The notes under the pieces are model-generated. The model made no database searches. It was not told where the DNA came from and saw only the letters and a program-made list of their open reading frames with translations. The translations under genes were made by a program, and so were the position numbers. Shown one piece after another: positions 1-54,115 of a stretch of DNA of 54,115 nt (position 1 is the stretch's first letter; the number at the start of each line of letters is the position of its first letter). The DNA lies in the IMG/VR virus record IMGVR_UViG_3300030419_000485, positions 1 through 54,115 of that record; one strand, 5' to 3'. Source of the DNA: a virus (lineage: Duplodnaviria; Caudoviricetes).

Positions 1-3000
1 ACGGAATTTGGCTTCGGCTTTTGCAAGCATCGGTTCATAGTTTTCTTCGACCGTTTCAATCTCTTGGTTGCTATCTCTAGCAATATTCCTAAGGCGATCT
101 TTAATAGTTCTTCTAAGATCACTAAGCTTGTACAATGATTCAGATACAGATCGGTCATCCTCAGGCAGTGCTTCGTCTGTTCTTAATTCAGCTGCCTCGG
201 GCTGTGTAAACGGAATAGTATAGGTTTCGCCTGTATCTCTATCTGTAACTACTACATCAGGAAGTGTTCTTTCTACACCCGGCTTATCTTGACGAATTTC
301 TCTAGAAACTTGCCTAGCCCGTTCTGCCTTATTAATAAAATCAAGAACTCCTCTTGTCTGGAACTCTTCACTTCGATTGATTGATAAGAATCCGGTCATT
401 GCATCTTTCATTCCCTGATCGGTAGCGATGACTTGATCTAAGATTACACGGTCATTGAAATCCTGACGCTCGTATAAAAGTTCCCCGAGTGCGATTATAT
501 TATCCGAAGTTACTGTAACTCCCATTTGCTCCGCTAAAGCCTTGACAGCAAGAGTACCCTTACCAAAAGGTTCGTTAATAAACTCTTGTCTAAAGTTGTC
601 AATACCACCACCATACATACGACGCATAACTGGGGGCTTAAATACATCTCGTAATCTACCAAGTACTGCCCTTTCTTCCCCACTTATATCGGTTCTATCC
701 TTCACAGCCTCAAAGTCTTTAGTACTTTTAATATCATACTTTCCAAGAAGATCGAAAGCTGCTTTAAGCGGACCCATTCTTTGAACTACTAAAGCATTTC
801 CATTAGCAGAAATTGCATCTGCCGCAGCTAAAGCACCCTTAATATAGAAGTCAGATTCTGAAATTGAAGATCTCTTAGAATTAAGAATGGTTGTTCTTAG
901 CCCATACTTTACTAAAGACTTATAGATGGTATTCGCTTCTTTATCTATATTGCCATTGTCATCCATAACCTCGATTGGCTGATTACCATAAGGGGTATTT
1001 GCAATATGCTTCCAATTATCTGAACCCGTAGTAGTCATAACCGCTAAAGTATTCAAGTGGTTTTCATGAATACCGCTATTAACTCTGTCATAGTAATTTG
1101 TCCTGTCATATAAGAACACATTAACTTCATCCAAAGTAATAGTTCTATCACCAATCACAACTTCTCCGTTGACAGTTACATCAAGGAATTGCTGTGGATT
1201 CATGTTAAACTCGTCCATAAGCCATTTGTTAGTGGACTCTATACTTGCTTCAATAATAGTTGATGCCATAGGAGCCATCTGTTCTGAAGCAAAAGCTTGG
1301 GCAATAACATCACCTGCGTAACCACGAGGAACAATAACCTCACTACCGGGACTAATAAATGGAATGTTTAGCTGATTTGCAAAGGATCTATTAAAACGAA
1401 TCCGACTATCTCTGGCTCCAGATAAACTGTCTTGGACAAACATCTGAGCAAGGTTTGGCAAGTCCATCATAAAATGCATTGCGAGATCAATAGCTTTTTC
1501 CCGGTCCAACAAGCCTTGCTCTAAGCTACCGCCTACCCATCGAGGAAAGATCATAAACTTAGTCATATCTTCAGATGGATCTGGGGTTCCTTCTTTGCGG
1601 AACTTTTTTCGCCACTCAGCCGCAGCGTCTCGTTGTTTTTGGCCCCAGTTTTTAACCGTAGGTCTGTCTAAATCCTTATCCCATTCAATATGCCTTAAAA
1701 CTTCTTTCTGTCTCTGATCAGTTTGCCACCTCATAATAATACGCTTTAAATCAAACGATCCTAAGGGGGCTGAGTGATTAATTCTTCCAGCAGCAGCAAC
1801 GAATTCAGGGTTGCCCTTTCTATCCATATCAGACTCTGTACCAATTAATCCGTGCTCTCCAGTAACAAGCTTGTCAGCTTGCACGGTGATTTTCTCAAAG
1901 GCAAAGTAATCTACAATAGCTCTACCAACTAAAGTGGCAGGAGCCCAATCAATAGTACCGTCACCGAACGAAGATAAAGTTACAACCCCAGAATCGCTAT
2001 CATCAGCAAAGACATCTAAGTTTTGCATAATTTTATTAAACGTCCTATCAATATTAATAGGCTCTCCGGGTACATACTCTATACCCAGTTTTTCCATGAT
2101 CTTTCTAGCACGGGGATGAGCTCTGCCGCCCTCCATAAATAACTGCTCTTCTAATCTTTCTCTAATAGACTGCTCAACAGTTTGTGTATATGTTTCTCTA
2201 CTTCTGGTAACTTGGGATCTATCGAAGAAACCAGTTTCCTCTCGAACATCTAAGACAAACCCAATCGTCCTTGCTTGGGATTTATTCCATTCTCTAGAGG
2301 CATCTTCTAAATCCTTTAATAATTCCACTGCTAATTCGAAGTTTGAAATTGAGTCAGGCTTAGTTTCACTGTCTAACTCTGACCTCATAATCTCTCCAAT
2401 AAGATTATCTAAAGTCTGAGCTCTAGCTCCTTCTAACTTTCTATACACCCTACCTCGATAAAGATCAATGATATCCATCACCTTTTCCAGATTATAACGC
2501 AATGATCCAGCGTTAATATGTCTTTCACCAATTTCCATCTCAAGACCAGCACCATCAAGAGCTGGCTCAAACAGCACAAAGGGGGCCAATCCAAGCTGCC
2601 AGAAATATTCAGGCATTGTTGAATATACTAATGCAGCGTGTACACTACCGTCGCTGTTTTTTGCAGTCGACTGAAGAAGAGCCTTAAGTCTAGAATTCCA
2701 TTCAGCCCAAGCTTCGGCTTCTTTGTTTATGTCTCTTCTGATTTTTTTAAGAGCTTCTCCCGGATTACTCTCATTCAATAGGTTATCCCAGTTTGTGTAG
2801 GGAAGGTTATCTAAATCAGCATCAGTAAGCTCAAGGAGCTGGGATTTGAGATGTTCTTGTAGATTTGCAGGAGCAACAAAAGACGTACGAGATCCTAGTT
2901 GCATGTCCTTAAGAAGCTCATTAATTAATGATTTTGTTTCCCCAACAATACCTCTAGCTTTCTGTAAAGGAATTGTTTTATTCAACCTTTTTGTTTTTTC

Positions 3001-6000
3001 TGTGTGATCTAAAGTATTATGATCAGCAACTTTCTTCTTCTTCCATTTAGAAATATCAGGAAGCAGTTGCATTAATTCCTTAACAGTAATACTACCCTCT
3101 GCTTCTAACTCATTCAATCTTTGTTCCGCACCCGCTATAACAATTTCAAAGTGCTTAGTGTCCTGTTGAATTTGATCAATAAGACTACGATGTGAGACGA
3201 CAGAGCTAAATGATACAACAGCCGACTGCTTAGCTCGTTCTTCTGAAAGCTTAGACAATTCCCTCTTATAATCTCTATGAACTTTTTCAAACTTCTTAAC
3301 AGAGGCTGTATGATTTTTGTAGTCATCCGTTTCCTTAAAGTCTTGTTCTACTTTAGTAGCGAGAGAATTAAAACTATTAATTAATTTTGTAAATGAAGAT
3401 CCTTTTTTTGACGATCCACCTGTCAATTTAGTCTCCGGATCTCCTTTTAATACTCTATTAATTTCATTCTTAATTGTCTGTCTGATCTTCGGATGGGTTG
3501 TTCCAGACTCTACTAATTCGAGTAGACTTTCTAGAGCGGAGATAACCCCCGGCATGTTATCTAAATCTTCAATTTTAATTGTTTTCTTAATCTTATCCGG
3601 CATTGGCTTTCCGGTTTCTGGATCTATTTCCATAAACGGAACAAGACGCAATGCACTTATTGGCCTTACCAATGCAAGATATTGGTCTACCTCATCACCC
3701 CCTGCTTCTTGAAAAGCTTTATAGGTTTCTAGAAGGCGTTTTCGTAATTCTATAACCTCATCACCTAAAGCTCTAACGACAGGATCAGGATTGAGCTGGG
3801 CTAAGAAAGCCTGCTTATCTATATTTAATTTCTCAAGCAAATCTTTAATTCTTCTTTTTGCCTTTTTGAAATCTGCAATCTTTTCGCGATGCAGCTTGAG
3901 CTTATCTTTTAACTCTCTTCTTCGTTTTAAGAGATCTTCTGAAACAGCATCCCTACCCTTGGTTTCTCTAGTCCTTCTAATTTGACCAAGAACCTCAGCC
4001 CTTTCGGTTTCTGTTTCAGCCATCTCCTCTGTTGCACGTCTCGAGTCTTCATCGATTTGATCTGATATTTCTTGAGCTGTCTGTTCAGCATCAACGCTCT
4101 GCGTTACAACATCGTTTGTTGGAGAACCTTCCTGTACCGCTTCTCCTGTAGTAGGAATTCCCGCAGCGGTAGCTTCTGCACGAACCTGATTAATAGTCTT
4201 AATAGCCTCGGCATCAACTTCGGTCTGTTTAGTCATTAACTCATGAGCATAATCTAAACCAGCATCAAACCGTTCTTTCTCAGTCGCATTATCCCAATCA
4301 ACTTTAGATCCATCCTTACGAGTAATCTGAGAATACTTCTTCTTTGTTCCACTTAATATATCAGGAGGTAAAAGTCTAGTCCATTGTTGTTTATCTTTAA
4401 TGTTCTGCACATATTGGGCAGAAGTAATGTGTGTGCCTGTTCTTGCGGATTCAGCAGCAGCTGCATTTTCCATATCTGAGATATGTTTGTTCCATCCCCG
4501 CATTTGGGTAATAACCCTATCGACATCAGGACCATGCTTTGCGGTCATCTTGTCGTGAAAGGTTCCTTGTAAGGTTGATAAAGTATGCTCTAAAAACTGA
4601 GCTGGAGATAACGAAAACTCTCCGTGAATTTGTAAAACCTCGTTCGATGTTTCTATTAATAAATCATGAAAGTCCGAATCATTTAACCCAGATAAATGTC
4701 TAATAGAAGACAGCCCAAGACTAAGCCTGTCAGATGCTCCTTCCCCAGCACCTCGGTTTATATCCGTTATGGCAGCTTGACCCAAGTCTAAGTTAAGTCT
4801 ACTAGCTCCGGACACACCATCTGCCGGAGAAGCGCTTAAGGTTCGGTTAATAATCCTATTTAATTCCCCACGCTTACGGGTAATCTCTCTAGTCTGTTTA
4901 ACATAGTCAGGGTGAGCTACGCTCTTCCAAAAATCTACCGTATTATTTATCCAGCCATCAGTTCCTTTTGCCTTAGCGTTATACCACTTCTTTGCTGTCC
5001 AAGCAATAGGCATAGTACCCGCACCCATAGCGGCACCAAAGGTAGGGTTAATAATAGGAGATAATAGGGATTCAAGTATTCCCTCGTCCTTAACCTTGCC
5101 CCAGTCAAAACCGTCCTGCAATCCCATATTCTGTTTTCGCCATTGGTTCCCGATTTCTGCCAAAGACCCAGTAATAGCACCCTCAGCCATATCCGAAACA
5201 CGATTCAGTGGCCACCGAATTATCCGACCCGCTTCTCTAAAATCCTTACCTGTTGCTTTTTTAATCCCCTTAGCTAGTAAGTGGGGTCCTACTCTTTCTG
5301 GAAGATAGTTTACCAATCTCCTAGTCATATCACCAGCAGCCATTAGTCTCTCACTAAGTCCAGCTTTACCTGTAATACTTCTAGCATTCTCCATTCTGTG
5401 TAATACGCCCATGAATCTTTTCATCCGCAAAGCTTGTTTAGCAGTCTTAGCAGCTAAAACGGAAGCTGTAAGAGTAGCTCCAGCAACAGCCCCAACACCT
5501 GTTAGAGTTAGACCGGCACTAATAACCATACTTGCAACTAAATCAGGATCGTTAATAATACCATTTATAGTTAGGTTTGATGCAAAATTCCACAACTGAT
5601 CCATATCAGTAGCAGTGGATGCCCAGTTTCCATAAGCCTGAGCAATTTCCATCTGTCTGGATGTGTTGGAAATAGTTCTAAAGAAATCATAAGGATTCTT
5701 TGTATTCTTAACTGTTTCTTTTAATACTGCTTCCCCACCTAACTGCATCGCAAAGAAATTATAATTATCGAAATCTTTTTCCTTAAATTCTACTAGTGCT
5801 TGGCTAGGTTTAAACGCATCTCCAAAATCGAGATTTAATAAATCCTCAACTCCGCTAGAAAAAGAATTAGCAACAGGTAAAGTTTGCTTATCAAAACCCG
5901 AAGAGAACATAGAGATTGCGTTCCACCTGCTAAAGTCTTTTGTTTCCCCTATCATTTCTCTAGCTCTAGATCCAACATCTAGCATCCCCCCGCCATCAAA

Positions 6001-6333
6001 CTTCAGTAAGTATGACAGGTCACTAGCTAAATCCTGTTTAAAAGGTACGTTATCTGTAGTCCAACCTCCCGCATAATCTCTACTCATCGCCTCGCTTTGG
6101 CTTCTCGCGAAAGGCATAAAACCAGTCATCTTTCGGTTTTGAGAAATCTCTTCCCCTCTATTCATATAGTAGCCGCCTACGTCTGGAGAGGATAACGACT
6201 CCGCGTGTTGCGGGCCCCACTCTAAAGAAGCCCAATGCTTCATATACTCCTTAGCGCGCTCTGCGTTCTGTCGAGATATATCTAAAGTATCTGGCTGCCA
6301 CGGGAGCGGATTACCAAAAAATTCTAAGGTCAT
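1..6333 (-). CDS. Giant internal virion/ejection protein (>2111 aa, 3' end outside window) with a putative single-subunit RNA polymerase domain (vRNAP-like)
   Basis: ATG at 6333 with AGGAG RBS (6341-6345). Manual translation (MTLEFFGNPLPWQPD...) stays open to base 1, and the ORF track lists no terminated ORF in this frame. Motifs: DSRIRF (D at 1410), YDRVNSGIHE (D at 1089), DFY (852-844), RDVFKPPVMRRMYGGG (starts 651). No Cys found in my manual read. Confidence 0.85.
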   Translation of the reverse strand, partial: MTLEFFGNPLPWQPDTLDISRQNAERAKEYMKHWASLEWGPQHAESLSSPDVGGYYMNRGEEISQNRKMTGFMPFARSQSEAMSRDYAGGWTTDNVPFKQDLASDLSYLLKFDGGGMLDVGSRAREMIGETKDFSRWNAISMFSSGFDKQTLPVANSFSSGVEDLLNLDFGDAFKPSQALVEFKEKDFDNYNFFAMQLGGEAVLKETVKNTKNPYDFFRTISNTSRQMEIAQAYGNWASTATDMDQLWNFASNLTINGIINDPDLVASMVISAGLTLTGVGAVAGATLTASVLAAKTAKQALRMKRFMGVLHRMENARSITGKAGLSERLMAAGDMTRRLVNYLPERVGPHLLAKGIKKATGKDFREAGRIIRWPLNRVSDMAEGAITGSLAEIGNQWRKQNMGLQDGFDWGKVKDEGILESLLSPIINPTFGAAMGAGTMPIAWTAKKWYNAKAKGTDGWINNTVDFWKSVAHPDYVKQTREITRKRGELNRIINRTLSASPADGVSGASRLNLDLGQAAITDINRGAGEGASDRLSLGLSSIRHLSGLNDSDFHDLLIETSNEVLQIHGEFSLSPAQFLEHTLSTLQGTFHDKMTAKHGPDVDRVITQMRGWNKHISDMENAAAAESARTGTHITSAQYVQNIKDKQQWTRLLPPDILSGTKKKYSQITRKDGSKVDWDNATEKERFDAGLDYAHELMTKQTEVDAEAIKTINQVRAEATAAGIPTTGEAVQEGSPTNDVVTQSVDAEQTAQEISDQIDEDSRRATEEMAETETERAEVLGQIRRTRETKGRDAVSEDLLKRRRELKDKLKLHREKIADFKKAKRRIKDLLEKLNIDKQAFLAQLNPDPVVRALGDEVIELRKRLLETYKAFQEAGGDEVDQYLALVRPISALRLVPFMEIDPETGKPMPDKIKKTIKIEDLDNMPGVISALESLLELVESGTTHPKIRQTIKNEINRVLKGDPETKLTGGSSKKGSSFTKLINSFNSLATKVEQDFKETDDYKNHTASVKKFEKVHRDYKRELSKLSEERAKQSAVVSFSSVVSHRSLIDQIQQDTKHFEIVIAGAEQRLNELEAEGSITVKELMQLLPDISKWKKKKVADHNTLDHTEKTKRLNKTIPLQKARGIVGETKSLINELLKDMQLGSRTSFVAPANLQEHLKSQLLELTDADLDNLPYTNWDNLLNESNPGEALKKIRRDINKEAEAWAEWNSRLKALLQSTAKNSDGSVHAALVYSTMPEYFWQLGLAPFVLFEPALDGAGLEMEIGERHINAGSLRYNLEKVMDIIDLYRGRVYRKLEGARAQTLDNLIGEIMRSELDSETKPDSISNFELAVELLKDLEDASREWNKSQARTIGFVLDVREETGFFDRSQVTRSRETYTQTVEQSIRERLEEQLFMEGGRAHPRARKIMEKLGIEYVPGEPINIDRTFNKIMQNLDVFADDSDSGVVTLSSFGDGTIDWAPATLVGRAIVDYFAFEKITVQADKLVTGEHGLIGTESDMDRKGNPEFVAAAGRINHSAPLGSFDLKRIIMRWQTDQRQKEVLRHIEWDKDLDRPTVKNWGQKQRDAAAEWRKKFRKEGTPDPSEDMTKFMIFPRWVGGSLEQGLLDREKAIDLAMHFMMDLPNLAQMFVQDSLSGARDSRIRFNRSFANQLNIPFISPGSEVIVPRGYAGDVIAQAFASEQMAPMASTIIEASIESTNKWLMDEFNMNPQQFLDVTVNGEVVIGDRTITLDEVNVFLYDRTNYYDRVNSGIHENHLNTLAVMTTTGSDNWKHIANTPYGNQPIEVMDDNGNIDKEANTIYKSLVKYGLRTTILNSKRSSISESDFYIKGALAAADAISANGNALVVQRMGPLKAAFDLLGKYDIKSTKDFEAVKDRTDISGEERAVLGRLRDVFKPPVMRRMYGGGIDNFRQEFINEPFGKGTLAVKALAEQMGVTVTSDNIIALGELLYERQDFNDRVILDQVIATDQGMKDAMTGFLSINRSEEFQTRGVLDFINKAERARQVSREIRQDKPGVERTLPDVVVTDRDTGETYTIPFTQPEAAELRTDEALPEDDRSVSESLYKLSDLRRTIKDRLRNIARDSNQEIETVEENYEPMLAKAEAKFR

Positions 6334-6372
6334 TTAATTTCTCCTGTTTTCAGTATAAGGTATTCTTTTCTA

Positions 6373-9300
6373 TTAGAATTTAGGAAAGGTATAGATGTAT
6401 GTTTCGGCGGACTCGCGTAAATATTCTAGTACGCCTTCTCTTCTTTGTTTAGTCCATTCAAGACCAACGGTTCCAATAGCTAATCCCTGCTCCTGTTGGT
6501 TACCTGAGGTTCCTGCTTCTCTCATGAGTCTAATTTCTACAGCAGCATCGCTGGCTGGTTTACCAGAATCAGGGGTAACATACCGGGGATAATAAAATAA
6601 CGCCACATCAACCAGATTATAAGGTTCTAGTTCAGCACTTGGGGTGTACATAGCTTCTTGCCTCTGCGGTATGGGTGGGGTAAGAAAGAACTGAAATTCC
6701 CCAATCTCAGAAAATCCCGGATAATCACCACTGGTAGCTAATCTATGAATAGCATTAACCATAAGACGGCCATGATCTAGTTTTAAAGCTTTAGCAAAAG
6801 TTGTGGGATTCTCTCTTCTAAATCGACTGTAATCAATGATAACACTACGCAAAGCTTGTTTGAAATTAGATTCAAATAGTCCAGCGTCTTGCTTGCTAGC
6901 AGCATGAAGTCTTCCAAATAAGCTTCCTCTTTTACTTAAAGCTATAGTCTTTGCAATAGCGTTATCAGCATCAGATACCTTAGTTGAAACAGGATCACCA
7001 ATGGTGGTTATATGGCCCTGTCTCTGAAGTGTGGTAAATTGGTTTTTATGATTAAAGGGAGTATCCTGTCCTACAAACGAATTCGGGTTTCTATCAAAAG
7101 CATCCTGTAACCCATTCCTATCAGGAATTAATCGCAGCCTGTTATCATCTCCCGGTAGAGATGCAGCACCACTGCCCTCAATGCTTGTTACGTTCATTCC
7201 TCTTAGTACAAGACTTGGCTCTATTGGTCCGTCTATAACAGTAGTTAAAACTTCTACCGCAGTCCTAGCCTCTGGGTGTTCACGCAGTAATCGAGTCATT
7301 CCTCTTATCACACCTAATTCTAACCACTCCCAATCTTGGCTAGTAAAATTAAACACACCCTCTACATGCCCAAAATCTTCGATCTCCCATTCCAAAGGTT
7401 TACCTTTTTTATCTTTGGGAAGATCAACTCCACTCTCATCAATCCATTGTATCATGCCCGGAGTAATATATCCCGCTTTCCATAACGATTGGAAATCATC
7501 AAGAATCTTTCGCTGACGCTCTTGTAACTGAACTATATCCGAATCTCTATCGTAAAACAATGGACTACTATAATCTGACGGTTGATGAATTACAATCCCC
7601 ATCTCACCAAGAGCCTCAACCATTTCATTTCTTTTCTCATTATCATTAGCTTCCGCGTAATCAATCCACGCACCTTCTCTAGCATAATCGGATAATCCCG
7701 GCATATGGGGTCTAGTTGATAAGGCTGTAAGATCATCTCTTTGTTTTCTAGTTATTTGATTAATAGGTTCTCCGCCGTTTAAAATAGTAGCTAACCCACT
7801 AAATATCTGTCTATGGGCATTTGAAAAACTTTGTAGGTGCGAAGCAAAATTTTGAATTTCTGTAGTCGGATCATTTTTTAAACCCATAACAAAAGCATTG
7901 TAATCATCATTCCGCTGCATTAAGAATTTACTAGTAACAGCAAACGCGTCTGCTCTTTCTCTAGAGATGCCGTGCTGAGAAAGTATATGAAGTCTGCGAT
8001 CAAAGCTACCCGGACCTTCGGTTGGATCAGTAAGATATCTCATAGTATTCCACGCAACAAACATAGGCAGCAAGTCAGCTTCCTCTCCTCGTTCTACCTT
8101 ATCTTGAATATACTGCGGATCTAAGTCTTGTAAGTTTCTTTGTATGTGTCCAATAATCTTACTTAACATCGGATCTGGAACTGCCTCTCCCTGCGCATTA
8201 ACCTTAGGCGAATTACCAGAAAGTTCCATTAAGGTTAAGACACTAGCCAAATGTCGTTGAGGATGTGTTTGTAAGTTATCAAGAGGGGCTAGTGAAAGAC
8301 GAGTCGACGAATGGGGTGGTATAGGTGGAAGAAGGGTCCATACATCTGCACCTTCGGGAAGAGAGATACCCTCTGGATGTAGTGCGTGGAAATGTTTAGA
8401 GTATATATCTTGAGCATGTGACCTAGCTTCATCCCAGATTCGCGTACCTTCTGCTGTCTCATATGCTTTATCGGTGCTGGTATTTCTGTCTAGGTTCCAA
8501 ATAATTGAAACATAATCCGTACCTTCCTTAGGATCAGCCGGGTCGGTTATTCCGAATCTTGTATTATTTAAACTACGTTCCATTTCAGCCAAGTGTCTAT
8601 GTAGACTAGACGTACTTGTTCCAGCATCGATTTGGTCCTTAAATGCATCGAACGACCTATTCCACGTAGTTAAATAAGCGTGTTGCTCAGATAGGGTATA
8701 TTGGTCTGGATTAAATATTACCCCAAAGATAAAAGATTTCGCCTCTTGGAATGTCTTAAAGTTCTGTCCCTTTATAGAAAAATTCATAGATCGTCTCATA
8801 TTTTCTTCAAAGAGATTAACCTTAAGTTGACCTTGACCGTAATTAGCGTTTGGGTCCAAGCTCACTGCTTCCCCAAGCGGACCCGTTTGGGATAATTGTG
8901 GAAGAGCCTCTGATAAATCGGCTGCCCGTGTATTACTCATGTCAGCTCCATATAATTGTGCCGACGCTTCTGATACTGATGGGGAATCGAATGCCATAGG
9001 AGAAAGCCAAGGCCAATGGATACCAGTAAAGATTGAAGTAGTGTTAGATAAACTCTTAACAGCCGATTGGAAGGCCTTTGTTATAACCTGTTCCTGATCA
9101 CTATCGTTCATAGACCCTATGATCATATCTCCCATCGACATAAAAGCTGAAGGGATAAGACCATGCTCTACTATTGAGCTTAGTCCTTCTTTTACTAATT
9201 CATTCCCCCGTCTCATTCCTCTTCCCATAGCACTATAAGCACCCTCGGTTACCACGTCATAAAATATATCGTAAAGTTCTTGCCATTCTTCTTCTGGTAA

Positions 9301-10590
9301 GAAAGAATAAATAGCTTCTGCCCAATTAAAGTCAATATTTTCTGGGGTAATTGTAACAGAAGCAACCGGAACGTCAGATAAAGGTGCTCGACGAGTAACC
9401 GCTGCTGGGTCTATTCCGGATTTTGCGGCCATTCTCCTATCAAATCTTTCAAATCCCTCATCTAGCTTTCTCGGAACACTTGCAATTTTATTTACAATCT
9501 TTCCTAATATCGTGCTATTCCACCATTCTTCAAAACCCTCAAAGGTTTTGGCCCAATTATAAACTTCCTTATTAATACCTACAGCCTTGTCTCCAATTGT
9601 GTTAGGAGCTCCCGTTTTTCTTTCCAATCCCTCAGACAATTCTGATGGTACGGAAAGCAAAGCATTTGGAATATCGTGAGTAAACCCCTGCCAGAGCTTA
9701 TCTATAGCATTACCAAGTTTGTCCATATAACCCGGAGGTTCATCAGAACCATTACCACTGTTAAGTATATAGTCAATACTTTCATTTCCTTCTGGAGTAA
9801 ACCATAAGAAGTGTTCATACACAGGACCGTTTAAAGTAGCTCCCACCCCCATATCTTTAGGTAATGAGAGCCGTAATAATTTATCTACTATCGGTCTTAC
9901 TTCTTCTTGGGAAAGGGCACTAAGAGGTAGGTCATCCATTTCTTCGAGAACAGACCACGCGGTTCTTGGGAATAAAGTATCTTGGTATGTGTCTAAGAAG
10001 TATAAACTTTCAGAAGTACCGTGGACTAGCTTTGAAAAATCAGATGGAAGACCGAACAACTCATGATCTAAATTAGTAAGCTCTCCACCACCGTTAATAT
10101 CAATAAGATTTCCGCCTAATGAAAAAGAATGACCCGGTACTTCTGCTCCAATATCAGTCATAAACTGAGGTACAGATCTGATATGAAAATCGGCTATGTC
10201 ATGCAAATCTTGACCCCCTGCTACGGTAGGATAATCTACTAAAGAAGAAGGATTAAGCTGAGCAGGCTTGGCTTTGTAATTATTATCTCCATCAACATTA
10301 GATTCAAAAGTACTAAGAGAAGAAGGAACTGGGGTGGCAAATAACTGCTCCTTGAAAAACTCAATAGGATATCCTTCCCGTGTAATTTCTTCAGGATCTG
10401 ACCAGATACCATTAGGATACCACCTTTCAACGGATCCGTCTGGTCTAGATACCAGTGAATGCACCCAGTGTTTATTTGCTTGGTTATTTTTTTCAGCACG
10501 CGGGTTATTGGGATCGGTATATGCTTTTTCAGCAGTAGGGATTTCACTATACGGTTGAATAAGAGAATCTAAATAAGATACAAAAGACAT
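6373..10590 (-). CDS. Large internal virion protein (gp15-like position), 1405 aa
   Basis: Long ORF with no Cys, lying in the putative ejection block. Function inferred from position and composition only. Confidence 0.6.
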   Translation of the reverse strand: MSFVSYLDSLIQPYSEIPTAEKAYTDPNNPRAEKNNQANKHWVHSLVSRPDGSVERWYPNGIWSDPEEITREGYPIEFFKEQLFATPVPSSLSTFESNVDGDNNYKAKPAQLNPSSLVDYPTVAGGQDLHDIADFHIRSVPQFMTDIGAEVPGHSFSLGGNLIDINGGGELTNLDHELFGLPSDFSKLVHGTSESLYFLDTYQDTLFPRTAWSVLEEMDDLPLSALSQEEVRPIVDKLLRLSLPKDMGVGATLNGPVYEHFLWFTPEGNESIDYILNSGNGSDEPPGYMDKLGNAIDKLWQGFTHDIPNALLSVPSELSEGLERKTGAPNTIGDKAVGINKEVYNWAKTFEGFEEWWNSTILGKIVNKIASVPRKLDEGFERFDRRMAAKSGIDPAAVTRRAPLSDVPVASVTITPENIDFNWAEAIYSFLPEEEWQELYDIFYDVVTEGAYSAMGRGMRRGNELVKEGLSSIVEHGLIPSAFMSMGDMIIGSMNDSDQEQVITKAFQSAVKSLSNTTSIFTGIHWPWLSPMAFDSPSVSEASAQLYGADMSNTRAADLSEALPQLSQTGPLGEAVSLDPNANYGQGQLKVNLFEENMRRSMNFSIKGQNFKTFQEAKSFIFGVIFNPDQYTLSEQHAYLTTWNRSFDAFKDQIDAGTSTSSLHRHLAEMERSLNNTRFGITDPADPKEGTDYVSIIWNLDRNTSTDKAYETAEGTRIWDEARSHAQDIYSKHFHALHPEGISLPEGADVWTLLPPIPPHSSTRLSLAPLDNLQTHPQRHLASVLTLMELSGNSPKVNAQGEAVPDPMLSKIIGHIQRNLQDLDPQYIQDKVERGEEADLLPMFVAWNTMRYLTDPTEGPGSFDRRLHILSQHGISRERADAFAVTSKFLMQRNDDYNAFVMGLKNDPTTEIQNFASHLQSFSNAHRQIFSGLATILNGGEPINQITRKQRDDLTALSTRPHMPGLSDYAREGAWIDYAEANDNEKRNEMVEALGEMGIVIHQPSDYSSPLFYDRDSDIVQLQERQRKILDDFQSLWKAGYITPGMIQWIDESGVDLPKDKKGKPLEWEIEDFGHVEGVFNFTSQDWEWLELGVIRGMTRLLREHPEARTAVEVLTTVIDGPIEPSLVLRGMNVTSIEGSGAASLPGDDNRLRLIPDRNGLQDAFDRNPNSFVGQDTPFNHKNQFTTLQRQGHITTIGDPVSTKVSDADNAIAKTIALSKRGSLFGRLHAASKQDAGLFESNFKQALRSVIIDYSRFRRENPTTFAKALKLDHGRLMVNAIHRLATSGDYPGFSEIGEFQFFLTPPIPQRQEAMYTPSAELEPYNLVDVALFYYPRYVTPDSGKPASDAAVEIRLMREAGTSGNQQEQGLAIGTVGLEWTKQRREGVLEYLRESAETYIYTFPKF

Positions 10591-11279
10591 CAGGCTAATC
10601 CCTCCTCATGGTAATATAGAGCAATCCATGGATTGTTTCTTTTCTTCTTTAAACCAGAGGTTACTGGCCTTGTTTCTGCAAGCGATGCTGGCGGACCTTT
10701 TAGAGAATGTGGTGAAACTTGCTGTGGTTTGACATTGATATCTGGAACCTCTGGACTTGGTGTGGGTTCATGCGGTTCTGTAGCTTCACCCGGATCATCA
10801 AATGTTGAGATACCCTCGTCCGGGCTGGGTGGACCCATCTCAGAGCTTTGGGAAGGAGAGTCCTCTTTCTTTCCCCCCTCTTCATCACCAAGGAGATTTG
10901 GATAAATACCCTTCTTAGCAAGCTCCTTTCGTAGTGCATCCCAATCCACATCCCCGTTTGGATCTTTAGGAATATCTATAATACGGCCATCCGGACCCCT
11001 ACTATTATTAATTACGTCAGCAGCCGCTTTTCCTACTGCTATTTGCTGCTGTAATTTCATTTGCTTTAGCTTCATAGACACATCAACAATATTCTTAAAA
11101 GCGTCAGCAGTGGTTTTTACAGTGTTTCTCAGATTTTGATAATAATTTGCAATAGAGTTATCATACTCTGGGGCTCTCATTGAAACACCACCCTCAATAA
11201 GAGGAGGCATAACTACATCTACTACCGGAGCCATTGGTGCGTTAATAGTAAACAAATCATTGCCCATCTGAGACATCAC
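10590..11279 (-). CDS. Hypothetical virion protein, 229 aa, with a Pro/Ser/Glu-rich disordered C-terminal half
   Basis: ORF track; overlaps both neighbours; no Cys. Confidence 0.6.
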   Translation of the reverse strand: MMSQMGNDLFTINAPMAPVVDVVMPPLIEGGVSMRAPEYDNSIANYYQNLRNTVKTTADAFKNIVDVSMKLKQMKLQQQIAVGKAAADVINNSRGPDGRIIDIPKDPNGDVDWDALRKELAKKGIYPNLLGDEEGGKKEDSPSQSSEMGPPSPDEGISTFDDPGEATEPHEPTPSPEVPDINVKPQQVSPHSLKGPPASLAETRPVTSGLKKKRNNPWIALYYHEEGLA

Positions 11280-12282
11280 TTATTCTCCTATGTGTTTTAT
11301 CAAATACATCAATTAATAATTCTTTATAATCCCCTAAAAGTTCTTTATAGGATTGGTATTGATCACCTCTGGATTTTATTATACTACCAATCATATTCAG
11401 TGTCAAGGCCCCTCCATCAGGAAACTGAGAATCTCTATCAATTAATGCGTTAGCAATAAATTCCTTAGGTGTAGAAGGGTCTGCCGCCCTATTGTAATCT
11501 ATATCTAGAGTTTGTTTTTCCTGTTTCCTTCGTCTCATTAGAGACATCTCATATCCATTTAAAATACTTTTCTTAGCTTGTGGACGAATATAGACCCTAT
11601 TCATTTTCAACTGTTCTATTCCAAGGTTACTTGAGGGTGGCATAGAAAATACGGGAGCATATCCTTCTGGCTGTGTTGAATCAGGTAATGATATCCTACC
11701 ATTGACAACTTTAACCCTATCAGCAATTCCCATATCTACAGTCAACATTAAATCATCTAAATGAGAATGATGAGATACATCTGTATCTAGGTCTGAAAAA
11801 TCTAATCCCGCAAAGATCTTTGTATGAACATCCACACTAGACCTTAATGCCCTATTAACATGTTTACTATCAACCGCCTGTTGTAAAACAGGAACTCTAT
11901 CTAAATATTCCCATGCATATGTCGGAAGTTGCCGAGCTTTGTTTTTTAATAAAGTCTCTTGTTCCTCAAAACTTCGACCTTGTAACTCCTTATCTAAATT
12001 ATCTAGATATTCTTTCCTAGCTCCCTCTTTTCCTAAGGGGTGTAATCTCTCTCGAGTTTCGTGATACTCGCTTGGATTAGCAGCTTCAAATTCTTGGGTA
12101 CCTACATTTCTTTCCCACAAACTAAATTTTTCATGGGGTTCAAGCATATGGTTTCTGGCTTCCCATTCTTGTGATTTACTGACAAATGATTGAGAATATA
12201 AATCATCTGCTTGGGTAGAGGGATTAGCTTCTGGGAGCAGTCCTGCCATGTTTCTTAAATCCTCATAGTTTGCCATTATCAT
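11257..12282 (-). CDS. Hypothetical virion protein, 341 aa
   Basis: ORF track; ATGA overlap with the upstream gene; no Cys. Confidence 0.6.
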   Translation of the reverse strand: MIMANYEDLRNMAGLLPEANPSTQADDLYSQSFVSKSQEWEARNHMLEPHEKFSLWERNVGTQEFEAANPSEYHETRERLHPLGKEGARKEYLDNLDKELQGRSFEEQETLLKNKARQLPTYAWEYLDRVPVLQQAVDSKHVNRALRSSVDVHTKIFAGLDFSDLDTDVSHHSHLDDLMLTVDMGIADRVKVVNGRISLPDSTQPEGYAPVFSMPPSSNLGIEQLKMNRVYIRPQAKKSILNGYEMSLMRRRKQEKQTLDIDYNRAADPSTPKEFIANALIDRDSQFPDGGALTLNMIGSIIKSRGDQYQSYKELLGDYKELLIDVFDKTHRRISDVSDGQ

Positions 12283-12986
12283 TGCCCTCCTAAACCTTGA
12301 AGATATCCTTGAAGCGCATCAGTCTGTCCTTCTAGAGCTTTTAGCTGCTTCTCCCCTAAATGTTGCTGCATTCCGGCGGAAACACCTGTCATAGCGCCTG
12401 ATACTAAGCCGGAAATTAGAGCGTTCTGCATAATAGAAGAATCTGATTGCTGGTATAGTTGACCGGGAATAAACTTCTCTTGATCCCGATAGCCAAAATC
12501 TCTCTTGGCTAAGGTTTGTTGCATCTGTCTGTCTGCACTTACTAATGCGTTGGAGAACTGCACCTTTCGAGATGTCATTCCCCGATTCGCGGTTTCTAAA
12601 GACTGTCTCAATAATGCTTGTGCGGTTCCGCTGTTTGGGTTTACATTTCTATTTAATAAAGAAGTCTGCAAGCTATCGTTTACCTTTTGGGACTGTCGTG
12701 AAAATTGTCCAGAGGCGTTGTCAAAATTATACCGTAACCAAAATTCCTGCTCACCTTTAGCTTTTGCCGCAGCTTTGCCTATCTTAACATTCTGCATCCA
12801 CTTTGCGGCATTCGCCTTAGCAATATTTCTATTTTTAATTTGGTTATTTAACTGTCGATTGTACTCTTGTTCTTCCCACTGTGCTCTTTGTATTGCATTT
12901 TGAGCTACCTGAGACTGTCCTCCTAAAATAGACGAGAAGAGCTGACTGCCTCCCATCATCAGTCCCATTGATATTGGATCAAACAT
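12279..12986 (-). CDS. Internal virion protein, gp14-like
   Basis: Start MFDPISMGLMMGG with AGGAGG RBS. Gly-rich hydrophobic N-terminus, Q/A-rich helical core and Gly-rich C-terminal segment, as in T7 gp14-type proteins. Confidence 0.6.
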   Translation of the reverse strand: MFDPISMGLMMGGSQLFSSILGGQSQVAQNAIQRAQWEEQEYNRQLNNQIKNRNIAKANAAKWMQNVKIGKAAAKAKGEQEFWLRYNFDNASGQFSRQSQKVNDSLQTSLLNRNVNPNSGTAQALLRQSLETANRGMTSRKVQFSNALVSADRQMQQTLAKRDFGYRDQEKFIPGQLYQQSDSSIMQNALISGLVSGAMTGVSAGMQQHLGEKQLKALEGQTDALQGYLQGLGGQ

Positions 12987-12997
12987 AAGAGTCCTCC

Positions 12998-14683
12998 TTA
13001 CCAGTAACGGGGCGTAGACCGCCACTTATTATTCACGTTTTGTCTTCTGTTTCTAGGCATGCCTTCATTTAAGGTAGCCCCAGAAACTTGGTTTCTCCAA
13101 AGCCCCATTCTTCGGTCATCATTTAGCCATGTATTAACAATAGCTGACCTCTCGGCCTGTTTGTTTTTTTCTATAATAACATCAACATCCTTTGAAAGCA
13201 TTCCCTCCCAATGATGTACCGTAGCCGCTAACACATCTACACGGTCATCCTTAGGAAGAGCACCTTTCTTATCAAAGATTCTTGTAATTTGCTTCTGGGT
13301 CTCTTCTTGACTAATAGCCTTTCGATCAAAGACTAAGCGATGAGAAGACATGACAGGTTCTAAATATTCTATGATCCTAGCTTCCTTGCGACCTGTAACT
13401 CTATAGTCTTCAATAGCTACTCGACCACATACCTCGGTTACAACCGGAGCAAGTAACTGGCAGTACATAGCATCACCGAAGTTACTTTCAACACAGATAT
13501 GGTTTACCCCATACTCATAAGCTAACTTAGCAATCTTCTTAAGGATCGGCTTTTCATACCCTCCGGGGTATCCAATCAATTCGTGAATGAATATATAACC
13601 ATTAGCGAACGACCCAACACAGACTGCTGTTTCATCCTCACCTCTACCACTAGGGTCTACATACATAACTCGTTGCATATAAGGGACATAGGTATCGGAT
13701 ACCCACATAGGTTCGTAGATCAAATCTCCCGATAATCCAAATGTTGGTACACCCTTCATTGGCTGTGACTTAGACCAGATCAGTTTCTCTGGACACACTT
13801 CGGGATTGACATCTATTACAATAAGATCAGATAAGCGAAGAGGATATTTCTCAAAGTCCGCGAGCGTGGTATCGAGCTTATAGTGCAGTGCGAAAAGTTT
13901 TGGCCCAATCTTTGCCATCCTTTCAAGAAGAACTTCTTCTGGAAATCGTTCTGGTTGTGTAGGTTTGTTAGGTTCAATGTTAAGACTCAAGATCCACTCA
14001 TCTACATCTTCCGTTTCAGCAATGTCATTCTTATCTGGCATGACTGCTGGAAACTTTGTTACTTTATACCCCACCTTTAGGTGATTATAAATTGAATCTT
14101 TAATCTGTGGAGTACCTAAGAAGATAACTCGGCCACCCACGTTCCTGATCTGTTCAAACTCAGCCACCTTATTAAGTAATTTCTCTCTAGCGTTAGCTGT
14201 CTCACAGTTGCCCTCGATCTCTACATCGTCAGCAATAACATAATCAGCATGAGAACCTGTGATCTGAGAAGAAATACCACGGGCAAAGCAAGACTTGTCC
14301 TGCCCAATCTTAGTCCTTGCTTCTACGTTGAATGCAAAGGCATTGTCCGTAGTATTATCCCCCGGACGCAGGTGTTCACAATAGGGAACAAGGTCCAGAA
14401 TCTTCCTCGTCATGCTGATAAACTCTGCTGCTTTGTTACCAGTTGCAGACACAACCATGATAGTTGCATTAGGATCGCGTAGGAGGAACCACGAGGCCAG
14501 ACAAGCCGTGATAACAGACTTTCCGAACCCGCGACCGGCTTGCAGTTGCATGTCTGTAGCGTAGTTCTGGAGCCTCTCAGCCATAGCGTACTGAGCAGCT
14601 GTTGGCTCCCCCAGACCTAGGTGCTTGAAGCAAGCCCATAGGTGATTCCGGAAGTCATCCAACATTTCTTGGGGTATCTTCAT
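12998..14683 (-). CDS. terL: Terminase large subunit (T7 gp19-like)
   Basis: QAGRGFGKS Walker A, IADDVE Walker B, LGTPQ motif, nuclease motifs YVDPSGRGEDET and DDRVDVLA. Confidence 0.95.
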   Translation of the reverse strand: MKIPQEMLDDFRNHLWACFKHLGLGEPTAAQYAMAERLQNYATDMQLQAGRGFGKSVITACLASWFLLRDPNATIMVVSATGNKAAEFISMTRKILDLVPYCEHLRPGDNTTDNAFAFNVEARTKIGQDKSCFARGISSQITGSHADYVIADDVEIEGNCETANAREKLLNKVAEFEQIRNVGGRVIFLGTPQIKDSIYNHLKVGYKVTKFPAVMPDKNDIAETEDVDEWILSLNIEPNKPTQPERFPEEVLLERMAKIGPKLFALHYKLDTTLADFEKYPLRLSDLIVIDVNPEVCPEKLIWSKSQPMKGVPTFGLSGDLIYEPMWVSDTYVPYMQRVMYVDPSGRGEDETAVCVGSFANGYIFIHELIGYPGGYEKPILKKIAKLAYEYGVNHICVESNFGDAMYCQLLAPVVTEVCGRVAIEDYRVTGRKEARIIEYLEPVMSSHRLVFDRKAISQEETQKQITRIFDKKGALPKDDRVDVLAATVHHWEGMLSKDVDVIIEKNKQAERSAIVNTWLNDDRRMGLWRNQVSGATLNEGMPRNRRQNVNNKWRSTPRYW

Positions 14684-14784
14684 CAGTACTTCTTTACTTT
14701 CTTACCCGTCTTCTTGGCATACTTCTTAGCCGCGGCCTTACCCTTAGCAGTGTATGCAAACTTCTTCTTTCCTACCTTTGGCAT
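14683..14784 (-). CDS. 33-aa lysine-rich peptide MPKVGKKKFAYTAKGKAAAKKYAKKTGKKVKKY
   Basis: Manual translation; TAATG coupling to the upstream gene and TGATG coupling to terL; below the ORF track cutoff. Confidence 0.8.
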   Translation of the reverse strand: MPKVGKKKFAYTAKGKAAAKKYAKKTGKKVKKY

Positions 14785-15002
14785 TATGAAGCCTCCTTTT
14801 TAAATGGGATAGCATCCGACATCTTCTGCTCAAGGAAGTCGAGAGAATCAGATGGGATGTCATCCAATGCTGCACGGTTATCGTTGATATAACCACGAAT
14901 AATCTGATAAAGACCCGGAGTGCATTTACTCTCGTCATCTAAATCAGCTAATAGGCTGTCAGCCAGCCGGTCATTAAGTATGTTAATCTTATCTGTCATC
15001 AT
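14784..15002 (-). CDS. Terminase small subunit (T7 gp18-like)
   Basis: ~72 aa; LLADL...TPGLYQIIRGYINDN resembles gp18; GGAG RBS; upstream of terL. Confidence 0.7.
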   Translation of the reverse strand: MMTDKINILNDRLADSLLADLDDESKCTPGLYQIIRGYINDNRAALDDIPSDSLDFLEQKMSDAIPFKKEAS

Positions 15003-15010
15003 TACACTCC

Positions 15011-18000
15011 TCAAGAAATAGTACCGTCACCGACAACATCAATATCAGATGCAACTATGAATAAACAAACTATAGTAAATACCCCATTATTAAAGTCTGC
15101 AAGAGCACTGCCGTCTATGGTGGCAAACTCAACATAAACACTTCCATCATAATTACCATCTTCCATATACCCAAAGCCGCCGCTAACTTGAGCTATGACC
15201 TTCATACCACCACCAGAGATATTGCCGGGTATGTGAACAGAAGCTGATGTAAACAATATTTTGTCCAACGGCTGGCCCGGCTCGTTATCAGTGAATGTAT
15301 TAAGTCCAATCGCCGCTAAACTTATAGATCCGCCCCCATAAGATGCTGTTATAGAATCTGGCAGAGTAGCCATATCAACGTCTATTGGTGCGGTTATTAT
15401 TCTAACGTTGGATGGCATATATTCTGTGCTTCCCTCGTAGACACCATTATCATAAACTCTAACCTGAGGAACCGTCCCGGTGTCCAGATCTTTATGTGTC
15501 CCGTGATCTCCTACACTTTCGTCGGCAGTGTTTCTAGAGAAAAAGTTTCCAAAAGTTCTTACTTTTATTTTCTGGATATCTGGAGAATAATTAATTCCCG
15601 TAAGAAGCCTACTAAATCTATTACCTGAAACCCAAATCTCATAGTCCGAATCAAGGTCTAATCCTTGATCTATACTAGTGCTTCCGCACCCCTCAAGCAC
15701 GTTACTGGTAATAGATACGCCCTGTGTATCATCACCGCCCTTAACACTAATGCATCTATTAACGCTGTCAGTAATCGCACGGTTCATAATAATTACGTTT
15801 GAATTAATAATACTATCCTTTAAATCCCTAACCAGAATACCAGTTCTAGTAGTCCCGGCATCAGGGTCTGCAATGATAGTACTATCAGCATCACATACAA
15901 TACGATTTGAACTAACAATCGCCTCATTAATATGCTCAAGAAGTAATCCATTATGGGTTCCAGAAATAATATTCCCATGGCAAGTTAGCCCATTGATTTT
16001 TAATGTAGGATATCCAGCAACCTCAATAGCCGTACCATTCGTATAAAGAACATTTCTAATCGTATTATTACTAATAATAACACCATTATCTATCCCCGAT
16101 CCATTACTAGCCCCGGTAACTTCTCCTGATTTGACGCGAATTGCCCGTACACTTCTAGTAGTATCTATAATATTGTCAGAGATATTCACACTAAAGTCGG
16201 AATGTTTCGTAGCATTCCAATACTGAATAACTGCATTCGCTGAAGGATTGTCATTTTCCCCCACTGGGTACTCTGTACCGGAGTTTATAATTCTATTGTT
16301 GGTAATAACAGCACTACCCCCAAGTCCATAAACACCAAAAGATTCTCCGCCAACTATACTGTTATTACTAATGGTATATTCATCAGAATAATAGAGGCTA
16401 ATTCCGGGATAATCAGTTAGACCTGCATAGATTTCGCCGCTATCGGTATTCCACGCCTCCCGTTCTTTTACATATTCGCTTCTATTGTTTGTAAATCGGA
16501 TACCCGTATTCGGACCCCTAGCCTCGGAAAAATCTACGCTATTATCCGAAGCACCAAAGAGTGGCCGTTGGATTTTTTCGAAGTTGCAATTATCGATCAC
16601 AACCCCCGCACAACCATTTCTAATAGCAATACCGTAGCTTACTCTATACTCCATTTCATCTGGCACCCGCCTACCTTTAAAGGTGCAGTTTGTAATTCTG
16701 ACATTTTGAGACGCACTAATAAAAATAGAATACTGATTAAACCCCTCAAATGTTACATTATCAATAGAAACATTGTCTGCATATTTATTTATACCTACAC
16801 CATTAAGTACTTTGTCTGTTGTAGATTCGGTTTTTAATATTCCGTTCCTAATGTGTATATTTTTTGTAGGCTTAATTAAACTCAATCTCACATTTGGAGT
16901 GGCTTCGGTTGTATAGGCATATCTTAATGGGTTTGCTAACTCAAAAGCCCAATCATCAGATGTCTGTTCTTTGTTAGCAATTCTATTCCATTCGCCAATA
17001 TATCTGTGTTGATCACCATCATCCATATTAGGATCAAAGTACCACTTAATATCTGGAGTCCAAATCCTAAGGGAATAGTTATGCCATTCATCGCTAGAAA
17101 TTGAGGATTCCTCTAGCTTATCGTGAAGATGATTATCAATAAAGAATAGATCGCCTTTCTTAAAAGCGGTATTAGTGTGGTCCTCATCTTCATCATCATA
17201 TGTATAAGAAAATTCCTCACTTCCCACTATAGTTCCAAACAGACCCTTAGCAGTATTTGTAGATAACTCAATAGTTGATCCATTTAAATCTAAATGATTG
17301 CCCTCGTTTAGATTTAGCCCTTGAGTAACTTTATATGTTCCTCGCGGGAAAAATATTGTACCTTCTTTTCCGTTAGTTGTGTGATTTAAGGCAGCTTGAA
17401 TAGCATAAGTATCATCAGTAGTTCCATCACCCACAGCACCAAAGTCTTTTACATTAATTATATCTGCGAAATGATCATCCAGATCTCTTGCGGTTGTGCC
17501 TCCAGTAGTTATAACCTCCATTTGATTAAAAGTAGTTCCAGTAGCTACAAAATTATCAGTAGTCCAGTCTTCTACAGTTCCTGTAATAGAAGACCCAACC
17601 TTATTTTGAATAGCAGTATTTACTTCAGATTCACTAAAAACTCCATCTATATCATCTCCAGTAATAACAACAGCTCCGGTTTCCCCGTTAACGGAGATAA
17701 CCTTATCGGTCGGGGTTTGTACCAAAACCCAGTCACTTTCCAATCCTCCATCATTCTTATAGACAACATACGTAGATGGTCCTGCTGTAGTAGTAGCCCA
17801 ATCCCCTATATTAGATGTGTCAGTTTTTAAGGCAGGAAGACCTGCTAGATTTGCTGCATTTCCTAAGTAATTAGAAAAAGCTAAATCAGGGATGTTACTA
17901 CTAGGTATTTTATTATCAGAGGTTAAAACAGGGTATCGACTATCACTAGTAGTTTTAGTATAATAATTAGTAAGATTACTAACACCCTCAAGATATCTCT

Positions 18001-18754
18001 TATTTACGGCATCCTTAGTATCAATTGCATCCTTTACATTTGAAATAGCCATATCTTTAGCATCCCAATAGGTACCAGTACCGTCTTGATTATTAACCGT
18101 GAAGAACAGCCTATCGTCTACAAACTTCTCATCAATCAGGCCCTTGGCATTCAGTGGGCAGACACCCCCCGCAGTTCCAACAGAAGGATTTAAGGTACCG
18201 AAGTTATGCCAAAGAGCATAGTTCTCTTGTGCCAACCTAAAGCTTTGGTCCGTAGCTACGTTTAAGGAGGCAGCAGTTAAACGAGAGCCGGGACTAAAGT
18301 TTATACTCTTTATCGCGGAAGGGGTTTTTCTCAAGATATAAATCTTGTCAGAATCTTTAATATCCGGTAAGACATGTTCAGTAGTACCCCCACCAGTCAA
18401 GTTTTTTCTGTTCCACTTCCACCCTGTAGCGGCTGTAAACGTGACTATACCAGTATCACTTATGGTATACATAACACTTCCAGATGAAGTTTCGTTCGGA
18501 AGAGTCCAGATTTCCCACGCTTCTTCTGCTGTTATCGGCCTAGCATCATGATCCACAGTAGTAATATCCGTAAAATCAAACTGACGAATAAGGAGGATTT
18601 CATCCTGAACCGCAGTAAGGTTTTCATAACCACCAGAAGGATCGTCTACCGGCATAAAAGTTGTACCGATATCTAATGCTCTAGTGGTAGGTAGCATATC
18701 CGCCCCCGTATAAGAGGCTATTAATGTTTCTTTAGTGTTGTTGTCTAATGCCAT
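15011..18754 (-). CDS. Tail fibre/tailspike with gp17-like N-terminal anchor and pectate-lyase-like beta-helix
   Basis: LRKTP..INFSPGSRLTAASLN anchor motif; INVKDFGAVGDGTTDDTYAIQAAL...FFPRGTY pectate_lyase_3 signature; repeated I-x-N-N beta-helix rungs. Confidence 0.85.
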   Translation of the reverse strand: MALDNNTKETLIASYTGADMLPTTRALDIGTTFMPVDDPSGGYENLTAVQDEILLIRQFDFTDITTVDHDARPITAEEAWEIWTLPNETSSGSVMYTISDTGIVTFTAATGWKWNRKNLTGGGTTEHVLPDIKDSDKIYILRKTPSAIKSINFSPGSRLTAASLNVATDQSFRLAQENYALWHNFGTLNPSVGTAGGVCPLNAKGLIDEKFVDDRLFFTVNNQDGTGTYWDAKDMAISNVKDAIDTKDAVNKRYLEGVSNLTNYYTKTTSDSRYPVLTSDNKIPSSNIPDLAFSNYLGNAANLAGLPALKTDTSNIGDWATTTAGPSTYVVYKNDGGLESDWVLVQTPTDKVISVNGETGAVVITGDDIDGVFSESEVNTAIQNKVGSSITGTVEDWTTDNFVATGTTFNQMEVITTGGTTARDLDDHFADIINVKDFGAVGDGTTDDTYAIQAALNHTTNGKEGTIFFPRGTYKVTQGLNLNEGNHLDLNGSTIELSTNTAKGLFGTIVGSEEFSYTYDDEDEDHTNTAFKKGDLFFIDNHLHDKLEESSISSDEWHNYSLRIWTPDIKWYFDPNMDDGDQHRYIGEWNRIANKEQTSDDWAFELANPLRYAYTTEATPNVRLSLIKPTKNIHIRNGILKTESTTDKVLNGVGINKYADNVSIDNVTFEGFNQYSIFISASQNVRITNCTFKGRRVPDEMEYRVSYGIAIRNGCAGVVIDNCNFEKIQRPLFGASDNSVDFSEARGPNTGIRFTNNRSEYVKEREAWNTDSGEIYAGLTDYPGISLYYSDEYTISNNSIVGGESFGVYGLGGSAVITNNRIINSGTEYPVGENDNPSANAVIQYWNATKHSDFSVNISDNIIDTTRSVRAIRVKSGEVTGASNGSGIDNGVIISNNTIRNVLYTNGTAIEVAGYPTLKINGLTCHGNIISGTHNGLLLEHINEAIVSSNRIVCDADSTIIADPDAGTTRTGILVRDLKDSIINSNVIIMNRAITDSVNRCISVKGGDDTQGVSITSNVLEGCGSTSIDQGLDLDSDYEIWVSGNRFSRLLTGINYSPDIQKIKVRTFGNFFSRNTADESVGDHGTHKDLDTGTVPQVRVYDNGVYEGSTEYMPSNVRIITAPIDVDMATLPDSITASYGGGSISLAAIGLNTFTDNEPGQPLDKILFTSASVHIPGNISGGGMKVIAQVSGGFGYMEDGNYDGSVYVEFATIDGSALADFNNGVFTIVCLFIVASDIDVVGDGTIS

Positions 18755-18763
18755 AGGTGCCTC

Positions 18764-21700
18764 CTAAGAATTATGATACCTTGTAATGGGTTTAAATTTG
18801 CCCGTGAATTGCAAACTAGCAATGTTTAAGGGGTGTGGGTTTTCTGAGGAAATTGTTATTTTAACATCTTCCGCAAATCCAAGTATCGGGAATCTTTCCT
18901 GACGTTCAGAAATGTCCCCACTATTAGATCCTTTACCAATCCAATCTTCTTCCCATCTATCGTCTGTTGTGTTAAAGACAAAGTTATGAGTTTTCTTGGA
19001 TCTATTATTGACGTTTACTTCAACATCGAAAGCTTTAGAATTATAGGTTTGAATAACACCAGACCGAAGATTTAAAGTACCGGGAGTAATGTTATTAGCC
19101 TCATCTCTTAAATAGATAGGAGACAGGGTTACAGAGCTCTTAAACTTTCTACCTATAAAACGGACAGTTGATAGGTAAGGAACCATTGCCCCTGTTCCGT
19201 CAGGGTTTTCTGGAACATCATACGTATAATTTCCTGCTATATGGTATACGAAATAAAAGTCAGAATACGCATCGCCGCGCGTAATGTCCAAATACTCTCC
19301 CGAGTTAGTAACAATACAATCGTATACAGGCGGATGTCGAAATGTAGTATCCGTTCCATCGTCATTTTCAGCCTTTAAGTAAAAGGTCGTGCGATTTTCT
19401 TCTGGGTTATAAATAATAGAGCCCTGTAACATGCTAGGAGAGAAGTGAACCATGTCATCTAACCTAGGAATTTCAATATTATGTGGAGATAGGTTTAACC
19501 TACTAACCCACATCTCATGATACGAGCTAGCAACTGCCCTTCCTTTTGCTGAGTGAATCAAATAAAGATACTTACCCCACGACCTCATGTTATGTATTTG
19601 CACATGCCTATCTATATAAGAAAGACCATTATCATCATAAGGGCTTACTACTTGACCAAGTTCCCCGGTTGTCCAATCAAAGAAAGCATTCTGAACAACC
19701 TTTTCTCCGGAGATCTGATTTCGGTAGCAATATATTTTTGGTGGAATCCATTTATCACCCGCTTCGGATACCCTGCCTTTTTCCAAAGCAAACAGCATAG
19801 ATCCATAAGACGATGCTTCTGTATCATGAAGCTTATCTGGAAGATAATTAGGAACATGTTTTGAAACTTCAAAGGCTTGTTCTGTAGCTAAGTCTCTTTG
19901 TCCAAAGTAAATAAACAACTGACCCTTACTATAGAAGAATAAGTTATTATTCATTGATTGAGGAGATACCTCAGGCATCATAGGATAGAATGCTGTGGGA
20001 GCAAACTCCGCAGTCAGAGGAGAAATAACATTATTAGATCCAGTTAATTCATACTGAGTATTACCAGATGTACCCACAAAGAGGAAGTCCCTAAACGGAA
20101 CAAGGTGCGTAACTGGAGTATAGTTATTCGAAGAGATCCGAAGATCTAGTGGATCTGAATCTACAATATTGTCTACATTAGCAATAAAGAAGTTATCCCA
20201 ATCTCCGCTACGGGAAGCAACGATTGTATCCTCGTTTGCTAAGAACAGCCTATCTCTATAGTAAGCCATAGCGGTAATCTTACTTTCTTGTGGCTCATCT
20301 GTTGCAGGGTTAAAGAAGATACCGGGGCCGCGATTGCTTTCCTCATCTCCGTTCTCCCTTTGCTCCCAGTTAACAGGACCACCATAATATCTTAAGACAC
20401 CATCCGCATCAAACTCACTATACAATAATTGAGGCATCCGCCTGCTATCAAGCGTAGTCCTTGGGCCCGGAGTTCGGATCTTTTTAAGATACGGAGCTTT
20501 GTCCTTACGAACAATTCGATACCATCCCGGAGTATTTTGCTGGAAAGCTTGGCTTAGGTAAATAATTTTACCAGCACCGTTACGTTGCTTCCATTCAATA
20601 TCATCGTTTGTATCAGGAAAATCATCAGCATAAATAGACTCTAAAACCTTTTTGACAGCATCACCACCATTATAAGCTATTAGGTCTGTAGTATCCGGAG
20701 GGAATTGAATATCGGAAAAACTTTTAAAAGACTGTCCAAGTTCTATAAAATCTTGATTTGGATACACATAGTCTTCTACGGGAATAAACTGAGAAAAAGA
20801 TACATCTCCTACCATTTCCCAAGGACTGCCCTCAATAAATTTCCGCCAAAACTCAACGTTTCTTGGCGAATTGGGGAGTGGGAGGCCGTCTCCTTTGGTA
20901 ACAGCTACTCTTTCCCATCTTTCCCTATCTTGATGTGGCGGTAATGTAGAACCCATAGGATTATCTGCATCAGAAAGTAAAGCATTAGTTGGACCGGGTA
21001 GTTGATTGGTATCGATGTATTCTCTTACCTTCCAAATCCCAAATCTTGTTGGCTTACCTCCTATAACAATATCATCTGGATACGATTCTGTGCCAGCATA
21101 TTGTCCAAAAAAATCTTGCTCGTCATCGCTACCATCCATTTGATTGTTAGACCAAACATTAGTTATTTTATCTCCCATACTTCGACCAATCTTACCACTA
21201 GAGAAAGAGTTGGGAATAGTGGAGGCGGTATACTGCTGTAAGTTCCATGTTCTTGTTCCCCCAATATATCTGGAGGTACCCTCTATTGCCCCCGAGTCAG
21301 CAGTTGCATCGTTCTGACTAGTAATAGGTGTTCCATCATTATATTCGTTTAAGTTTTGTACCGTACTATTGATCCATACCCGAGAATTTGTAATAGAACC
21401 ATGAGCCTTTTGTTGTATGATAACCCTGCCTGCAAATTCCGAAGTATCATTTATACTTTTCTGATTGGCATAAGCAATTAGCGAAGAGTTTTGAACAAGG
21501 TTAATAGCCCTAGCAAACTCAGCAGCATCAGCGAATCCACTCGCTTTTTGAGCTTCGGAGTATCTCTCATCCCCATCATTCTTTCCACCGCCAGTCATGC
21601 CAGTAGCCAAAGCCATGGGATCCACATTTTTCCATTGCTGGTCTTTCCCCAAGGCACCAGTGTACGACCCCTGTTGTTCATTACCGTTGTTAGTTTGCTC

Positions 21701-23818
21701 GAGAGTTAAACAAGCACCGTTAAATGCAATTTTTCTTGTAGCGTTATAATTCGGGTGATCAAGAGAATACTCATTAGCGTTAGTCTTAAATTTCATATTG
21801 TAACGGGTACCAGCAGCTCCAGCTTCACGGTTTTGGTACACGCAAACAGAAAGATCCGTAGTACATACGGCACAAAGATAATTTCTATCAGCTCCTACAC
21901 CATCAGCAGTACCACCACCAGTTCTATGACCTACTTTACTATTTATAGCCCCAGCTAAAGCATGCATGCCATTCCATCTAGTAGCATACCAATCGATAAT
22001 AACATGCTTTACATTATTAATGCCATTATCTATTTCTCTTTGATTAAATTCTGTCCATGCCTGAAAGTTTACACCGGCTTCTCCACCTCCATCAGTATTG
22101 GTCTTAACCCCAAGCCAGTAGTATACCCACAAACCTCCATCATAAAGTAGAATATAATCCATTGATCCGCCACCATCAGCAACATACTTCCAACCCGGAC
22201 CAAGACCCCTATGATATCCGGAGGGAACCGGAACATCACCTGAAGCACTGCTTGACCAAGGTCTAGGATTATTAGCTGGGGTTACTCCGTTGGAATATCT
22301 GTGGCTTGCATAAAAATGAGCATCAGTAGCTGCTACTGAACTTATAAAGCCCATAGGATTAGCGTGTCCATACTTACCAGTATTAACAATTGTAGTTAAT
22401 CCGGGCTTGTTATCCCCCCACAGGGGGCCTACTCCGTGGGTTGGATAGCCTACTGCAATATCGGGCAGTGCTGGTAGTATTCTAGTACCTATAGATGTAT
22501 CTACCCAATCAGCTGCCTCATCCCCAAAGTATCCACTGTTTTCGTTTACCATTGCCTTTAGACGATTATAAGTACTAAAGTACGCTTCCCAATTTGCATC
22601 ATTACACCAAGAGCCGGTTCTAGTATTTTCCCCCATATTCATACCTTGCCAGATATAGTTTATAGATTGAACGCCGCCCAAGGGATCTATACCTCTAAGG
22701 GTAATTTGATTACCAAAATCTCTATTAGGGTAGTAACTTCCTAGGTTATCATCTGGATCAGGGTTATTCATTAAGGGTACAGAGTTATTAAAATCAATAA
22801 TAAGCTGACCTCCGGGATTCGATTCAACCAGCTCATACCACCATCTACCTCTACACTCTGAATAAGGATAAGTACCCTCACCATCAGGTGGTCCGCTATT
22901 TGGTATACCATCATCAATAGGATCGCCTAAATCAATAACTTGGCTGTTCCACACATAATCTTGGTACTCGGACCAGATTTCGGCTTTACCTTCACGATCA
23001 ACAGCAGACGCTGTGAGATAGGTGATATCAGCACCCTTAAAATCAACACTATAGTGCTCATTTGCCGGATACATAGATCCATCATACTTTTTCAGATACT
23101 CATCTTCAGTATTACGCCATAGATCTGTGTCACCAAATTTTTCTAAGCTTCCCTTATGTGTAGTAAACCCAGCTTCTACTTCTTTATTAAGGATAAGCGT
23201 GGACGATCCGATGTTTACCGTTTCCAATCTTTCCATAGCTGGAATTGGATTGGGGTTAAGTTCACCGTAGTTATAAGTACCTCCGTACTGAAGATATTCA
23301 TATGTCTTCCAGTCCATATTACTCCAACCAGCCTGCGGGCTATTAGGATCTGCACCTGTTGGAATTATAGTTACATCGACAGAACCAATGTTATCTTTTT
23401 GTGTTGGATCATCAGTTTCTACAAATTTATAAGCCTTAAAAGCCTCTTCAGGTACTTCAAAATATGATTCATCGGGATCCACGCCGGATGGAGGGGGAAG
23501 GACTTCTAGATACTCTACTTCCATACCAGTATCAATTACCAATAAGATACTAGTTTTAGCATCCACTGTTAGCCAACTAAAGTAGACTTGATCTATACCT
23601 CCCGGTGAAGAGTTGATGCTTAGACCGCCAATATTGGCAACCATTTCAGTACCATTTCTTTTATCTAAAGAAGATTGGGTGGTGCAGAAAAAGTTAGTCA
23701 AAGCGTCACACTCAGTGGGCAGCCTTTTTGATGGAATCTGCCGACCAACGCCACCGCTAAGGGTAAAGATGGGTATTTTTACTGGGAAATATGATTGTGC
23801 TCTAGTTGCTCTAGCCAT
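18764..23818 (-). CDS. Tail tubular protein B / nozzle (gp12-like), enlarged to ~1684 aa
   Basis: Start MARATRAQ at 23818. N-terminal TLSGGVGRQ..R motif; C-terminal YRDRLFL..SRSGDWDNFF..DSDPLD and QNAFFDW motifs; follows tail tube A. Confidence 0.85.
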   Translation of the reverse strand: MARATRAQSYFPVKIPIFTLSGGVGRQIPSKRLPTECDALTNFFCTTQSSLDKRNGTEMVANIGGLSINSSPGGIDQVYFSWLTVDAKTSILLVIDTGMEVEYLEVLPPPSGVDPDESYFEVPEEAFKAYKFVETDDPTQKDNIGSVDVTIIPTGADPNSPQAGWSNMDWKTYEYLQYGGTYNYGELNPNPIPAMERLETVNIGSSTLILNKEVEAGFTTHKGSLEKFGDTDLWRNTEDEYLKKYDGSMYPANEHYSVDFKGADITYLTASAVDREGKAEIWSEYQDYVWNSQVIDLGDPIDDGIPNSGPPDGEGTYPYSECRGRWWYELVESNPGGQLIIDFNNSVPLMNNPDPDDNLGSYYPNRDFGNQITLRGIDPLGGVQSINYIWQGMNMGENTRTGSWCNDANWEAYFSTYNRLKAMVNENSGYFGDEAADWVDTSIGTRILPALPDIAVGYPTHGVGPLWGDNKPGLTTIVNTGKYGHANPMGFISSVAATDAHFYASHRYSNGVTPANNPRPWSSSASGDVPVPSGYHRGLGPGWKYVADGGGSMDYILLYDGGLWVYYWLGVKTNTDGGGEAGVNFQAWTEFNQREIDNGINNVKHVIIDWYATRWNGMHALAGAINSKVGHRTGGGTADGVGADRNYLCAVCTTDLSVCVYQNREAGAAGTRYNMKFKTNANEYSLDHPNYNATRKIAFNGACLTLEQTNNGNEQQGSYTGALGKDQQWKNVDPMALATGMTGGGKNDGDERYSEAQKASGFADAAEFARAINLVQNSSLIAYANQKSINDTSEFAGRVIIQQKAHGSITNSRVWINSTVQNLNEYNDGTPITSQNDATADSGAIEGTSRYIGGTRTWNLQQYTASTIPNSFSSGKIGRSMGDKITNVWSNNQMDGSDDEQDFFGQYAGTESYPDDIVIGGKPTRFGIWKVREYIDTNQLPGPTNALLSDADNPMGSTLPPHQDRERWERVAVTKGDGLPLPNSPRNVEFWRKFIEGSPWEMVGDVSFSQFIPVEDYVYPNQDFIELGQSFKSFSDIQFPPDTTDLIAYNGGDAVKKVLESIYADDFPDTNDDIEWKQRNGAGKIIYLSQAFQQNTPGWYRIVRKDKAPYLKKIRTPGPRTTLDSRRMPQLLYSEFDADGVLRYYGGPVNWEQRENGDEESNRGPGIFFNPATDEPQESKITAMAYYRDRLFLANEDTIVASRSGDWDNFFIANVDNIVDSDPLDLRISSNNYTPVTHLVPFRDFLFVGTSGNTQYELTGSNNVISPLTAEFAPTAFYPMMPEVSPQSMNNNLFFYSKGQLFIYFGQRDLATEQAFEVSKHVPNYLPDKLHDTEASSYGSMLFALEKGRVSEAGDKWIPPKIYCYRNQISGEKVVQNAFFDWTTGELGQVVSPYDDNGLSYIDRHVQIHNMRSWGKYLYLIHSAKGRAVASSYHEMWVSRLNLSPHNIEIPRLDDMVHFSPSMLQGSIIYNPEENRTTFYLKAENDDGTDTTFRHPPVYDCIVTNSGEYLDITRGDAYSDFYFVYHIAGNYTYDVPENPDGTGAMVPYLSTVRFIGRKFKSSVTLSPIYLRDEANNITPGTLNLRSGVIQTYNSKAFDVEVNVNNRSKKTHNFVFNTTDDRWEEDWIGKGSNSGDISERQERFPILGFAEDVKITISSENPHPLNIASLQFTGKFKPITRYHNS

Positions 23819-24482
23819 TCCACGTTCTCCAATATCTGAATCTATCGGGGTCATTATAAGAACCACTTCTATTATGTATTGCCCTAAGCTTAGGAGTGCC
23901 TGATCCAAAAACTGTTCTTCGTTTATCATCAACATCGGCATTCTTGCCCTTAGCTGTATACAGAACCTCAAGTTCCTGTAGATATCGATCCGACTGCACA
24001 TCTCCTTGGACAATCATTTGATATTGACGAGCAGCCTGAGCCATAATAGCCCTCTGAACCACAGTATCCATATCCTTCCAAGCAATCTTAATAACCATTT
24101 CCACCCAATAGTCTACATTTTCCTTCCAAATATCTGTTTGGTCGGTAACATTAAACAAAAACTGAGTAGATCCATTGGTATCGTTAGTGGATCTTGCAAC
24201 GCCGATGATTCTATACCCATCATCATTATCATGATCTGATATTAACTCGCCAGAAAGGACATTTGATCCCAATTGAATCTGTCCCGGCTCACTAATATTA
24301 TATTTTTTATTATATTTATTATTAGCAAGGCCACGGAACTGGTAATCCGTAAGCATTCTATCAAGGACACCTCGACAAACGCCGGTATCAATACCGCCAA
24401 GATCATCAAGATTATCTACCGTGGATTCACCTGCCATCAAAAGCATGTGATTAATAGCATCAAGCTTAGATATCATACCCAT
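23811..24482 (-). CDS. Tail tubular protein A (gp11-like)
   Basis: SKLDAINHMLLMAGE N-terminal signature and AARQYQ motif; directly downstream of the capsid gene. Confidence 0.9.
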   Translation of the reverse strand: MGMISKLDAINHMLLMAGESTVDNLDDLGGIDTGVCRGVLDRMLTDYQFRGLANNKYNKKYNISEPGQIQLGSNVLSGELISDHDNDDGYRIIGVARSTNDTNGSTQFLFNVTDQTDIWKENVDYWVEMVIKIAWKDMDTVVQRAIMAQAARQYQMIVQGDVQSDRYLQELEVLYTAKGKNADVDDKRRTVFGSGTPKLRAIHNRSGSYNDPDRFRYWRTWNG

Positions 24483-24510
24483 GGTAGTCCTCCTGTAGTT
24501 AAGGGTTAAT

Positions 24511-24540
24511 CCTCCCTAGGCCCGTTAAGACCTAGGGAGG
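24511..24540 (-). terminator. Stem-loop after the capsid gene (T-phi-like position)
   Basis: Perfect 10-bp inverted repeat CCTCCCTAGG/CCTAGGGAGG; only a weak U-tract follows. Confidence 0.65.
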
Positions 24541-24581
24541 TGGTGTTCGGTACGTAGAATAATACTACGCTAAGAACAAGA

Positions 24582-25841
24582 TCAGCCAGCCTCATACTCA
24601 CCGATGCCGGTATCACAGTGAGCAGCCGTAGCATGCTCAGAACGCTGGTTCCAATCCGTGTGATTGACCTGCTTGGTCGTAATGATAGCTGCACACTCAG
24701 GACGCAGAACGCCCGTACCGCTCATCATCGACGCAACAGTGAACGTGGTGTTACGGCGGATATCATCAACCGTATCAACCTTCAGGCCTTGCAGACGAAT
24801 ACCTGCAATGGCATCTGGAGTCCACATAACAGCACGAATACCACGGATCTGATCCGCAGCGTCATCGCCAGAATCACCCAAACTGAAGTCTAAGTTGTAC
24901 TTAGCCTCACCGAGATCAGTACCACTGCCGCTATCATACTTATCACGAAGCTGATCAGAACCATGATTGGTCTTGATGATGGTACAACCCATGTACTCAA
25001 GACTATCATGCATCTGACCCATGCCTTGTGTGAATGGCGAACCAAGACCACCGGCCTGAGCAACACCACCAAACATTGGCTGGGCATCCTTAGCATCAGA
25101 CGCAGTGCGAGCCACGCCAAGCGCACGGATGTCCATGAAGCAAGCGGGGCTCACTGCCATGTACAAGTTACCGTAAGGGATGTTATTCTCCTGAAGGAAG
25201 ACAATATAGTCTTCGATCTTTGACAGAGCAGTCAACGCACCAGCAGCACGCTGATCTGCGGTAGCACCAGAAGCACCCCAGTTAAGAATATTGTCACCAT
25301 CGCCATCTAACGAACCATAAAGAGCACTGTCCAAGTTCATCGAGGGACGGGGATCAGCACCAATTTGGCTCGTCATAGCCGCACGGCAAAGATAAGAATA
25401 AAGCTGCTTGTCTCTGGTGTTAGCCAAAGTCAATGCAGCCTGACGTGCGAGCTCTGAACGATACTCCCACTGCGTGAGCATAAGGTCGATGTTATCAACC
25501 TCGAAGTGAGCGGCCATAGGACGCTTGTCAAGGGTAACCTTGAACGTCGTTGCAGTGGAGTTCTCACCACCGATAAGCTCTTCACCAGCAGCCCACGTAG
25601 GCTTCAGTGACACGGTACCCGTGATGGGGAATTCCATCGTGGTGCCGCTAGAGATCGTCTTAGTTCCGACAAGTCCTTCAAACATGTTGTACTCGTCGTA
25701 TGCATTAATTACTTCGCCAGCCCAAATCGGAAGCCAAAGCTTACCGGGTGGGTTGGCACCACTGGCTGCATTGCCAGTATTACTTCTATAAACCAGATTA
25801 TCTTGTGCGATATCCAGTCCTTGATTACTACCATATGCCAT
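24582..25841 (-). CDS. Major capsid protein (gp10-like)
   Basis: LWLPIWAGEV, KTISSGTTMEFP, RSELARQAALTLANTRD and GTGVLRPECA motifs; strong AAGGAG RBS. Confidence 0.95.
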   Translation of the reverse strand: MAYGSNQGLDIAQDNLVYRSNTGNAASGANPPGKLWLPIWAGEVINAYDEYNMFEGLVGTKTISSGTTMEFPITGTVSLKPTWAAGEELIGGENSTATTFKVTLDKRPMAAHFEVDNIDLMLTQWEYRSELARQAALTLANTRDKQLYSYLCRAAMTSQIGADPRPSMNLDSALYGSLDGDGDNILNWGASGATADQRAAGALTALSKIEDYIVFLQENNIPYGNLYMAVSPACFMDIRALGVARTASDAKDAQPMFGGVAQAGGLGSPFTQGMGQMHDSLEYMGCTIIKTNHGSDQLRDKYDSGSGTDLGEAKYNLDFSLGDSGDDAADQIRGIRAVMWTPDAIAGIRLQGLKVDTVDDIRRNTTFTVASMMSGTGVLRPECAAIITTKQVNHTDWNQRSEHATAAHCDTGIGEYEAG

Positions 25842-26023
25842 GGTTATTTCTCCTTTAAAAGAAATGTAAAACTATTAATTAAAAAGCGGAATTAATTTTT
25901 AGTTTCGATTGTTCCTTGTGGAGTCTCATACTAATGGCTCAGGATAGTTCTGACATTACCTTGCCCTTTATCCAAAGGGGAGGCGTGGTCAACTTAATCA
26001 GTTGCCTGTGGGTCCGCGAAACC
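25842..26023 (-). promoter_or_regulatory. Structured leader upstream of the capsid gene
   Basis: Run of short hairpins at 26010-26024, 25990-26004, 25964-25979, 25907-25925 and 25874-25896. Confidence 0.45.
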
Positions 26024-26977
26024 CTAGTGTGGTAGACCGTTCCAGTCTGTGATAGACATTCTTTGCTCTACCATTTGCCTAAACTTAGGCTCTAAAGAAA
26101 ACTTAGGATCGTTTCTTTCAGCCTTAAACTCCCGAGAGTTTGCGTATGGCTTAATACCAGTCTCGCTGGCAGCCACTTGCTTTAGCTGTGGATTTTGCGC
26201 AGGTTCCGCAGCCTTCTGGGAGGTTACAGCTTGGTCATACATAGATGATAATCCACGAAGGGTCACCTCATATGACGGCGAAGCCAATCCTATGTTTATC
26301 ATTTGAAGATCTTCAGCAGTCAAAGACTGTGAAGCCCAATCAAAAATCTGTTGTAGTCTCTGCTGTCCCCCAACTACGTTGGAAGCCTTAGCAAAGTTCT
26401 CACGAAGCCTAGCCTTCTGGCCAGACACATAATCATCAATCATTTTTTCAGTAAAACCAGTCTTCGTCTTAATCTCGTTTCTAGTCTCTTCTGAAATCTC
26501 TCCAGTAGAAGCCATTTCCATAGCCCAAGCTTCATAAGTTTCTTGGGTTACTCCAATATTAGCAGCCTCTACTGCATTAGCCTCTTCTTGTACCTGTTTC
26601 TGGATACGAAGTTCTGGGCTATCTGAGGTAATAAGCTGTTCTGGTTCAGCAACAACTTCCGGCTGAGTTTCTTCAGGCGGTGGTGCAGAACCCTGTTGAG
26701 CGTATTGCTCCTTAAGTGCCGCAATTTCTTGTTGGCCTCTTGTATAATTAGCCTGTGCTTCCTTAAGACTAGAGAACCAAGCCTCTGCATCCTTAAAGTT
26801 TTCAGGAATGGGTTGACCTGTATGCTCTACATAAGTCTTAAATGCTTTCTTTTCCGCTTCTTCCTGAGCGTTTTCAACTGCCCCTGTTGGGAAAGTAACT
26901 GAAGCCGCATCAGGCTTTTGCGCTTCGATGTTAAGCTGAGTCCCGTCAGAGGATTGTTCAACTTGTTCATTAGACAT
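26024..26977 (-). CDS. Capsid assembly scaffolding protein (gp9-like)
   Basis: Acidic; IPENFKDAE, VGGQQRLQQIFDWA and NDPKFSLEPKFRQMVEQR motifs; upstream of the capsid gene. Confidence 0.88.
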   Translation of the reverse strand: MSNEQVEQSSDGTQLNIEAQKPDAASVTFPTGAVENAQEEAEKKAFKTYVEHTGQPIPENFKDAEAWFSSLKEAQANYTRGQQEIAALKEQYAQQGSAPPPEETQPEVVAEPEQLITSDSPELRIQKQVQEEANAVEAANIGVTQETYEAWAMEMASTGEISEETRNEIKTKTGFTEKMIDDYVSGQKARLRENFAKASNVVGGQQRLQQIFDWASQSLTAEDLQMINIGLASPSYEVTLRGLSSMYDQAVTSQKAAEPAQNPQLKQVAASETGIKPYANSREFKAERNDPKFSLEPKFRQMVEQRMSITDWNGLPH

Positions 26978-26991
26978 AAATCACAAACTCC

Positions 26992-28695
26992 TTATGTTGT
27001 ATAATTCTTAGTAACCGCAGCAGTTTTTGCATCTCGGTTATCTATTTTACTTTTTAAATTGATAGAAGACGCAGAGATAGCTTCCTTAGGAGCGTCTGCT
27101 CTTTTAGGATTGTCTTTGTAAGGGTGATCGGACTCTAGCTTACCTGTTAAGCCATACTTATGTGCGAGATATCCTTCGATGTCTTGTCGTTCCGTATCAC
27201 TCATACTAGTCTTGGCCCACATAAATTCATATAGAATACCGTCCCAAAACTCATTCATTTGACTATATGTGATACCTCCGAGTCCTTTCGTTGACGGTTC
27301 TGTAGCCCCAAACAGAACATCCCTATCGTTGGTTACACTCCCGGTTGCATCCGCAGACTCATTGACTACCTCAACTCCGTTCACCCACATCTTAACAGTA
27401 ATGCTGCTTCGTAAGAAACAAACAATAAACAAACCATCAGCAGATGCAATTGCGGTATCTTCGTGTGTCTTACCAGCTAGTCTGAGTACGAATTTATAAT
27501 CACTAGAATCGTCCACCCCAAGCTCAACTCCTTCGTCCCCTCCTTTTGAGAATATAACATAATGCCCCCCACTGTTTGTTGTACCCTTAGCATTAACTAC
27601 AACAGCACCAAATAAGTTACTTGATGGCACCCCACCCCCAACTCCACAATCAAAGTCTGAACCTACAGACGAGTCAGGAATACTAAGATAGTCCGGTAAA
27701 GTAGTTCCCCCACTAAACTGAATTCCCTTGTGTCCATTTAGGGTAGCACTAAAAGTAGGAATCCTATTATCATCTATATTTTGCTCGGCATTATAAGACC
27801 CTAGCCTATCTTCAGCCCTATATATCTTATCCTCAGCCCCACTATCAGTGTAGGTTATAATAAGTTTTGGCCTATCAGCAGCAGTACTATCATTAGAAGA
27901 GTTGTATCTCATACGACGATTGCCGCTTAATGTTCCAGCCATAGTTAATTCGTATGCTGAACCAATTAGAATCCGAAGAGCACCACTCCTATTATCTATA
28001 GCATCTTGACAAAGCTCAACAAACTCAGAATTGTTGATTGTTAAATTTCCCCCACTTGTAGTAGTATTGCTAACGATATCAGTAGAGTAATCTCCACCAG
28101 CAGAAGACCAAGAATTTGAACCATCATAATCATTCCAAGTTGCGGATTCTGTAAAAGACTCTTGTGTAATTCTTAGAACCCTAACTGTAATTGAATCATC
28201 TACTTCATCTGTATGTTCGGTAAGTGTTAAAGAAGCTGAAGTAATAACAGCAGTAGCTGGTAATTCAGTTAAATCCCAATACATGGCTGTTCTTACTCGT
28301 GTCCCCCCTTTGTTCCCAATTTGGATTACAGAACCCGTAGCAAAACTGCTGTCAGAAAGACCTGCGTGAAACATAGTATCTATAGCAGATGACTCATCAG
28401 GCTGTTCTGTTTCAGTTGTACTACTAGTGGCAGATAACGGATGAAAATACTCTGGTTGATACCAACAACTTAAGGATAAATCCGAAGGAGTCCACACTGG
28501 ACCTAAGTTAATATCCCATTTAGTATCCCAGTCTTCGGGTACACGATAGTTTCGGTTTTCCAATAAGTTTTCACGAAGAGATAAACAATATTTTCTAGTA
28601 CCCCGGCCAATCATTTGGTTGTGATTTATCTTTACACACGAACTATCGTCAGTACCTATAATTTCTATTCTTCTTATTGGAGTTCCCCTAAACAT
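26992..28695 (-). CDS. Structural/decoration protein: LamG/ConA-like domain with an inserted DNRLRE (CBM96-like) domain
   Basis: WDLTELPATAVITSASLTL, ESATWN..W..AGGD and RPKLIITY motifs; C-terminal IEGYLAHKYGL motif. Confidence 0.65.
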   Translation of the reverse strand: MFRGTPIRRIEIIGTDDSSCVKINHNQMIGRGTRKYCLSLRENLLENRNYRVPEDWDTKWDINLGPVWTPSDLSLSCWYQPEYFHPLSATSSTTETEQPDESSAIDTMFHAGLSDSSFATGSVIQIGNKGGTRVRTAMYWDLTELPATAVITSASLTLTEHTDEVDDSITVRVLRITQESFTESATWNDYDGSNSWSSAGGDYSTDIVSNTTTSGGNLTINNSEFVELCQDAIDNRSGALRILIGSAYELTMAGTLSGNRRMRYNSSNDSTAADRPKLIITYTDSGAEDKIYRAEDRLGSYNAEQNIDDNRIPTFSATLNGHKGIQFSGGTTLPDYLSIPDSSVGSDFDCGVGGGVPSSNLFGAVVVNAKGTTNSGGHYVIFSKGGDEGVELGVDDSSDYKFVLRLAGKTHEDTAIASADGLFIVCFLRSSITVKMWVNGVEVVNESADATGSVTNDRDVLFGATEPSTKGLGGITYSQMNEFWDGILYEFMWAKTSMSDTERQDIEGYLAHKYGLTGKLESDHPYKDNPKRADAPKEAISASSINLKSKIDNRDAKTAAVTKNYTT

Positions 28696-28908
28696 CTACA
28701 TTACCTTTCCAGCTAGGATATTAAATAAAGCGGTACATATAGCACTAAAGACAAATGTTGCTGCATAGACTTTAGTATCTAACACAGCCAGCCTGTTTTC
28801 TATCTTTGCTAATCTCTTATCAATAGTACCAAGTCTTTGATTTGATCTCTCTAGTTCATGCACGACATGAACTTTGTACTTTTCCCACCCATTATCGTTG
28901 ATATCCAT
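28696..28908 (-). CDS. 70-aa coiled-coil plus single TM protein (XhlA/holin-like)
   Basis: Heptad stretch RLGTIDKRLAKIENRLAVLD followed by hydrophobic VYAATFVFSAICTALFNILA. Confidence 0.55.
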   Translation of the reverse strand: MDINDNGWEKYKVHVVHELERSNQRLGTIDKRLAKIENRLAVLDTKVYAATFVFSAICTALFNILAGKVM

Positions 28909-28909
28909 A

Positions 28910-30589
28910 TCAAATACCAGACGTTTGCTTGACAACAACAACGCCGGTTGTCGAACCAAGGTCAGCACCATTGGAGTTAACAACCCATCGAATATAAGGA
29001 GCAATAGCTTGTGGGAACTCTACTTGAGCAAGCTTTAGTCCAGCAACATTAGGTTTAATGTCAGCAATAACTTCCACTGTGTCTGTCCAAGTAAGTCCAT
29101 CCAGAGATTGTTCGTATCCAAGGTTACAAAGAATTTCATTTACCCCACCACTAAACGCTGCTCTGGGGTTTACAGAAGAAATGTTTGGCCATGTACTGTT
29201 GTAAGTAATTTTAGAAGAATTTCCTACCGTACCCGCAGCGGTGTTTGTACAAGTAACCTGATTATTAGTAGAAGTAGCTGTAATACCCGGCACACCATTA
29301 TCAACATCATTAATAAGCTGTGCTAAATCATAAGCTGCGTATCTGGGACTATGTGCTCCATTGAATTGACCAGCCGCATAAGATCTGGAAGTAGCAGTAC
29401 CACCTGCGAAGGCAGTAGGAACGACAGGACTACAGTGGTCATCAAAAGCAATACCACCCGTAAAGGCAGCGGGAACATTTACAGAACATACTGAATTCCA
29501 ATGAGAAGCATTGTTGACGGTAATGGTTTTATTGCTTGTTGCCCCAGTAGCTCCCTGAACAAGGTCTACTTTCCCGGTAGAAGGGTTTGTAGCCGTAATA
29601 TCTAACGCTGCCTGAGCGTTAATCTTAGCAACTAAATCTGCTGCTGTTCCTGTGGCTCCACCACCTGCGGCAGCAATACCATTGACAGCAATATTACCGC
29701 CGGTTACACCATTATCCTCATTATCAATCTCAAATACTACAGATGTTCCATCAGTATCAACTAAAGTTATAGTAGATCCTTCATTAGGTTTATCTGAGAA
29801 TGTAAAGGTTGCGGTAGCAGCCGTAGCTGACTTTCCAATCGATGTATTACCAGCCGTTCCGGGAGTTCCTTGGAGAATTGTAATCTTACCAGCATCAGCT
29901 GTAGAATCAGTCTCGGAAACTACATTGGGAAACACAAGAAGCAAGTTACCATTAGTAGAATCACCATGACCATTGTTTGAAGTTATTGCAGCAGCAAGGT
30001 TGGCAGCAGCATCTTCTTTCTTGTCAGCATCTGATGCTGCCGTAGCATCCCATTGTGCAAACAGAACATCAGACCCATCTAAACTACCATTAGTAGTGCC
30101 AGCCGCCGCAGCCTTATACGTTTTTGACACAAGAGTTCCGGCAGGATCAGAAGCAATAAGAGTAATCGTTTGGTTAAGCTCAGCACCTTCACTAAATTCA
30201 AACGTAGCAGAAGCAACTTCACCAGTAGTATCTCGTGAGAAGGTTCTTACGGTACCATCAAGAGAAGACGTAAATGTGATTGTAGGAGTAGTAGTCTGGG
30301 CAGATTCCAGAGTAGTCTTAGAAGTAGTTAGAGAGAAGCTATTAGTGGCAGAAACACCAGCTGTTCCACTACCTGAAAAGGCGGTCTCAACAGACACGCC
30401 CGCAAGAACAGAAACACCACCAGTTGTAGCTGTACCCTTAATACCCAAGGCAGTTGAGTTTATATTATCAGTAACAATCTTATTTGTCTTCGACGATAAT
30501 GCTGTCGAAGGGGCTGACTCATAAATAGTTTGTCCTTGAACTGTGGTTTTTGTAACCGAAGCTCGTTGTGAATCTGTTGTAATTGGCAT
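28910..30589 (-). CDS. T/A/S/G-rich structural protein with three repeated modules (head spike/decoration candidate)
   Basis: Three A-x-x-L-x-x-x-I-N-type helices and three AF(T/A/S)GG module ends; between portal and scaffold. Confidence 0.6.
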   Translation of the reverse strand: MPITTDSQRASVTKTTVQGQTIYESAPSTALSSKTNKIVTDNINSTALGIKGTATTGGVSVLAGVSVETAFSGSGTAGVSATNSFSLTTSKTTLESAQTTTPTITFTSSLDGTVRTFSRDTTGEVASATFEFSEGAELNQTITLIASDPAGTLVSKTYKAAAAGTTNGSLDGSDVLFAQWDATAASDADKKEDAAANLAAAITSNNGHGDSTNGNLLLVFPNVVSETDSTADAGKITILQGTPGTAGNTSIGKSATAATATFTFSDKPNEGSTITLVDTDGTSVVFEIDNEDNGVTGGNIAVNGIAAAGGGATGTAADLVAKINAQAALDITATNPSTGKVDLVQGATGATSNKTITVNNASHWNSVCSVNVPAAFTGGIAFDDHCSPVVPTAFAGGTATSRSYAAGQFNGAHSPRYAAYDLAQLINDVDNGVPGITATSTNNQVTCTNTAAGTVGNSSKITYNSTWPNISSVNPRAAFSGGVNEILCNLGYEQSLDGLTWTDTVEVIADIKPNVAGLKLAQVEFPQAIAPYIRWVVNSNGADLGSTTGVVVVKQTSGI

Positions 30590-30592
30590 TTA

Positions 30593-32179
30593 CTATACTC
30601 CTTGCATCTGCTGCATTACTCGCTGAATTCCAGCCCCGTCGTTCTGCTCTAAATCCTGCTGAGCAGCTTGGGCCATAACTTGTGTTGCCATTTGATTGGC
30701 AGCTATTTCCTGTTGTTGGGTACTCTGTATTTCTCCTCGGGCCTGTGCCAGCTTAAGCTGTTCTTCCCGAACCTGCTCTTCATTCTTGACCCATAAATCA
30801 GAATTAAATCCAAGAGCAGTAATTAAAGCCTTGCCGTACTCATCCCATCGGAACATAGCAGCAGCAGGCTCTGGAAGATTTCGAACCATTTCACCCATTT
30901 GCATAAGCTTATGAAGATCAGAGTCTCGACTGAGAGCTTGAAGACCCGTAACGATCTCGACATTCAGGAGTCCCTCTTCTTCGCTAAACATTTCAGATAA
31001 CCTCTGATCTACTTCACCTTCAGAGATCATAAGGAATACAGTTCTTGAAACAATTGGCTGCATTAGATCACGAGCAATAGCAGAGAAAGCCCCACCTAAT
31101 ACATGCTCAAGTTCTTGACCAATCATTCTCACAGCAGTAGCCGTAACTCTTTCGCCTTGAGGAATACTAGCACTGTCAAGCAAGAAAGCACGACCAAGTT
31201 CTTGGCGAAGAATATTAACACCAGATTGGGTAGAAGAGATTTGAGGATTCATAGTTGTAGCGGGAGATACAACATGGACCTCATTAGGTCTAGCACCAAT
31301 CCAACCACCAGTTGGAGTACCATTAATATCATCCACTTCCGCCATACCAGTAGGATCAACAGCCATCCAGAATACAGATGACGCTGTTATCCCATTAATT
31401 AACCCCTCAGTAAATCCTTCAAGAGTTTTAATATCACCAATTAAATCCTCACAATGACTACGACCATAATTTTCACCGGGAATACCAGCCCATCTAAGCA
31501 TCACAAAGTTAGGCACAGAATAAATACCGGAATTAACAACATTACCATCCTTATCTTCAGTCTTAGATTCCCACCCTTCCTCAATCCTACATAGTTTGGT
31601 GTATACAGGACGGTAACCATTACGGCTATCCATGTCTAAAGAGGATGTGTATAGATCAGCGTTGTCCATATCACCATCCAAGCTTTCATATTCCTTATAG
31701 ATAACCTCTTCTACCTCTCCATAAACATCCCGCCTTACAACAAAGCGATCAATACGGATAATTCTAAAGTTCATACTATCTTCCATAATAAGCATCACAT
31801 CACCAACAACAATAAGGTGTTGTAATAATTGATAAATAGTTTCCCTTAGATTTCCACTGCTTAATTTGTTATAAACTTGGTAGCTAAGATTATTTAAGTA
31901 CGCATCAACCTGAGGTTCAGCTTGCATGCCAGTTGACAACTCAAACCTAAAGAAAGGTGAATCATTTAGCGGAAGCAAGGCACTAAGCATTCTGCTGGCC
32001 ATGGCAGTAACACCTCTGGCAGCAGTAGAGCTATAGGGCTGAGGAAGCTGGTCTTGCTCTGTCCACCCGTCAGGTGGGAGAAGAGAAGGTACTGTCAAAC
32101 TTGAGCAATACCTTGCTCTTTCCAGTTTACTAGTTCTAAGAGAATCTAGTGCTTGGAATCTTTCCGCTAAAGTTGTCAT
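30593..32179 (-). CDS. Portal / head-to-tail connector (gp8-like)
   Basis: PYSSTAARGVTAMASRMLSALLP, GENYGRSHCED and ERVTATAVR motifs. Confidence 0.95.
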   Translation of the reverse strand: MTTLAERFQALDSLRTSKLERARYCSSLTVPSLLPPDGWTEQDQLPQPYSSTAARGVTAMASRMLSALLPLNDSPFFRFELSTGMQAEPQVDAYLNNLSYQVYNKLSSGNLRETIYQLLQHLIVVGDVMLIMEDSMNFRIIRIDRFVVRRDVYGEVEEVIYKEYESLDGDMDNADLYTSSLDMDSRNGYRPVYTKLCRIEEGWESKTEDKDGNVVNSGIYSVPNFVMLRWAGIPGENYGRSHCEDLIGDIKTLEGFTEGLINGITASSVFWMAVDPTGMAEVDDINGTPTGGWIGARPNEVHVVSPATTMNPQISSTQSGVNILRQELGRAFLLDSASIPQGERVTATAVRMIGQELEHVLGGAFSAIARDLMQPIVSRTVFLMISEGEVDQRLSEMFSEEEGLLNVEIVTGLQALSRDSDLHKLMQMGEMVRNLPEPAAAMFRWDEYGKALITALGFNSDLWVKNEEQVREEQLKLAQARGEIQSTQQQEIAANQMATQVMAQAAQQDLEQNDGAGIQRVMQQMQGV

Positions 32180-32185
32180 GGTTTA

Positions 32186-32563
32186 TCACTCCGGTCTTGG
32201 TGTCTCTATGTTTGTGGCTTGCTCTTGACCAGCACCTAAGGCTCCCCACATCTGACTACGCCTGCGTTCTCTGTCTTGAGCAGCAACATCAGCTTCAGAT
32301 GGGGCATACTCGGCAGCCTCTCTTTCAAGCTTTTCGATATCCTTAACACGCTCAGCCTCTTGAACCTTACTGATCTTTTCCATTTCTCTTTGTTGTGCTT
32401 GTCTTTGTCTCTCCATTTCCATCTGGAATTCACGAGCTCTTGCGTCTCGTTCTTGGGCAAGCATGTCTTCTTTCTCTAATAATCCAGCCCTATCTTCAGC
32501 AGATAAACCGGCAGGAATATCAGGACCGCCTCCAAAGAAAAGAGGATGTGTTCTATAGCTCAT
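32186..32563 (-). CDS. Small virion protein (gp7.3-like position), charged coiled coil
   Basis: FFGGGPDIP N-terminus; immediately upstream of the portal. Confidence 0.55.
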   Translation of the reverse strand: MSYRTHPLFFGGGPDIPAGLSAEDRAGLLEKEDMLAQERDARAREFQMEMERQRQAQQREMEKISKVQEAERVKDIEKLEREAAEYAPSEADVAAQDRERRRSQMWGALGAGQEQATNIETPRPE

Positions 32564-33273
32564 TATCTAGGTCTCCTTGGTGGGGTATCTCTGGTAGTTT
32601 CACCAACTCCACGCTCTGACGTACTCATTGCTGGAATTGTTGGCATATCTCGTGCCTGTCTAGCAATTGTTTTCATTGCTTCCTTATCATAACCAATCTC
32701 CTGCTGACTCTTTTCTCGTGCAGCCTTATTAATTTCAGCCTCTCTTTCGGCCATAGCTTTTCGGTGTTCAATATCACCCTGTAATTTTCGTCTACGAAAG
32801 TTTGCTCTTGATTGTCTCATCCACTTGTCATGTGAACCTTTTAATATGGCCAGTTTTTTCTCAGCTCTCATCCTGTCAACAGCACTTGCTGATCTCTTCA
32901 TTTCTTCTAGTCTTGCAAACTCCGCCTGCTGCGCAGCAAGTTGTGCCATATACTCTGCTTCTAGATCCTCATTGTAATCAGGATCTAGTTCATCGATACC
33001 AGTTACATCGGCTGTGAAAGCCATGGTTTCATGGTATGCGGTACCAACAACATCACCAGTAAAGTCAATTGTTTCCTGAACAGCATCCCCAGTAAAGTCA
33101 ATTGCTTCCTGAACAGCATCCCCAGTAAAGTCAGCTACTTCCTGAACAGCATCCCCAGTAAAGTCAGCTACTTCCTCAAACGCGTCCGCAACTTCTTCAA
33201 AGACAGAAGATGCAGTATCAGTCACTGCATCCCAAGCATCTTCTACCCAGCTTATTGGATTAAACCCACCCAT
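32563..33273 (-). CDS. Virion protein (gp6.7-like position) with 11-aa tandem repeats
   Basis: Start MGGFNP with AGGAGG RBS; (DFTGDAVQEVA)-type repeats. Confidence 0.6.
   Translation of the reverse strand: MGGFNPISWVEDAWDAVTDTASSVFEEVADAFEEVADFTGDAVQEVADFTGDAVQEAIDFTGDAVQETIDFTGDVVGTAYHETMAFTADVTGIDELDPDYNEDLEAEYMAQLAAQQAEFARLEEMKRSASAVDRMRAEKKLAILKGSHDKWMRQSRANFRRRKLQGDIEHRKAMAEREAEINKAAREKSQQEIGYDKEAMKTIARQARDMPTIPAMSTSERGVGETTRDTPPRRPR
33051..33176 (-). repeat. 33-bp tandem repeat, about 3.8 copies
   Basis: Units start at 33051, 33084, 33117 and 33150 (catc(a/c)ccagtaaagtca...cctgaacag). Confidence 0.9.
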
Positions 33274-33274
33274 G

Positions 33275-33466
33275 TCAGCCTCCTTTCCTTTGCATTTCAA
33301 TCACTTTTTCTATAGCTGTAATAGCCTCTTCATGACCGTAATGAATCGCAAGGAGGCGAACCATATCATCAGTTGTCGCTTTTGGATCGTACTTTGGATT
33401 TGGAAACTTTTCCCTTAGGTACTGAACCAGTTCCTTGTCCACTCTTGGTAGTTGTTTCCAATCCAT
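33275..33466 (-). CDS. gp6.5-like hypothetical protein
   Basis: LPRVDKELVQYLREKFP motif; typical position before the virion genes. Confidence 0.55.
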   Translation of the reverse strand: MDWKQLPRVDKELVQYLREKFPNPKYDPKATTDDMVRLLAIHYGHEEAITAIEKVIEMQRKGG

Positions 33467-33590
33467 CAAGTTTCTCCTGCATAACATCAAACTTAACCAA
33501 TAATTCTCTTAAACACAAGACAACCTCAGCAGGCAGAACATTCCCGCCCATCTGAACCTTGCGTTTAATCGTCTCAAAATTATGTTGCAT
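33369..33590 (-). CDS. Hypothetical protein (73 aa)
   Basis: Start MQHNFE with GGAG RBS inside the end of the RNR gene. Confidence 0.5.
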   Translation of the reverse strand: MQHNFETIKRKVQMGGNVLPAEVVLCLRELLVKFDVMQEKLDGLETTTKSGQGTGSVPKGKVSKSKVRSKSDN

Positions 33591-35493
33591 ACGTATTCTC
33601 CGTAATGTCGACAACTTCACAAGCTCCACCGTGGCAGGCAAGCTCTTGTGAACTCGTTGTCATATCGTCTGTCTCATAACGAGTAAGCCCTAACCAATTG
33701 ATCTCTTCGGGCATTTGTTCCATAAGTTTATCATATTCCGTCTTACTAATAGATTCAAACGGAGCTTGATCGTAGACATTGTTATCGTAAGGAAGGAAGG
33801 ATATCCCACTTACATAATCCCAATTAGACCACACCCACTGACCAACGTCAAGGAAGTTATCGTCTGTATAGGATACAGTAATACTTGGCTTATGATCACA
33901 CCAAGTCTTTTGATACTCAAGCCAAAGATTTAAATGGCTGATTGGATCTATTTCTTTCTGTACCACAGCTCCTGCCGGAGATGCGATGGGAAAGCTAAAG
34001 ATCATAGTTTTATCCGGGCTTGCCACACAAGGCTCGTGAGGAATATTGTTATCAATCATAAACTGACAGATAGGATCCTTCACATCAATACGAGCACGAC
34101 GAATGTAGTGCATGGCATAACGAGGATGCATACCAGAAGACGTGCCAGCCACACAAGAGGTAGTTCCACTCGGCTTACAGCATGTAATTGCCTTGCTTGG
34201 ATTAATACCAAGACGATCTGACCAAATCAGGTTAGTTTCCTGAGCAACTTCACGAAGCTTTTGCAAGGTCCAGCGAAGCTTCGGCATACCTTCCTGACCC
34301 GACATTAGTCGATTGTCGTAGATACCTGTAAAGGATACGCCAAGAAGCCTTTCTTCCTCGCAGTTATTTTTCCAATCATCATCAAGATATTTAAATCTAG
34401 TACACGCAGACTGGATTGTACCAAGGATGGTAGCATAAGAAACCTTAGCCTTAAGAGAATCCAAGTCATCATGGGCTCTAACAACAACCTCAGTTAGGTT
34501 ACAGAACTGTTTGGGCCGTAGAATAATCTCAGAGCAGGGGTTTGTTCCAAACTCAATTCCCTCTACTTCTCTCCCTGATCTCTCTGCCAGCATACTGAGA
34601 CACTCACGATTGCAGATACCACGCTCACCAGAGCGAGAGTTGTACATCGCTGACCACTCATCAAGGAACTGTGACAGTTCTGGCTTTGAGTCATACACAG
34701 CTGAGTTGTTGCTTAGTCTACGGTGTCCCGAGGATTCCCACCACGGGCCAGACTTAGCGGTAGCCATGCTTCGGTCGTGTAGGTCACTGAGTGAGATGAG
34801 GGCTGAGCGGCGTACCGCACCAGCTATCACAATCTCACCAGTCATACATACAATATCATGTACCTCAATCGAAGAAAGCTTTCGGCCTTTAGCCTTATCA
34901 AATACATTAACAACATATCTAAACAGCTTTTCTAGAGGCTCTGGACCACTGGCTCTGCCACCAAATGTCTTCAGTCTAGCACCGGCGGGCCGGATTAGAC
35001 TTGTATCCCAAGTAGGATGAATCCCACTATATAGGTGACCAAGCAAGATCCTAAAGGAATCTGCCCAACCTTCTCTGGAATCTGGAACGGTAATAACCTC
35101 ATCGTGATCCCGTTTAATGTCCTCGGGAATAGTCGGAAGGCCGTCAACCACATGAGATTCACATGAGAAGCCGACTCCGGTTCCGCAGCACAGCACGTAC
35201 ATCACGTCTGAGAATGACCGAATCGACGTGATAGGTATATATGAACAATTGTACATACACACATCATCAACATCAGCAGCAGGGCCAGCAGTCATCAAAG
35301 CACGCATAGAGGGAAAGACTTCGCGGTCAAAGGTAGCTTCACGCAAATCCGCAAGCTCTCCTCGGAGGCTGAAGCGGGATTCCATGTAATCATAGTACCG
35401 ATCCACACACTCCTCCCAAGTTTCTCGTCTATTTTTTTCTTCATTCCATCGACAATACTTACTTTTTACAATGAATTCTTGAAAATTGTCCAC
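33580..35493 (-). CDS. nrdJ: Class II (B12-dependent) ribonucleotide reductase, RTPR type
   Basis: FPSMRALMTAG, YNCSY, GTGVGFS, GTNPCSEIIL, CNLTEV, KPSGTTS and C-terminal ACHGGACEV motifs. Confidence 0.95.
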   Translation of the reverse strand: MDNFQEFIVKSKYCRWNEEKNRRETWEECVDRYYDYMESRFSLRGELADLREATFDREVFPSMRALMTAGPAADVDDVCMYNCSYIPITSIRSFSDVMYVLCCGTGVGFSCESHVVDGLPTIPEDIKRDHDEVITVPDSREGWADSFRILLGHLYSGIHPTWDTSLIRPAGARLKTFGGRASGPEPLEKLFRYVVNVFDKAKGRKLSSIEVHDIVCMTGEIVIAGAVRRSALISLSDLHDRSMATAKSGPWWESSGHRRLSNNSAVYDSKPELSQFLDEWSAMYNSRSGERGICNRECLSMLAERSGREVEGIEFGTNPCSEIILRPKQFCNLTEVVVRAHDDLDSLKAKVSYATILGTIQSACTRFKYLDDDWKNNCEEERLLGVSFTGIYDNRLMSGQEGMPKLRWTLQKLREVAQETNLIWSDRLGINPSKAITCCKPSGTTSCVAGTSSGMHPRYAMHYIRRARIDVKDPICQFMIDNNIPHEPCVASPDKTMIFSFPIASPAGAVVQKEIDPISHLNLWLEYQKTWCDHKPSITVSYTDDNFLDVGQWVWSNWDYVSGISFLPYDNNVYDQAPFESISKTEYDKLMEQMPEEINWLGLTRYETDDMTTSSQELACHGGACEVVDITENTYAT

Positions 35494-35514
35494 GAAAGTT
35501 TCTCCTATTAGTCT

Positions 35515-36267
35515 TTATACTCCACCTATAGGTTCCCATAGGCGGATTTCACCAGTCTCTGTATCATAACTACCTTTAGATAATATCCTTACGCACCTAG
35601 CCATCGCTAGGGCTAGCTCGTGATCATCTAAATCACATGTATCACGAGGTCGGTACTTATCCATACAGTATAACTCAAATATGTGGCTATGTCTATCCCC
35701 ATCCCCCCACTTTTTGAGAAAAGATTTGGCTCTCTTTGGGCCAATCCTCCACAAGCCGGGGATGCAGTCGGTATTATCACCTGACATCCACTGGATACAG
35801 AAGAATTCTTCAGCCTCTTCTTTGTCCACATATACGGGGTAGTCTTCTTTAAAAGGATTATAATGCCACCCTTCCACACCCCTCAGATCCTTATCGATAG
35901 TGACAGCGATCTGGTCTTGAGCGTTCATTCCCATAATATCATCAGCCTCAAGTCTGGGATAGGATACACAGTCATACACCTCTTGGATATAATCTCGAAC
36001 CTCCATCAAAAACTCAGGCTCAGGTTTAGTTTCTCTGTTCTTCTTATAGTTTGGCCAGATATCCCTTCGGAAATTCTCTTTTCGGCTACAAGACAAGGCC
36101 ATCACAAACTCATCGGCATCAGCAGGGATCCACATCTCTAACATCTCCTCAATAATATAAGGAATAAATGCAGGATCCCCTGTCTCAGCCTGCAAGGCAC
36201 TGCGGTATGCAATGATGTCCGCATCTAGAACAGCTTTAGTCGGAACAGAAATAATCTCGGTCATCAT
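35515..36267 (-). CDS. 5'-3' exonuclease (T7 gp6-like)
   Basis: LDADIIAY, NFRRDIWPNYKKNR, LEADDIMG, IDKDL and GDNTDCIPG motifs. Confidence 0.92.
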   Translation of the reverse strand: MMTEIISVPTKAVLDADIIAYRSALQAETGDPAFIPYIIEEMLEMWIPADADEFVMALSCSRKENFRRDIWPNYKKNRETKPEPEFLMEVRDYIQEVYDCVSYPRLEADDIMGMNAQDQIAVTIDKDLRGVEGWHYNPFKEDYPVYVDKEEAEEFFCIQWMSGDNTDCIPGLWRIGPKRAKSFLKKWGDGDRHSHIFELYCMDKYRPRDTCDLDDHELALAMARCVRILSKGSYDTETGEIRLWEPIGGV

Positions 36268-36958
36268 CTTCCTCATCTTCCTCTAGCTTACCAAACTCAT
36301 CCAAGAATAAATCAACCAACTCGCTGATTACTAGACCCATCTCTTCATTGTTGTAGTTTGGAGAAGCTTGTACTCCTGTCCAGATAGGAGCCATAGAAGA
36401 AACCTTTTCGCTAAGGTCCTCCTCATCTCCATCATTATTAATAACATAATCAAACAAAGACAGCAGCTTATCATCACCATTCTCAATAGAAGAGGCCATA
36501 TGTTCTGAGTGGTGCTGTCTCCAATCTCCATCCATATCTTCAATCTTCCTATTGCCGGGGCTTACAAAGATTGTACACGCCCTATACTTCTTGGCGATGG
36601 AGATTTCATTATCATACCGACAATCATCAGCGATGACGACCCTTTGCCAATAAGCTTTGCCATTTTTTAGATCCTTAAGTTCTTCTTCATAGATTTCAAT
36701 AAGGCGATCTTCAAAGGCACGGACCCAATAGTCCGGATCCTCTTCTCTCTTTAAGGCACCGTGAACCTGACAAAACTCCCTGTATTCACTAGGAGTTTCT
36801 TCTTTTGTGTAACCACGACTCTTAGCCTCGTCCTTAAGAGGCCCAGCAAAGGGGAGAATGATAGGTTTAAACCCTAATTCAAATGCTTCTTTAGCTAAGA
36901 GTTTGGCAAGAACTGTTTTCCCGACTCTTGCTACGCCAGAAATGATTATCAACTCCAT
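36236..36958 (-). CDS. Deoxynucleoside monophosphate kinase-like P-loop protein
   Basis: ISGVARVGKT, FAGPLK, IADDCRYDNE, HHSE and INNDG motifs. Confidence 0.8.
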   Translation of the reverse strand: MELIIISGVARVGKTVLAKLLAKEAFELGFKPIILPFAGPLKDEAKSRGYTKEETPSEYREFCQVHGALKREEDPDYWVRAFEDRLIEIYEEELKDLKNGKAYWQRVVIADDCRYDNEISIAKKYRACTIFVSPGNRKIEDMDGDWRQHHSEHMASSIENGDDKLLSLFDYVINNDGDEEDLSEKVSSMAPIWTGVQASPNYNNEEMGLVISELVDLFLDEFGKLEEDEEDDDRDYFCSD

Positions 36959-37448
36959 TTACTAGCTCCTTGTATAGTGTGTGCGGTGCAACATGTAAAT
37001 TAATTTTGTATCCGCACATCCTTAAAATATAACTAATCGCCAATGAACAGGTCATAGGCACATAGGTCTTTGAAAAGCATCTACCAACAAGCCACCAATA
37101 TATGTTTTCCCAAAAGGTAGATATCCTAAACTCTGGTCTGTCAATAAACCAAGACATCTGTGCTATACTTACGGGAGCAGTGCCTAAATCAACAGATAAA
37201 AGCTTTGGCTCATAGCCAGCTCTACTTAGTAACCACTGAAATCTTTTATAGTCTACCAGATACATTCCTCTACATCTATTTATAACTATCACATATTTCC
37301 TATTTTCCTGCTCAAAAGTTAAATAACAATGTGCTATTGTCTGACAGGACATAGCTTGGTAGATCCTTGTTCTGTGGTCTGAACGTAGTACAGCCTTTAC
37401 AACAAATAAGGCTTCTACTTTTGTTGGTTTAAACGCGGGAAGCAACAT
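36891..37448 (-). CDS. Hypothetical protein, possible permuted papain-like (NlpC/P60, YiiX-type) enzyme
   Basis: Early IAHC, late MTCSLAISYIL and VAPHTLY, giving His-before-Cys order. Confidence 0.45.
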   Translation of the reverse strand: MLLPAFKPTKVEALFVVKAVLRSDHRTRIYQAMSCQTIAHCYLTFEQENRKYVIVINRCRGMYLVDYKRFQWLLSRAGYEPKLLSVDLGTAPVSIAQMSWFIDRPEFRISTFWENIYWWLVGRCFSKTYVPMTCSLAISYILRMCGYKINLHVAPHTLYKELVNGVDNHFWRSKSRENSSCQTLS

Positions 37449-37792
37449 TATTGATATAAGATTGTCATACCTAACATGGTAGCTAGGCGATGCTCTATCT
37501 TAGCTCCTTCTGATTTTTCCCAACCAGTTAACATAAATACAACATTACATTTAAACAACGCATCTATGTCTCTCTTCATAGCCTTACGCAAACCTTTTTT
37601 GGAAATAAGTTCAGCGTCTGACATACCCGACTCCTTATCAAGCCGGGCTGGGTTGATTGGGTCATATATTCCAATCCTCTTAAGAAACTTTTCTGCCCTG
37701 TTAAATTCTTTTCGATTAAAATCCTTAATCCCTCGCATGGGACCAGCAATATATACTTTTAATAAATCTGTTTCAGGTATAAGCGTTGTCAT
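37448..37792 (-). CDS. DUF4406 family (nucleoside deoxyribosyltransferase-like fold)
   Basis: VYIAGPMRG..FN, INPA and WEKSEGAKIE motifs. Confidence 0.8.
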   Translation of the reverse strand: MTTLIPETDLLKVYIAGPMRGIKDFNRKEFNRAEKFLKRIGIYDPINPARLDKESGMSDAELISKKGLRKAMKRDIDALFKCNVVFMLTGWEKSEGAKIEHRLATMLGMTILYQ

Positions 37793-37801
37793 GGTTCTCT
37801 C

Positions 37802-39499
37802 CTAATGGCAATCCGCCCAATTATTTCCTATACGATATTCACCATCCATATCTACTACACACCCCAATCTTTTACCAGCACTTTGGATTGCTTGGACTCC
37901 AAGCTTGCCAACATCTTCAGCAATAGAAGGATCACACTCAAGCTGCCACTCATCGTGGACTGTTGCCATAAAGTTGTACTTACCCTTATGTTTCTGAAGT
38001 AGGTGCTCAAAGATTGTTTGTGCAACTTTCATAATCATTGCTCCGTCACCTTGAATCTGTACATTCAAGGCTTTATGAGCAGACCGACAAGGCACCTCTC
38101 TCCCATCTAACAGAGTGAGAGTTCCCTTCTTTGCTACTTGAAACTTACAGTTATCAAGAAGCTTTTTTAAAGCGGGCATCTCTTCTAGGTATCGTTCTTT
38201 GATACGCTTACCTTCACGAGATCCCTTACCAATAATCTTGCCTATCTTATCATTACCAGCACCATAAATCAAGGCGTAAAAGAAAGTTTTACTGGAGTCT
38301 CTTGTAGGAAGACCAGCTTTATGTTGATTTACAGTATGGATATCATCATGTAAAACAACACGACCAAACTCTCCTTTGTCCCATGGTGCCATACGATTGG
38401 CAAGAAGCCTAGCCTCAAGACCAGAGGCATCAATGCCCACCTGCTTCCATCCTTTGCGAGGAACAAACAACGAGCGAGCACGCTTGTCACCTGACACCTG
38501 CTGCAAGTTAGGCTGCGAAGCGGTCATTCTACCAGTCACAGTGCCTTGGGTGTTGACGTTGCCATGGATACGCCCATCACGACTTGTTGTCGCACGGTGA
38601 ATCCAATCCTCCACCATACCAAGTAGTTTAATAATATCAAAATACCTGACAAGCTCCTTGGCCTCATCCCAAGGTAGCTTCTTGAGTTCGGCAGAGTCAA
38701 CCTTCGGGTTTCCCTTCTCGGTTTTAGATGGCTCCCACCCATACTTCTCACCCAGTCTCATAGCAATTTGCTGACGAGATGCAGGGTTGAAGTGAGTAAC
38801 CTTATCCTTAAGACGTTTACCTGTCTTGTCGGACCAGCGTTCCTCAACAATAGGCGGGAAGATCTGACAAAGATTGTCTTCGATCTCCACCTTCTCCATA
38901 AGAAGATCCCTCTCTAGTAGATCGGCAGCTTCTATATCAAACCCAAATCCTGTGCTTATCTGACGAGCAATGATCTTTGCAAGAACATGCTCAAGCTTAA
39001 TAGACTTGGGATACTTATTTACGAATTCCTTTTGTGTGTTGTAGATCTTGGTTGTTACTTCCACATCACGAACACAATAGGTCATCATCTCTTCTGTGTA
39101 TTCAGAGAAGTCTTTAAAGTCAATCTTCTCCATACCCAGATGCCTACCCCAACACTCAAGGGAGTTGCCTCCTAGTGGATGATCAAGCTTATCCGGATAC
39201 ATCATCCTAGACACAATCAAGGTGTCGTAGGATGGCGTATCAATCGGACCAAAGAATCTCTCTAGCATTGGTATGTCATACATTATAATGTTATGACCAA
39301 TGATTAGTCTAGCGTTACGGAGCATGTTAACTCCGTCTTCAATATGATCAGGACTAAACCTATAAATCTTATGAGGGTTGTCAACATCCTGAATTACCAT
39401 GCAGAATATTTCCTTGCCCTCAGGGATAGGATTGCCCTTCTTGTTAATAACAACTTCATTTAAGCCATCAGCTTCAATGTCAAATGCTAGTCTCTGCAT
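37802..39499 (-). CDS. Family A DNA polymerase (T7 gp5-like)
   Basis: Exonuclease motifs FDIEADG and GHNIIMYD; polymerase motifs A (GIDASGLE), B (RDSSKTFFYALIYG) and C (VHDE). Confidence 0.96.
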   Translation of the reverse strand: MQRLAFDIEADGLNEVVINKKGNPIPEGKEIFCMVIQDVDNPHKIYRFSPDHIEDGVNMLRNARLIIGHNIIMYDIPMLERFFGPIDTPSYDTLIVSRMMYPDKLDHPLGGNSLECWGRHLGMEKIDFKDFSEYTEEMMTYCVRDVEVTTKIYNTQKEFVNKYPKSIKLEHVLAKIIARQISTGFGFDIEAADLLERDLLMEKVEIEDNLCQIFPPIVEERWSDKTGKRLKDKVTHFNPASRQQIAMRLGEKYGWEPSKTEKGNPKVDSAELKKLPWDEAKELVRYFDIIKLLGMVEDWIHRATTSRDGRIHGNVNTQGTVTGRMTASQPNLQQVSGDKRARSLFVPRKGWKQVGIDASGLEARLLANRMAPWDKGEFGRVVLHDDIHTVNQHKAGLPTRDSSKTFFYALIYGAGNDKIGKIIGKGSREGKRIKERYLEEMPALKKLLDNCKFQVAKKGTLTLLDGREVPCRSAHKALNVQIQGDGAMIMKVAQTIFEHLLQKHKGKYNFMATVHDEWQLECDPSIAEDVGKLGVQAIQSAGKRLGCVVDMDGEYRIGNNWADCH

Positions 39500-41198
39500 C
39501 TGTCAAAACCTTTCCGTCATCTCCAATAGCAAAGTCAATCTCCTTAAGCCGACCAGTTCCATGGTCAAACAGAAGACATGTTGCTACTCCAGATCTACCA
39601 GTAAGCCTGTTCTTGAGAACACGAACAGTAGTAGTATTGGCAATAGCCGGATCAGGGTTCTGCCTGTCACGCTCAAGAGCAATGACCGTATTGGGTACAC
39701 TAGCAAGAGAGCCAGAGCCACGCAGATCCTGAAGGGTAATACGATCACCCTCTTCATATGCCTTGACTGTCTTCTTGAGCTGAGAGACAACATCAATTCG
39801 AACACCAGTTCTTGATACCAAGGACCGAAGCTCTTTCATAATGTTATCTATAAGTAACCGTTCCGACGATCCTCCGTCAAAGTCACTGTCTGAACTAAGC
39901 AGACCAGCAGCAGCAGCGGTAATATGATCGAGAACAATAACATCAACACCAAGAGATACAGCCATGAACTCAATACGAGCACACAGATTTTGAAGACCTG
40001 AATTACCAAGGTGATCATAGATGTACAAGGAGTTTGCTTCCAATTGCTTTCGTGCATAGGCATACTCCTCATCTGTAAGGTCATCAATGATATCAATATC
40101 AATAGGATCCTTACCTAGTTTAACTCTTAACTCATTCATAATCTTCTTTGCTCGAATAGCTCGAACAGGTTTGTTGATCATGAGTGATACCATATCATCC
40201 ACAGTTTCCTGAGGCGATTCCTCAAGCATGATAGCACCAACACTACGACCTTCAATTAGGTGGTGGTGAATGATCTCACGCAGGATAGTAGACTTGCCAC
40301 TCCCAGTGCCGCTAGCCCAAAGAGTAATCTCGCCACTACGCTGGCCAAGAAGGAACTCAGATAGGTTGTCAAAGGGAAAGGGATAGACTCTAGGGTCAAC
40401 CATTCCCTCGTTAATAACCTGAGACACATGGACAATCTCATCTGGTGAGTATTGCTGTGCTTCCCACATGGCATTGATAACAGCCTTACCTTGATTATTC
40501 ATCAAACAATCGTTGGCATCCTTGTAAGGAAGCTTAGCAACCTTACATTTACCGGGCGGTAACAGATCAGCGACAGCCTTGACTGCCTCCTGTCCTGCCT
40601 CATCTTGATCGAACATCAAGATAACTTCCTTGTAGCTACATACAAACTCAAGGTTGTCCTTGATAGCACGAGCGGCACCAGCGGCACCATTAGGAAGAGA
40701 AACAACAGGGTACTTGTTACCATTGAGTTGGCTTACTGTCATACAATCAATTTCACCTTCAGTAATAACAATCATCCGGCCACCGTTCTTCTTGAACAGG
40801 TGCTGTCCCCACAAGGGAACACCAGATGTTTCGCCTCGCCATTGGAAAGTCTTGTTAGGACCGCGTAGCTTCTGTGCAATCTTAACACCGTCCCTATAGA
40901 ACGAAGCAATCTCTACACGCTTACCATCTTTCTCGATAGTCTCATAGTCGTACTTGCGTACAGTTTCATCAGTAATCTTTCGACCACCAATGGCCTGAAG
41001 TTTACCACTAAGGAACTTCAGGCCATTGGTAGCGGGGGGTTGTTCAGACATCACTTTAGATGTACCTCCACTTTCATAATATCTACAAGAGTAACAGAAC
41101 TTATGACCATCATCATAGATTGCTAAGTTGTCACCCTTCGTATCTTCACCCTTCGCAGCACAGGCTGGACACCTGTCCCGTTCAATAACTTTAGACAT
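39480..41198 (-). CDS. Primase-helicase (T7 gp4-like)
   Basis: CPAC/CYSC zinc finger; TOPRIM ITEGEIDC and FDQDEAG; Walker A SGTGSGKST; VLDHI, LRGSGS and LKNRLTG motifs. Confidence 0.96.
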   Translation of the reverse strand: MSKVIERDRCPACAAKGEDTKGDNLAIYDDGHKFCYSCRYYESGGTSKVMSEQPPATNGLKFLSGKLQAIGGRKITDETVRKYDYETIEKDGKRVEIASFYRDGVKIAQKLRGPNKTFQWRGETSGVPLWGQHLFKKNGGRMIVITEGEIDCMTVSQLNGNKYPVVSLPNGAAGAARAIKDNLEFVCSYKEVILMFDQDEAGQEAVKAVADLLPPGKCKVAKLPYKDANDCLMNNQGKAVINAMWEAQQYSPDEIVHVSQVINEGMVDPRVYPFPFDNLSEFLLGQRSGEITLWASGTGSGKSTILREIIHHHLIEGRSVGAIMLEESPQETVDDMVSLMINKPVRAIRAKKIMNELRVKLGKDPIDIDIIDDLTDEEYAYARKQLEANSLYIYDHLGNSGLQNLCARIEFMAVSLGVDVIVLDHITAAAAGLLSSDSDFDGGSSERLLIDNIMKELRSLVSRTGVRIDVVSQLKKTVKAYEEGDRITLQDLRGSGSLASVPNTVIALERDRQNPDPAIANTTTVRVLKNRLTGRSGVATCLLFDHGTGRLKEIDFAIGDDGKVLTDAETSI

Positions 41199-41206
41199 TC
41201 AAATCC

Positions 41207-41350
41207 TCACTTCATTTTACATTCACACTTTGTCCACGGCATCTTGCAGTAGAGCCAAGTCATCAAAGGACGGCCCATCCATGCACCAGCAGAGAACATC
41301 ATCACAGAATAAAAGATAGTACCAAGCGTGCTATTAATCCATTCCATCAT
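41207..41350 (-). CDS. 47-aa membrane peptide
   Basis: Manual translation MMEWINSTLGTIFYSVMMFSAGAWMGRPLMTWLYCKMPWTKCECKMK; ATGA overlap with the upstream gene; fills the gap to the primase gene. Confidence 0.65.
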   Translation of the reverse strand: MMEWINSTLGTIFYSVMMFSAGAWMGRPLMTWLYCKMPWTKCECKMK

Positions 41351-41736
41351 AGTTTCATCTCCTTAAATTTAATCTCGTCATCGTTGACGATTTTCCAAAC
41401 AATTTTTCCTGTCCATGCTAGACTGATCGCACCAGTGCAGATAGCAACAGGCAGGAAGAACCAGCCACCATACAAGGCAAGTGCCCAGTTAATGGCTATA
41501 AAAATTATACCACCAATTAAGGGCCTCCATCCCATCGATCCTCTGGTAATTACCAGCAAGATCATACCAGCAATGAGGCATAGTCCTCCGATCCACCCAA
41601 GCATGGGGGAGCAGGCACTGGACTCTGACACTGCTGTCATTGCCCCCTCTGGTACATTCACATTCGGGATGTAGCTGGTGGTTTTGCATCCCAGTAGTGT
41701 ACACGCTGCCAACGCCAATGTCAATAGTTTAATCAT
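41347..41736 (-). CDS. Predicted lipoprotein with 2-3 TM helices
   Basis: MIKLLTLALAACTLLGC lipobox followed by long hydrophobic segments. Confidence 0.65.
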   Translation of the reverse strand: MIKLLTLALAACTLLGCKTTSYIPNVNVPEGAMTAVSESSACSPMLGWIGGLCLIAGMILLVITRGSMGWRPLIGGIIFIAINWALALYGGWFFLPVAICTGAISLAWTGKIVWKIVNDDEIKFKEMKL

Positions 41737-41911
41737 CTAGATCATCCCCTTTCATGAATCTTGTTAGACGCTCCTCAGTTTTTTCGTCCGCGTCCTCTAA
41801 TTCCATATTTGTTTTTCTTTGATTTCCGGGGTTTGCCTTTCGTTTTTCCCCTAAAGTGAGGGCTTCCTCCCATTCCTTTCTTAGCCATTCTAAGTGCTCC
41901 TGTTCATTCAT
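41729..41911 (-). CDS. Hypothetical charged protein
   Basis: ORF coupled to both neighbours. Confidence 0.55.
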   Translation of the reverse strand: MNEQEHLEWLRKEWEEALTLGEKRKANPGNQRKTNMELEDADEKTEERLTRFMKGDDLDD

Positions 41912-42231
41912 AATATACCTAAACTCCACATTAAGTCTGCTAGTTTATATTGAAGACTGTTTGCTTCGGCCTCCCCATCATCCGATTCGTCTCGTTTAGA
42001 CTCGTGGATCCATTGCTTTACGTGAAGCATCTCATGAATTACAGTAGCAGCTGTATCGCGAATACACATCATGGGGTGGATTGTTATCTCAAAGGTGGTG
42101 TCATTAATATGCTCACACTCACCCCAACAATCACCCATATGTCTACGCTTATAGTTAATGATATAATCGGAATTAATATTGAAACACCCCCGACACCATT
42201 CAATAGTCTTCTCGATTACTTCTTCATTCAT
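41908..42231 (-). CDS. Small zincin-like metallopeptidase (HEXXH)
   Basis: WGEC...TVIHEMLHVKQW...EAEA motif. Confidence 0.65.
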   Translation of the reverse strand: MNEEVIEKTIEWCRGCFNINSDYIINYKRRHMGDCWGECEHINDTTFEITIHPMMCIRDTAATVIHEMLHVKQWIHESKRDESDDGEAEANSLQYKLADLMWSLGIL

Positions 42232-42346
42232 AATCTTCTTCAGCCTCCCACTCATCGATCATATCCTGATCTACAATCATATCAATCTCATCTTCATAAC
42301 AATCATCATACGATGCGTACTCTGTATAGTATTCTTCAGGATTCAT
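42224..42346 (-). CDS. 40-aa extremely acidic peptide
   Basis: MNPEEYYTEYASYDDCYEDEIDMIVDQDMIDEWEAEEDYE: 18 D/E, no K/R. Confidence 0.5.
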   Translation of the reverse strand: MNPEEYYTEYASYDDCYEDEIDMIVDQDMIDEWEAEEDYE

Positions 42347-42430
42347 TAGCAGTACCAAGTCCTTGTAATTTGCAATATGATTATTGCTTGTGTCCACCAA
42401 AATGTTCTGTCTTTCATATTCATTCCTTAA

Positions 42431-42503
42431 TAGGCTGGGTTGGATTCGAACCAACGACTTACTCGTTATGAGCGAGGTGCTCTAACCACTGAGCTACCAG
42501 CCC
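42431..42503 (-). tRNA. tRNA with CAT anticodon (probably Ile2/lysidine type; elongator Met not excluded)
   Basis: GGGCTGGTAGCTCAGTGGTTAGAGCA..CTCATAA..GTTCGAATCC cloverleaf; no encoded CCA. Confidence 0.9.
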
Positions 42504-42508
42504 AGCAA

Positions 42509-42582
42509 TAGCTCCGGTGGGACTCGAACCCACACTGGATGGATTTTAAGTCCACTGCCTCTGCCAATTGGGCTACGGAGCC
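42509..42582 (-). tRNA. tRNA-Leu(TAA), short variable arm
   Basis: GGCTCCGTAGCCCAATTGGCAGAGGCAGTGGACTTAAAATCCAT..GGTTCGAGTCC cloverleaf. Confidence 0.9.
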
Positions 42583-42585
42583 TAA

Positions 42586-42659
42586 CACTCCCGGCACGAC
42601 TCGAACGTGCGACCTACGGTTTAGAAGACCGTTGCTCTATCCATCTGAGCTACGGGAGC
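42586..42659 (-). tRNA. tRNA-Arg(TCT)
   Basis: GCTCCCGTAGCTCAGATGGATAGAGCAACGGTCTTCTAAACCGT..GTTCGAGTC cloverleaf. Confidence 0.92.
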
Positions 42660-43030
42660 TTATCTACTCCAACCGTAAAGTACCCGTCCTCACCCACCTC
42701 TGCCCATTGCTTAGTGGCGTAGACTGATTGAATAATATTATCATCGACCCAAAGTTTCTTGTTCAAAGAATCGAACACAGCCTTGAGAAAGTTATCAATG
42801 TCGGCCTTAGGCATAACCAGTTTAGTAGTCTTAGGCCTACGGATAAACAACTCAACGTCAACCTTGATAGGTTGTTCATAAGGCTGGAAGTCAGGGCCGA
42901 GTACGAACTCAATAACATCAACGCACTCACTCCTAAATATTTTATAAGGGCCAGCGAAGTAAGCCCCGTGTCGTGAGACACGAGGCCTACTTGCTGCGAC
43001 GGGACTGATTGGGAAAACCCACTCAGGCAT
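42650..43030 (-). CDS. rusA: RusA-family Holliday junction resolvase
   Basis: P..ASRPR N-terminus; KADIDNFLKAVFDSL..LWVDDNII catalytic motif. Confidence 0.88.
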   Translation of the reverse strand: MPEWVFPISPVAASRPRVSRHGAYFAGPYKIFRSECVDVIEFVLGPDFQPYEQPIKVDVELFIRRPKTTKLVMPKADIDNFLKAVFDSLNKKLWVDDNIIQSVYATKQWAEVGEDGYFTVGVDKLP

Positions 43031-43557
43031 CAGAAGGGGAGATCATCGTCCTGCCCATCCTCTTCCGAAGATGATTCAGGTGCTTTATAATCTGATCCAT
43101 CGAAACCATCAGTGGCTTCGAAGCCTCCCGTAGCCATGGTCGAGCGGTCATTCTTCTCAATGATTTGAACACCATTAAGATAGAGACTGATGCTGTCATC
43201 ACGGGTAAGCATGGCCGGTGCAAGACGCAACCGAACCTTGTCACCACCAAATGGTACAGCCTCAGTACGCTGAGCCGCAGCGTCACGGCAAGGGAATACA
43301 TCCACACCCTTCTTGACCAGAGTCTTGGACTTGGCCTTCAAGAGCGTGCGGCCCTCATCATCGGTACGCATACCGTTGATCTTCTTGGCACCAGTTTCTT
43401 TGACGATAGAGTCAAGCTTCTTCTGAAGCTCCTTGTCCACAACAATAGTGATGTTGTGGTTGGCAGTGTCCGCACCAAACTTATCGTCAGGCTTGTGAAG
43501 GTGAGCCCAAGCCACATCCACAGTTTCTGTAGTAAAAGGATTAATCTTCGTTGTCAT
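43030..43557 (-). CDS. ssDNA-binding protein (T7 gp2.5-like)
   Basis: WAHLHKPDDKF and SLYLNGVQIIE motifs; acidic tail ending DDDLPF. Confidence 0.88.
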   Translation of the reverse strand: MTTKINPFTTETVDVAWAHLHKPDDKFGADTANHNITIVVDKELQKKLDSIVKETGAKKINGMRTDDEGRTLLKAKSKTLVKKGVDVFPCRDAAAQRTEAVPFGGDKVRLRLAPAMLTRDDSISLYLNGVQIIEKNDRSTMATGGFEATDGFDGSDYKAPESSSEEDGQDDDLPF

Positions 43558-43738
43558 CACTGTTTTCACTCCTATTGGTACTATTGGACAGTTCGTCCAT
43601 CGTACTATTAATTCCATTCACAATTGAGAGCATGGCAACAACTACCTGCTCCATAAAAGTTCTCACATCTTCGACCTTGCAGAACATAGGCTCATCGGCC
43701 TGCGTCTCGTCAGTCTTTGCTTCTGTTTCAGTACTCAA
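43541..43738 (-). CDS. Hypothetical protein
   Basis: ORF coupled to both neighbours. Confidence 0.5.
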   Translation of the reverse strand: MSTETEAKTDETQADEPMFCKVEDVRTFMEQVVVAMLSIVNGINSTMDELSNSTNRSENSDDNED

Positions 43739-44391
43739 TCCATTATCTCCATATAGGGTTTTCCTTCAATTACTACGCCAGCCCCATTGACTGGCTTCTT
43801 CAAGAAGTTACGACCATAATACATTAACTTATGGTTCCTGTCAACTCCATTTGGTACATTAAATCCAAATATTCTATTATGATTAGGACCACAAGTAAAG
43901 TTAATCCCACCAACAGAGTGGACATGTCCAGAAACCACACTGTTACCCATGGCTCTAGCAATGTTAAGTGCTGGTGTGGCACCAGACGATCCAGTTCCAT
44001 GCGTATAGTACACACCATCGATCATAAACTCGTGTCCCCACTCCCAGTGAGGGGTTCCGTACACGGTGTTATAATCTTTAAGGTACATTGAGGGGATACC
44101 GGAGGCAGAAGCTAGTCGATGGACTCGCTCATCATGATTCCCGATACATACCTTTGCATCCCTGAAATATTTTTTCCAATCTTTTAGGGATTCCATAACT
44201 AAACCATACTCTTGTTGAGCAGCCTCAGCTTCGGGATGTTTGTTGTGAAAAGAAATAGCATGGTGATCGATAACATCACCGATAAACACGGTCATGTTTG
44301 TCTTATACTTTTTCTTTAGATCTCTACAGAACTGAAGATAATCCTCTCGCTCTGCGGGCAGGTGTAGGTCACCTATGACTAAGATTCTCAT
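43735..44391 (-). CDS. Calcineurin-like metallophosphoesterase
   Basis: GDLH, GDVID, GNHD, THG and GHVH motifs. Confidence 0.9.
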   Translation of the reverse strand: MRILVIGDLHLPAEREDYLQFCRDLKKKYKTNMTVFIGDVIDHHAISFHNKHPEAEAAQQEYGLVMESLKDWKKYFRDAKVCIGNHDERVHRLASASGIPSMYLKDYNTVYGTPHWEWGHEFMIDGVYYTHGTGSSGATPALNIARAMGNSVVSGHVHSVGGINFTCGPNHNRIFGFNVPNGVDRNHKLMYYGRNFLKKPVNGAGVVIEGKPYMEIMD

Positions 44392-44401
44392 TGTTTATTC
44401 C

Positions 44402-44629
44402 TCAATCATCAGGGATACCAAGTGTAATATCCAAGTTGTTATCTCTTGGCACCCTATTAATTACAAAACTTTGAAACAAATTCTCCATGAATATGTGCAT
44501 CATACCAGCACTAGGGAAAATGATCCCCAGTTTTTTATCACTACCCGGACTAAGGGCTAGCTCTGTTACATACTTAATGTTTCTTTCCAAATCACCCTCA
44601 TTACTGATAACTAAATTTGTCTTTGGCAT
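44402..44629 (-). CDS. Hypothetical protein
   Basis: GGAGG RBS; 75 aa. Confidence 0.55.
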   Translation of the reverse strand: MPKTNLVISNEGDLERNIKYVTELALSPGSDKKLGIIFPSAGMMHIFMENLFQSFVINRVPRDNNLDITLGIPDD

Positions 44630-44638
44630 GGTCCCCTC

Positions 44639-47083
44639 CTATGCAAAGAAGTATTCCGAATTAATAACAGTCTCCAAATCAAAACTACCTTGGGACGGTG
44701 GTTCTGGTAAGTTAACTCCGAGATGTCTTTCGACATCATACTTAAACTGCTCAAGACAATTGTACCTATGCATCCTAAGGAACTCTTCTCTTATTAAATC
44801 CCTCATAACAGGGACAAAGTTAGGATGACAACCATAGGAATCATGTATCATACAGAAGTCTTCGATATCATAACCGATCATTCGGTCGATTGTCAAGAAC
44901 ATATGAGCAGCATCTAAAGAATGAATGTAGTTTGGTGCAATAGCTTGACGTGCTGACCGAGGATCAGGGTCATCTGTCCGTACAAAAAAATTCAATTCTT
45001 TATTATTAAATAATTTTGCTATTGACCTACGGGTCTGTGTCTTGGTATAATAGTGCATCACCCTGAAGCCACTAGGAGTTACCCAAGACAAGTGTTTATT
45101 ATTATTACTAGCAACATCAGACACTTCCTTCAGCCAAGCTTTACCACTATTTGAATGAACCAATGTCTGGTCAAGGGCAGCTTTGATTGCACGAGCAAGC
45201 TCAACAATAGCACCACCTCTATTTTCTTTTGGAACCCAGTCAAGATGTCCTTCAACTCTAATATATTTCTGAATACCATAAAAAGTAAGACCGTATGCCT
45301 CACACATGGTGCTTCTCTTTGTTACGTTGCGGTGTATGCCCTCGTTCCAGTGTTCGGAGAATGCCTTTAGCCAAGAGTTTTCATCAGCCTTGAATAAGCA
45401 GTAGTCTGTTGTCTTATCAGCAACAAACTGATATAGATCTTCCGGCTTATCAGAAGGGGCGACACCAGTTAGGTGTGCAATAGTTTGATCACGCATAATA
45501 GCTGACCAGTGTTGGTTCCCGTTACACTTACCATCTAATTGGACAGGGATATCCGAGCACCCATCTTCCTTCATGACATCAAAGATAGAACTGAGTCGTT
45601 GGAATGACTTATTCTTTTTCTTTGCATCATCAATCCATTCTGTATTCTTATAAGGATCTTCTGATATTCTTTTGAGCATGTCCCAGTTGTCATCTACCCA
45701 CTGAACACGCTCATCAAATGACACTTTGTCCTGATCAAAGAGGTTGGCAAGGTGCACCTTCCTCCAGTACTCACCTTCTTCTGTCAATCTTCGTCTACTA
45801 GCCAAGCGAATAAGACCACGATCAAAATCAGAAGACTGAGGTGATAGTAATTCGCAAACGGTGTATCCACGACCACGGAAATCAAGAGTCCACACATGAT
45901 AAAAGTATTCCCAATCCAGTAAGTCTTCAGCCAGTCGAATCCGAACGAGCATCCGTCCTCGTTTCTGTTCATCTTTATACCATTCCCCCCACGACTCCTC
46001 CTTGAGCTGCATCCATTTGGCCTGTTCTTCTTTAGTCCCATCTATAGGGTAAGGAGCACTGTACATAAACTCCTCGAACGAATAGAAGGGAAGATTGGCC
46101 ATGCCTGTGTTGTTCTCAAACAGGTTTTTCATTACCTCTAAAACCTCGCCGTTGACAGACCACTCTGTTTTCATTACAGCATTAAGGCCACGGAGCACAA
46201 GCTCAGAGGGCTCAGAAAACTTCTGTTGTTTCTTTTCATCACCAAAAAAATTATCTTTGTATCTCTGAACCACTGGCTTGCGTAGGTTGGTGTGGATATA
46301 CCCACCACTCGCTGCCTCGGTGTGATCTATAGGCGGTATAAGCATTGGTCTATAGACTAGCGTAGAGTTTTGAAGTATCTCGTGTCTGTTGTGTAATTCT
46401 TTTAATATCTCAGGATGAAACTCTACAAAGGAATAAGTTCTATAGCTCTTCCGCACCTTAACCTTTTCTTTTCTAATAATAATTATATTAGATGACGCAG
46501 CAATTTCCAACATGTGGTGACCAAAGCTATGCTTCTGTCTTGCACTAAGCTTTATATTCTTCTGCATTTTTTTAGCAAAGGCATTACATCTTTTAATAGT
46601 CCAGTTCTTAATAAACTTAGATTGTTTCTTCCAATCCTGATAATGATCTTCTTTGGCACGCTGGTATGCAATAATATCACAGGCATCACTGGCTATTTGT
46701 GTTGCTATCTTTTGTGCAAGTGGCGGTGTGTGTATGTGATCAGAGTATAAATGTCCCCAGAACGATGGAGTAAACCAGTGACGAACGATAGCTCGTATCG
46801 TAATGTCTGCTAGCTTGCGAGCACCTAGCTCAAGCAAGGGATACAGCCAATCAGGAGAACGGGATGCGCCCTCACATATGGTATCAATCCATTGTTGATA
46901 ACTCTCTTCCAGTTCATGAACAGATGAATCAATAAGACATTGCTCAGGGATACCCTCATCTGGTGCACGATCATAGTCTGACCAGTAGCGGTGTCTACCG
47001 TATTCAAGCATGTCTTGCTCATACCTAAGCTGCCCATTGTGACGGGCTAACTGAACGTCTTCAGTTTCTGCATCCCATATCAT
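44639..47083 (-). CDS. T7-type single-subunit DNA-directed RNA polymerase (814 aa)
   Basis: PMLIPP, DFRGRGY, motif A DGKCNGNQH, DLY, motif B RNVTKRSTMCEAYG, APNYIHSLDA and motif C IHDSY. Confidence 0.97.
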   Translation of the reverse strand: MIWDAETEDVQLARHNGQLRYEQDMLEYGRHRYWSDYDRAPDEGIPEQCLIDSSVHELEESYQQWIDTICEGASRSPDWLYPLLELGARKLADITIRAIVRHWFTPSFWGHLYSDHIHTPPLAQKIATQIASDACDIIAYQRAKEDHYQDWKKQSKFIKNWTIKRCNAFAKKMQKNIKLSARQKHSFGHHMLEIAASSNIIIIRKEKVKVRKSYRTYSFVEFHPEILKELHNRHEILQNSTLVYRPMLIPPIDHTEAASGGYIHTNLRKPVVQRYKDNFFGDEKKQQKFSEPSELVLRGLNAVMKTEWSVNGEVLEVMKNLFENNTGMANLPFYSFEEFMYSAPYPIDGTKEEQAKWMQLKEESWGEWYKDEQKRGRMLVRIRLAEDLLDWEYFYHVWTLDFRGRGYTVCELLSPQSSDFDRGLIRLASRRRLTEEGEYWRKVHLANLFDQDKVSFDERVQWVDDNWDMLKRISEDPYKNTEWIDDAKKKNKSFQRLSSIFDVMKEDGCSDIPVQLDGKCNGNQHWSAIMRDQTIAHLTGVAPSDKPEDLYQFVADKTTDYCLFKADENSWLKAFSEHWNEGIHRNVTKRSTMCEAYGLTFYGIQKYIRVEGHLDWVPKENRGGAIVELARAIKAALDQTLVHSNSGKAWLKEVSDVASNNNKHLSWVTPSGFRVMHYYTKTQTRRSIAKLFNNKELNFFVRTDDPDPRSARQAIAPNYIHSLDAAHMFLTIDRMIGYDIEDFCMIHDSYGCHPNFVPVMRDLIREEFLRMHRYNCLEQFKYDVERHLGVNLPEPPSQGSFDLETVINSEYFFA

Positions 47084-47349
47084 TCGCCAAGTTCCTCCCG
47101 AAGTTTATCGTATTCTTCTTGGGTGATTCTACCAAAGGCAAGCTCATAATTAAGATCATACAATTCTTTTGATACTTTTCTTTCTGATCCCTCAAATTGT
47201 AGATTGTTTGGTGTGTAAGTTTCAGGGATATGATATCTATTGCCACCTCTTGCGACATGGGCTTCTCTCTTGCGCTTTTTTTCCCGCAACTTCTTCCAAT
47301 GCTTATGCGCATTAAAACTTCCACCAACTCTTTGTTCATCTGATTGCAT
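47080..47349 (-). CDS. Hypothetical basic protein
   Basis: AAGGAG RBS; ATGA-coupled to the RNAP gene. Confidence 0.6.
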   Translation of the reverse strand: MQSDEQRVGGSFNAHKHWKKLREKKRKREAHVARGGNRYHIPETYTPNNLQFEGSERKVSKELYDLNYELAFGRITQEEYDKLREELGE

Positions 47350-47375
47350 GCATGCTCTCCTTATAAAATGAACAA

Positions 47376-47400
47376 GCCCACTCCCCCGAAGGGGAGGGAC
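47376..47400 (-). terminator. Intrinsic terminator ending the early region
   Basis: CTCCCC-TTCG-GGGGAG (cUUCGg tetraloop) followed by TTGTTCATTTT on the minus strand. Confidence 0.75.
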
Positions 47401-47411
47401 CGTTCGTTACC

Positions 47412-48380
47412 TCACATAGCGAGGGCGTGCTGCATAACCTTTCGGCTATCAACAGAACCCTTACCGTTGAGGTTACTGTAAGCTTTGGATGCTACCGTTG
47501 CCTGCCTACCCCGAGCAGCTTGCTTGTGCTGGATATGGTTGGTCACGGCATTGACAGCGAGCCAATAGCTTGCAGGATTATCAACCGACTCACGCTCAAA
47601 GGTGTTGTCCCATGTTCCAATGGTAGCAACAGCCTTCGTGTGTTCCTTCTCTTCCTCAGGAGTAGTCGGTTGAGTGGGGATTTCACCATTCATATGTTGA
47701 TACACATCGAAGAAGAATCGACGTAGTGCATCATGACTGATGGGACATTGGGCCAGCGTTGTGACCTGTGATCGGAAGAGGTTACCAGTCTCTCGATACT
47801 GAGAGATGATATCCTTTGCCTCTTGCATCTTAATGTCCATGTCACCATGGTGTTTGATCGTCAGCTTGTTCTGAGTGTTCTGAGCTAGTGCCATATCCAT
47901 AGTGTTCTTACACACAACACGGATAGACGTAGGCTTGACAACGAGGGAACTCTTACCATCGTGTCCCCAGAACAGAGCCATGTATCGTTCGACAGTATCG
48001 TTAGCCGAAGCGTCAAACGAATCCTGATGCAGCAACAGGTAGCACTTGCGTCCACCTTGGATAGAGCCAGCCGACTCGACTGTAGCTACATCACTGAAGT
48101 ACTCAGCAAGGCGGAACACTTCTTCATTCTCAACAACTTGATACTGAGGTGATACAATACCAAGTATCTCTTGAGTATCAGTACGTACTGTGGCACGGTA
48201 TTCGTCAGTCCAAATACCATGTGTACTAATACCATTAGTTTTCTCAACGCCCCAACCCAATCCGGATTCCCGGAGGGCAGAGTTAAGACTTAGTGTGTCA
48301 TCTACTACATTGCCTAGCCCGTGCCAAGCTTTTTGCTTATAGTAAACAGCACTATCGTTTTGTGTCATCTCGTGAGCCAT
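47412..48380 (-). CDS. DUF932 family protein
   Basis: MAHE..AWHGLG, ESAGSIQGGRK, HDGKSS..PTSIRVVCKNT and AVNAVTNHIQH motifs. Confidence 0.85.
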   Translation of the reverse strand: MAHEMTQNDSAVYYKQKAWHGLGNVVDDTLSLNSALRESGLGWGVEKTNGISTHGIWTDEYRATVRTDTQEILGIVSPQYQVVENEEVFRLAEYFSDVATVESAGSIQGGRKCYLLLHQDSFDASANDTVERYMALFWGHDGKSSLVVKPTSIRVVCKNTMDMALAQNTQNKLTIKHHGDMDIKMQEAKDIISQYRETGNLFRSQVTTLAQCPISHDALRRFFFDVYQHMNGEIPTQPTTPEEEKEHTKAVATIGTWDNTFERESVDNPASYWLAVNAVTNHIQHKQAARGRQATVASKAYSNLNGKGSVDSRKVMQHALAM

Positions 48381-48537
48381 TAGAATCTCCTATTGAATCG
48401 CTCGACAGATCTTCCCAGTCCTCGTCTTCCCAGTCCTTGAGGATTTTCTTAGCCTTGGACCTTTTGACGTATGACTGTTTCTTTTTGGGAGGCTTCTCCC
48501 TTTTTTCTTTGCGATGTGTCCTACCCATTTCATGCAC
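48352..48537 (-). CDS. Hypothetical protein (basic N-terminus, acidic C-terminus)
   Basis: ORF in the tightly packed early cluster. Confidence 0.5.
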   Translation of the reverse strand: MHEMGRTHRKEKREKPPKKKQSYVKRSKAKKILKDWEDEDWEDLSSDSIGDSNGSRDDTKR

Positions 48538-48890
48538 TAATCATAGAGTTCACGGGCAAGATCTTCATCATACCAACCATCCTCTATCTCTTCCCAGTTC
48601 TCTTCATCAAGATCTTCGGGATAGAATCCAAAGAATTCTAGTAACAGTTCCGCATCCTTACCACAAACATCAACCTCAAGTTCAATCTCACTTAGATTAG
48701 ATTCTAATGTAAGGATACCAGCGAAGCCCAAGGACTTCATATCGACAGTGGTATTACGACTACCGGGATACCTATAAGTTCTAGGTTCAACTATTGTGGT
48801 GCCATCAGCATCCATTTCACCAAAGAGATGTAGTAATAGGTCACCCTCTTTAATTGTTGAGCTAATTTCTTGAATTGTTCTTGATTTCAT
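48537..48890 (-). CDS. Hypothetical acidic early protein
   Basis: Very acidic, aromatic-rich C-terminus. Confidence 0.6.
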   Translation of the reverse strand: MKSRTIQEISSTIKEGDLLLHLFGEMDADGTTIVEPRTYRYPGSRNTTVDMKSLGFAGILTLESNLSEIELEVDVCGKDAELLLEFFGFYPEDLDEENWEEIEDGWYDEDLARELYD

Positions 48891-49090
48891 TCGTCATCTA
48901 CCTCGTACCAATGTGTATCTAAATTACCATCTTCACAGTAAGCTTCGAATTTCTCACAAGCTTCCCAGTAATTAAATCTACAGTCTTCTAAAACCTCGTG
49001 ATATTTGTCCATGGCTTCATCCATATCTTCAGCCTCAATGGTACAGCCATAGCAGTTGAAGTCATCAATCATTACTTTGAACTTTGGCAT
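48887..49090 (-). CDS. Small acidic early protein (IEAEDMDEA motif)
   Basis: DpnD/PcfM-like pattern; coupled to neighbours. Confidence 0.55.
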   Translation of the reverse strand: MPKFKVMIDDFNCYGCTIEAEDMDEAMDKYHEVLEDCRFNYWEACEKFEAYCEDGNLDTHWYEVDDE

Positions 49091-49307
49091 TCTCTTGCTC
49101 CGTTAACCACTCATCATATTTAACGCTTTCGATTTCCCAGCCTTGAATCTCACCGTCGTGAGTTTCCCAATCTTCCCAATCGTAACCATCGGGATCGTCC
49201 GTAAACAACTTATATGCTTGTTCTTCTGACTCAGCTTCCACATAAGCTACGGCAGTTTCCCAAGTTTGACTTGTTACATCGATAGTAACTTGATATATCT
49301 TTTTCAA
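49065..49307 (-). CDS. Small acidic early protein (VEAESEEQA motif)
   Basis: Same motif class as the neighbouring gene. Confidence 0.55.
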   Translation of the reverse strand: MKKIYQVTIDVTSQTWETAVAYVEAESEEQAYKLFTDDPDGYDWEDWETHDGEIQGWEIESVKYDEWLTEQENAKVQSND

Positions 49308-49555
49308 AACGGTACCTCCGCACGTTCGTGTGCTTCCATAGCATTAACTAGCCAATCATAAAGTTCTTTATCTTGGACCAATAGAAGTTCTCCATCGAAT
49401 CCTTCAAGCCAGATCATTCTACTATGAAAGTTATCTTCAGCTCTCCATAGTTCTTCAATAATATATTTATCATCCCCAATAACTAAGGATGATCTAGTAG
49501 TTCTTGAGATCATATCTGTTCTAATTGTTGAGGCATCATTCATGATTCTCTCCAT
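49304..49555 (-). CDS. Hypothetical early protein
   Basis: ORF track; packed with neighbours. Confidence 0.55.
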   Translation of the reverse strand: MERIMNDASTIRTDMISRTTRSSLVIGDDKYIIEELWRAEDNFHSRMIWLEGFDGELLLVQDKELYDWLVNAMEAHERAEVPF

Positions 49556-49561
49556 GATTTT

Positions 49562-49795
49562 CTACGACCCTTTGGTTTTCTTGCGAGGTCGTGATACTTT
49601 ATATTCCTTAGCTTCGTATGACGGCTTGCGTCCACGCCACATCGTGTTGAGTTCCTTTGCTTCTTTCTTGGCTTCAGAAGCTTTAGCCCATAACGCTGGA
49701 TGAGACTTGTATGAATCGGTTTTACTATTGTACGTGTGAGATTCCACAAGCCATCCAATATCTTCAACCCATACGCCCCATTTCTTGTTTGCCAT
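49562..49795 (-). CDS. Hypothetical basic early protein
   Basis: GGGAG RBS; 77 aa. Confidence 0.55.
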   Translation of the reverse strand: MANKKWGVWVEDIGWLVESHTYNSKTDSYKSHPALWAKASEAKKEAKELNTMWRGRKPSYEAKEYKVSRPRKKTKGS

Positions 49796-50039
49796 GAACG
49801 AGTATCTCCCTTCGATGGATCATAACCTTAGGGATCTTAGTTACATGTCCGCATTCCTTGTCACCTAAGCTGTCAGTAATAGCCACATAATCCTCATGAT
49901 CTACTAAGACAAACCCCACGGTTTGCATGATCGGAGGCTCAACCTTAGCAGATTCCATGGCCTCTGTCAAGTCCATCCATCCAGTATCTCCTAAAGTTTC
50001 TGCGTCTACCCACCAGATGTGGTGAATCTCAGGTTTCAT
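49764..50039 (-). CDS. Hypothetical phage protein (W-x-D-A...GW...TVGF...IPK pattern)
   Basis: Pattern resembles small beta-barrel phage hypotheticals. Confidence 0.6.
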   Translation of the reverse strand: MKPEIHHIWWVDAETLGDTGWMDLTEAMESAKVEPPIMQTVGFVLVDHEDYVAITDSLGDKECGHVTKIPKVMIHRREILVHGKQEMGRMG

Positions 50040-50272
50040 TCCATGCCTTTCATAAAGTTGTTTATAGATGTCTCCGGTGTTTCATCGTACCGGGTGCAGT
50101 ATAAATCCATATAGTCATCGACATTACCTTCAGCATCAGCCCTAAAGATCATAGTCTCATAACCCGAGTCAGCCTGAGGCCACTCGATTTTAGAGACAAG
50201 ATAATAATCAGAGTCAATAGACCAGAGTGTCTTGTCATCCCCTACTTGTTTAATGTACTTCGGTGTCTTCAT
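50036..50272 (-). CDS. Hypothetical protein (YETMIF motif)
   Basis: ORF track; coupled to neighbours. Confidence 0.55.
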   Translation of the reverse strand: MKTPKYIKQVGDDKTLWSIDSDYYLVSKIEWPQADSGYETMIFRADAEGNVDDYMDLYCTRYDETPETSINNFMKGME

Positions 50273-50411
50273 TCTCTCTTAAGAACCAGATAGTGTTACT
50301 ACATACAATACGGCACATGTGCTCGTTGCCATTTCCAATTTTATATGTGATCCACTCCGGTTCTTCTCCATAATAATCTTCACATTGGATATCATCTAAA
50401 TCGTCCATCAT
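50250..50411 (-). CDS. Hypothetical protein
   Basis: Start MMDDLDD with AGGA RBS. Confidence 0.4.
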   Translation of the reverse strand: MMDDLDDIQCEDYYGEEPEWITYKIGNGNEHMCRIVCSNTIWFLRENEDTEVH

Positions 50412-50559
50412 TTTTAATCCTATTAAGTGCTTTTTCAAGCTTTGAAGTTCCACGGTTTTTAGTAATGAAACTAGCAAGTTCTTCAGTAGACCATTTAAGT
50501 TTCACAGCTACACGAAATACTTCAGCGTGTACATCATCTGTGTGCTGTCTTCTTAGCAT
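50392..50559 (-). CDS. 55-aa hypothetical protein
   Basis: Manual translation MLRRQHTDDVHAEVFRVAVKLKWSTEELASFITKNRGTSKLEKALNRIKNDGRFR fills the gap between neighbours. Confidence 0.45.
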   Translation of the reverse strand: MLRRQHTDDVHAEVFRVAVKLKWSTEELASFITKNRGTSKLEKALNRIKNDGRFR

Positions 50560-50896
50560 TCAGTCGCCGCTTCCAATCATCCTTCCATTGGATATAAAGC
50601 GGGGGCAAATCAGATCGACGGCGGGTTCCTTTAGTGGGTGTACCCTGTCCTGTTTTCTCGTTATGATCCCAGTCTTCTTCATAAGCTTCAATAGGCTCAT
50701 ATACATTACATGATTCTTGAAGCTCTGTCAAGGGGTAATCCATCTTTTCTGGATTAATTTTTGTATCATGGTTACGCTGAGGTACCCATGCTTTCTTCTT
50801 CTTGTCCCATCGTTGGTCTACGATGGTAGAAGCACGGTGGTCACGCCAGTTGGTGTACCACTTGCCCGGTTTATTCTTTGCACCTAGTCCTAGCAT
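50534..50896 (-). CDS. Hypothetical early protein
   Basis: AGGAG RBS; 120 aa. Confidence 0.6.
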   Translation of the reverse strand: MLGLGAKNKPGKWYTNWRDHRASTIVDQRWDKKKKAWVPQRNHDTKINPEKMDYPLTELQESCNVYEPIEAYEEDWDHNEKTGQGTPTKGTRRRSDLPPLYIQWKDDWKRRLNAKKTAHR

Positions 50897-51001
50897 TATA
50901 TACTCCTAATAAGTGAAGGAACTTATGACTCTTGGTGTTCCCGTTGACCTCACCTAGCCTCCATCGCCATGCTCTGCTGTCTAGGGTAGCCCAAAGATCT
51001 A

Positions 51002-51184
51002 TTAAGTGTCTATGTCTGGATCTTCAGCAACAGTTGTCACATCAGACACTGAAGGCTTAAGGGTACCTAAGTACTCCTTGAGAGCCTTATCTTTGTCGAC
51101 TAGGTAATCCCAACCGAAGTTGTCTACCCATTCGACATAACCCTTCTCTTCTAGCCAGAGAAGATAGCTTTTCATGGCCCCCAT
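51002..51184 (-). CDS. Hypothetical early protein
   Basis: TGATG coupling to the upstream gene. Confidence 0.5.
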   Translation of the reverse strand: MGAMKSYLLWLEEKGYVEWVDNFGWDYLVDKDKALKEYLGTLKPSVSDVTTVAEDPDIDT

Positions 51185-51642
51185 CAGCAGACACTGAAGC
51201 CACCGCATTCGCGGAGGAATCCGATGAAGTCTTGGACGTGGGACTTGCTTACACGATAGTCATCCTTGAAGTCAGGATCTCCACAGTCCCATGTGATGAC
51301 ATCGCCTTCCTCTTTGAGTAGGTCTTCCATGGCATCAGCCAAGGCATCACAGTCAGCTTGGTTGTCGAGGCCATACCCGTCGTTGAGGCCCATGTGGGCC
51401 AAGGTGTTCTCTGGTATGCCAAGTTCATGACGCTCATTGGCATAATAAATCATGTCAAGAATGGGTCGCCAAGCCCATACGTTAGCCCGGAAGTAAACAC
51501 CGGGGTTCTCATTGGAGTACTTGTGATCAGCCTCAAAGAAAGCATCTCGCTCTTCCGTAGTGCAAGTGCTCCAATCAGGTTGATCAGGCTTTACGCTGTA
51601 CTCTTTGATTTTCGGGTTGATCCCGAACACGTCCATACCCAT
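51184..51642 (-). CDS. Hypothetical phage protein (MGMDV..YFRANVWAWRP..FLRECGGF)
   Basis: AGGAG RBS; 152 aa. Confidence 0.7.
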   Translation of the reverse strand: MGMDVFGINPKIKEYSVKPDQPDWSTCTTEERDAFFEADHKYSNENPGVYFRANVWAWRPILDMIYYANERHELGIPENTLAHMGLNDGYGLDNQADCDALADAMEDLLKEEGDVITWDCGDPDFKDDYRVSKSHVQDFIGFLRECGGFSVC

Positions 51643-51665
51643 AGCAGTTCTCCTGTGTTGAGGGT

Positions 51666-51674
51666 ATTATAACA
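51666..51674 (-). promoter_or_regulatory. Extended -10 sigma70-type promoter (TGTTATAAT)
   Basis: Perfect TGnTATAAT just upstream of the RBS of the 51642 gene. Confidence 0.55.
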
Positions 51675-51678
51675 TAAT

Positions 51679-52083
51679 CTGTATCCAAGGGATACCAGAG
51701 TCAAGGTCGATGGGTAAACTATTCCCATAAGCCATAACGACAAGTTATGCTTGCTGGTAAGTTGGTATTCAACTTGCCGCCTGACTGCTGCTCCGCATTG
51801 ATCCGCCCTAGCTGGGTGCTCACGTTGCTTTGCAACACCTTTACCTCCTAGCAATCCAAGGTATATTCAGTCACAACTATGATCCATGTATGATCGTACA
51901 CTTCACATATCTCTGATATCCCTTGGGTACAGAAAAGGGGTGGGGTTTTGATGAAGCAGACCCCATACTGCTAGCAATTTTGTAGAGATGCCGTACTCTA
52001 GGGCTTACGCCCCTAAGGTACACCCACATCGGCGGATGTACCTTAGGGACGGGCGTGTGTCCTTCTGTAGTGGACCACACGCC
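51679..52083. ncRNA. Candidate structured non-coding element
   Basis: 22-bp inverted repeat (51679-51700 / 51911-51932) enclosing several hairpins, plus long hairpins at 52011-52048 and 52052-52083. Confidence 0.45.
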
Positions 52084-52106
52084 ACGTCTCCGTGGGTTGG
52101 GTTGGG

Positions 52107-52289
52107 TCAGGCCTTGGGGGCCCGACGTTCGAGTTCAGCTAGAGCCAGCTCACGCTTCTCGTCGCTGGTGTTGTCCATCGTGGCGATGTTCACCAACTGG
52201 TGCGTGTCGGTCTTGCTGTAGTCAACGACCTTGGTCTTGATGCCGAGGCTCTTGCTGACTGCTGCCATACGCTTGTCGAAATCCTTCAT
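52107..52289 (-). CDS. 60-aa hypothetical early protein
   Basis: Start MKDFDKR with AAAGGA RBS. Confidence 0.6.
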   Translation of the reverse strand: MKDFDKRMAAVSKSLGIKTKVVDYSKTDTHQLVNIATMDNTSDEKRELALAELERRAPKA

Positions 52290-52434
52290 AGTGAGGAGTC
52301 CTTTCCGGTTTGGGGAAAAGAGCAGGGGGTATCCGCGGAAACCCACGATAGGCTCCGCTACGGTTACCCACAGCACGGTATAGACTGTCCGGTCAGTCAT
52401 ATAACTAAAGGGGAGCTTTGCTCCCATAGACCAA

Positions 52435-52671
52435 AGTGTACCTAGGGTATACCTAGGGTAAACCTTTATTATTATTATACTATCATATACCTCTAGTCTA
52501 CCTAGGGTATACTATATACTCCACCTATACCGCCCTACTATATATGGTATACCTGTAGATCCGTGGTATACTACATATGGTAGACCCACATAGACCGTAT
52601 ACTATACCTTATACCTCTATACTCCACTCTTCCGTGGTGTTCGTTAAGATAGATAATATAATATATCTATC
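52435..52671. repeat. TATAC/CCTAGGG palindrome-rich non-coding array
   Basis: TACCTAGGGTA x3 (52439, 52450, 52499); GTATAC x5 (52447, 52507, 52547, 52566, 52597); AT-rich inverted repeat 52648-52671. Confidence 0.7.
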
Positions 52672-52684
52672 AATATGTGGGACT

Positions 52685-52714
52685 GGAGGCCATCACCTTT
52701 CGATGACAGCCTCC
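52685..52714 (-). terminator. GAAA-tetraloop hairpin (terminator or processing site)
   Basis: GGAGGCTGTCATC-GAAA-GGTGATGGCCTCC, a 13-bp stem with G-U pairs on the minus strand; no U-tract. Confidence 0.5.
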
Positions 52715-52735
52715 CAAGGGGTTAAAGGTTAGAAG

Positions 52736-53272
52736 TCAAGGACGCAGTTTACGAGCAGCCTCCATCGTAGCACGACGCTTATCGACGGCGGAAGCATTCT
52801 TCGCTTCCAGCCACTCGTGGTAGTCCACCTCGCTCTTATGAATCTTTGCACCGGGATAGATCTGCGAAAGCAGCGTCATCCACCACTGCGTTGGAATGCT
52901 GAACTCCTTTGTCCAAGAGCGATCCGTCGCAGGGTGCCAGAGCTCCACCGTATAGTGGTTCTCAAATTCCACGAAGCTTTTGTCTAAGGAACGAACGACC
53001 AGTTGCGTGTGCTCCTGTGTCCGGAAGACTCCGGGCATTGCAGAAAGCATTTGCTCCATGTCGTTATCAGACAGCCATTGAAGTACGCCGTCTGTGTCCT
53101 TGCCTCGTGAGGCGGGCAGGTACCACCACCCAACTGACATATCCTGAGGAAATACCCGTGCACTCACGCCTTCTGACTTTGGGTCATTGTTCGTGATGAG
53201 AACACAGGAACCGTAAGTCCTGTGTATGCACTGATACCGTGATCTCCCGATAGGGAAAGTAAACTGTTCCAT
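52736..53272 (-). CDS. Hypothetical early protein
   Basis: Start MEQFTF with AGGAG RBS. Confidence 0.65.
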   Translation of the reverse strand: MEQFTFPIGRSRYQCIHRTYGSCVLITNNDPKSEGVSARVFPQDMSVGWWYLPASRGKDTDGVLQWLSDNDMEQMLSAMPGVFRTQEHTQLVVRSLDKSFVEFENHYTVELWHPATDRSWTKEFSIPTQWWMTLLSQIYPGAKIHKSEVDYHEWLEAKNASAVDKRRATMEAARKLRP

Positions 53273-53301
53273 CTTTTGGAACTCCTGTAGTAGTGAGCAT
53301 A

Positions 53302-53332
53302 ACCGGGGGGCAGGAACGCCCCACCCCCCGGT
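53302..53332 (-). promoter_or_regulatory. GC-rich intergenic hairpin
   Basis: ACCGGGGGG...CCCCCCGGT inverted repeat between two early genes. Confidence 0.5.
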
Positions 53333-53337
53333 CAGCA

Positions 53338-53874
53338 TCAATTACAGATCCGAGATTCTGTGGTGAATCCGATCTTCTTGCAAGCGTCAGGGAACAAGTC
53401 AATCAAGGCCTGAGAATCTGCCTTGACATAGGTCAGGGCATCGCCAACGGGACAGCCGCCAGCGTCGTGAATCCCATACATGTTCCCACCATGCACCGAC
53501 ATGTCCTTGAAAGTCAGGACAGTACCACATCGGTGCTCGGCATCCTTCATATGGAGCCGACGTGCCAGCAAAGCTGTACCAGCGTCGGACAACTCAGCTC
53601 GATCCACATGGCATGACCCATTGGTCTCTTTACCAGTGACATGGCTGATGTAGGATGTGTGAACCTTCCAGTTGCCCTTCTTAGAGCTACCCGTCTCGTG
53701 CTGCTCGACGTTGGAATCGTCGGAAGACTTGAAACGATACGGAGACATAAGGAGGTCACCGCCAATGAAACGCTGATCCCAAGGAGTGGCATCCCACTCC
53801 TTCAGTGCATCCTTGTTAGCATTACTAAGCGTAGGGAAGCAGTCATTGAAGGCATCAGATAGATTCTTAGCCAT
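53338..53874 (-). CDS. Hypothetical early protein (start uncertain; ORF is open to 54078)
   Basis: ORF track; MAKNLS start chosen tentatively. Confidence 0.55.
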   Translation of the reverse strand: MAKNLSDAFNDCFPTLSNANKDALKEWDATPWDQRFIGGDLLMSPYRFKSSDDSNVEQHETGSSKKGNWKVHTSYISHVTGKETNGSCHVDRAELSDAGTALLARRLHMKDAEHRCGTVLTFKDMSVHGGNMYGIHDAGGCPVGDALTYVKADSQALIDLFPDACKKIGFTTESRICN

Positions 53875-54115
53875 CGTCTTCACTTTGGTGTAAACCAAGA
53901 GGTGATGGGGCTCGCCGTGAAGCAAAGCGTTTCGGAGAGCAGCAGGCATCTCGCTAAGATCGTCAAGGGATGTGAAGCCCTCTCGGAGTCCGTGCTGACC
54001 AACAAGTGTGTCAAACACGGGGCCTGCACCTGAGCCATATGTCTTAGGACTGAAGATCTTCTTCAGTATTAGGAGCATTACGCTCGTGGGCAGATTAGCG
54101 AGGAACGGCAGTCCT

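What the first reader, a model, noticed from the sequence alone, without database searches (positions are those of the whole stretch)
610..1410. Hidden RNA polymerase domain in a giant virion protein: an N4-vRNAP-like enzyme in a T7-like phage
Seen: the unlisted ORF <1..6333 encodes, in order, DSRIRF (D at aa 1642), YYDRVNSGIHE (D at aa 1749), DFY, and RDVFKPPVMRRMYGGG (R1895, K1899, Y1907). Established: single-subunit RNAPs carry T/DxxGR, motif A (T7 DGSCSGIQH), D-x-Y, and motif B Rx3Kx7YG (T7 RSVTKRSVMTLAYG). N4 vRNAP is such a domain embedded in a ~3500-aa Cys-free virion protein. Motif B here fits Rx3Kx7YG exactly. The DxRxR-to-motif A distance is 107 aa (T7 ~116). The A-to-B distance is 146 aa, longer than T7's ~90. 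Inference: an ejected virion RNAP occupying the gp16-like slot of a T7-type genome. Motif C is not in the 216 residues visible after motif B and presumably lies beyond the window edge.
Basis: partly seen in the sequence, partly recalled or inferred. Interest (0 to 1): 0.95.

Follow-up and report, generated by a model that had tools for sequence, protein, structure and literature searches.

The report
Probable virion RNA polymerase, T7-like phage
A cut-off gene at the end of this marine T7-like phage contig encodes the first 2,111 residues of a roughly 5,100-residue cysteine-free protein whose conserved core looks like the RNA polymerase that phage N4 injects into its host, an enzyme so far considered unique to N4-like phages.

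Summary
ORF 6333..1 (- strand) gives 2,111 aa with no Cys and is cut by the contig end. A 95.7%-identical protein of 5,112 aa (P0153) shows the full size.

About 24 distinct relatives exist, all giant and Cys-poor, from uncultured phages. Across 28 aligned rows, D1749 (DRxxSG), D1828-x-Y and R1895/K1899/Y1907 are invariant or nearly so.

Profile-profile comparison with 13 Schitoviridae mini-vRNAPs gives E 1.4e-4 and probability about 52%. About 30 decoy or unrelated comparisons scored 15-27; the N4-versus-T7 RNAP control gave E 2e-8. It pairs DFY with DLY and motif B with motif B.

A candidate motif C (GM[FY]D, D in 19 of 21) and an HExxH domain matching the N4 C-terminal domain lie beyond the window.

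Pfam, PHROGs and PDB sequence searches find nothing.

All 5 related contigs examined also carry a T7-type RNAP. My verdict is a probable (about 0.65), very divergent N4-type virion RNAP in the gp16 position of a T7-like phage. That makes it a new variant of a known kind.

The parts
1..6333 (-). 5' 41% of a giant gene: aa 1-2111 of a protein of about 5,100 aa, cut by the contig end
   Evidence: Open frame. 0 Cys. P0153 (5,112 aa) is 95.7% identical over aa 1-2111. Relatives have open frames of 4,559-5,183 aa.
6341..6345 (-). Shine-Dalgarno AGGAG, 7 nt before the ATG at 6333
   Evidence: Sequence read.
5014..6156 (-). N-terminal conserved domain (aa about 60-440)
   Evidence: phmmer matches to aa about 60-440 in the 10 full-length giant relatives that have an N-terminus. 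Conservation profile.
5449..5544 (-). Single Gly/Ala-rich hydrophobic segment (aa 264-295), a possible membrane-insertion element
   Evidence: Kyte-Doolittle scan. N4 vRNAP has a comparable Gly-rich segment at aa 118-141 in the same scan.
2764..4836 (-). Poorly conserved, highly charged linker (aa about 500-1190)
   Evidence: Conservation profile. KRED fraction 0.29-0.40 over aa 601-1200.
1..2763 (-). Start of the central conserved block (aa 1191-2111; it continues to about aa 3100 in P0153). This is the putative polymerase core.
   Evidence: 29 database relatives. hhalign against Schitoviridae mini-vRNAP gives E 1.4e-4, against decoy scores of 15-27.
1063..1089 (-). Motif A candidate DRVNSGIHE (aa 1749-1757)
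   Evidence: D 28/28, R1750 23/28, S1753 27/28, G1754 24/28, E1757 23/28.
844..852 (-). D-x-Y motif, DFY (aa 1828-1830)
   Evidence: D 28/28, Y 27/28. hhalign pairs it with the N4 DLY.
604..651 (-). Motif B (O-helix type) RDVFKPPVMRRMYGGG (aa 1895-1910)
   Evidence: R, K and Y 28/28; P1901 26/28; M1903 23/28; R1904 27/28. hhalign pairs it with the N4 RGIAKNPLTITIYGSG. A DNA pattern for it hit 13 places in IMG/VR, and all 13 lie in giant Cys-poor frames.
1393..1410 (-). Present but not a conserved motif.
   Evidence: D 8, R1644 7 and R1646 12 of about 27 rows.
6373..13025 (-). Four upstream genes of 248, 341, 229 and 1,405 aa with no family match. Candidate partner ejection proteins, by position only.
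   Evidence: ORF list. No PHROG or Pfam family above threshold.
44639..47083 (-). T7-type single-subunit RNA polymerase (814 aa), the phage's second, non-virion RNAP
   Evidence: phrog_414, E 1e-168. At most 28% identical to cultured Autographiviridae RNAPs.

Best explanation
The ORF is the N-terminal 41% of a protein of about 5,100 residues, almost free of cysteine. I take it to be an internal virion (ejection) protein of an uncultured marine T7-like podovirus.

Like N4 gp50, it would combine three parts. The first is an N-terminal domain with one Gly-rich hydrophobic segment. The second is a central single-subunit RNA polymerase core, very divergent but N4-like. In this core D1749 (DRxxSG) is motif A and D1828-x-Y is the conserved DxY. 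R1895, K1899 and Y1907 form the O-helix NTP-binding face, and a GM[FY]D hairpin near aa 2273 of the full-length protein is motif C. The third is a downstream HExxH domain followed by a long helical C-terminus.

Inferred mechanism: a few copies are packaged and pass unfolded through the tail, which would explain the lack of Cys. They help form the trans-envelope channel. On the cytoplasmic side they transcribe the first genes of the entering genome, including the phage's own T7-type RNAP, which then takes over. That is the N4 programme (vRNAP, then T7-like RNAPII).

Shown here: the motifs, their family-wide invariance, the specific profile similarity to N4 mini-vRNAP and to the N4 C-terminal domain, and the genome context. 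Inferred only: the fold, packaging, ejection, catalytic activity and promoter type.
For: 1. Invariance. The family is only about 25% identical overall. Its invariant residues between aa 1700 and 1920 are almost exactly those that define single-subunit RNAPs: D1749, S1753, D1828, Y1830, R1895, K1899 and Y1907.

2. Motif detail.
- D-x3-S-G matches T7 RNAP DGSCSG and N4 DGVTNG.
- K-x-P matches the Schitoviridae consensus.
- The R/K/M/Y spacing of i, i+4, i+8, i+12 is that of T7 RNAP (recalled).
- G at D+5 (24/28) stands where A-family DNA polymerases carry the steric-gate Glu (recalled).

3. hhalign of the family against 13 diverse Schitoviridae mini-vRNAPs.
- Score 47 to 55, E 7.8e-4 to 1.4e-4, probability 25 to 53%.
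- It always pairs DFY with DLY and motif B with motif B.
- About 30 reversed or unrelated comparisons scored 15.4-27.3.

4. A second, colinear hit. The family C-terminal block matches the N4 C-terminal domain at E 0.0025, score 43.2. That alignment pairs the family's AHExxH (13 of 14 long members) with the HExxH present in 13 of 13 Schitoviridae vRNAPs. PMC13434306 describes this motif as conserved in the C1 subdomain (passage).

5. Cys content. There are 0 Cys in the 2,111 aa. Of the 29 relatives, 26 have 0 Cys. All 13 Schitoviridae vRNAPs also have 0.

6. Spacing. DxY to motif B is 67 aa here and 56 aa in N4.

7. Context. The gene follows a small-to-large row of unknown genes after the structural module. 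All 5 related contigs have both the giant frame and a T7-type RNAP. One contig has that RNAP split 620 + 259 aa, as in N4 RNAPII.

8. Hardies et al. (PMC4819975, passages) already place the N4 vRNAP inside a homologue of T7 gp16 (IVP-D).
Against: - No sequence-to-profile method sees the relationship. Pfam, which holds four N4 vRNAP families, gave nothing for P0001, four giants or 17 family members, even at E up to 10. PHROGs gave nothing. PDB sequence searches, by phmmer and by family HMM, found no polymerase.
- The hhalign probability is only about 50%, and hhalign against T7-type RNAPs is at background (score 24).
- hhalign does not pair D1749 with the N4 motif A. It pairs N4 E-A-DG with a variable insert, which reads IEVDG in some members and is deleted in at least 5.
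- The residues before D1749 are polar, not an obvious beta-strand.
- The T/DxxGR arginine has no conserved counterpart.
- The motif C candidate is not invariant: D in 19 of 21, E in P0008 and Q in P0010. Two hhalign runs placed the N4 motif C at different family positions with near-zero confidence.
- No shared hairpin promoter motif was found in the early regions of the window and three relatives.
- The fold could not be predicted.
Confidence: 0.65

Rival explanations
1. The protein is a homologue of N4 vRNAP whose polymerase core no longer polymerises. On this view it is kept as a nucleic-acid- or NTP-binding module of the ejectosome, for example to grip or ratchet the entering DNA, while the phage relies on host RNAP plus its own T7-type RNAP, as T7 does.
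For: - The motif C candidate is not invariant.
- The T/DxxGR arginine is absent.
- The phage already encodes a complete T7-type RNAP near the genome's left end, as in T7.
- No N4-like hairpin promoter set was found.
Against: - The motif A Asp and the R/K/Y of motif B are invariant in 28 of 28 rows at about 25% overall identity. That is what purifying selection on catalysis would give.
- N4 also has a T7-like RNAP in addition to its vRNAP.
- The sigma-70-like promoter count in the early region is not above shuffles: 10 found against 11.3 +/- 3.2 expected.
Confidence: 0.15
2. The protein is an ordinary, very large gp16-type internal virion protein (channel, membrane and cell-wall functions only). 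On this view the polymerase-like motifs are a chance resemblance within some other conserved domain.
For: - No Pfam, PHROG or PDB sequence hit.
- hhalign probability is only about 50%.
- A single-sequence Rx3Kx7YG arises by chance in 1.2% of shuffles.
- Giant Cys-free helical proteins in other podophages have been called vRNAP on size alone (PMC10747016, passages).
Against: - Four colinear motifs fall on the family's invariant columns.
- The composite pattern occurs in 8 of 100,000 shuffles.
- The hhalign score of 53-55 compares with 15-27 for about 30 controls, and the same motif pairs are aligned each time.
- There is an independent colinear hit between the HExxH domains.
Confidence: 0.15
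3. The core is a polymerase of another kind: an A-family DNA polymerase or primase-like enzyme, or a two-barrel RNAP as in crAss-like or P23-45 phages.
For: Rx3Kx7YG also fits A-family DNA polymerases (recalled). Giant virion proteins with two-barrel RNAPs exist (abstract of 10.1101/2022.12.01.518664, from the listing).
Against: - hhalign against a PolA alignment of 7 sequences is at background (score 20.2).
- The N-F-G signature of PolA motif B is absent, and G rather than Glu stands at D+5 (the rule is recalled).
- No conserved DxDxD exists. P0008 and P0019 have none, and in the other 9 giants it sits at scattered positions.
Confidence: 0.05

Closest known systems
Phage N4 gp50 virion RNA polymerase (Schitoviridae vRNAP; mini-vRNAP core aa 998-2103)
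   Same: - A giant single polypeptide with no Cys.
- An N-terminal Gly-rich hydrophobic segment.
- A central block with Dx3[S/N]G, DxY and Rx3KxPx5[Y]..G in the same order, with similar DxY-to-B spacing (67 aa here, 56 aa in N4).
- A downstream HExxH domain.
- It is the last and largest gene of an ejection-protein row.
- It co-occurs with a T7-type RNAP.
- It is the only above-background profile-profile match.
   Different: - About 5,100 aa against about 3,500 aa.
- No hit to the four Pfam vRNAP families.
- No conserved T/DxxGR arginine.
- A-to-B is 146 aa against 107 aa. B to the candidate C is 378 aa against 285 aa.
- About 1,370 aa (against 280) lie between the candidate motif C and HExxH, including a conserved block of about 700 aa with no counterpart.
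- The surrounding genome is T7-like (tube A, nozzle, single-chain RNAP), not Schitoviridae-like.
Phage T7 gp16 (internal virion protein D)
   Same: It holds the same relative position: the largest and last gene of a row of internal or ejection proteins in a T7-type genome. Hardies et al. (PMC4819975) treat the N4 gp50 C-terminus as an IVP-D homologue.
   Different: T7 gp16 has about 1,300 aa, carries an N-terminal lytic transglycosylase and has no polymerase motifs (recalled). Here no muralytic domain was detected. The gene row also lies after the terminase gene rather than between nozzle and fibre. Sequence similarity to gp16 was not tested directly.
T7 RNA polymerase family (Pfam PF00940)
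   Same: Motif A, DxxxSGI, and motif B, KxxVMxxxYG, read almost as in T7 RNAP (recalled sequence). The window's own T7-type RNAP is at 44639-47083.
   Different: There is no HMM match, and hhalign is at background (score 24.3, E 0.21). The N4 family against the T7 family gives E 2e-8 in the same test.
Alteromonas phages AltAD45-P1 to P4, split vRNAP-like pair (PMC3821669)
   Same: A non-canonical vRNAP arrangement in a marine podovirus outside the classical N4 layout.
   Different: Those proteins are BLASTP-detectable relatives of N4 gp50 split into two ORFs, and one of them has Cys (passages). The present family is undetectable by BLAST or HMM and is a single chain.
Stenotrophomonas phage StenR_269 putative vRNAP (PMC10747016)
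   Same: A giant, Cys-free, helical protein in a non-N4 podophage, proposed to be a vRNAP.
   Different: That proposal rests on size, Cys absence and helicity only (passages). No polymerase motifs were reported in the passages I saw. Relatedness to the present family was not tested.

Membership tests
N4-type virion RNA polymerase (Schitoviridae gp50) | Match to the Pfam vRNAP domain families (PF21769, PF21894, PF21624, PF21867, carried by all 120 listed N4 relatives) | tested here: not met
   No such family for P0001 at E up to 1. None for P0008, P0009, P0017 or P0019 at E up to 0.1. None for any of the 17 members of A2 at E up to 10.
N4-type virion RNA polymerase (Schitoviridae gp50) | Motif A catalytic Asp (N4 D1556 in E-x-DG-x-TNG) | tested here: inconclusive
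   D1749 in DRxxSG is invariant, 28/28, and fits Dx3[S/N]G. However, hhalign pairs the N4 motif A with a non-conserved insert instead.
N4-type virion RNA polymerase (Schitoviridae gp50) | Motif B Rx3Kx7[YF] with K-x-P | tested here: met
   R1895, K1899 and Y1907 are 28/28 and P1901 is 26/28. hhalign aligns it to the N4 motif B in every run.
N4-type virion RNA polymerase (Schitoviridae gp50) | Motif C Asp ([FH]-D-[GA]) | tested here: inconclusive
   It lies outside the window. The candidate G-M-[FYL]-D is at P0153 aa 2270-2273. That column is D in 19 of 21 rows, E in one and Q in one. hhalign placement is inconsistent.
N4-type virion RNA polymerase (Schitoviridae gp50) | T/DxxGR motif (conserved Arg) | tested here: not met
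   DSRIRF and TLVGR are not conserved: R1644 7, R1646 12 and R1471 4 of about 27 rows.
N4-type virion RNA polymerase (Schitoviridae gp50) | Giant single chain without cysteine | tested here: met
   0 Cys in 2,111 aa. 1 Cys in the 5,112 aa of P0153. 26 of 29 relatives have 0. All 13 Schitoviridae vRNAPs have 0.
N4-type virion RNA polymerase (Schitoviridae gp50) | Conserved HExxH domain after the polymerase (CTD subdomain C1) | tested here: met
   It lies outside the window. AHExxH is present in 13 of 14 long family members, and hhalign aligns it to the N4 HExxH at E 0.0025. A weak SprT-like hit, E 0.004, occurs in P0017.
N4-type virion RNA polymerase (Schitoviridae gp50) | Significant profile-profile similarity of the core to mini-vRNAP | tested here: inconclusive
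   E 1.4e-4, probability 52%, score 53-55. Controls scored 15-27. The N4-versus-T7 positive control gave 95%, E 2e-8.
N4-type virion RNA polymerase (Schitoviridae gp50) | Right-hand polymerase fold (palm, fingers, thumb) | not testable with these tools
N4-type virion RNA polymerase (Schitoviridae gp50) | Packaged in the virion, ejected, and transcribes early genes from hairpin promoters | not testable with these tools
   The virus is uncultured. The hairpin scan of early regions gave no shared motif.
T7-type single-subunit RNAP (PF00940) | Family HMM or profile match | tested here: not met
   No Pfam hit. hhalign against 10 T7-type RNAPs scored 24.3, E 0.21, equal to the reversed control.
A-family DNA polymerase (PF00476) | Profile match and PolA motif details | tested here: not met
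   hhalign scored 20.2, E 0.29. G rather than E stands at D+5, and motif B has no N-F-G.
Two-barrel virion RNAPs (crAss-like gp66, P23-45 TMP) | Conserved DxDxD metal-binding motif | tested here: not met
   No positionally conserved DxDxD in 11 full-length giants, and none at all in 2 of them.
T7 gp16 / IVP-D ejection protein | Sequence similarity to IVP-D; largest gene of the internal-protein row | not tested
   The position is consistent. PHROGs gave no internal-virion-protein family. No direct profile comparison with gp16 was run.

The most novel reading that the evidence does not exclude
An uncultured marine clade of T7-like podoviruses, with genomes of about 63-82 kb, packages and injects an active RNA polymerase of about 5,100 residues. 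This enzyme starts transcription of the entering genome before the phage's own T7-type RNAP is made. If so, the N4 strategy of a virion RNAP fused into the gp16/IVP-D ejection protein is not a Schitoviridae invention. It would predate the N4/T7 split, or have moved between the lineages, and these phages could infect without needing host RNA polymerase at any stage.
Probability: 0.45. Interest if true: 0.85.

Novelty: new variant of a known kind. Interest (0 to 1): 0.7.

Why it matters
Recent structural papers describe the virion RNA polymerase as the hallmark of Schitoviridae, 'unique to this family' (PMC13434306, passage).

A second, sequence-unrecognisable family of such enzymes, in phages whose structural and replication modules are T7-like, would have several consequences:
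- It would widen the distribution of injected polymerases.
- It would give a natural intermediate for asking how gp16-type ejection proteins acquired cytoplasmic enzymes.
- It would add a deeply divergent single-subunit RNAP for comparative enzymology and promoter discovery.
- It would flag about 5,000-residue 'hypothetical' ORFs in marine viromes as functional enzymes.

It also shows that current Pfam and PHROG models miss this family entirely.

Tried and rejected
Searches that found nothing:
- Direct searches with P0001. These covered PDB sequences, PHROGs, Pfam, tblastn against 50,697 phage records, and the word-indexed protein search of aa 1300-2111.
- The search for related loci with the single protein. 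There were 4 pattern matches and none was confirmed.
- The family HMM against PDB sequences. The top hits were a kinase and NqrC at E above 0.1.
- The HExxH-region HMM against PDB. The top hit was HtpX at E 0.5, not significant.
- Pfam over the 17 family members at E up to 10. No polymerase family appeared.

Comparisons that were uninformative or weaker:
- Full-length family against full-length N4 by hhalign was noisy and gave nothing usable.
- The N-terminal domain and the middle block (aa 2350-3150) against the N4 N-terminal domain, mini-vRNAP and C-terminal domain were at background.
- The merged N4+T7 profile scored lower than N4 alone (E 0.0016).

Promoters:
- Sigma-70-like sites in the early region were not enriched, 10 against 11.3 +/- 3.2.
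- Direct repeats gave no obvious phage promoter family.
- 3-nt-loop hairpins exist in the window's early region, but no motif is shared with three relatives. I did not pursue this further.

Ideas I rejected:
- DSRIRF or TLVGR as T/DxxGR.
- 'IEVDG' as the family's motif A, because it is deleted in at least 5 members.
- A two-barrel RNAP.
- PolA.

Literature:
- Two searches returned no paper reporting polymerase motifs in a giant virion protein of a T7-type, RNAP-encoding phage.
- Only passages of PMC4819975, PMC3821669, PMC13434306, PMC13492108 and PMC10747016 were read.
- Supplements were not seen.
- PMC10654107, on hidden N4-like viruses, was seen in the listing only, so its data set may or may not touch this clade.
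- Kazmierczak 2002 and all T7 residue numbers are recalled, not read.


Full report
THE OBSERVATION

All genes of the 54,115-bp window lie on the - strand. The window is a whole IMG/VR record, rated 81% complete.

The frame 6333..1 starts with ATG, preceded by AGGAG at a 7-nt distance. It runs 2,111 codons to the contig edge. Every motif of the finding is at the stated residue, and window 610-1410 corresponds to aa 1642-1908. The protein has no cysteine.

By shuffling, Rx3Kx7YG alone is a 1.2% event (236 of 20,000). A post-hoc composite of motif A, DxY and motif B occurs in 8 of 100,000 shuffles.

THE GENOME

PHROGs and Pfam identify the following:
- a T7-type RNAP (44639-47083)
- primase-helicase
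- PolA
- exonuclease
- ribonucleotide reductase
- portal
- scaffold
- major capsid protein
- tubular tail A
- a 1,749-aa nozzle protein
- a tail spike
- large terminase

After these come four unknown genes of 248, 341, 229 and 1,405 aa, and then the giant ORF.

The RNAP and the portal are at most 28% and 33% identical to cultured Autographiviridae-type phages with genomes of about 40 kb. This is therefore a deep, uncultured branch of T7-like podoviruses. One relative's source name points to a marine sample.

THE FAMILY

The exhaustive HMMER scan with aa 1301-2111 found 29 proteins at E up to 1e-3. Twelve of them have 2,554-5,694 aa. Twenty-six of the 29 have no Cys.

Similarity falls into an N-terminal block (aa about 60-440) and a central block starting near aa 1190.

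A profile search then returned P0153 (5,112 aa). It is 95.7% identical and colinear with all 2,111 residues, so it serves as a stand-in for the missing C-terminus. Its 66.7-kb contig size fits the CheckV estimate.

A degenerate DNA pattern for motif B hit 13 IMG/VR contigs. All 13 hits lie in giant, Cys-poor open frames. A relaxed, corrected pattern added 3 more.

In the 5 related contigs I examined (58-82 kb), the giant frame is 4,559-5,183 aa. All 5 also carry a T7-type RNAP and a PolA.

CONSERVATION

I aligned 28 rows, which are 24 distinct sequences because four pairs are near-identical. The invariant or near-invariant residues of the central block are:
- G1358, G1457, G1459, D1475, R1541, P1597, D1635, G1663 and P1669
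- D1749, S1753, D1828, Y1830, R1895, K1899, P1901, R1904, Y1907 and F1918

The last ten coincide with motif A (Dx3SG), the DxY motif and the O-helix motif B of single-subunit RNAPs.

G1908 of 'YG' is kept in only 10 of 28 rows. The family consensus is Rx3KxPxMRxxYx[GA]G. This resembles the variable YGSG, YSGG and YNAG endings of the 13 Schitoviridae vRNAPs I aligned.

COMPARISON WITH KNOWN POLYMERASES

Sequence-to-profile methods find nothing.

Profile-profile comparison (hhalign, no secondary structure) of the family against 13 diverse Schitoviridae mini-vRNAP regions gave the following:

| Family set | Score | E-value | Probability |
|---|---|---|---|
| 15 sequences | 47.3 | 7.8e-4 | 24.9% |
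| 23 sequences | 55.3 | 1.4e-4 | 52.6% |
| 28 rows | 53.0 | 2.5e-4 | 42.7% |
| trimmed core | 52.8 | 1.4e-4 | 52.4% |

A profile-versus-single-N4 run already picked the same stretch (E 0.065). Each run pairs the family's DFY with the N4 DLY, and motif B with motif B.

Controls:
- Reversed alignments, the N4 N- and C-terminal regions, T7-type RNAPs and PolA scored 15.4-27.3.
- The true remote pair, the N4 family against the T7 family, scored 82.6 (E 2e-8, 95%).

So the signal is specific to N4-type vRNAP and well above background. It is weaker than the known N4-T7 relationship and is not decisive alone.

WEAK POINTS OF THE ALIGNMENT

hhalign does not place D1749 on the N4 motif A. It uses an 'IEVDG'-like insert that at least 5 family members lack.

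I still favour D1749 as motif A, for two reasons. It is invariant, and DRxxSGI reads like T7 DGSCSGI and N4 DGVTNG.

The alignment beyond motif B has near-zero confidence, and two runs disagree.

BEYOND THE WINDOW

No conserved acidic column occurs in the 216 residues after motif B that the window holds.

In the full-length proteins the best motif C candidate is G-M-[FYL]-D-x-x-[DE]-x-P, at P0153 aa 2270-2276, which is 378 aa after R1895. The first acid is D in 19 of 21 rows, E in P0008 and Q in P0010.

Further on, 13 of 14 long members carry AHExxH (P0153 aa 3641). All 13 Schitoviridae vRNAPs carry HExxH about 280 aa after their motif C.

hhalign of the two C-terminal blocks aligns these motifs at E 0.0025, score 43.2. 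The other 17 comparisons of that batch scored 15-27.

PMC13434306 describes this HExxH as conserved in the C1 subdomain of the N4 C-terminal domain (passage). This is a second, colinear and independent link to N4 gp50.

Both proteins also have a single Gly-rich hydrophobic segment near the N-terminus.

MECHANISM

Known background, from passages only:
- N4 gp50 is the third ejection protein, analogous to T7 gp16, and transcribes the early genes, including those of the T7-like RNAPII (PMC13434306).
- The N4 polymerase is embedded in an IVP-D homologue (PMC4819975).

On that basis I infer that this protein is packaged, ejected unfolded, and acts as the first RNAP on the entering genome, upstream of the phage's T7-type RNAP. 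None of these steps is shown here.

The scans for hairpin promoters and sigma-70 sites were uninformative.

WHAT COULD NOT BE DONE

- Structure prediction, and therefore fold search, was unavailable.
- My mistyped pattern wasted the single metagenome scan.

VERDICT

It is wrong on the T/DxxGR assignment.

I put the best explanation at 0.65. The thing is a new, sequence-unrecognisable variant of a known kind of enzyme, in a lineage where it has not been described in the papers I could search.

Noticed in passing
window 33046-33210: Four tandem 33-nt units lie inside ORF 32563-33300 (-). That means 11-residue repeats in a 245-aa protein with no PHROG match.
   Followed up: no
window 18764-24013 (-): The nozzle (tubular tail B) gene encodes 1,749 aa, but the Pfam Phage_nozzle and phrog_457 matches cover only aa about 1181-1741. 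An N-terminal extension of about 1,180 aa is unexplained.
   Followed up: no
relative G003 (82,250 bp, CheckV 100%), G003:C1:39651-40737: The T7-type RNAP lies in two adjacent frames of 620 and 259 aa, reminiscent of the two-subunit N4 RNAPII. This contig also has a 4,731-aa giant frame.
   Followed up: partly
window 52411-52425, 51824-51836, 51681-51695 (- strand): Intergenic hairpins with 3-nt loops occur in the early region: GGGAGC-AAA-GCTCCC, GTTGC-AAA-GCAAC and GTATCC-CTT-GGATAC. N4 vRNAP promoters are small hairpins (recalled), but no motif shared with three relatives was found.
   Followed up: partly
P0153 aa about 3641 (outside the window); L018:4773-6422 and other loci: A conserved AHExxH...EFIA zincin-like domain is present in the giant proteins. 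There are weak SprT-like (E 0.004) and phage-metallopeptidase (E 0.052) hits, and it aligns with the HExxH of the N4 vRNAP C-terminal domain.
   Followed up: partly
P0153 aa about 2400-3100 (outside the window): A conserved block of about 700 aa lies between the candidate motif C and the HExxH domain. It has no counterpart in N4 gp50 and no family match.
   Followed up: partly
window 26992-28695 and 28910-30589 (-): Two genes of 567 and 559 aa sit between portal and scaffold. The first has weak disaggregatase-repeat and Laminin_G_3 hits; the second has none. This is an unusual place for such genes in a T7-type layout.
   Followed up: no
window 33580-35493 and 36236-36958 (-): A ribonucleotide reductase (phrog_367, E 3.5e-171) and a dNMP kinase lie in the replication module of this T7-like phage.
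   Followed up: no
P0003 aa 1181, P0004 aa 1160, P0014 aa 1160: Some family members carry a second HExxH (HELGH or HEVGH) in the otherwise variable region before the central block.
   Followed up: no
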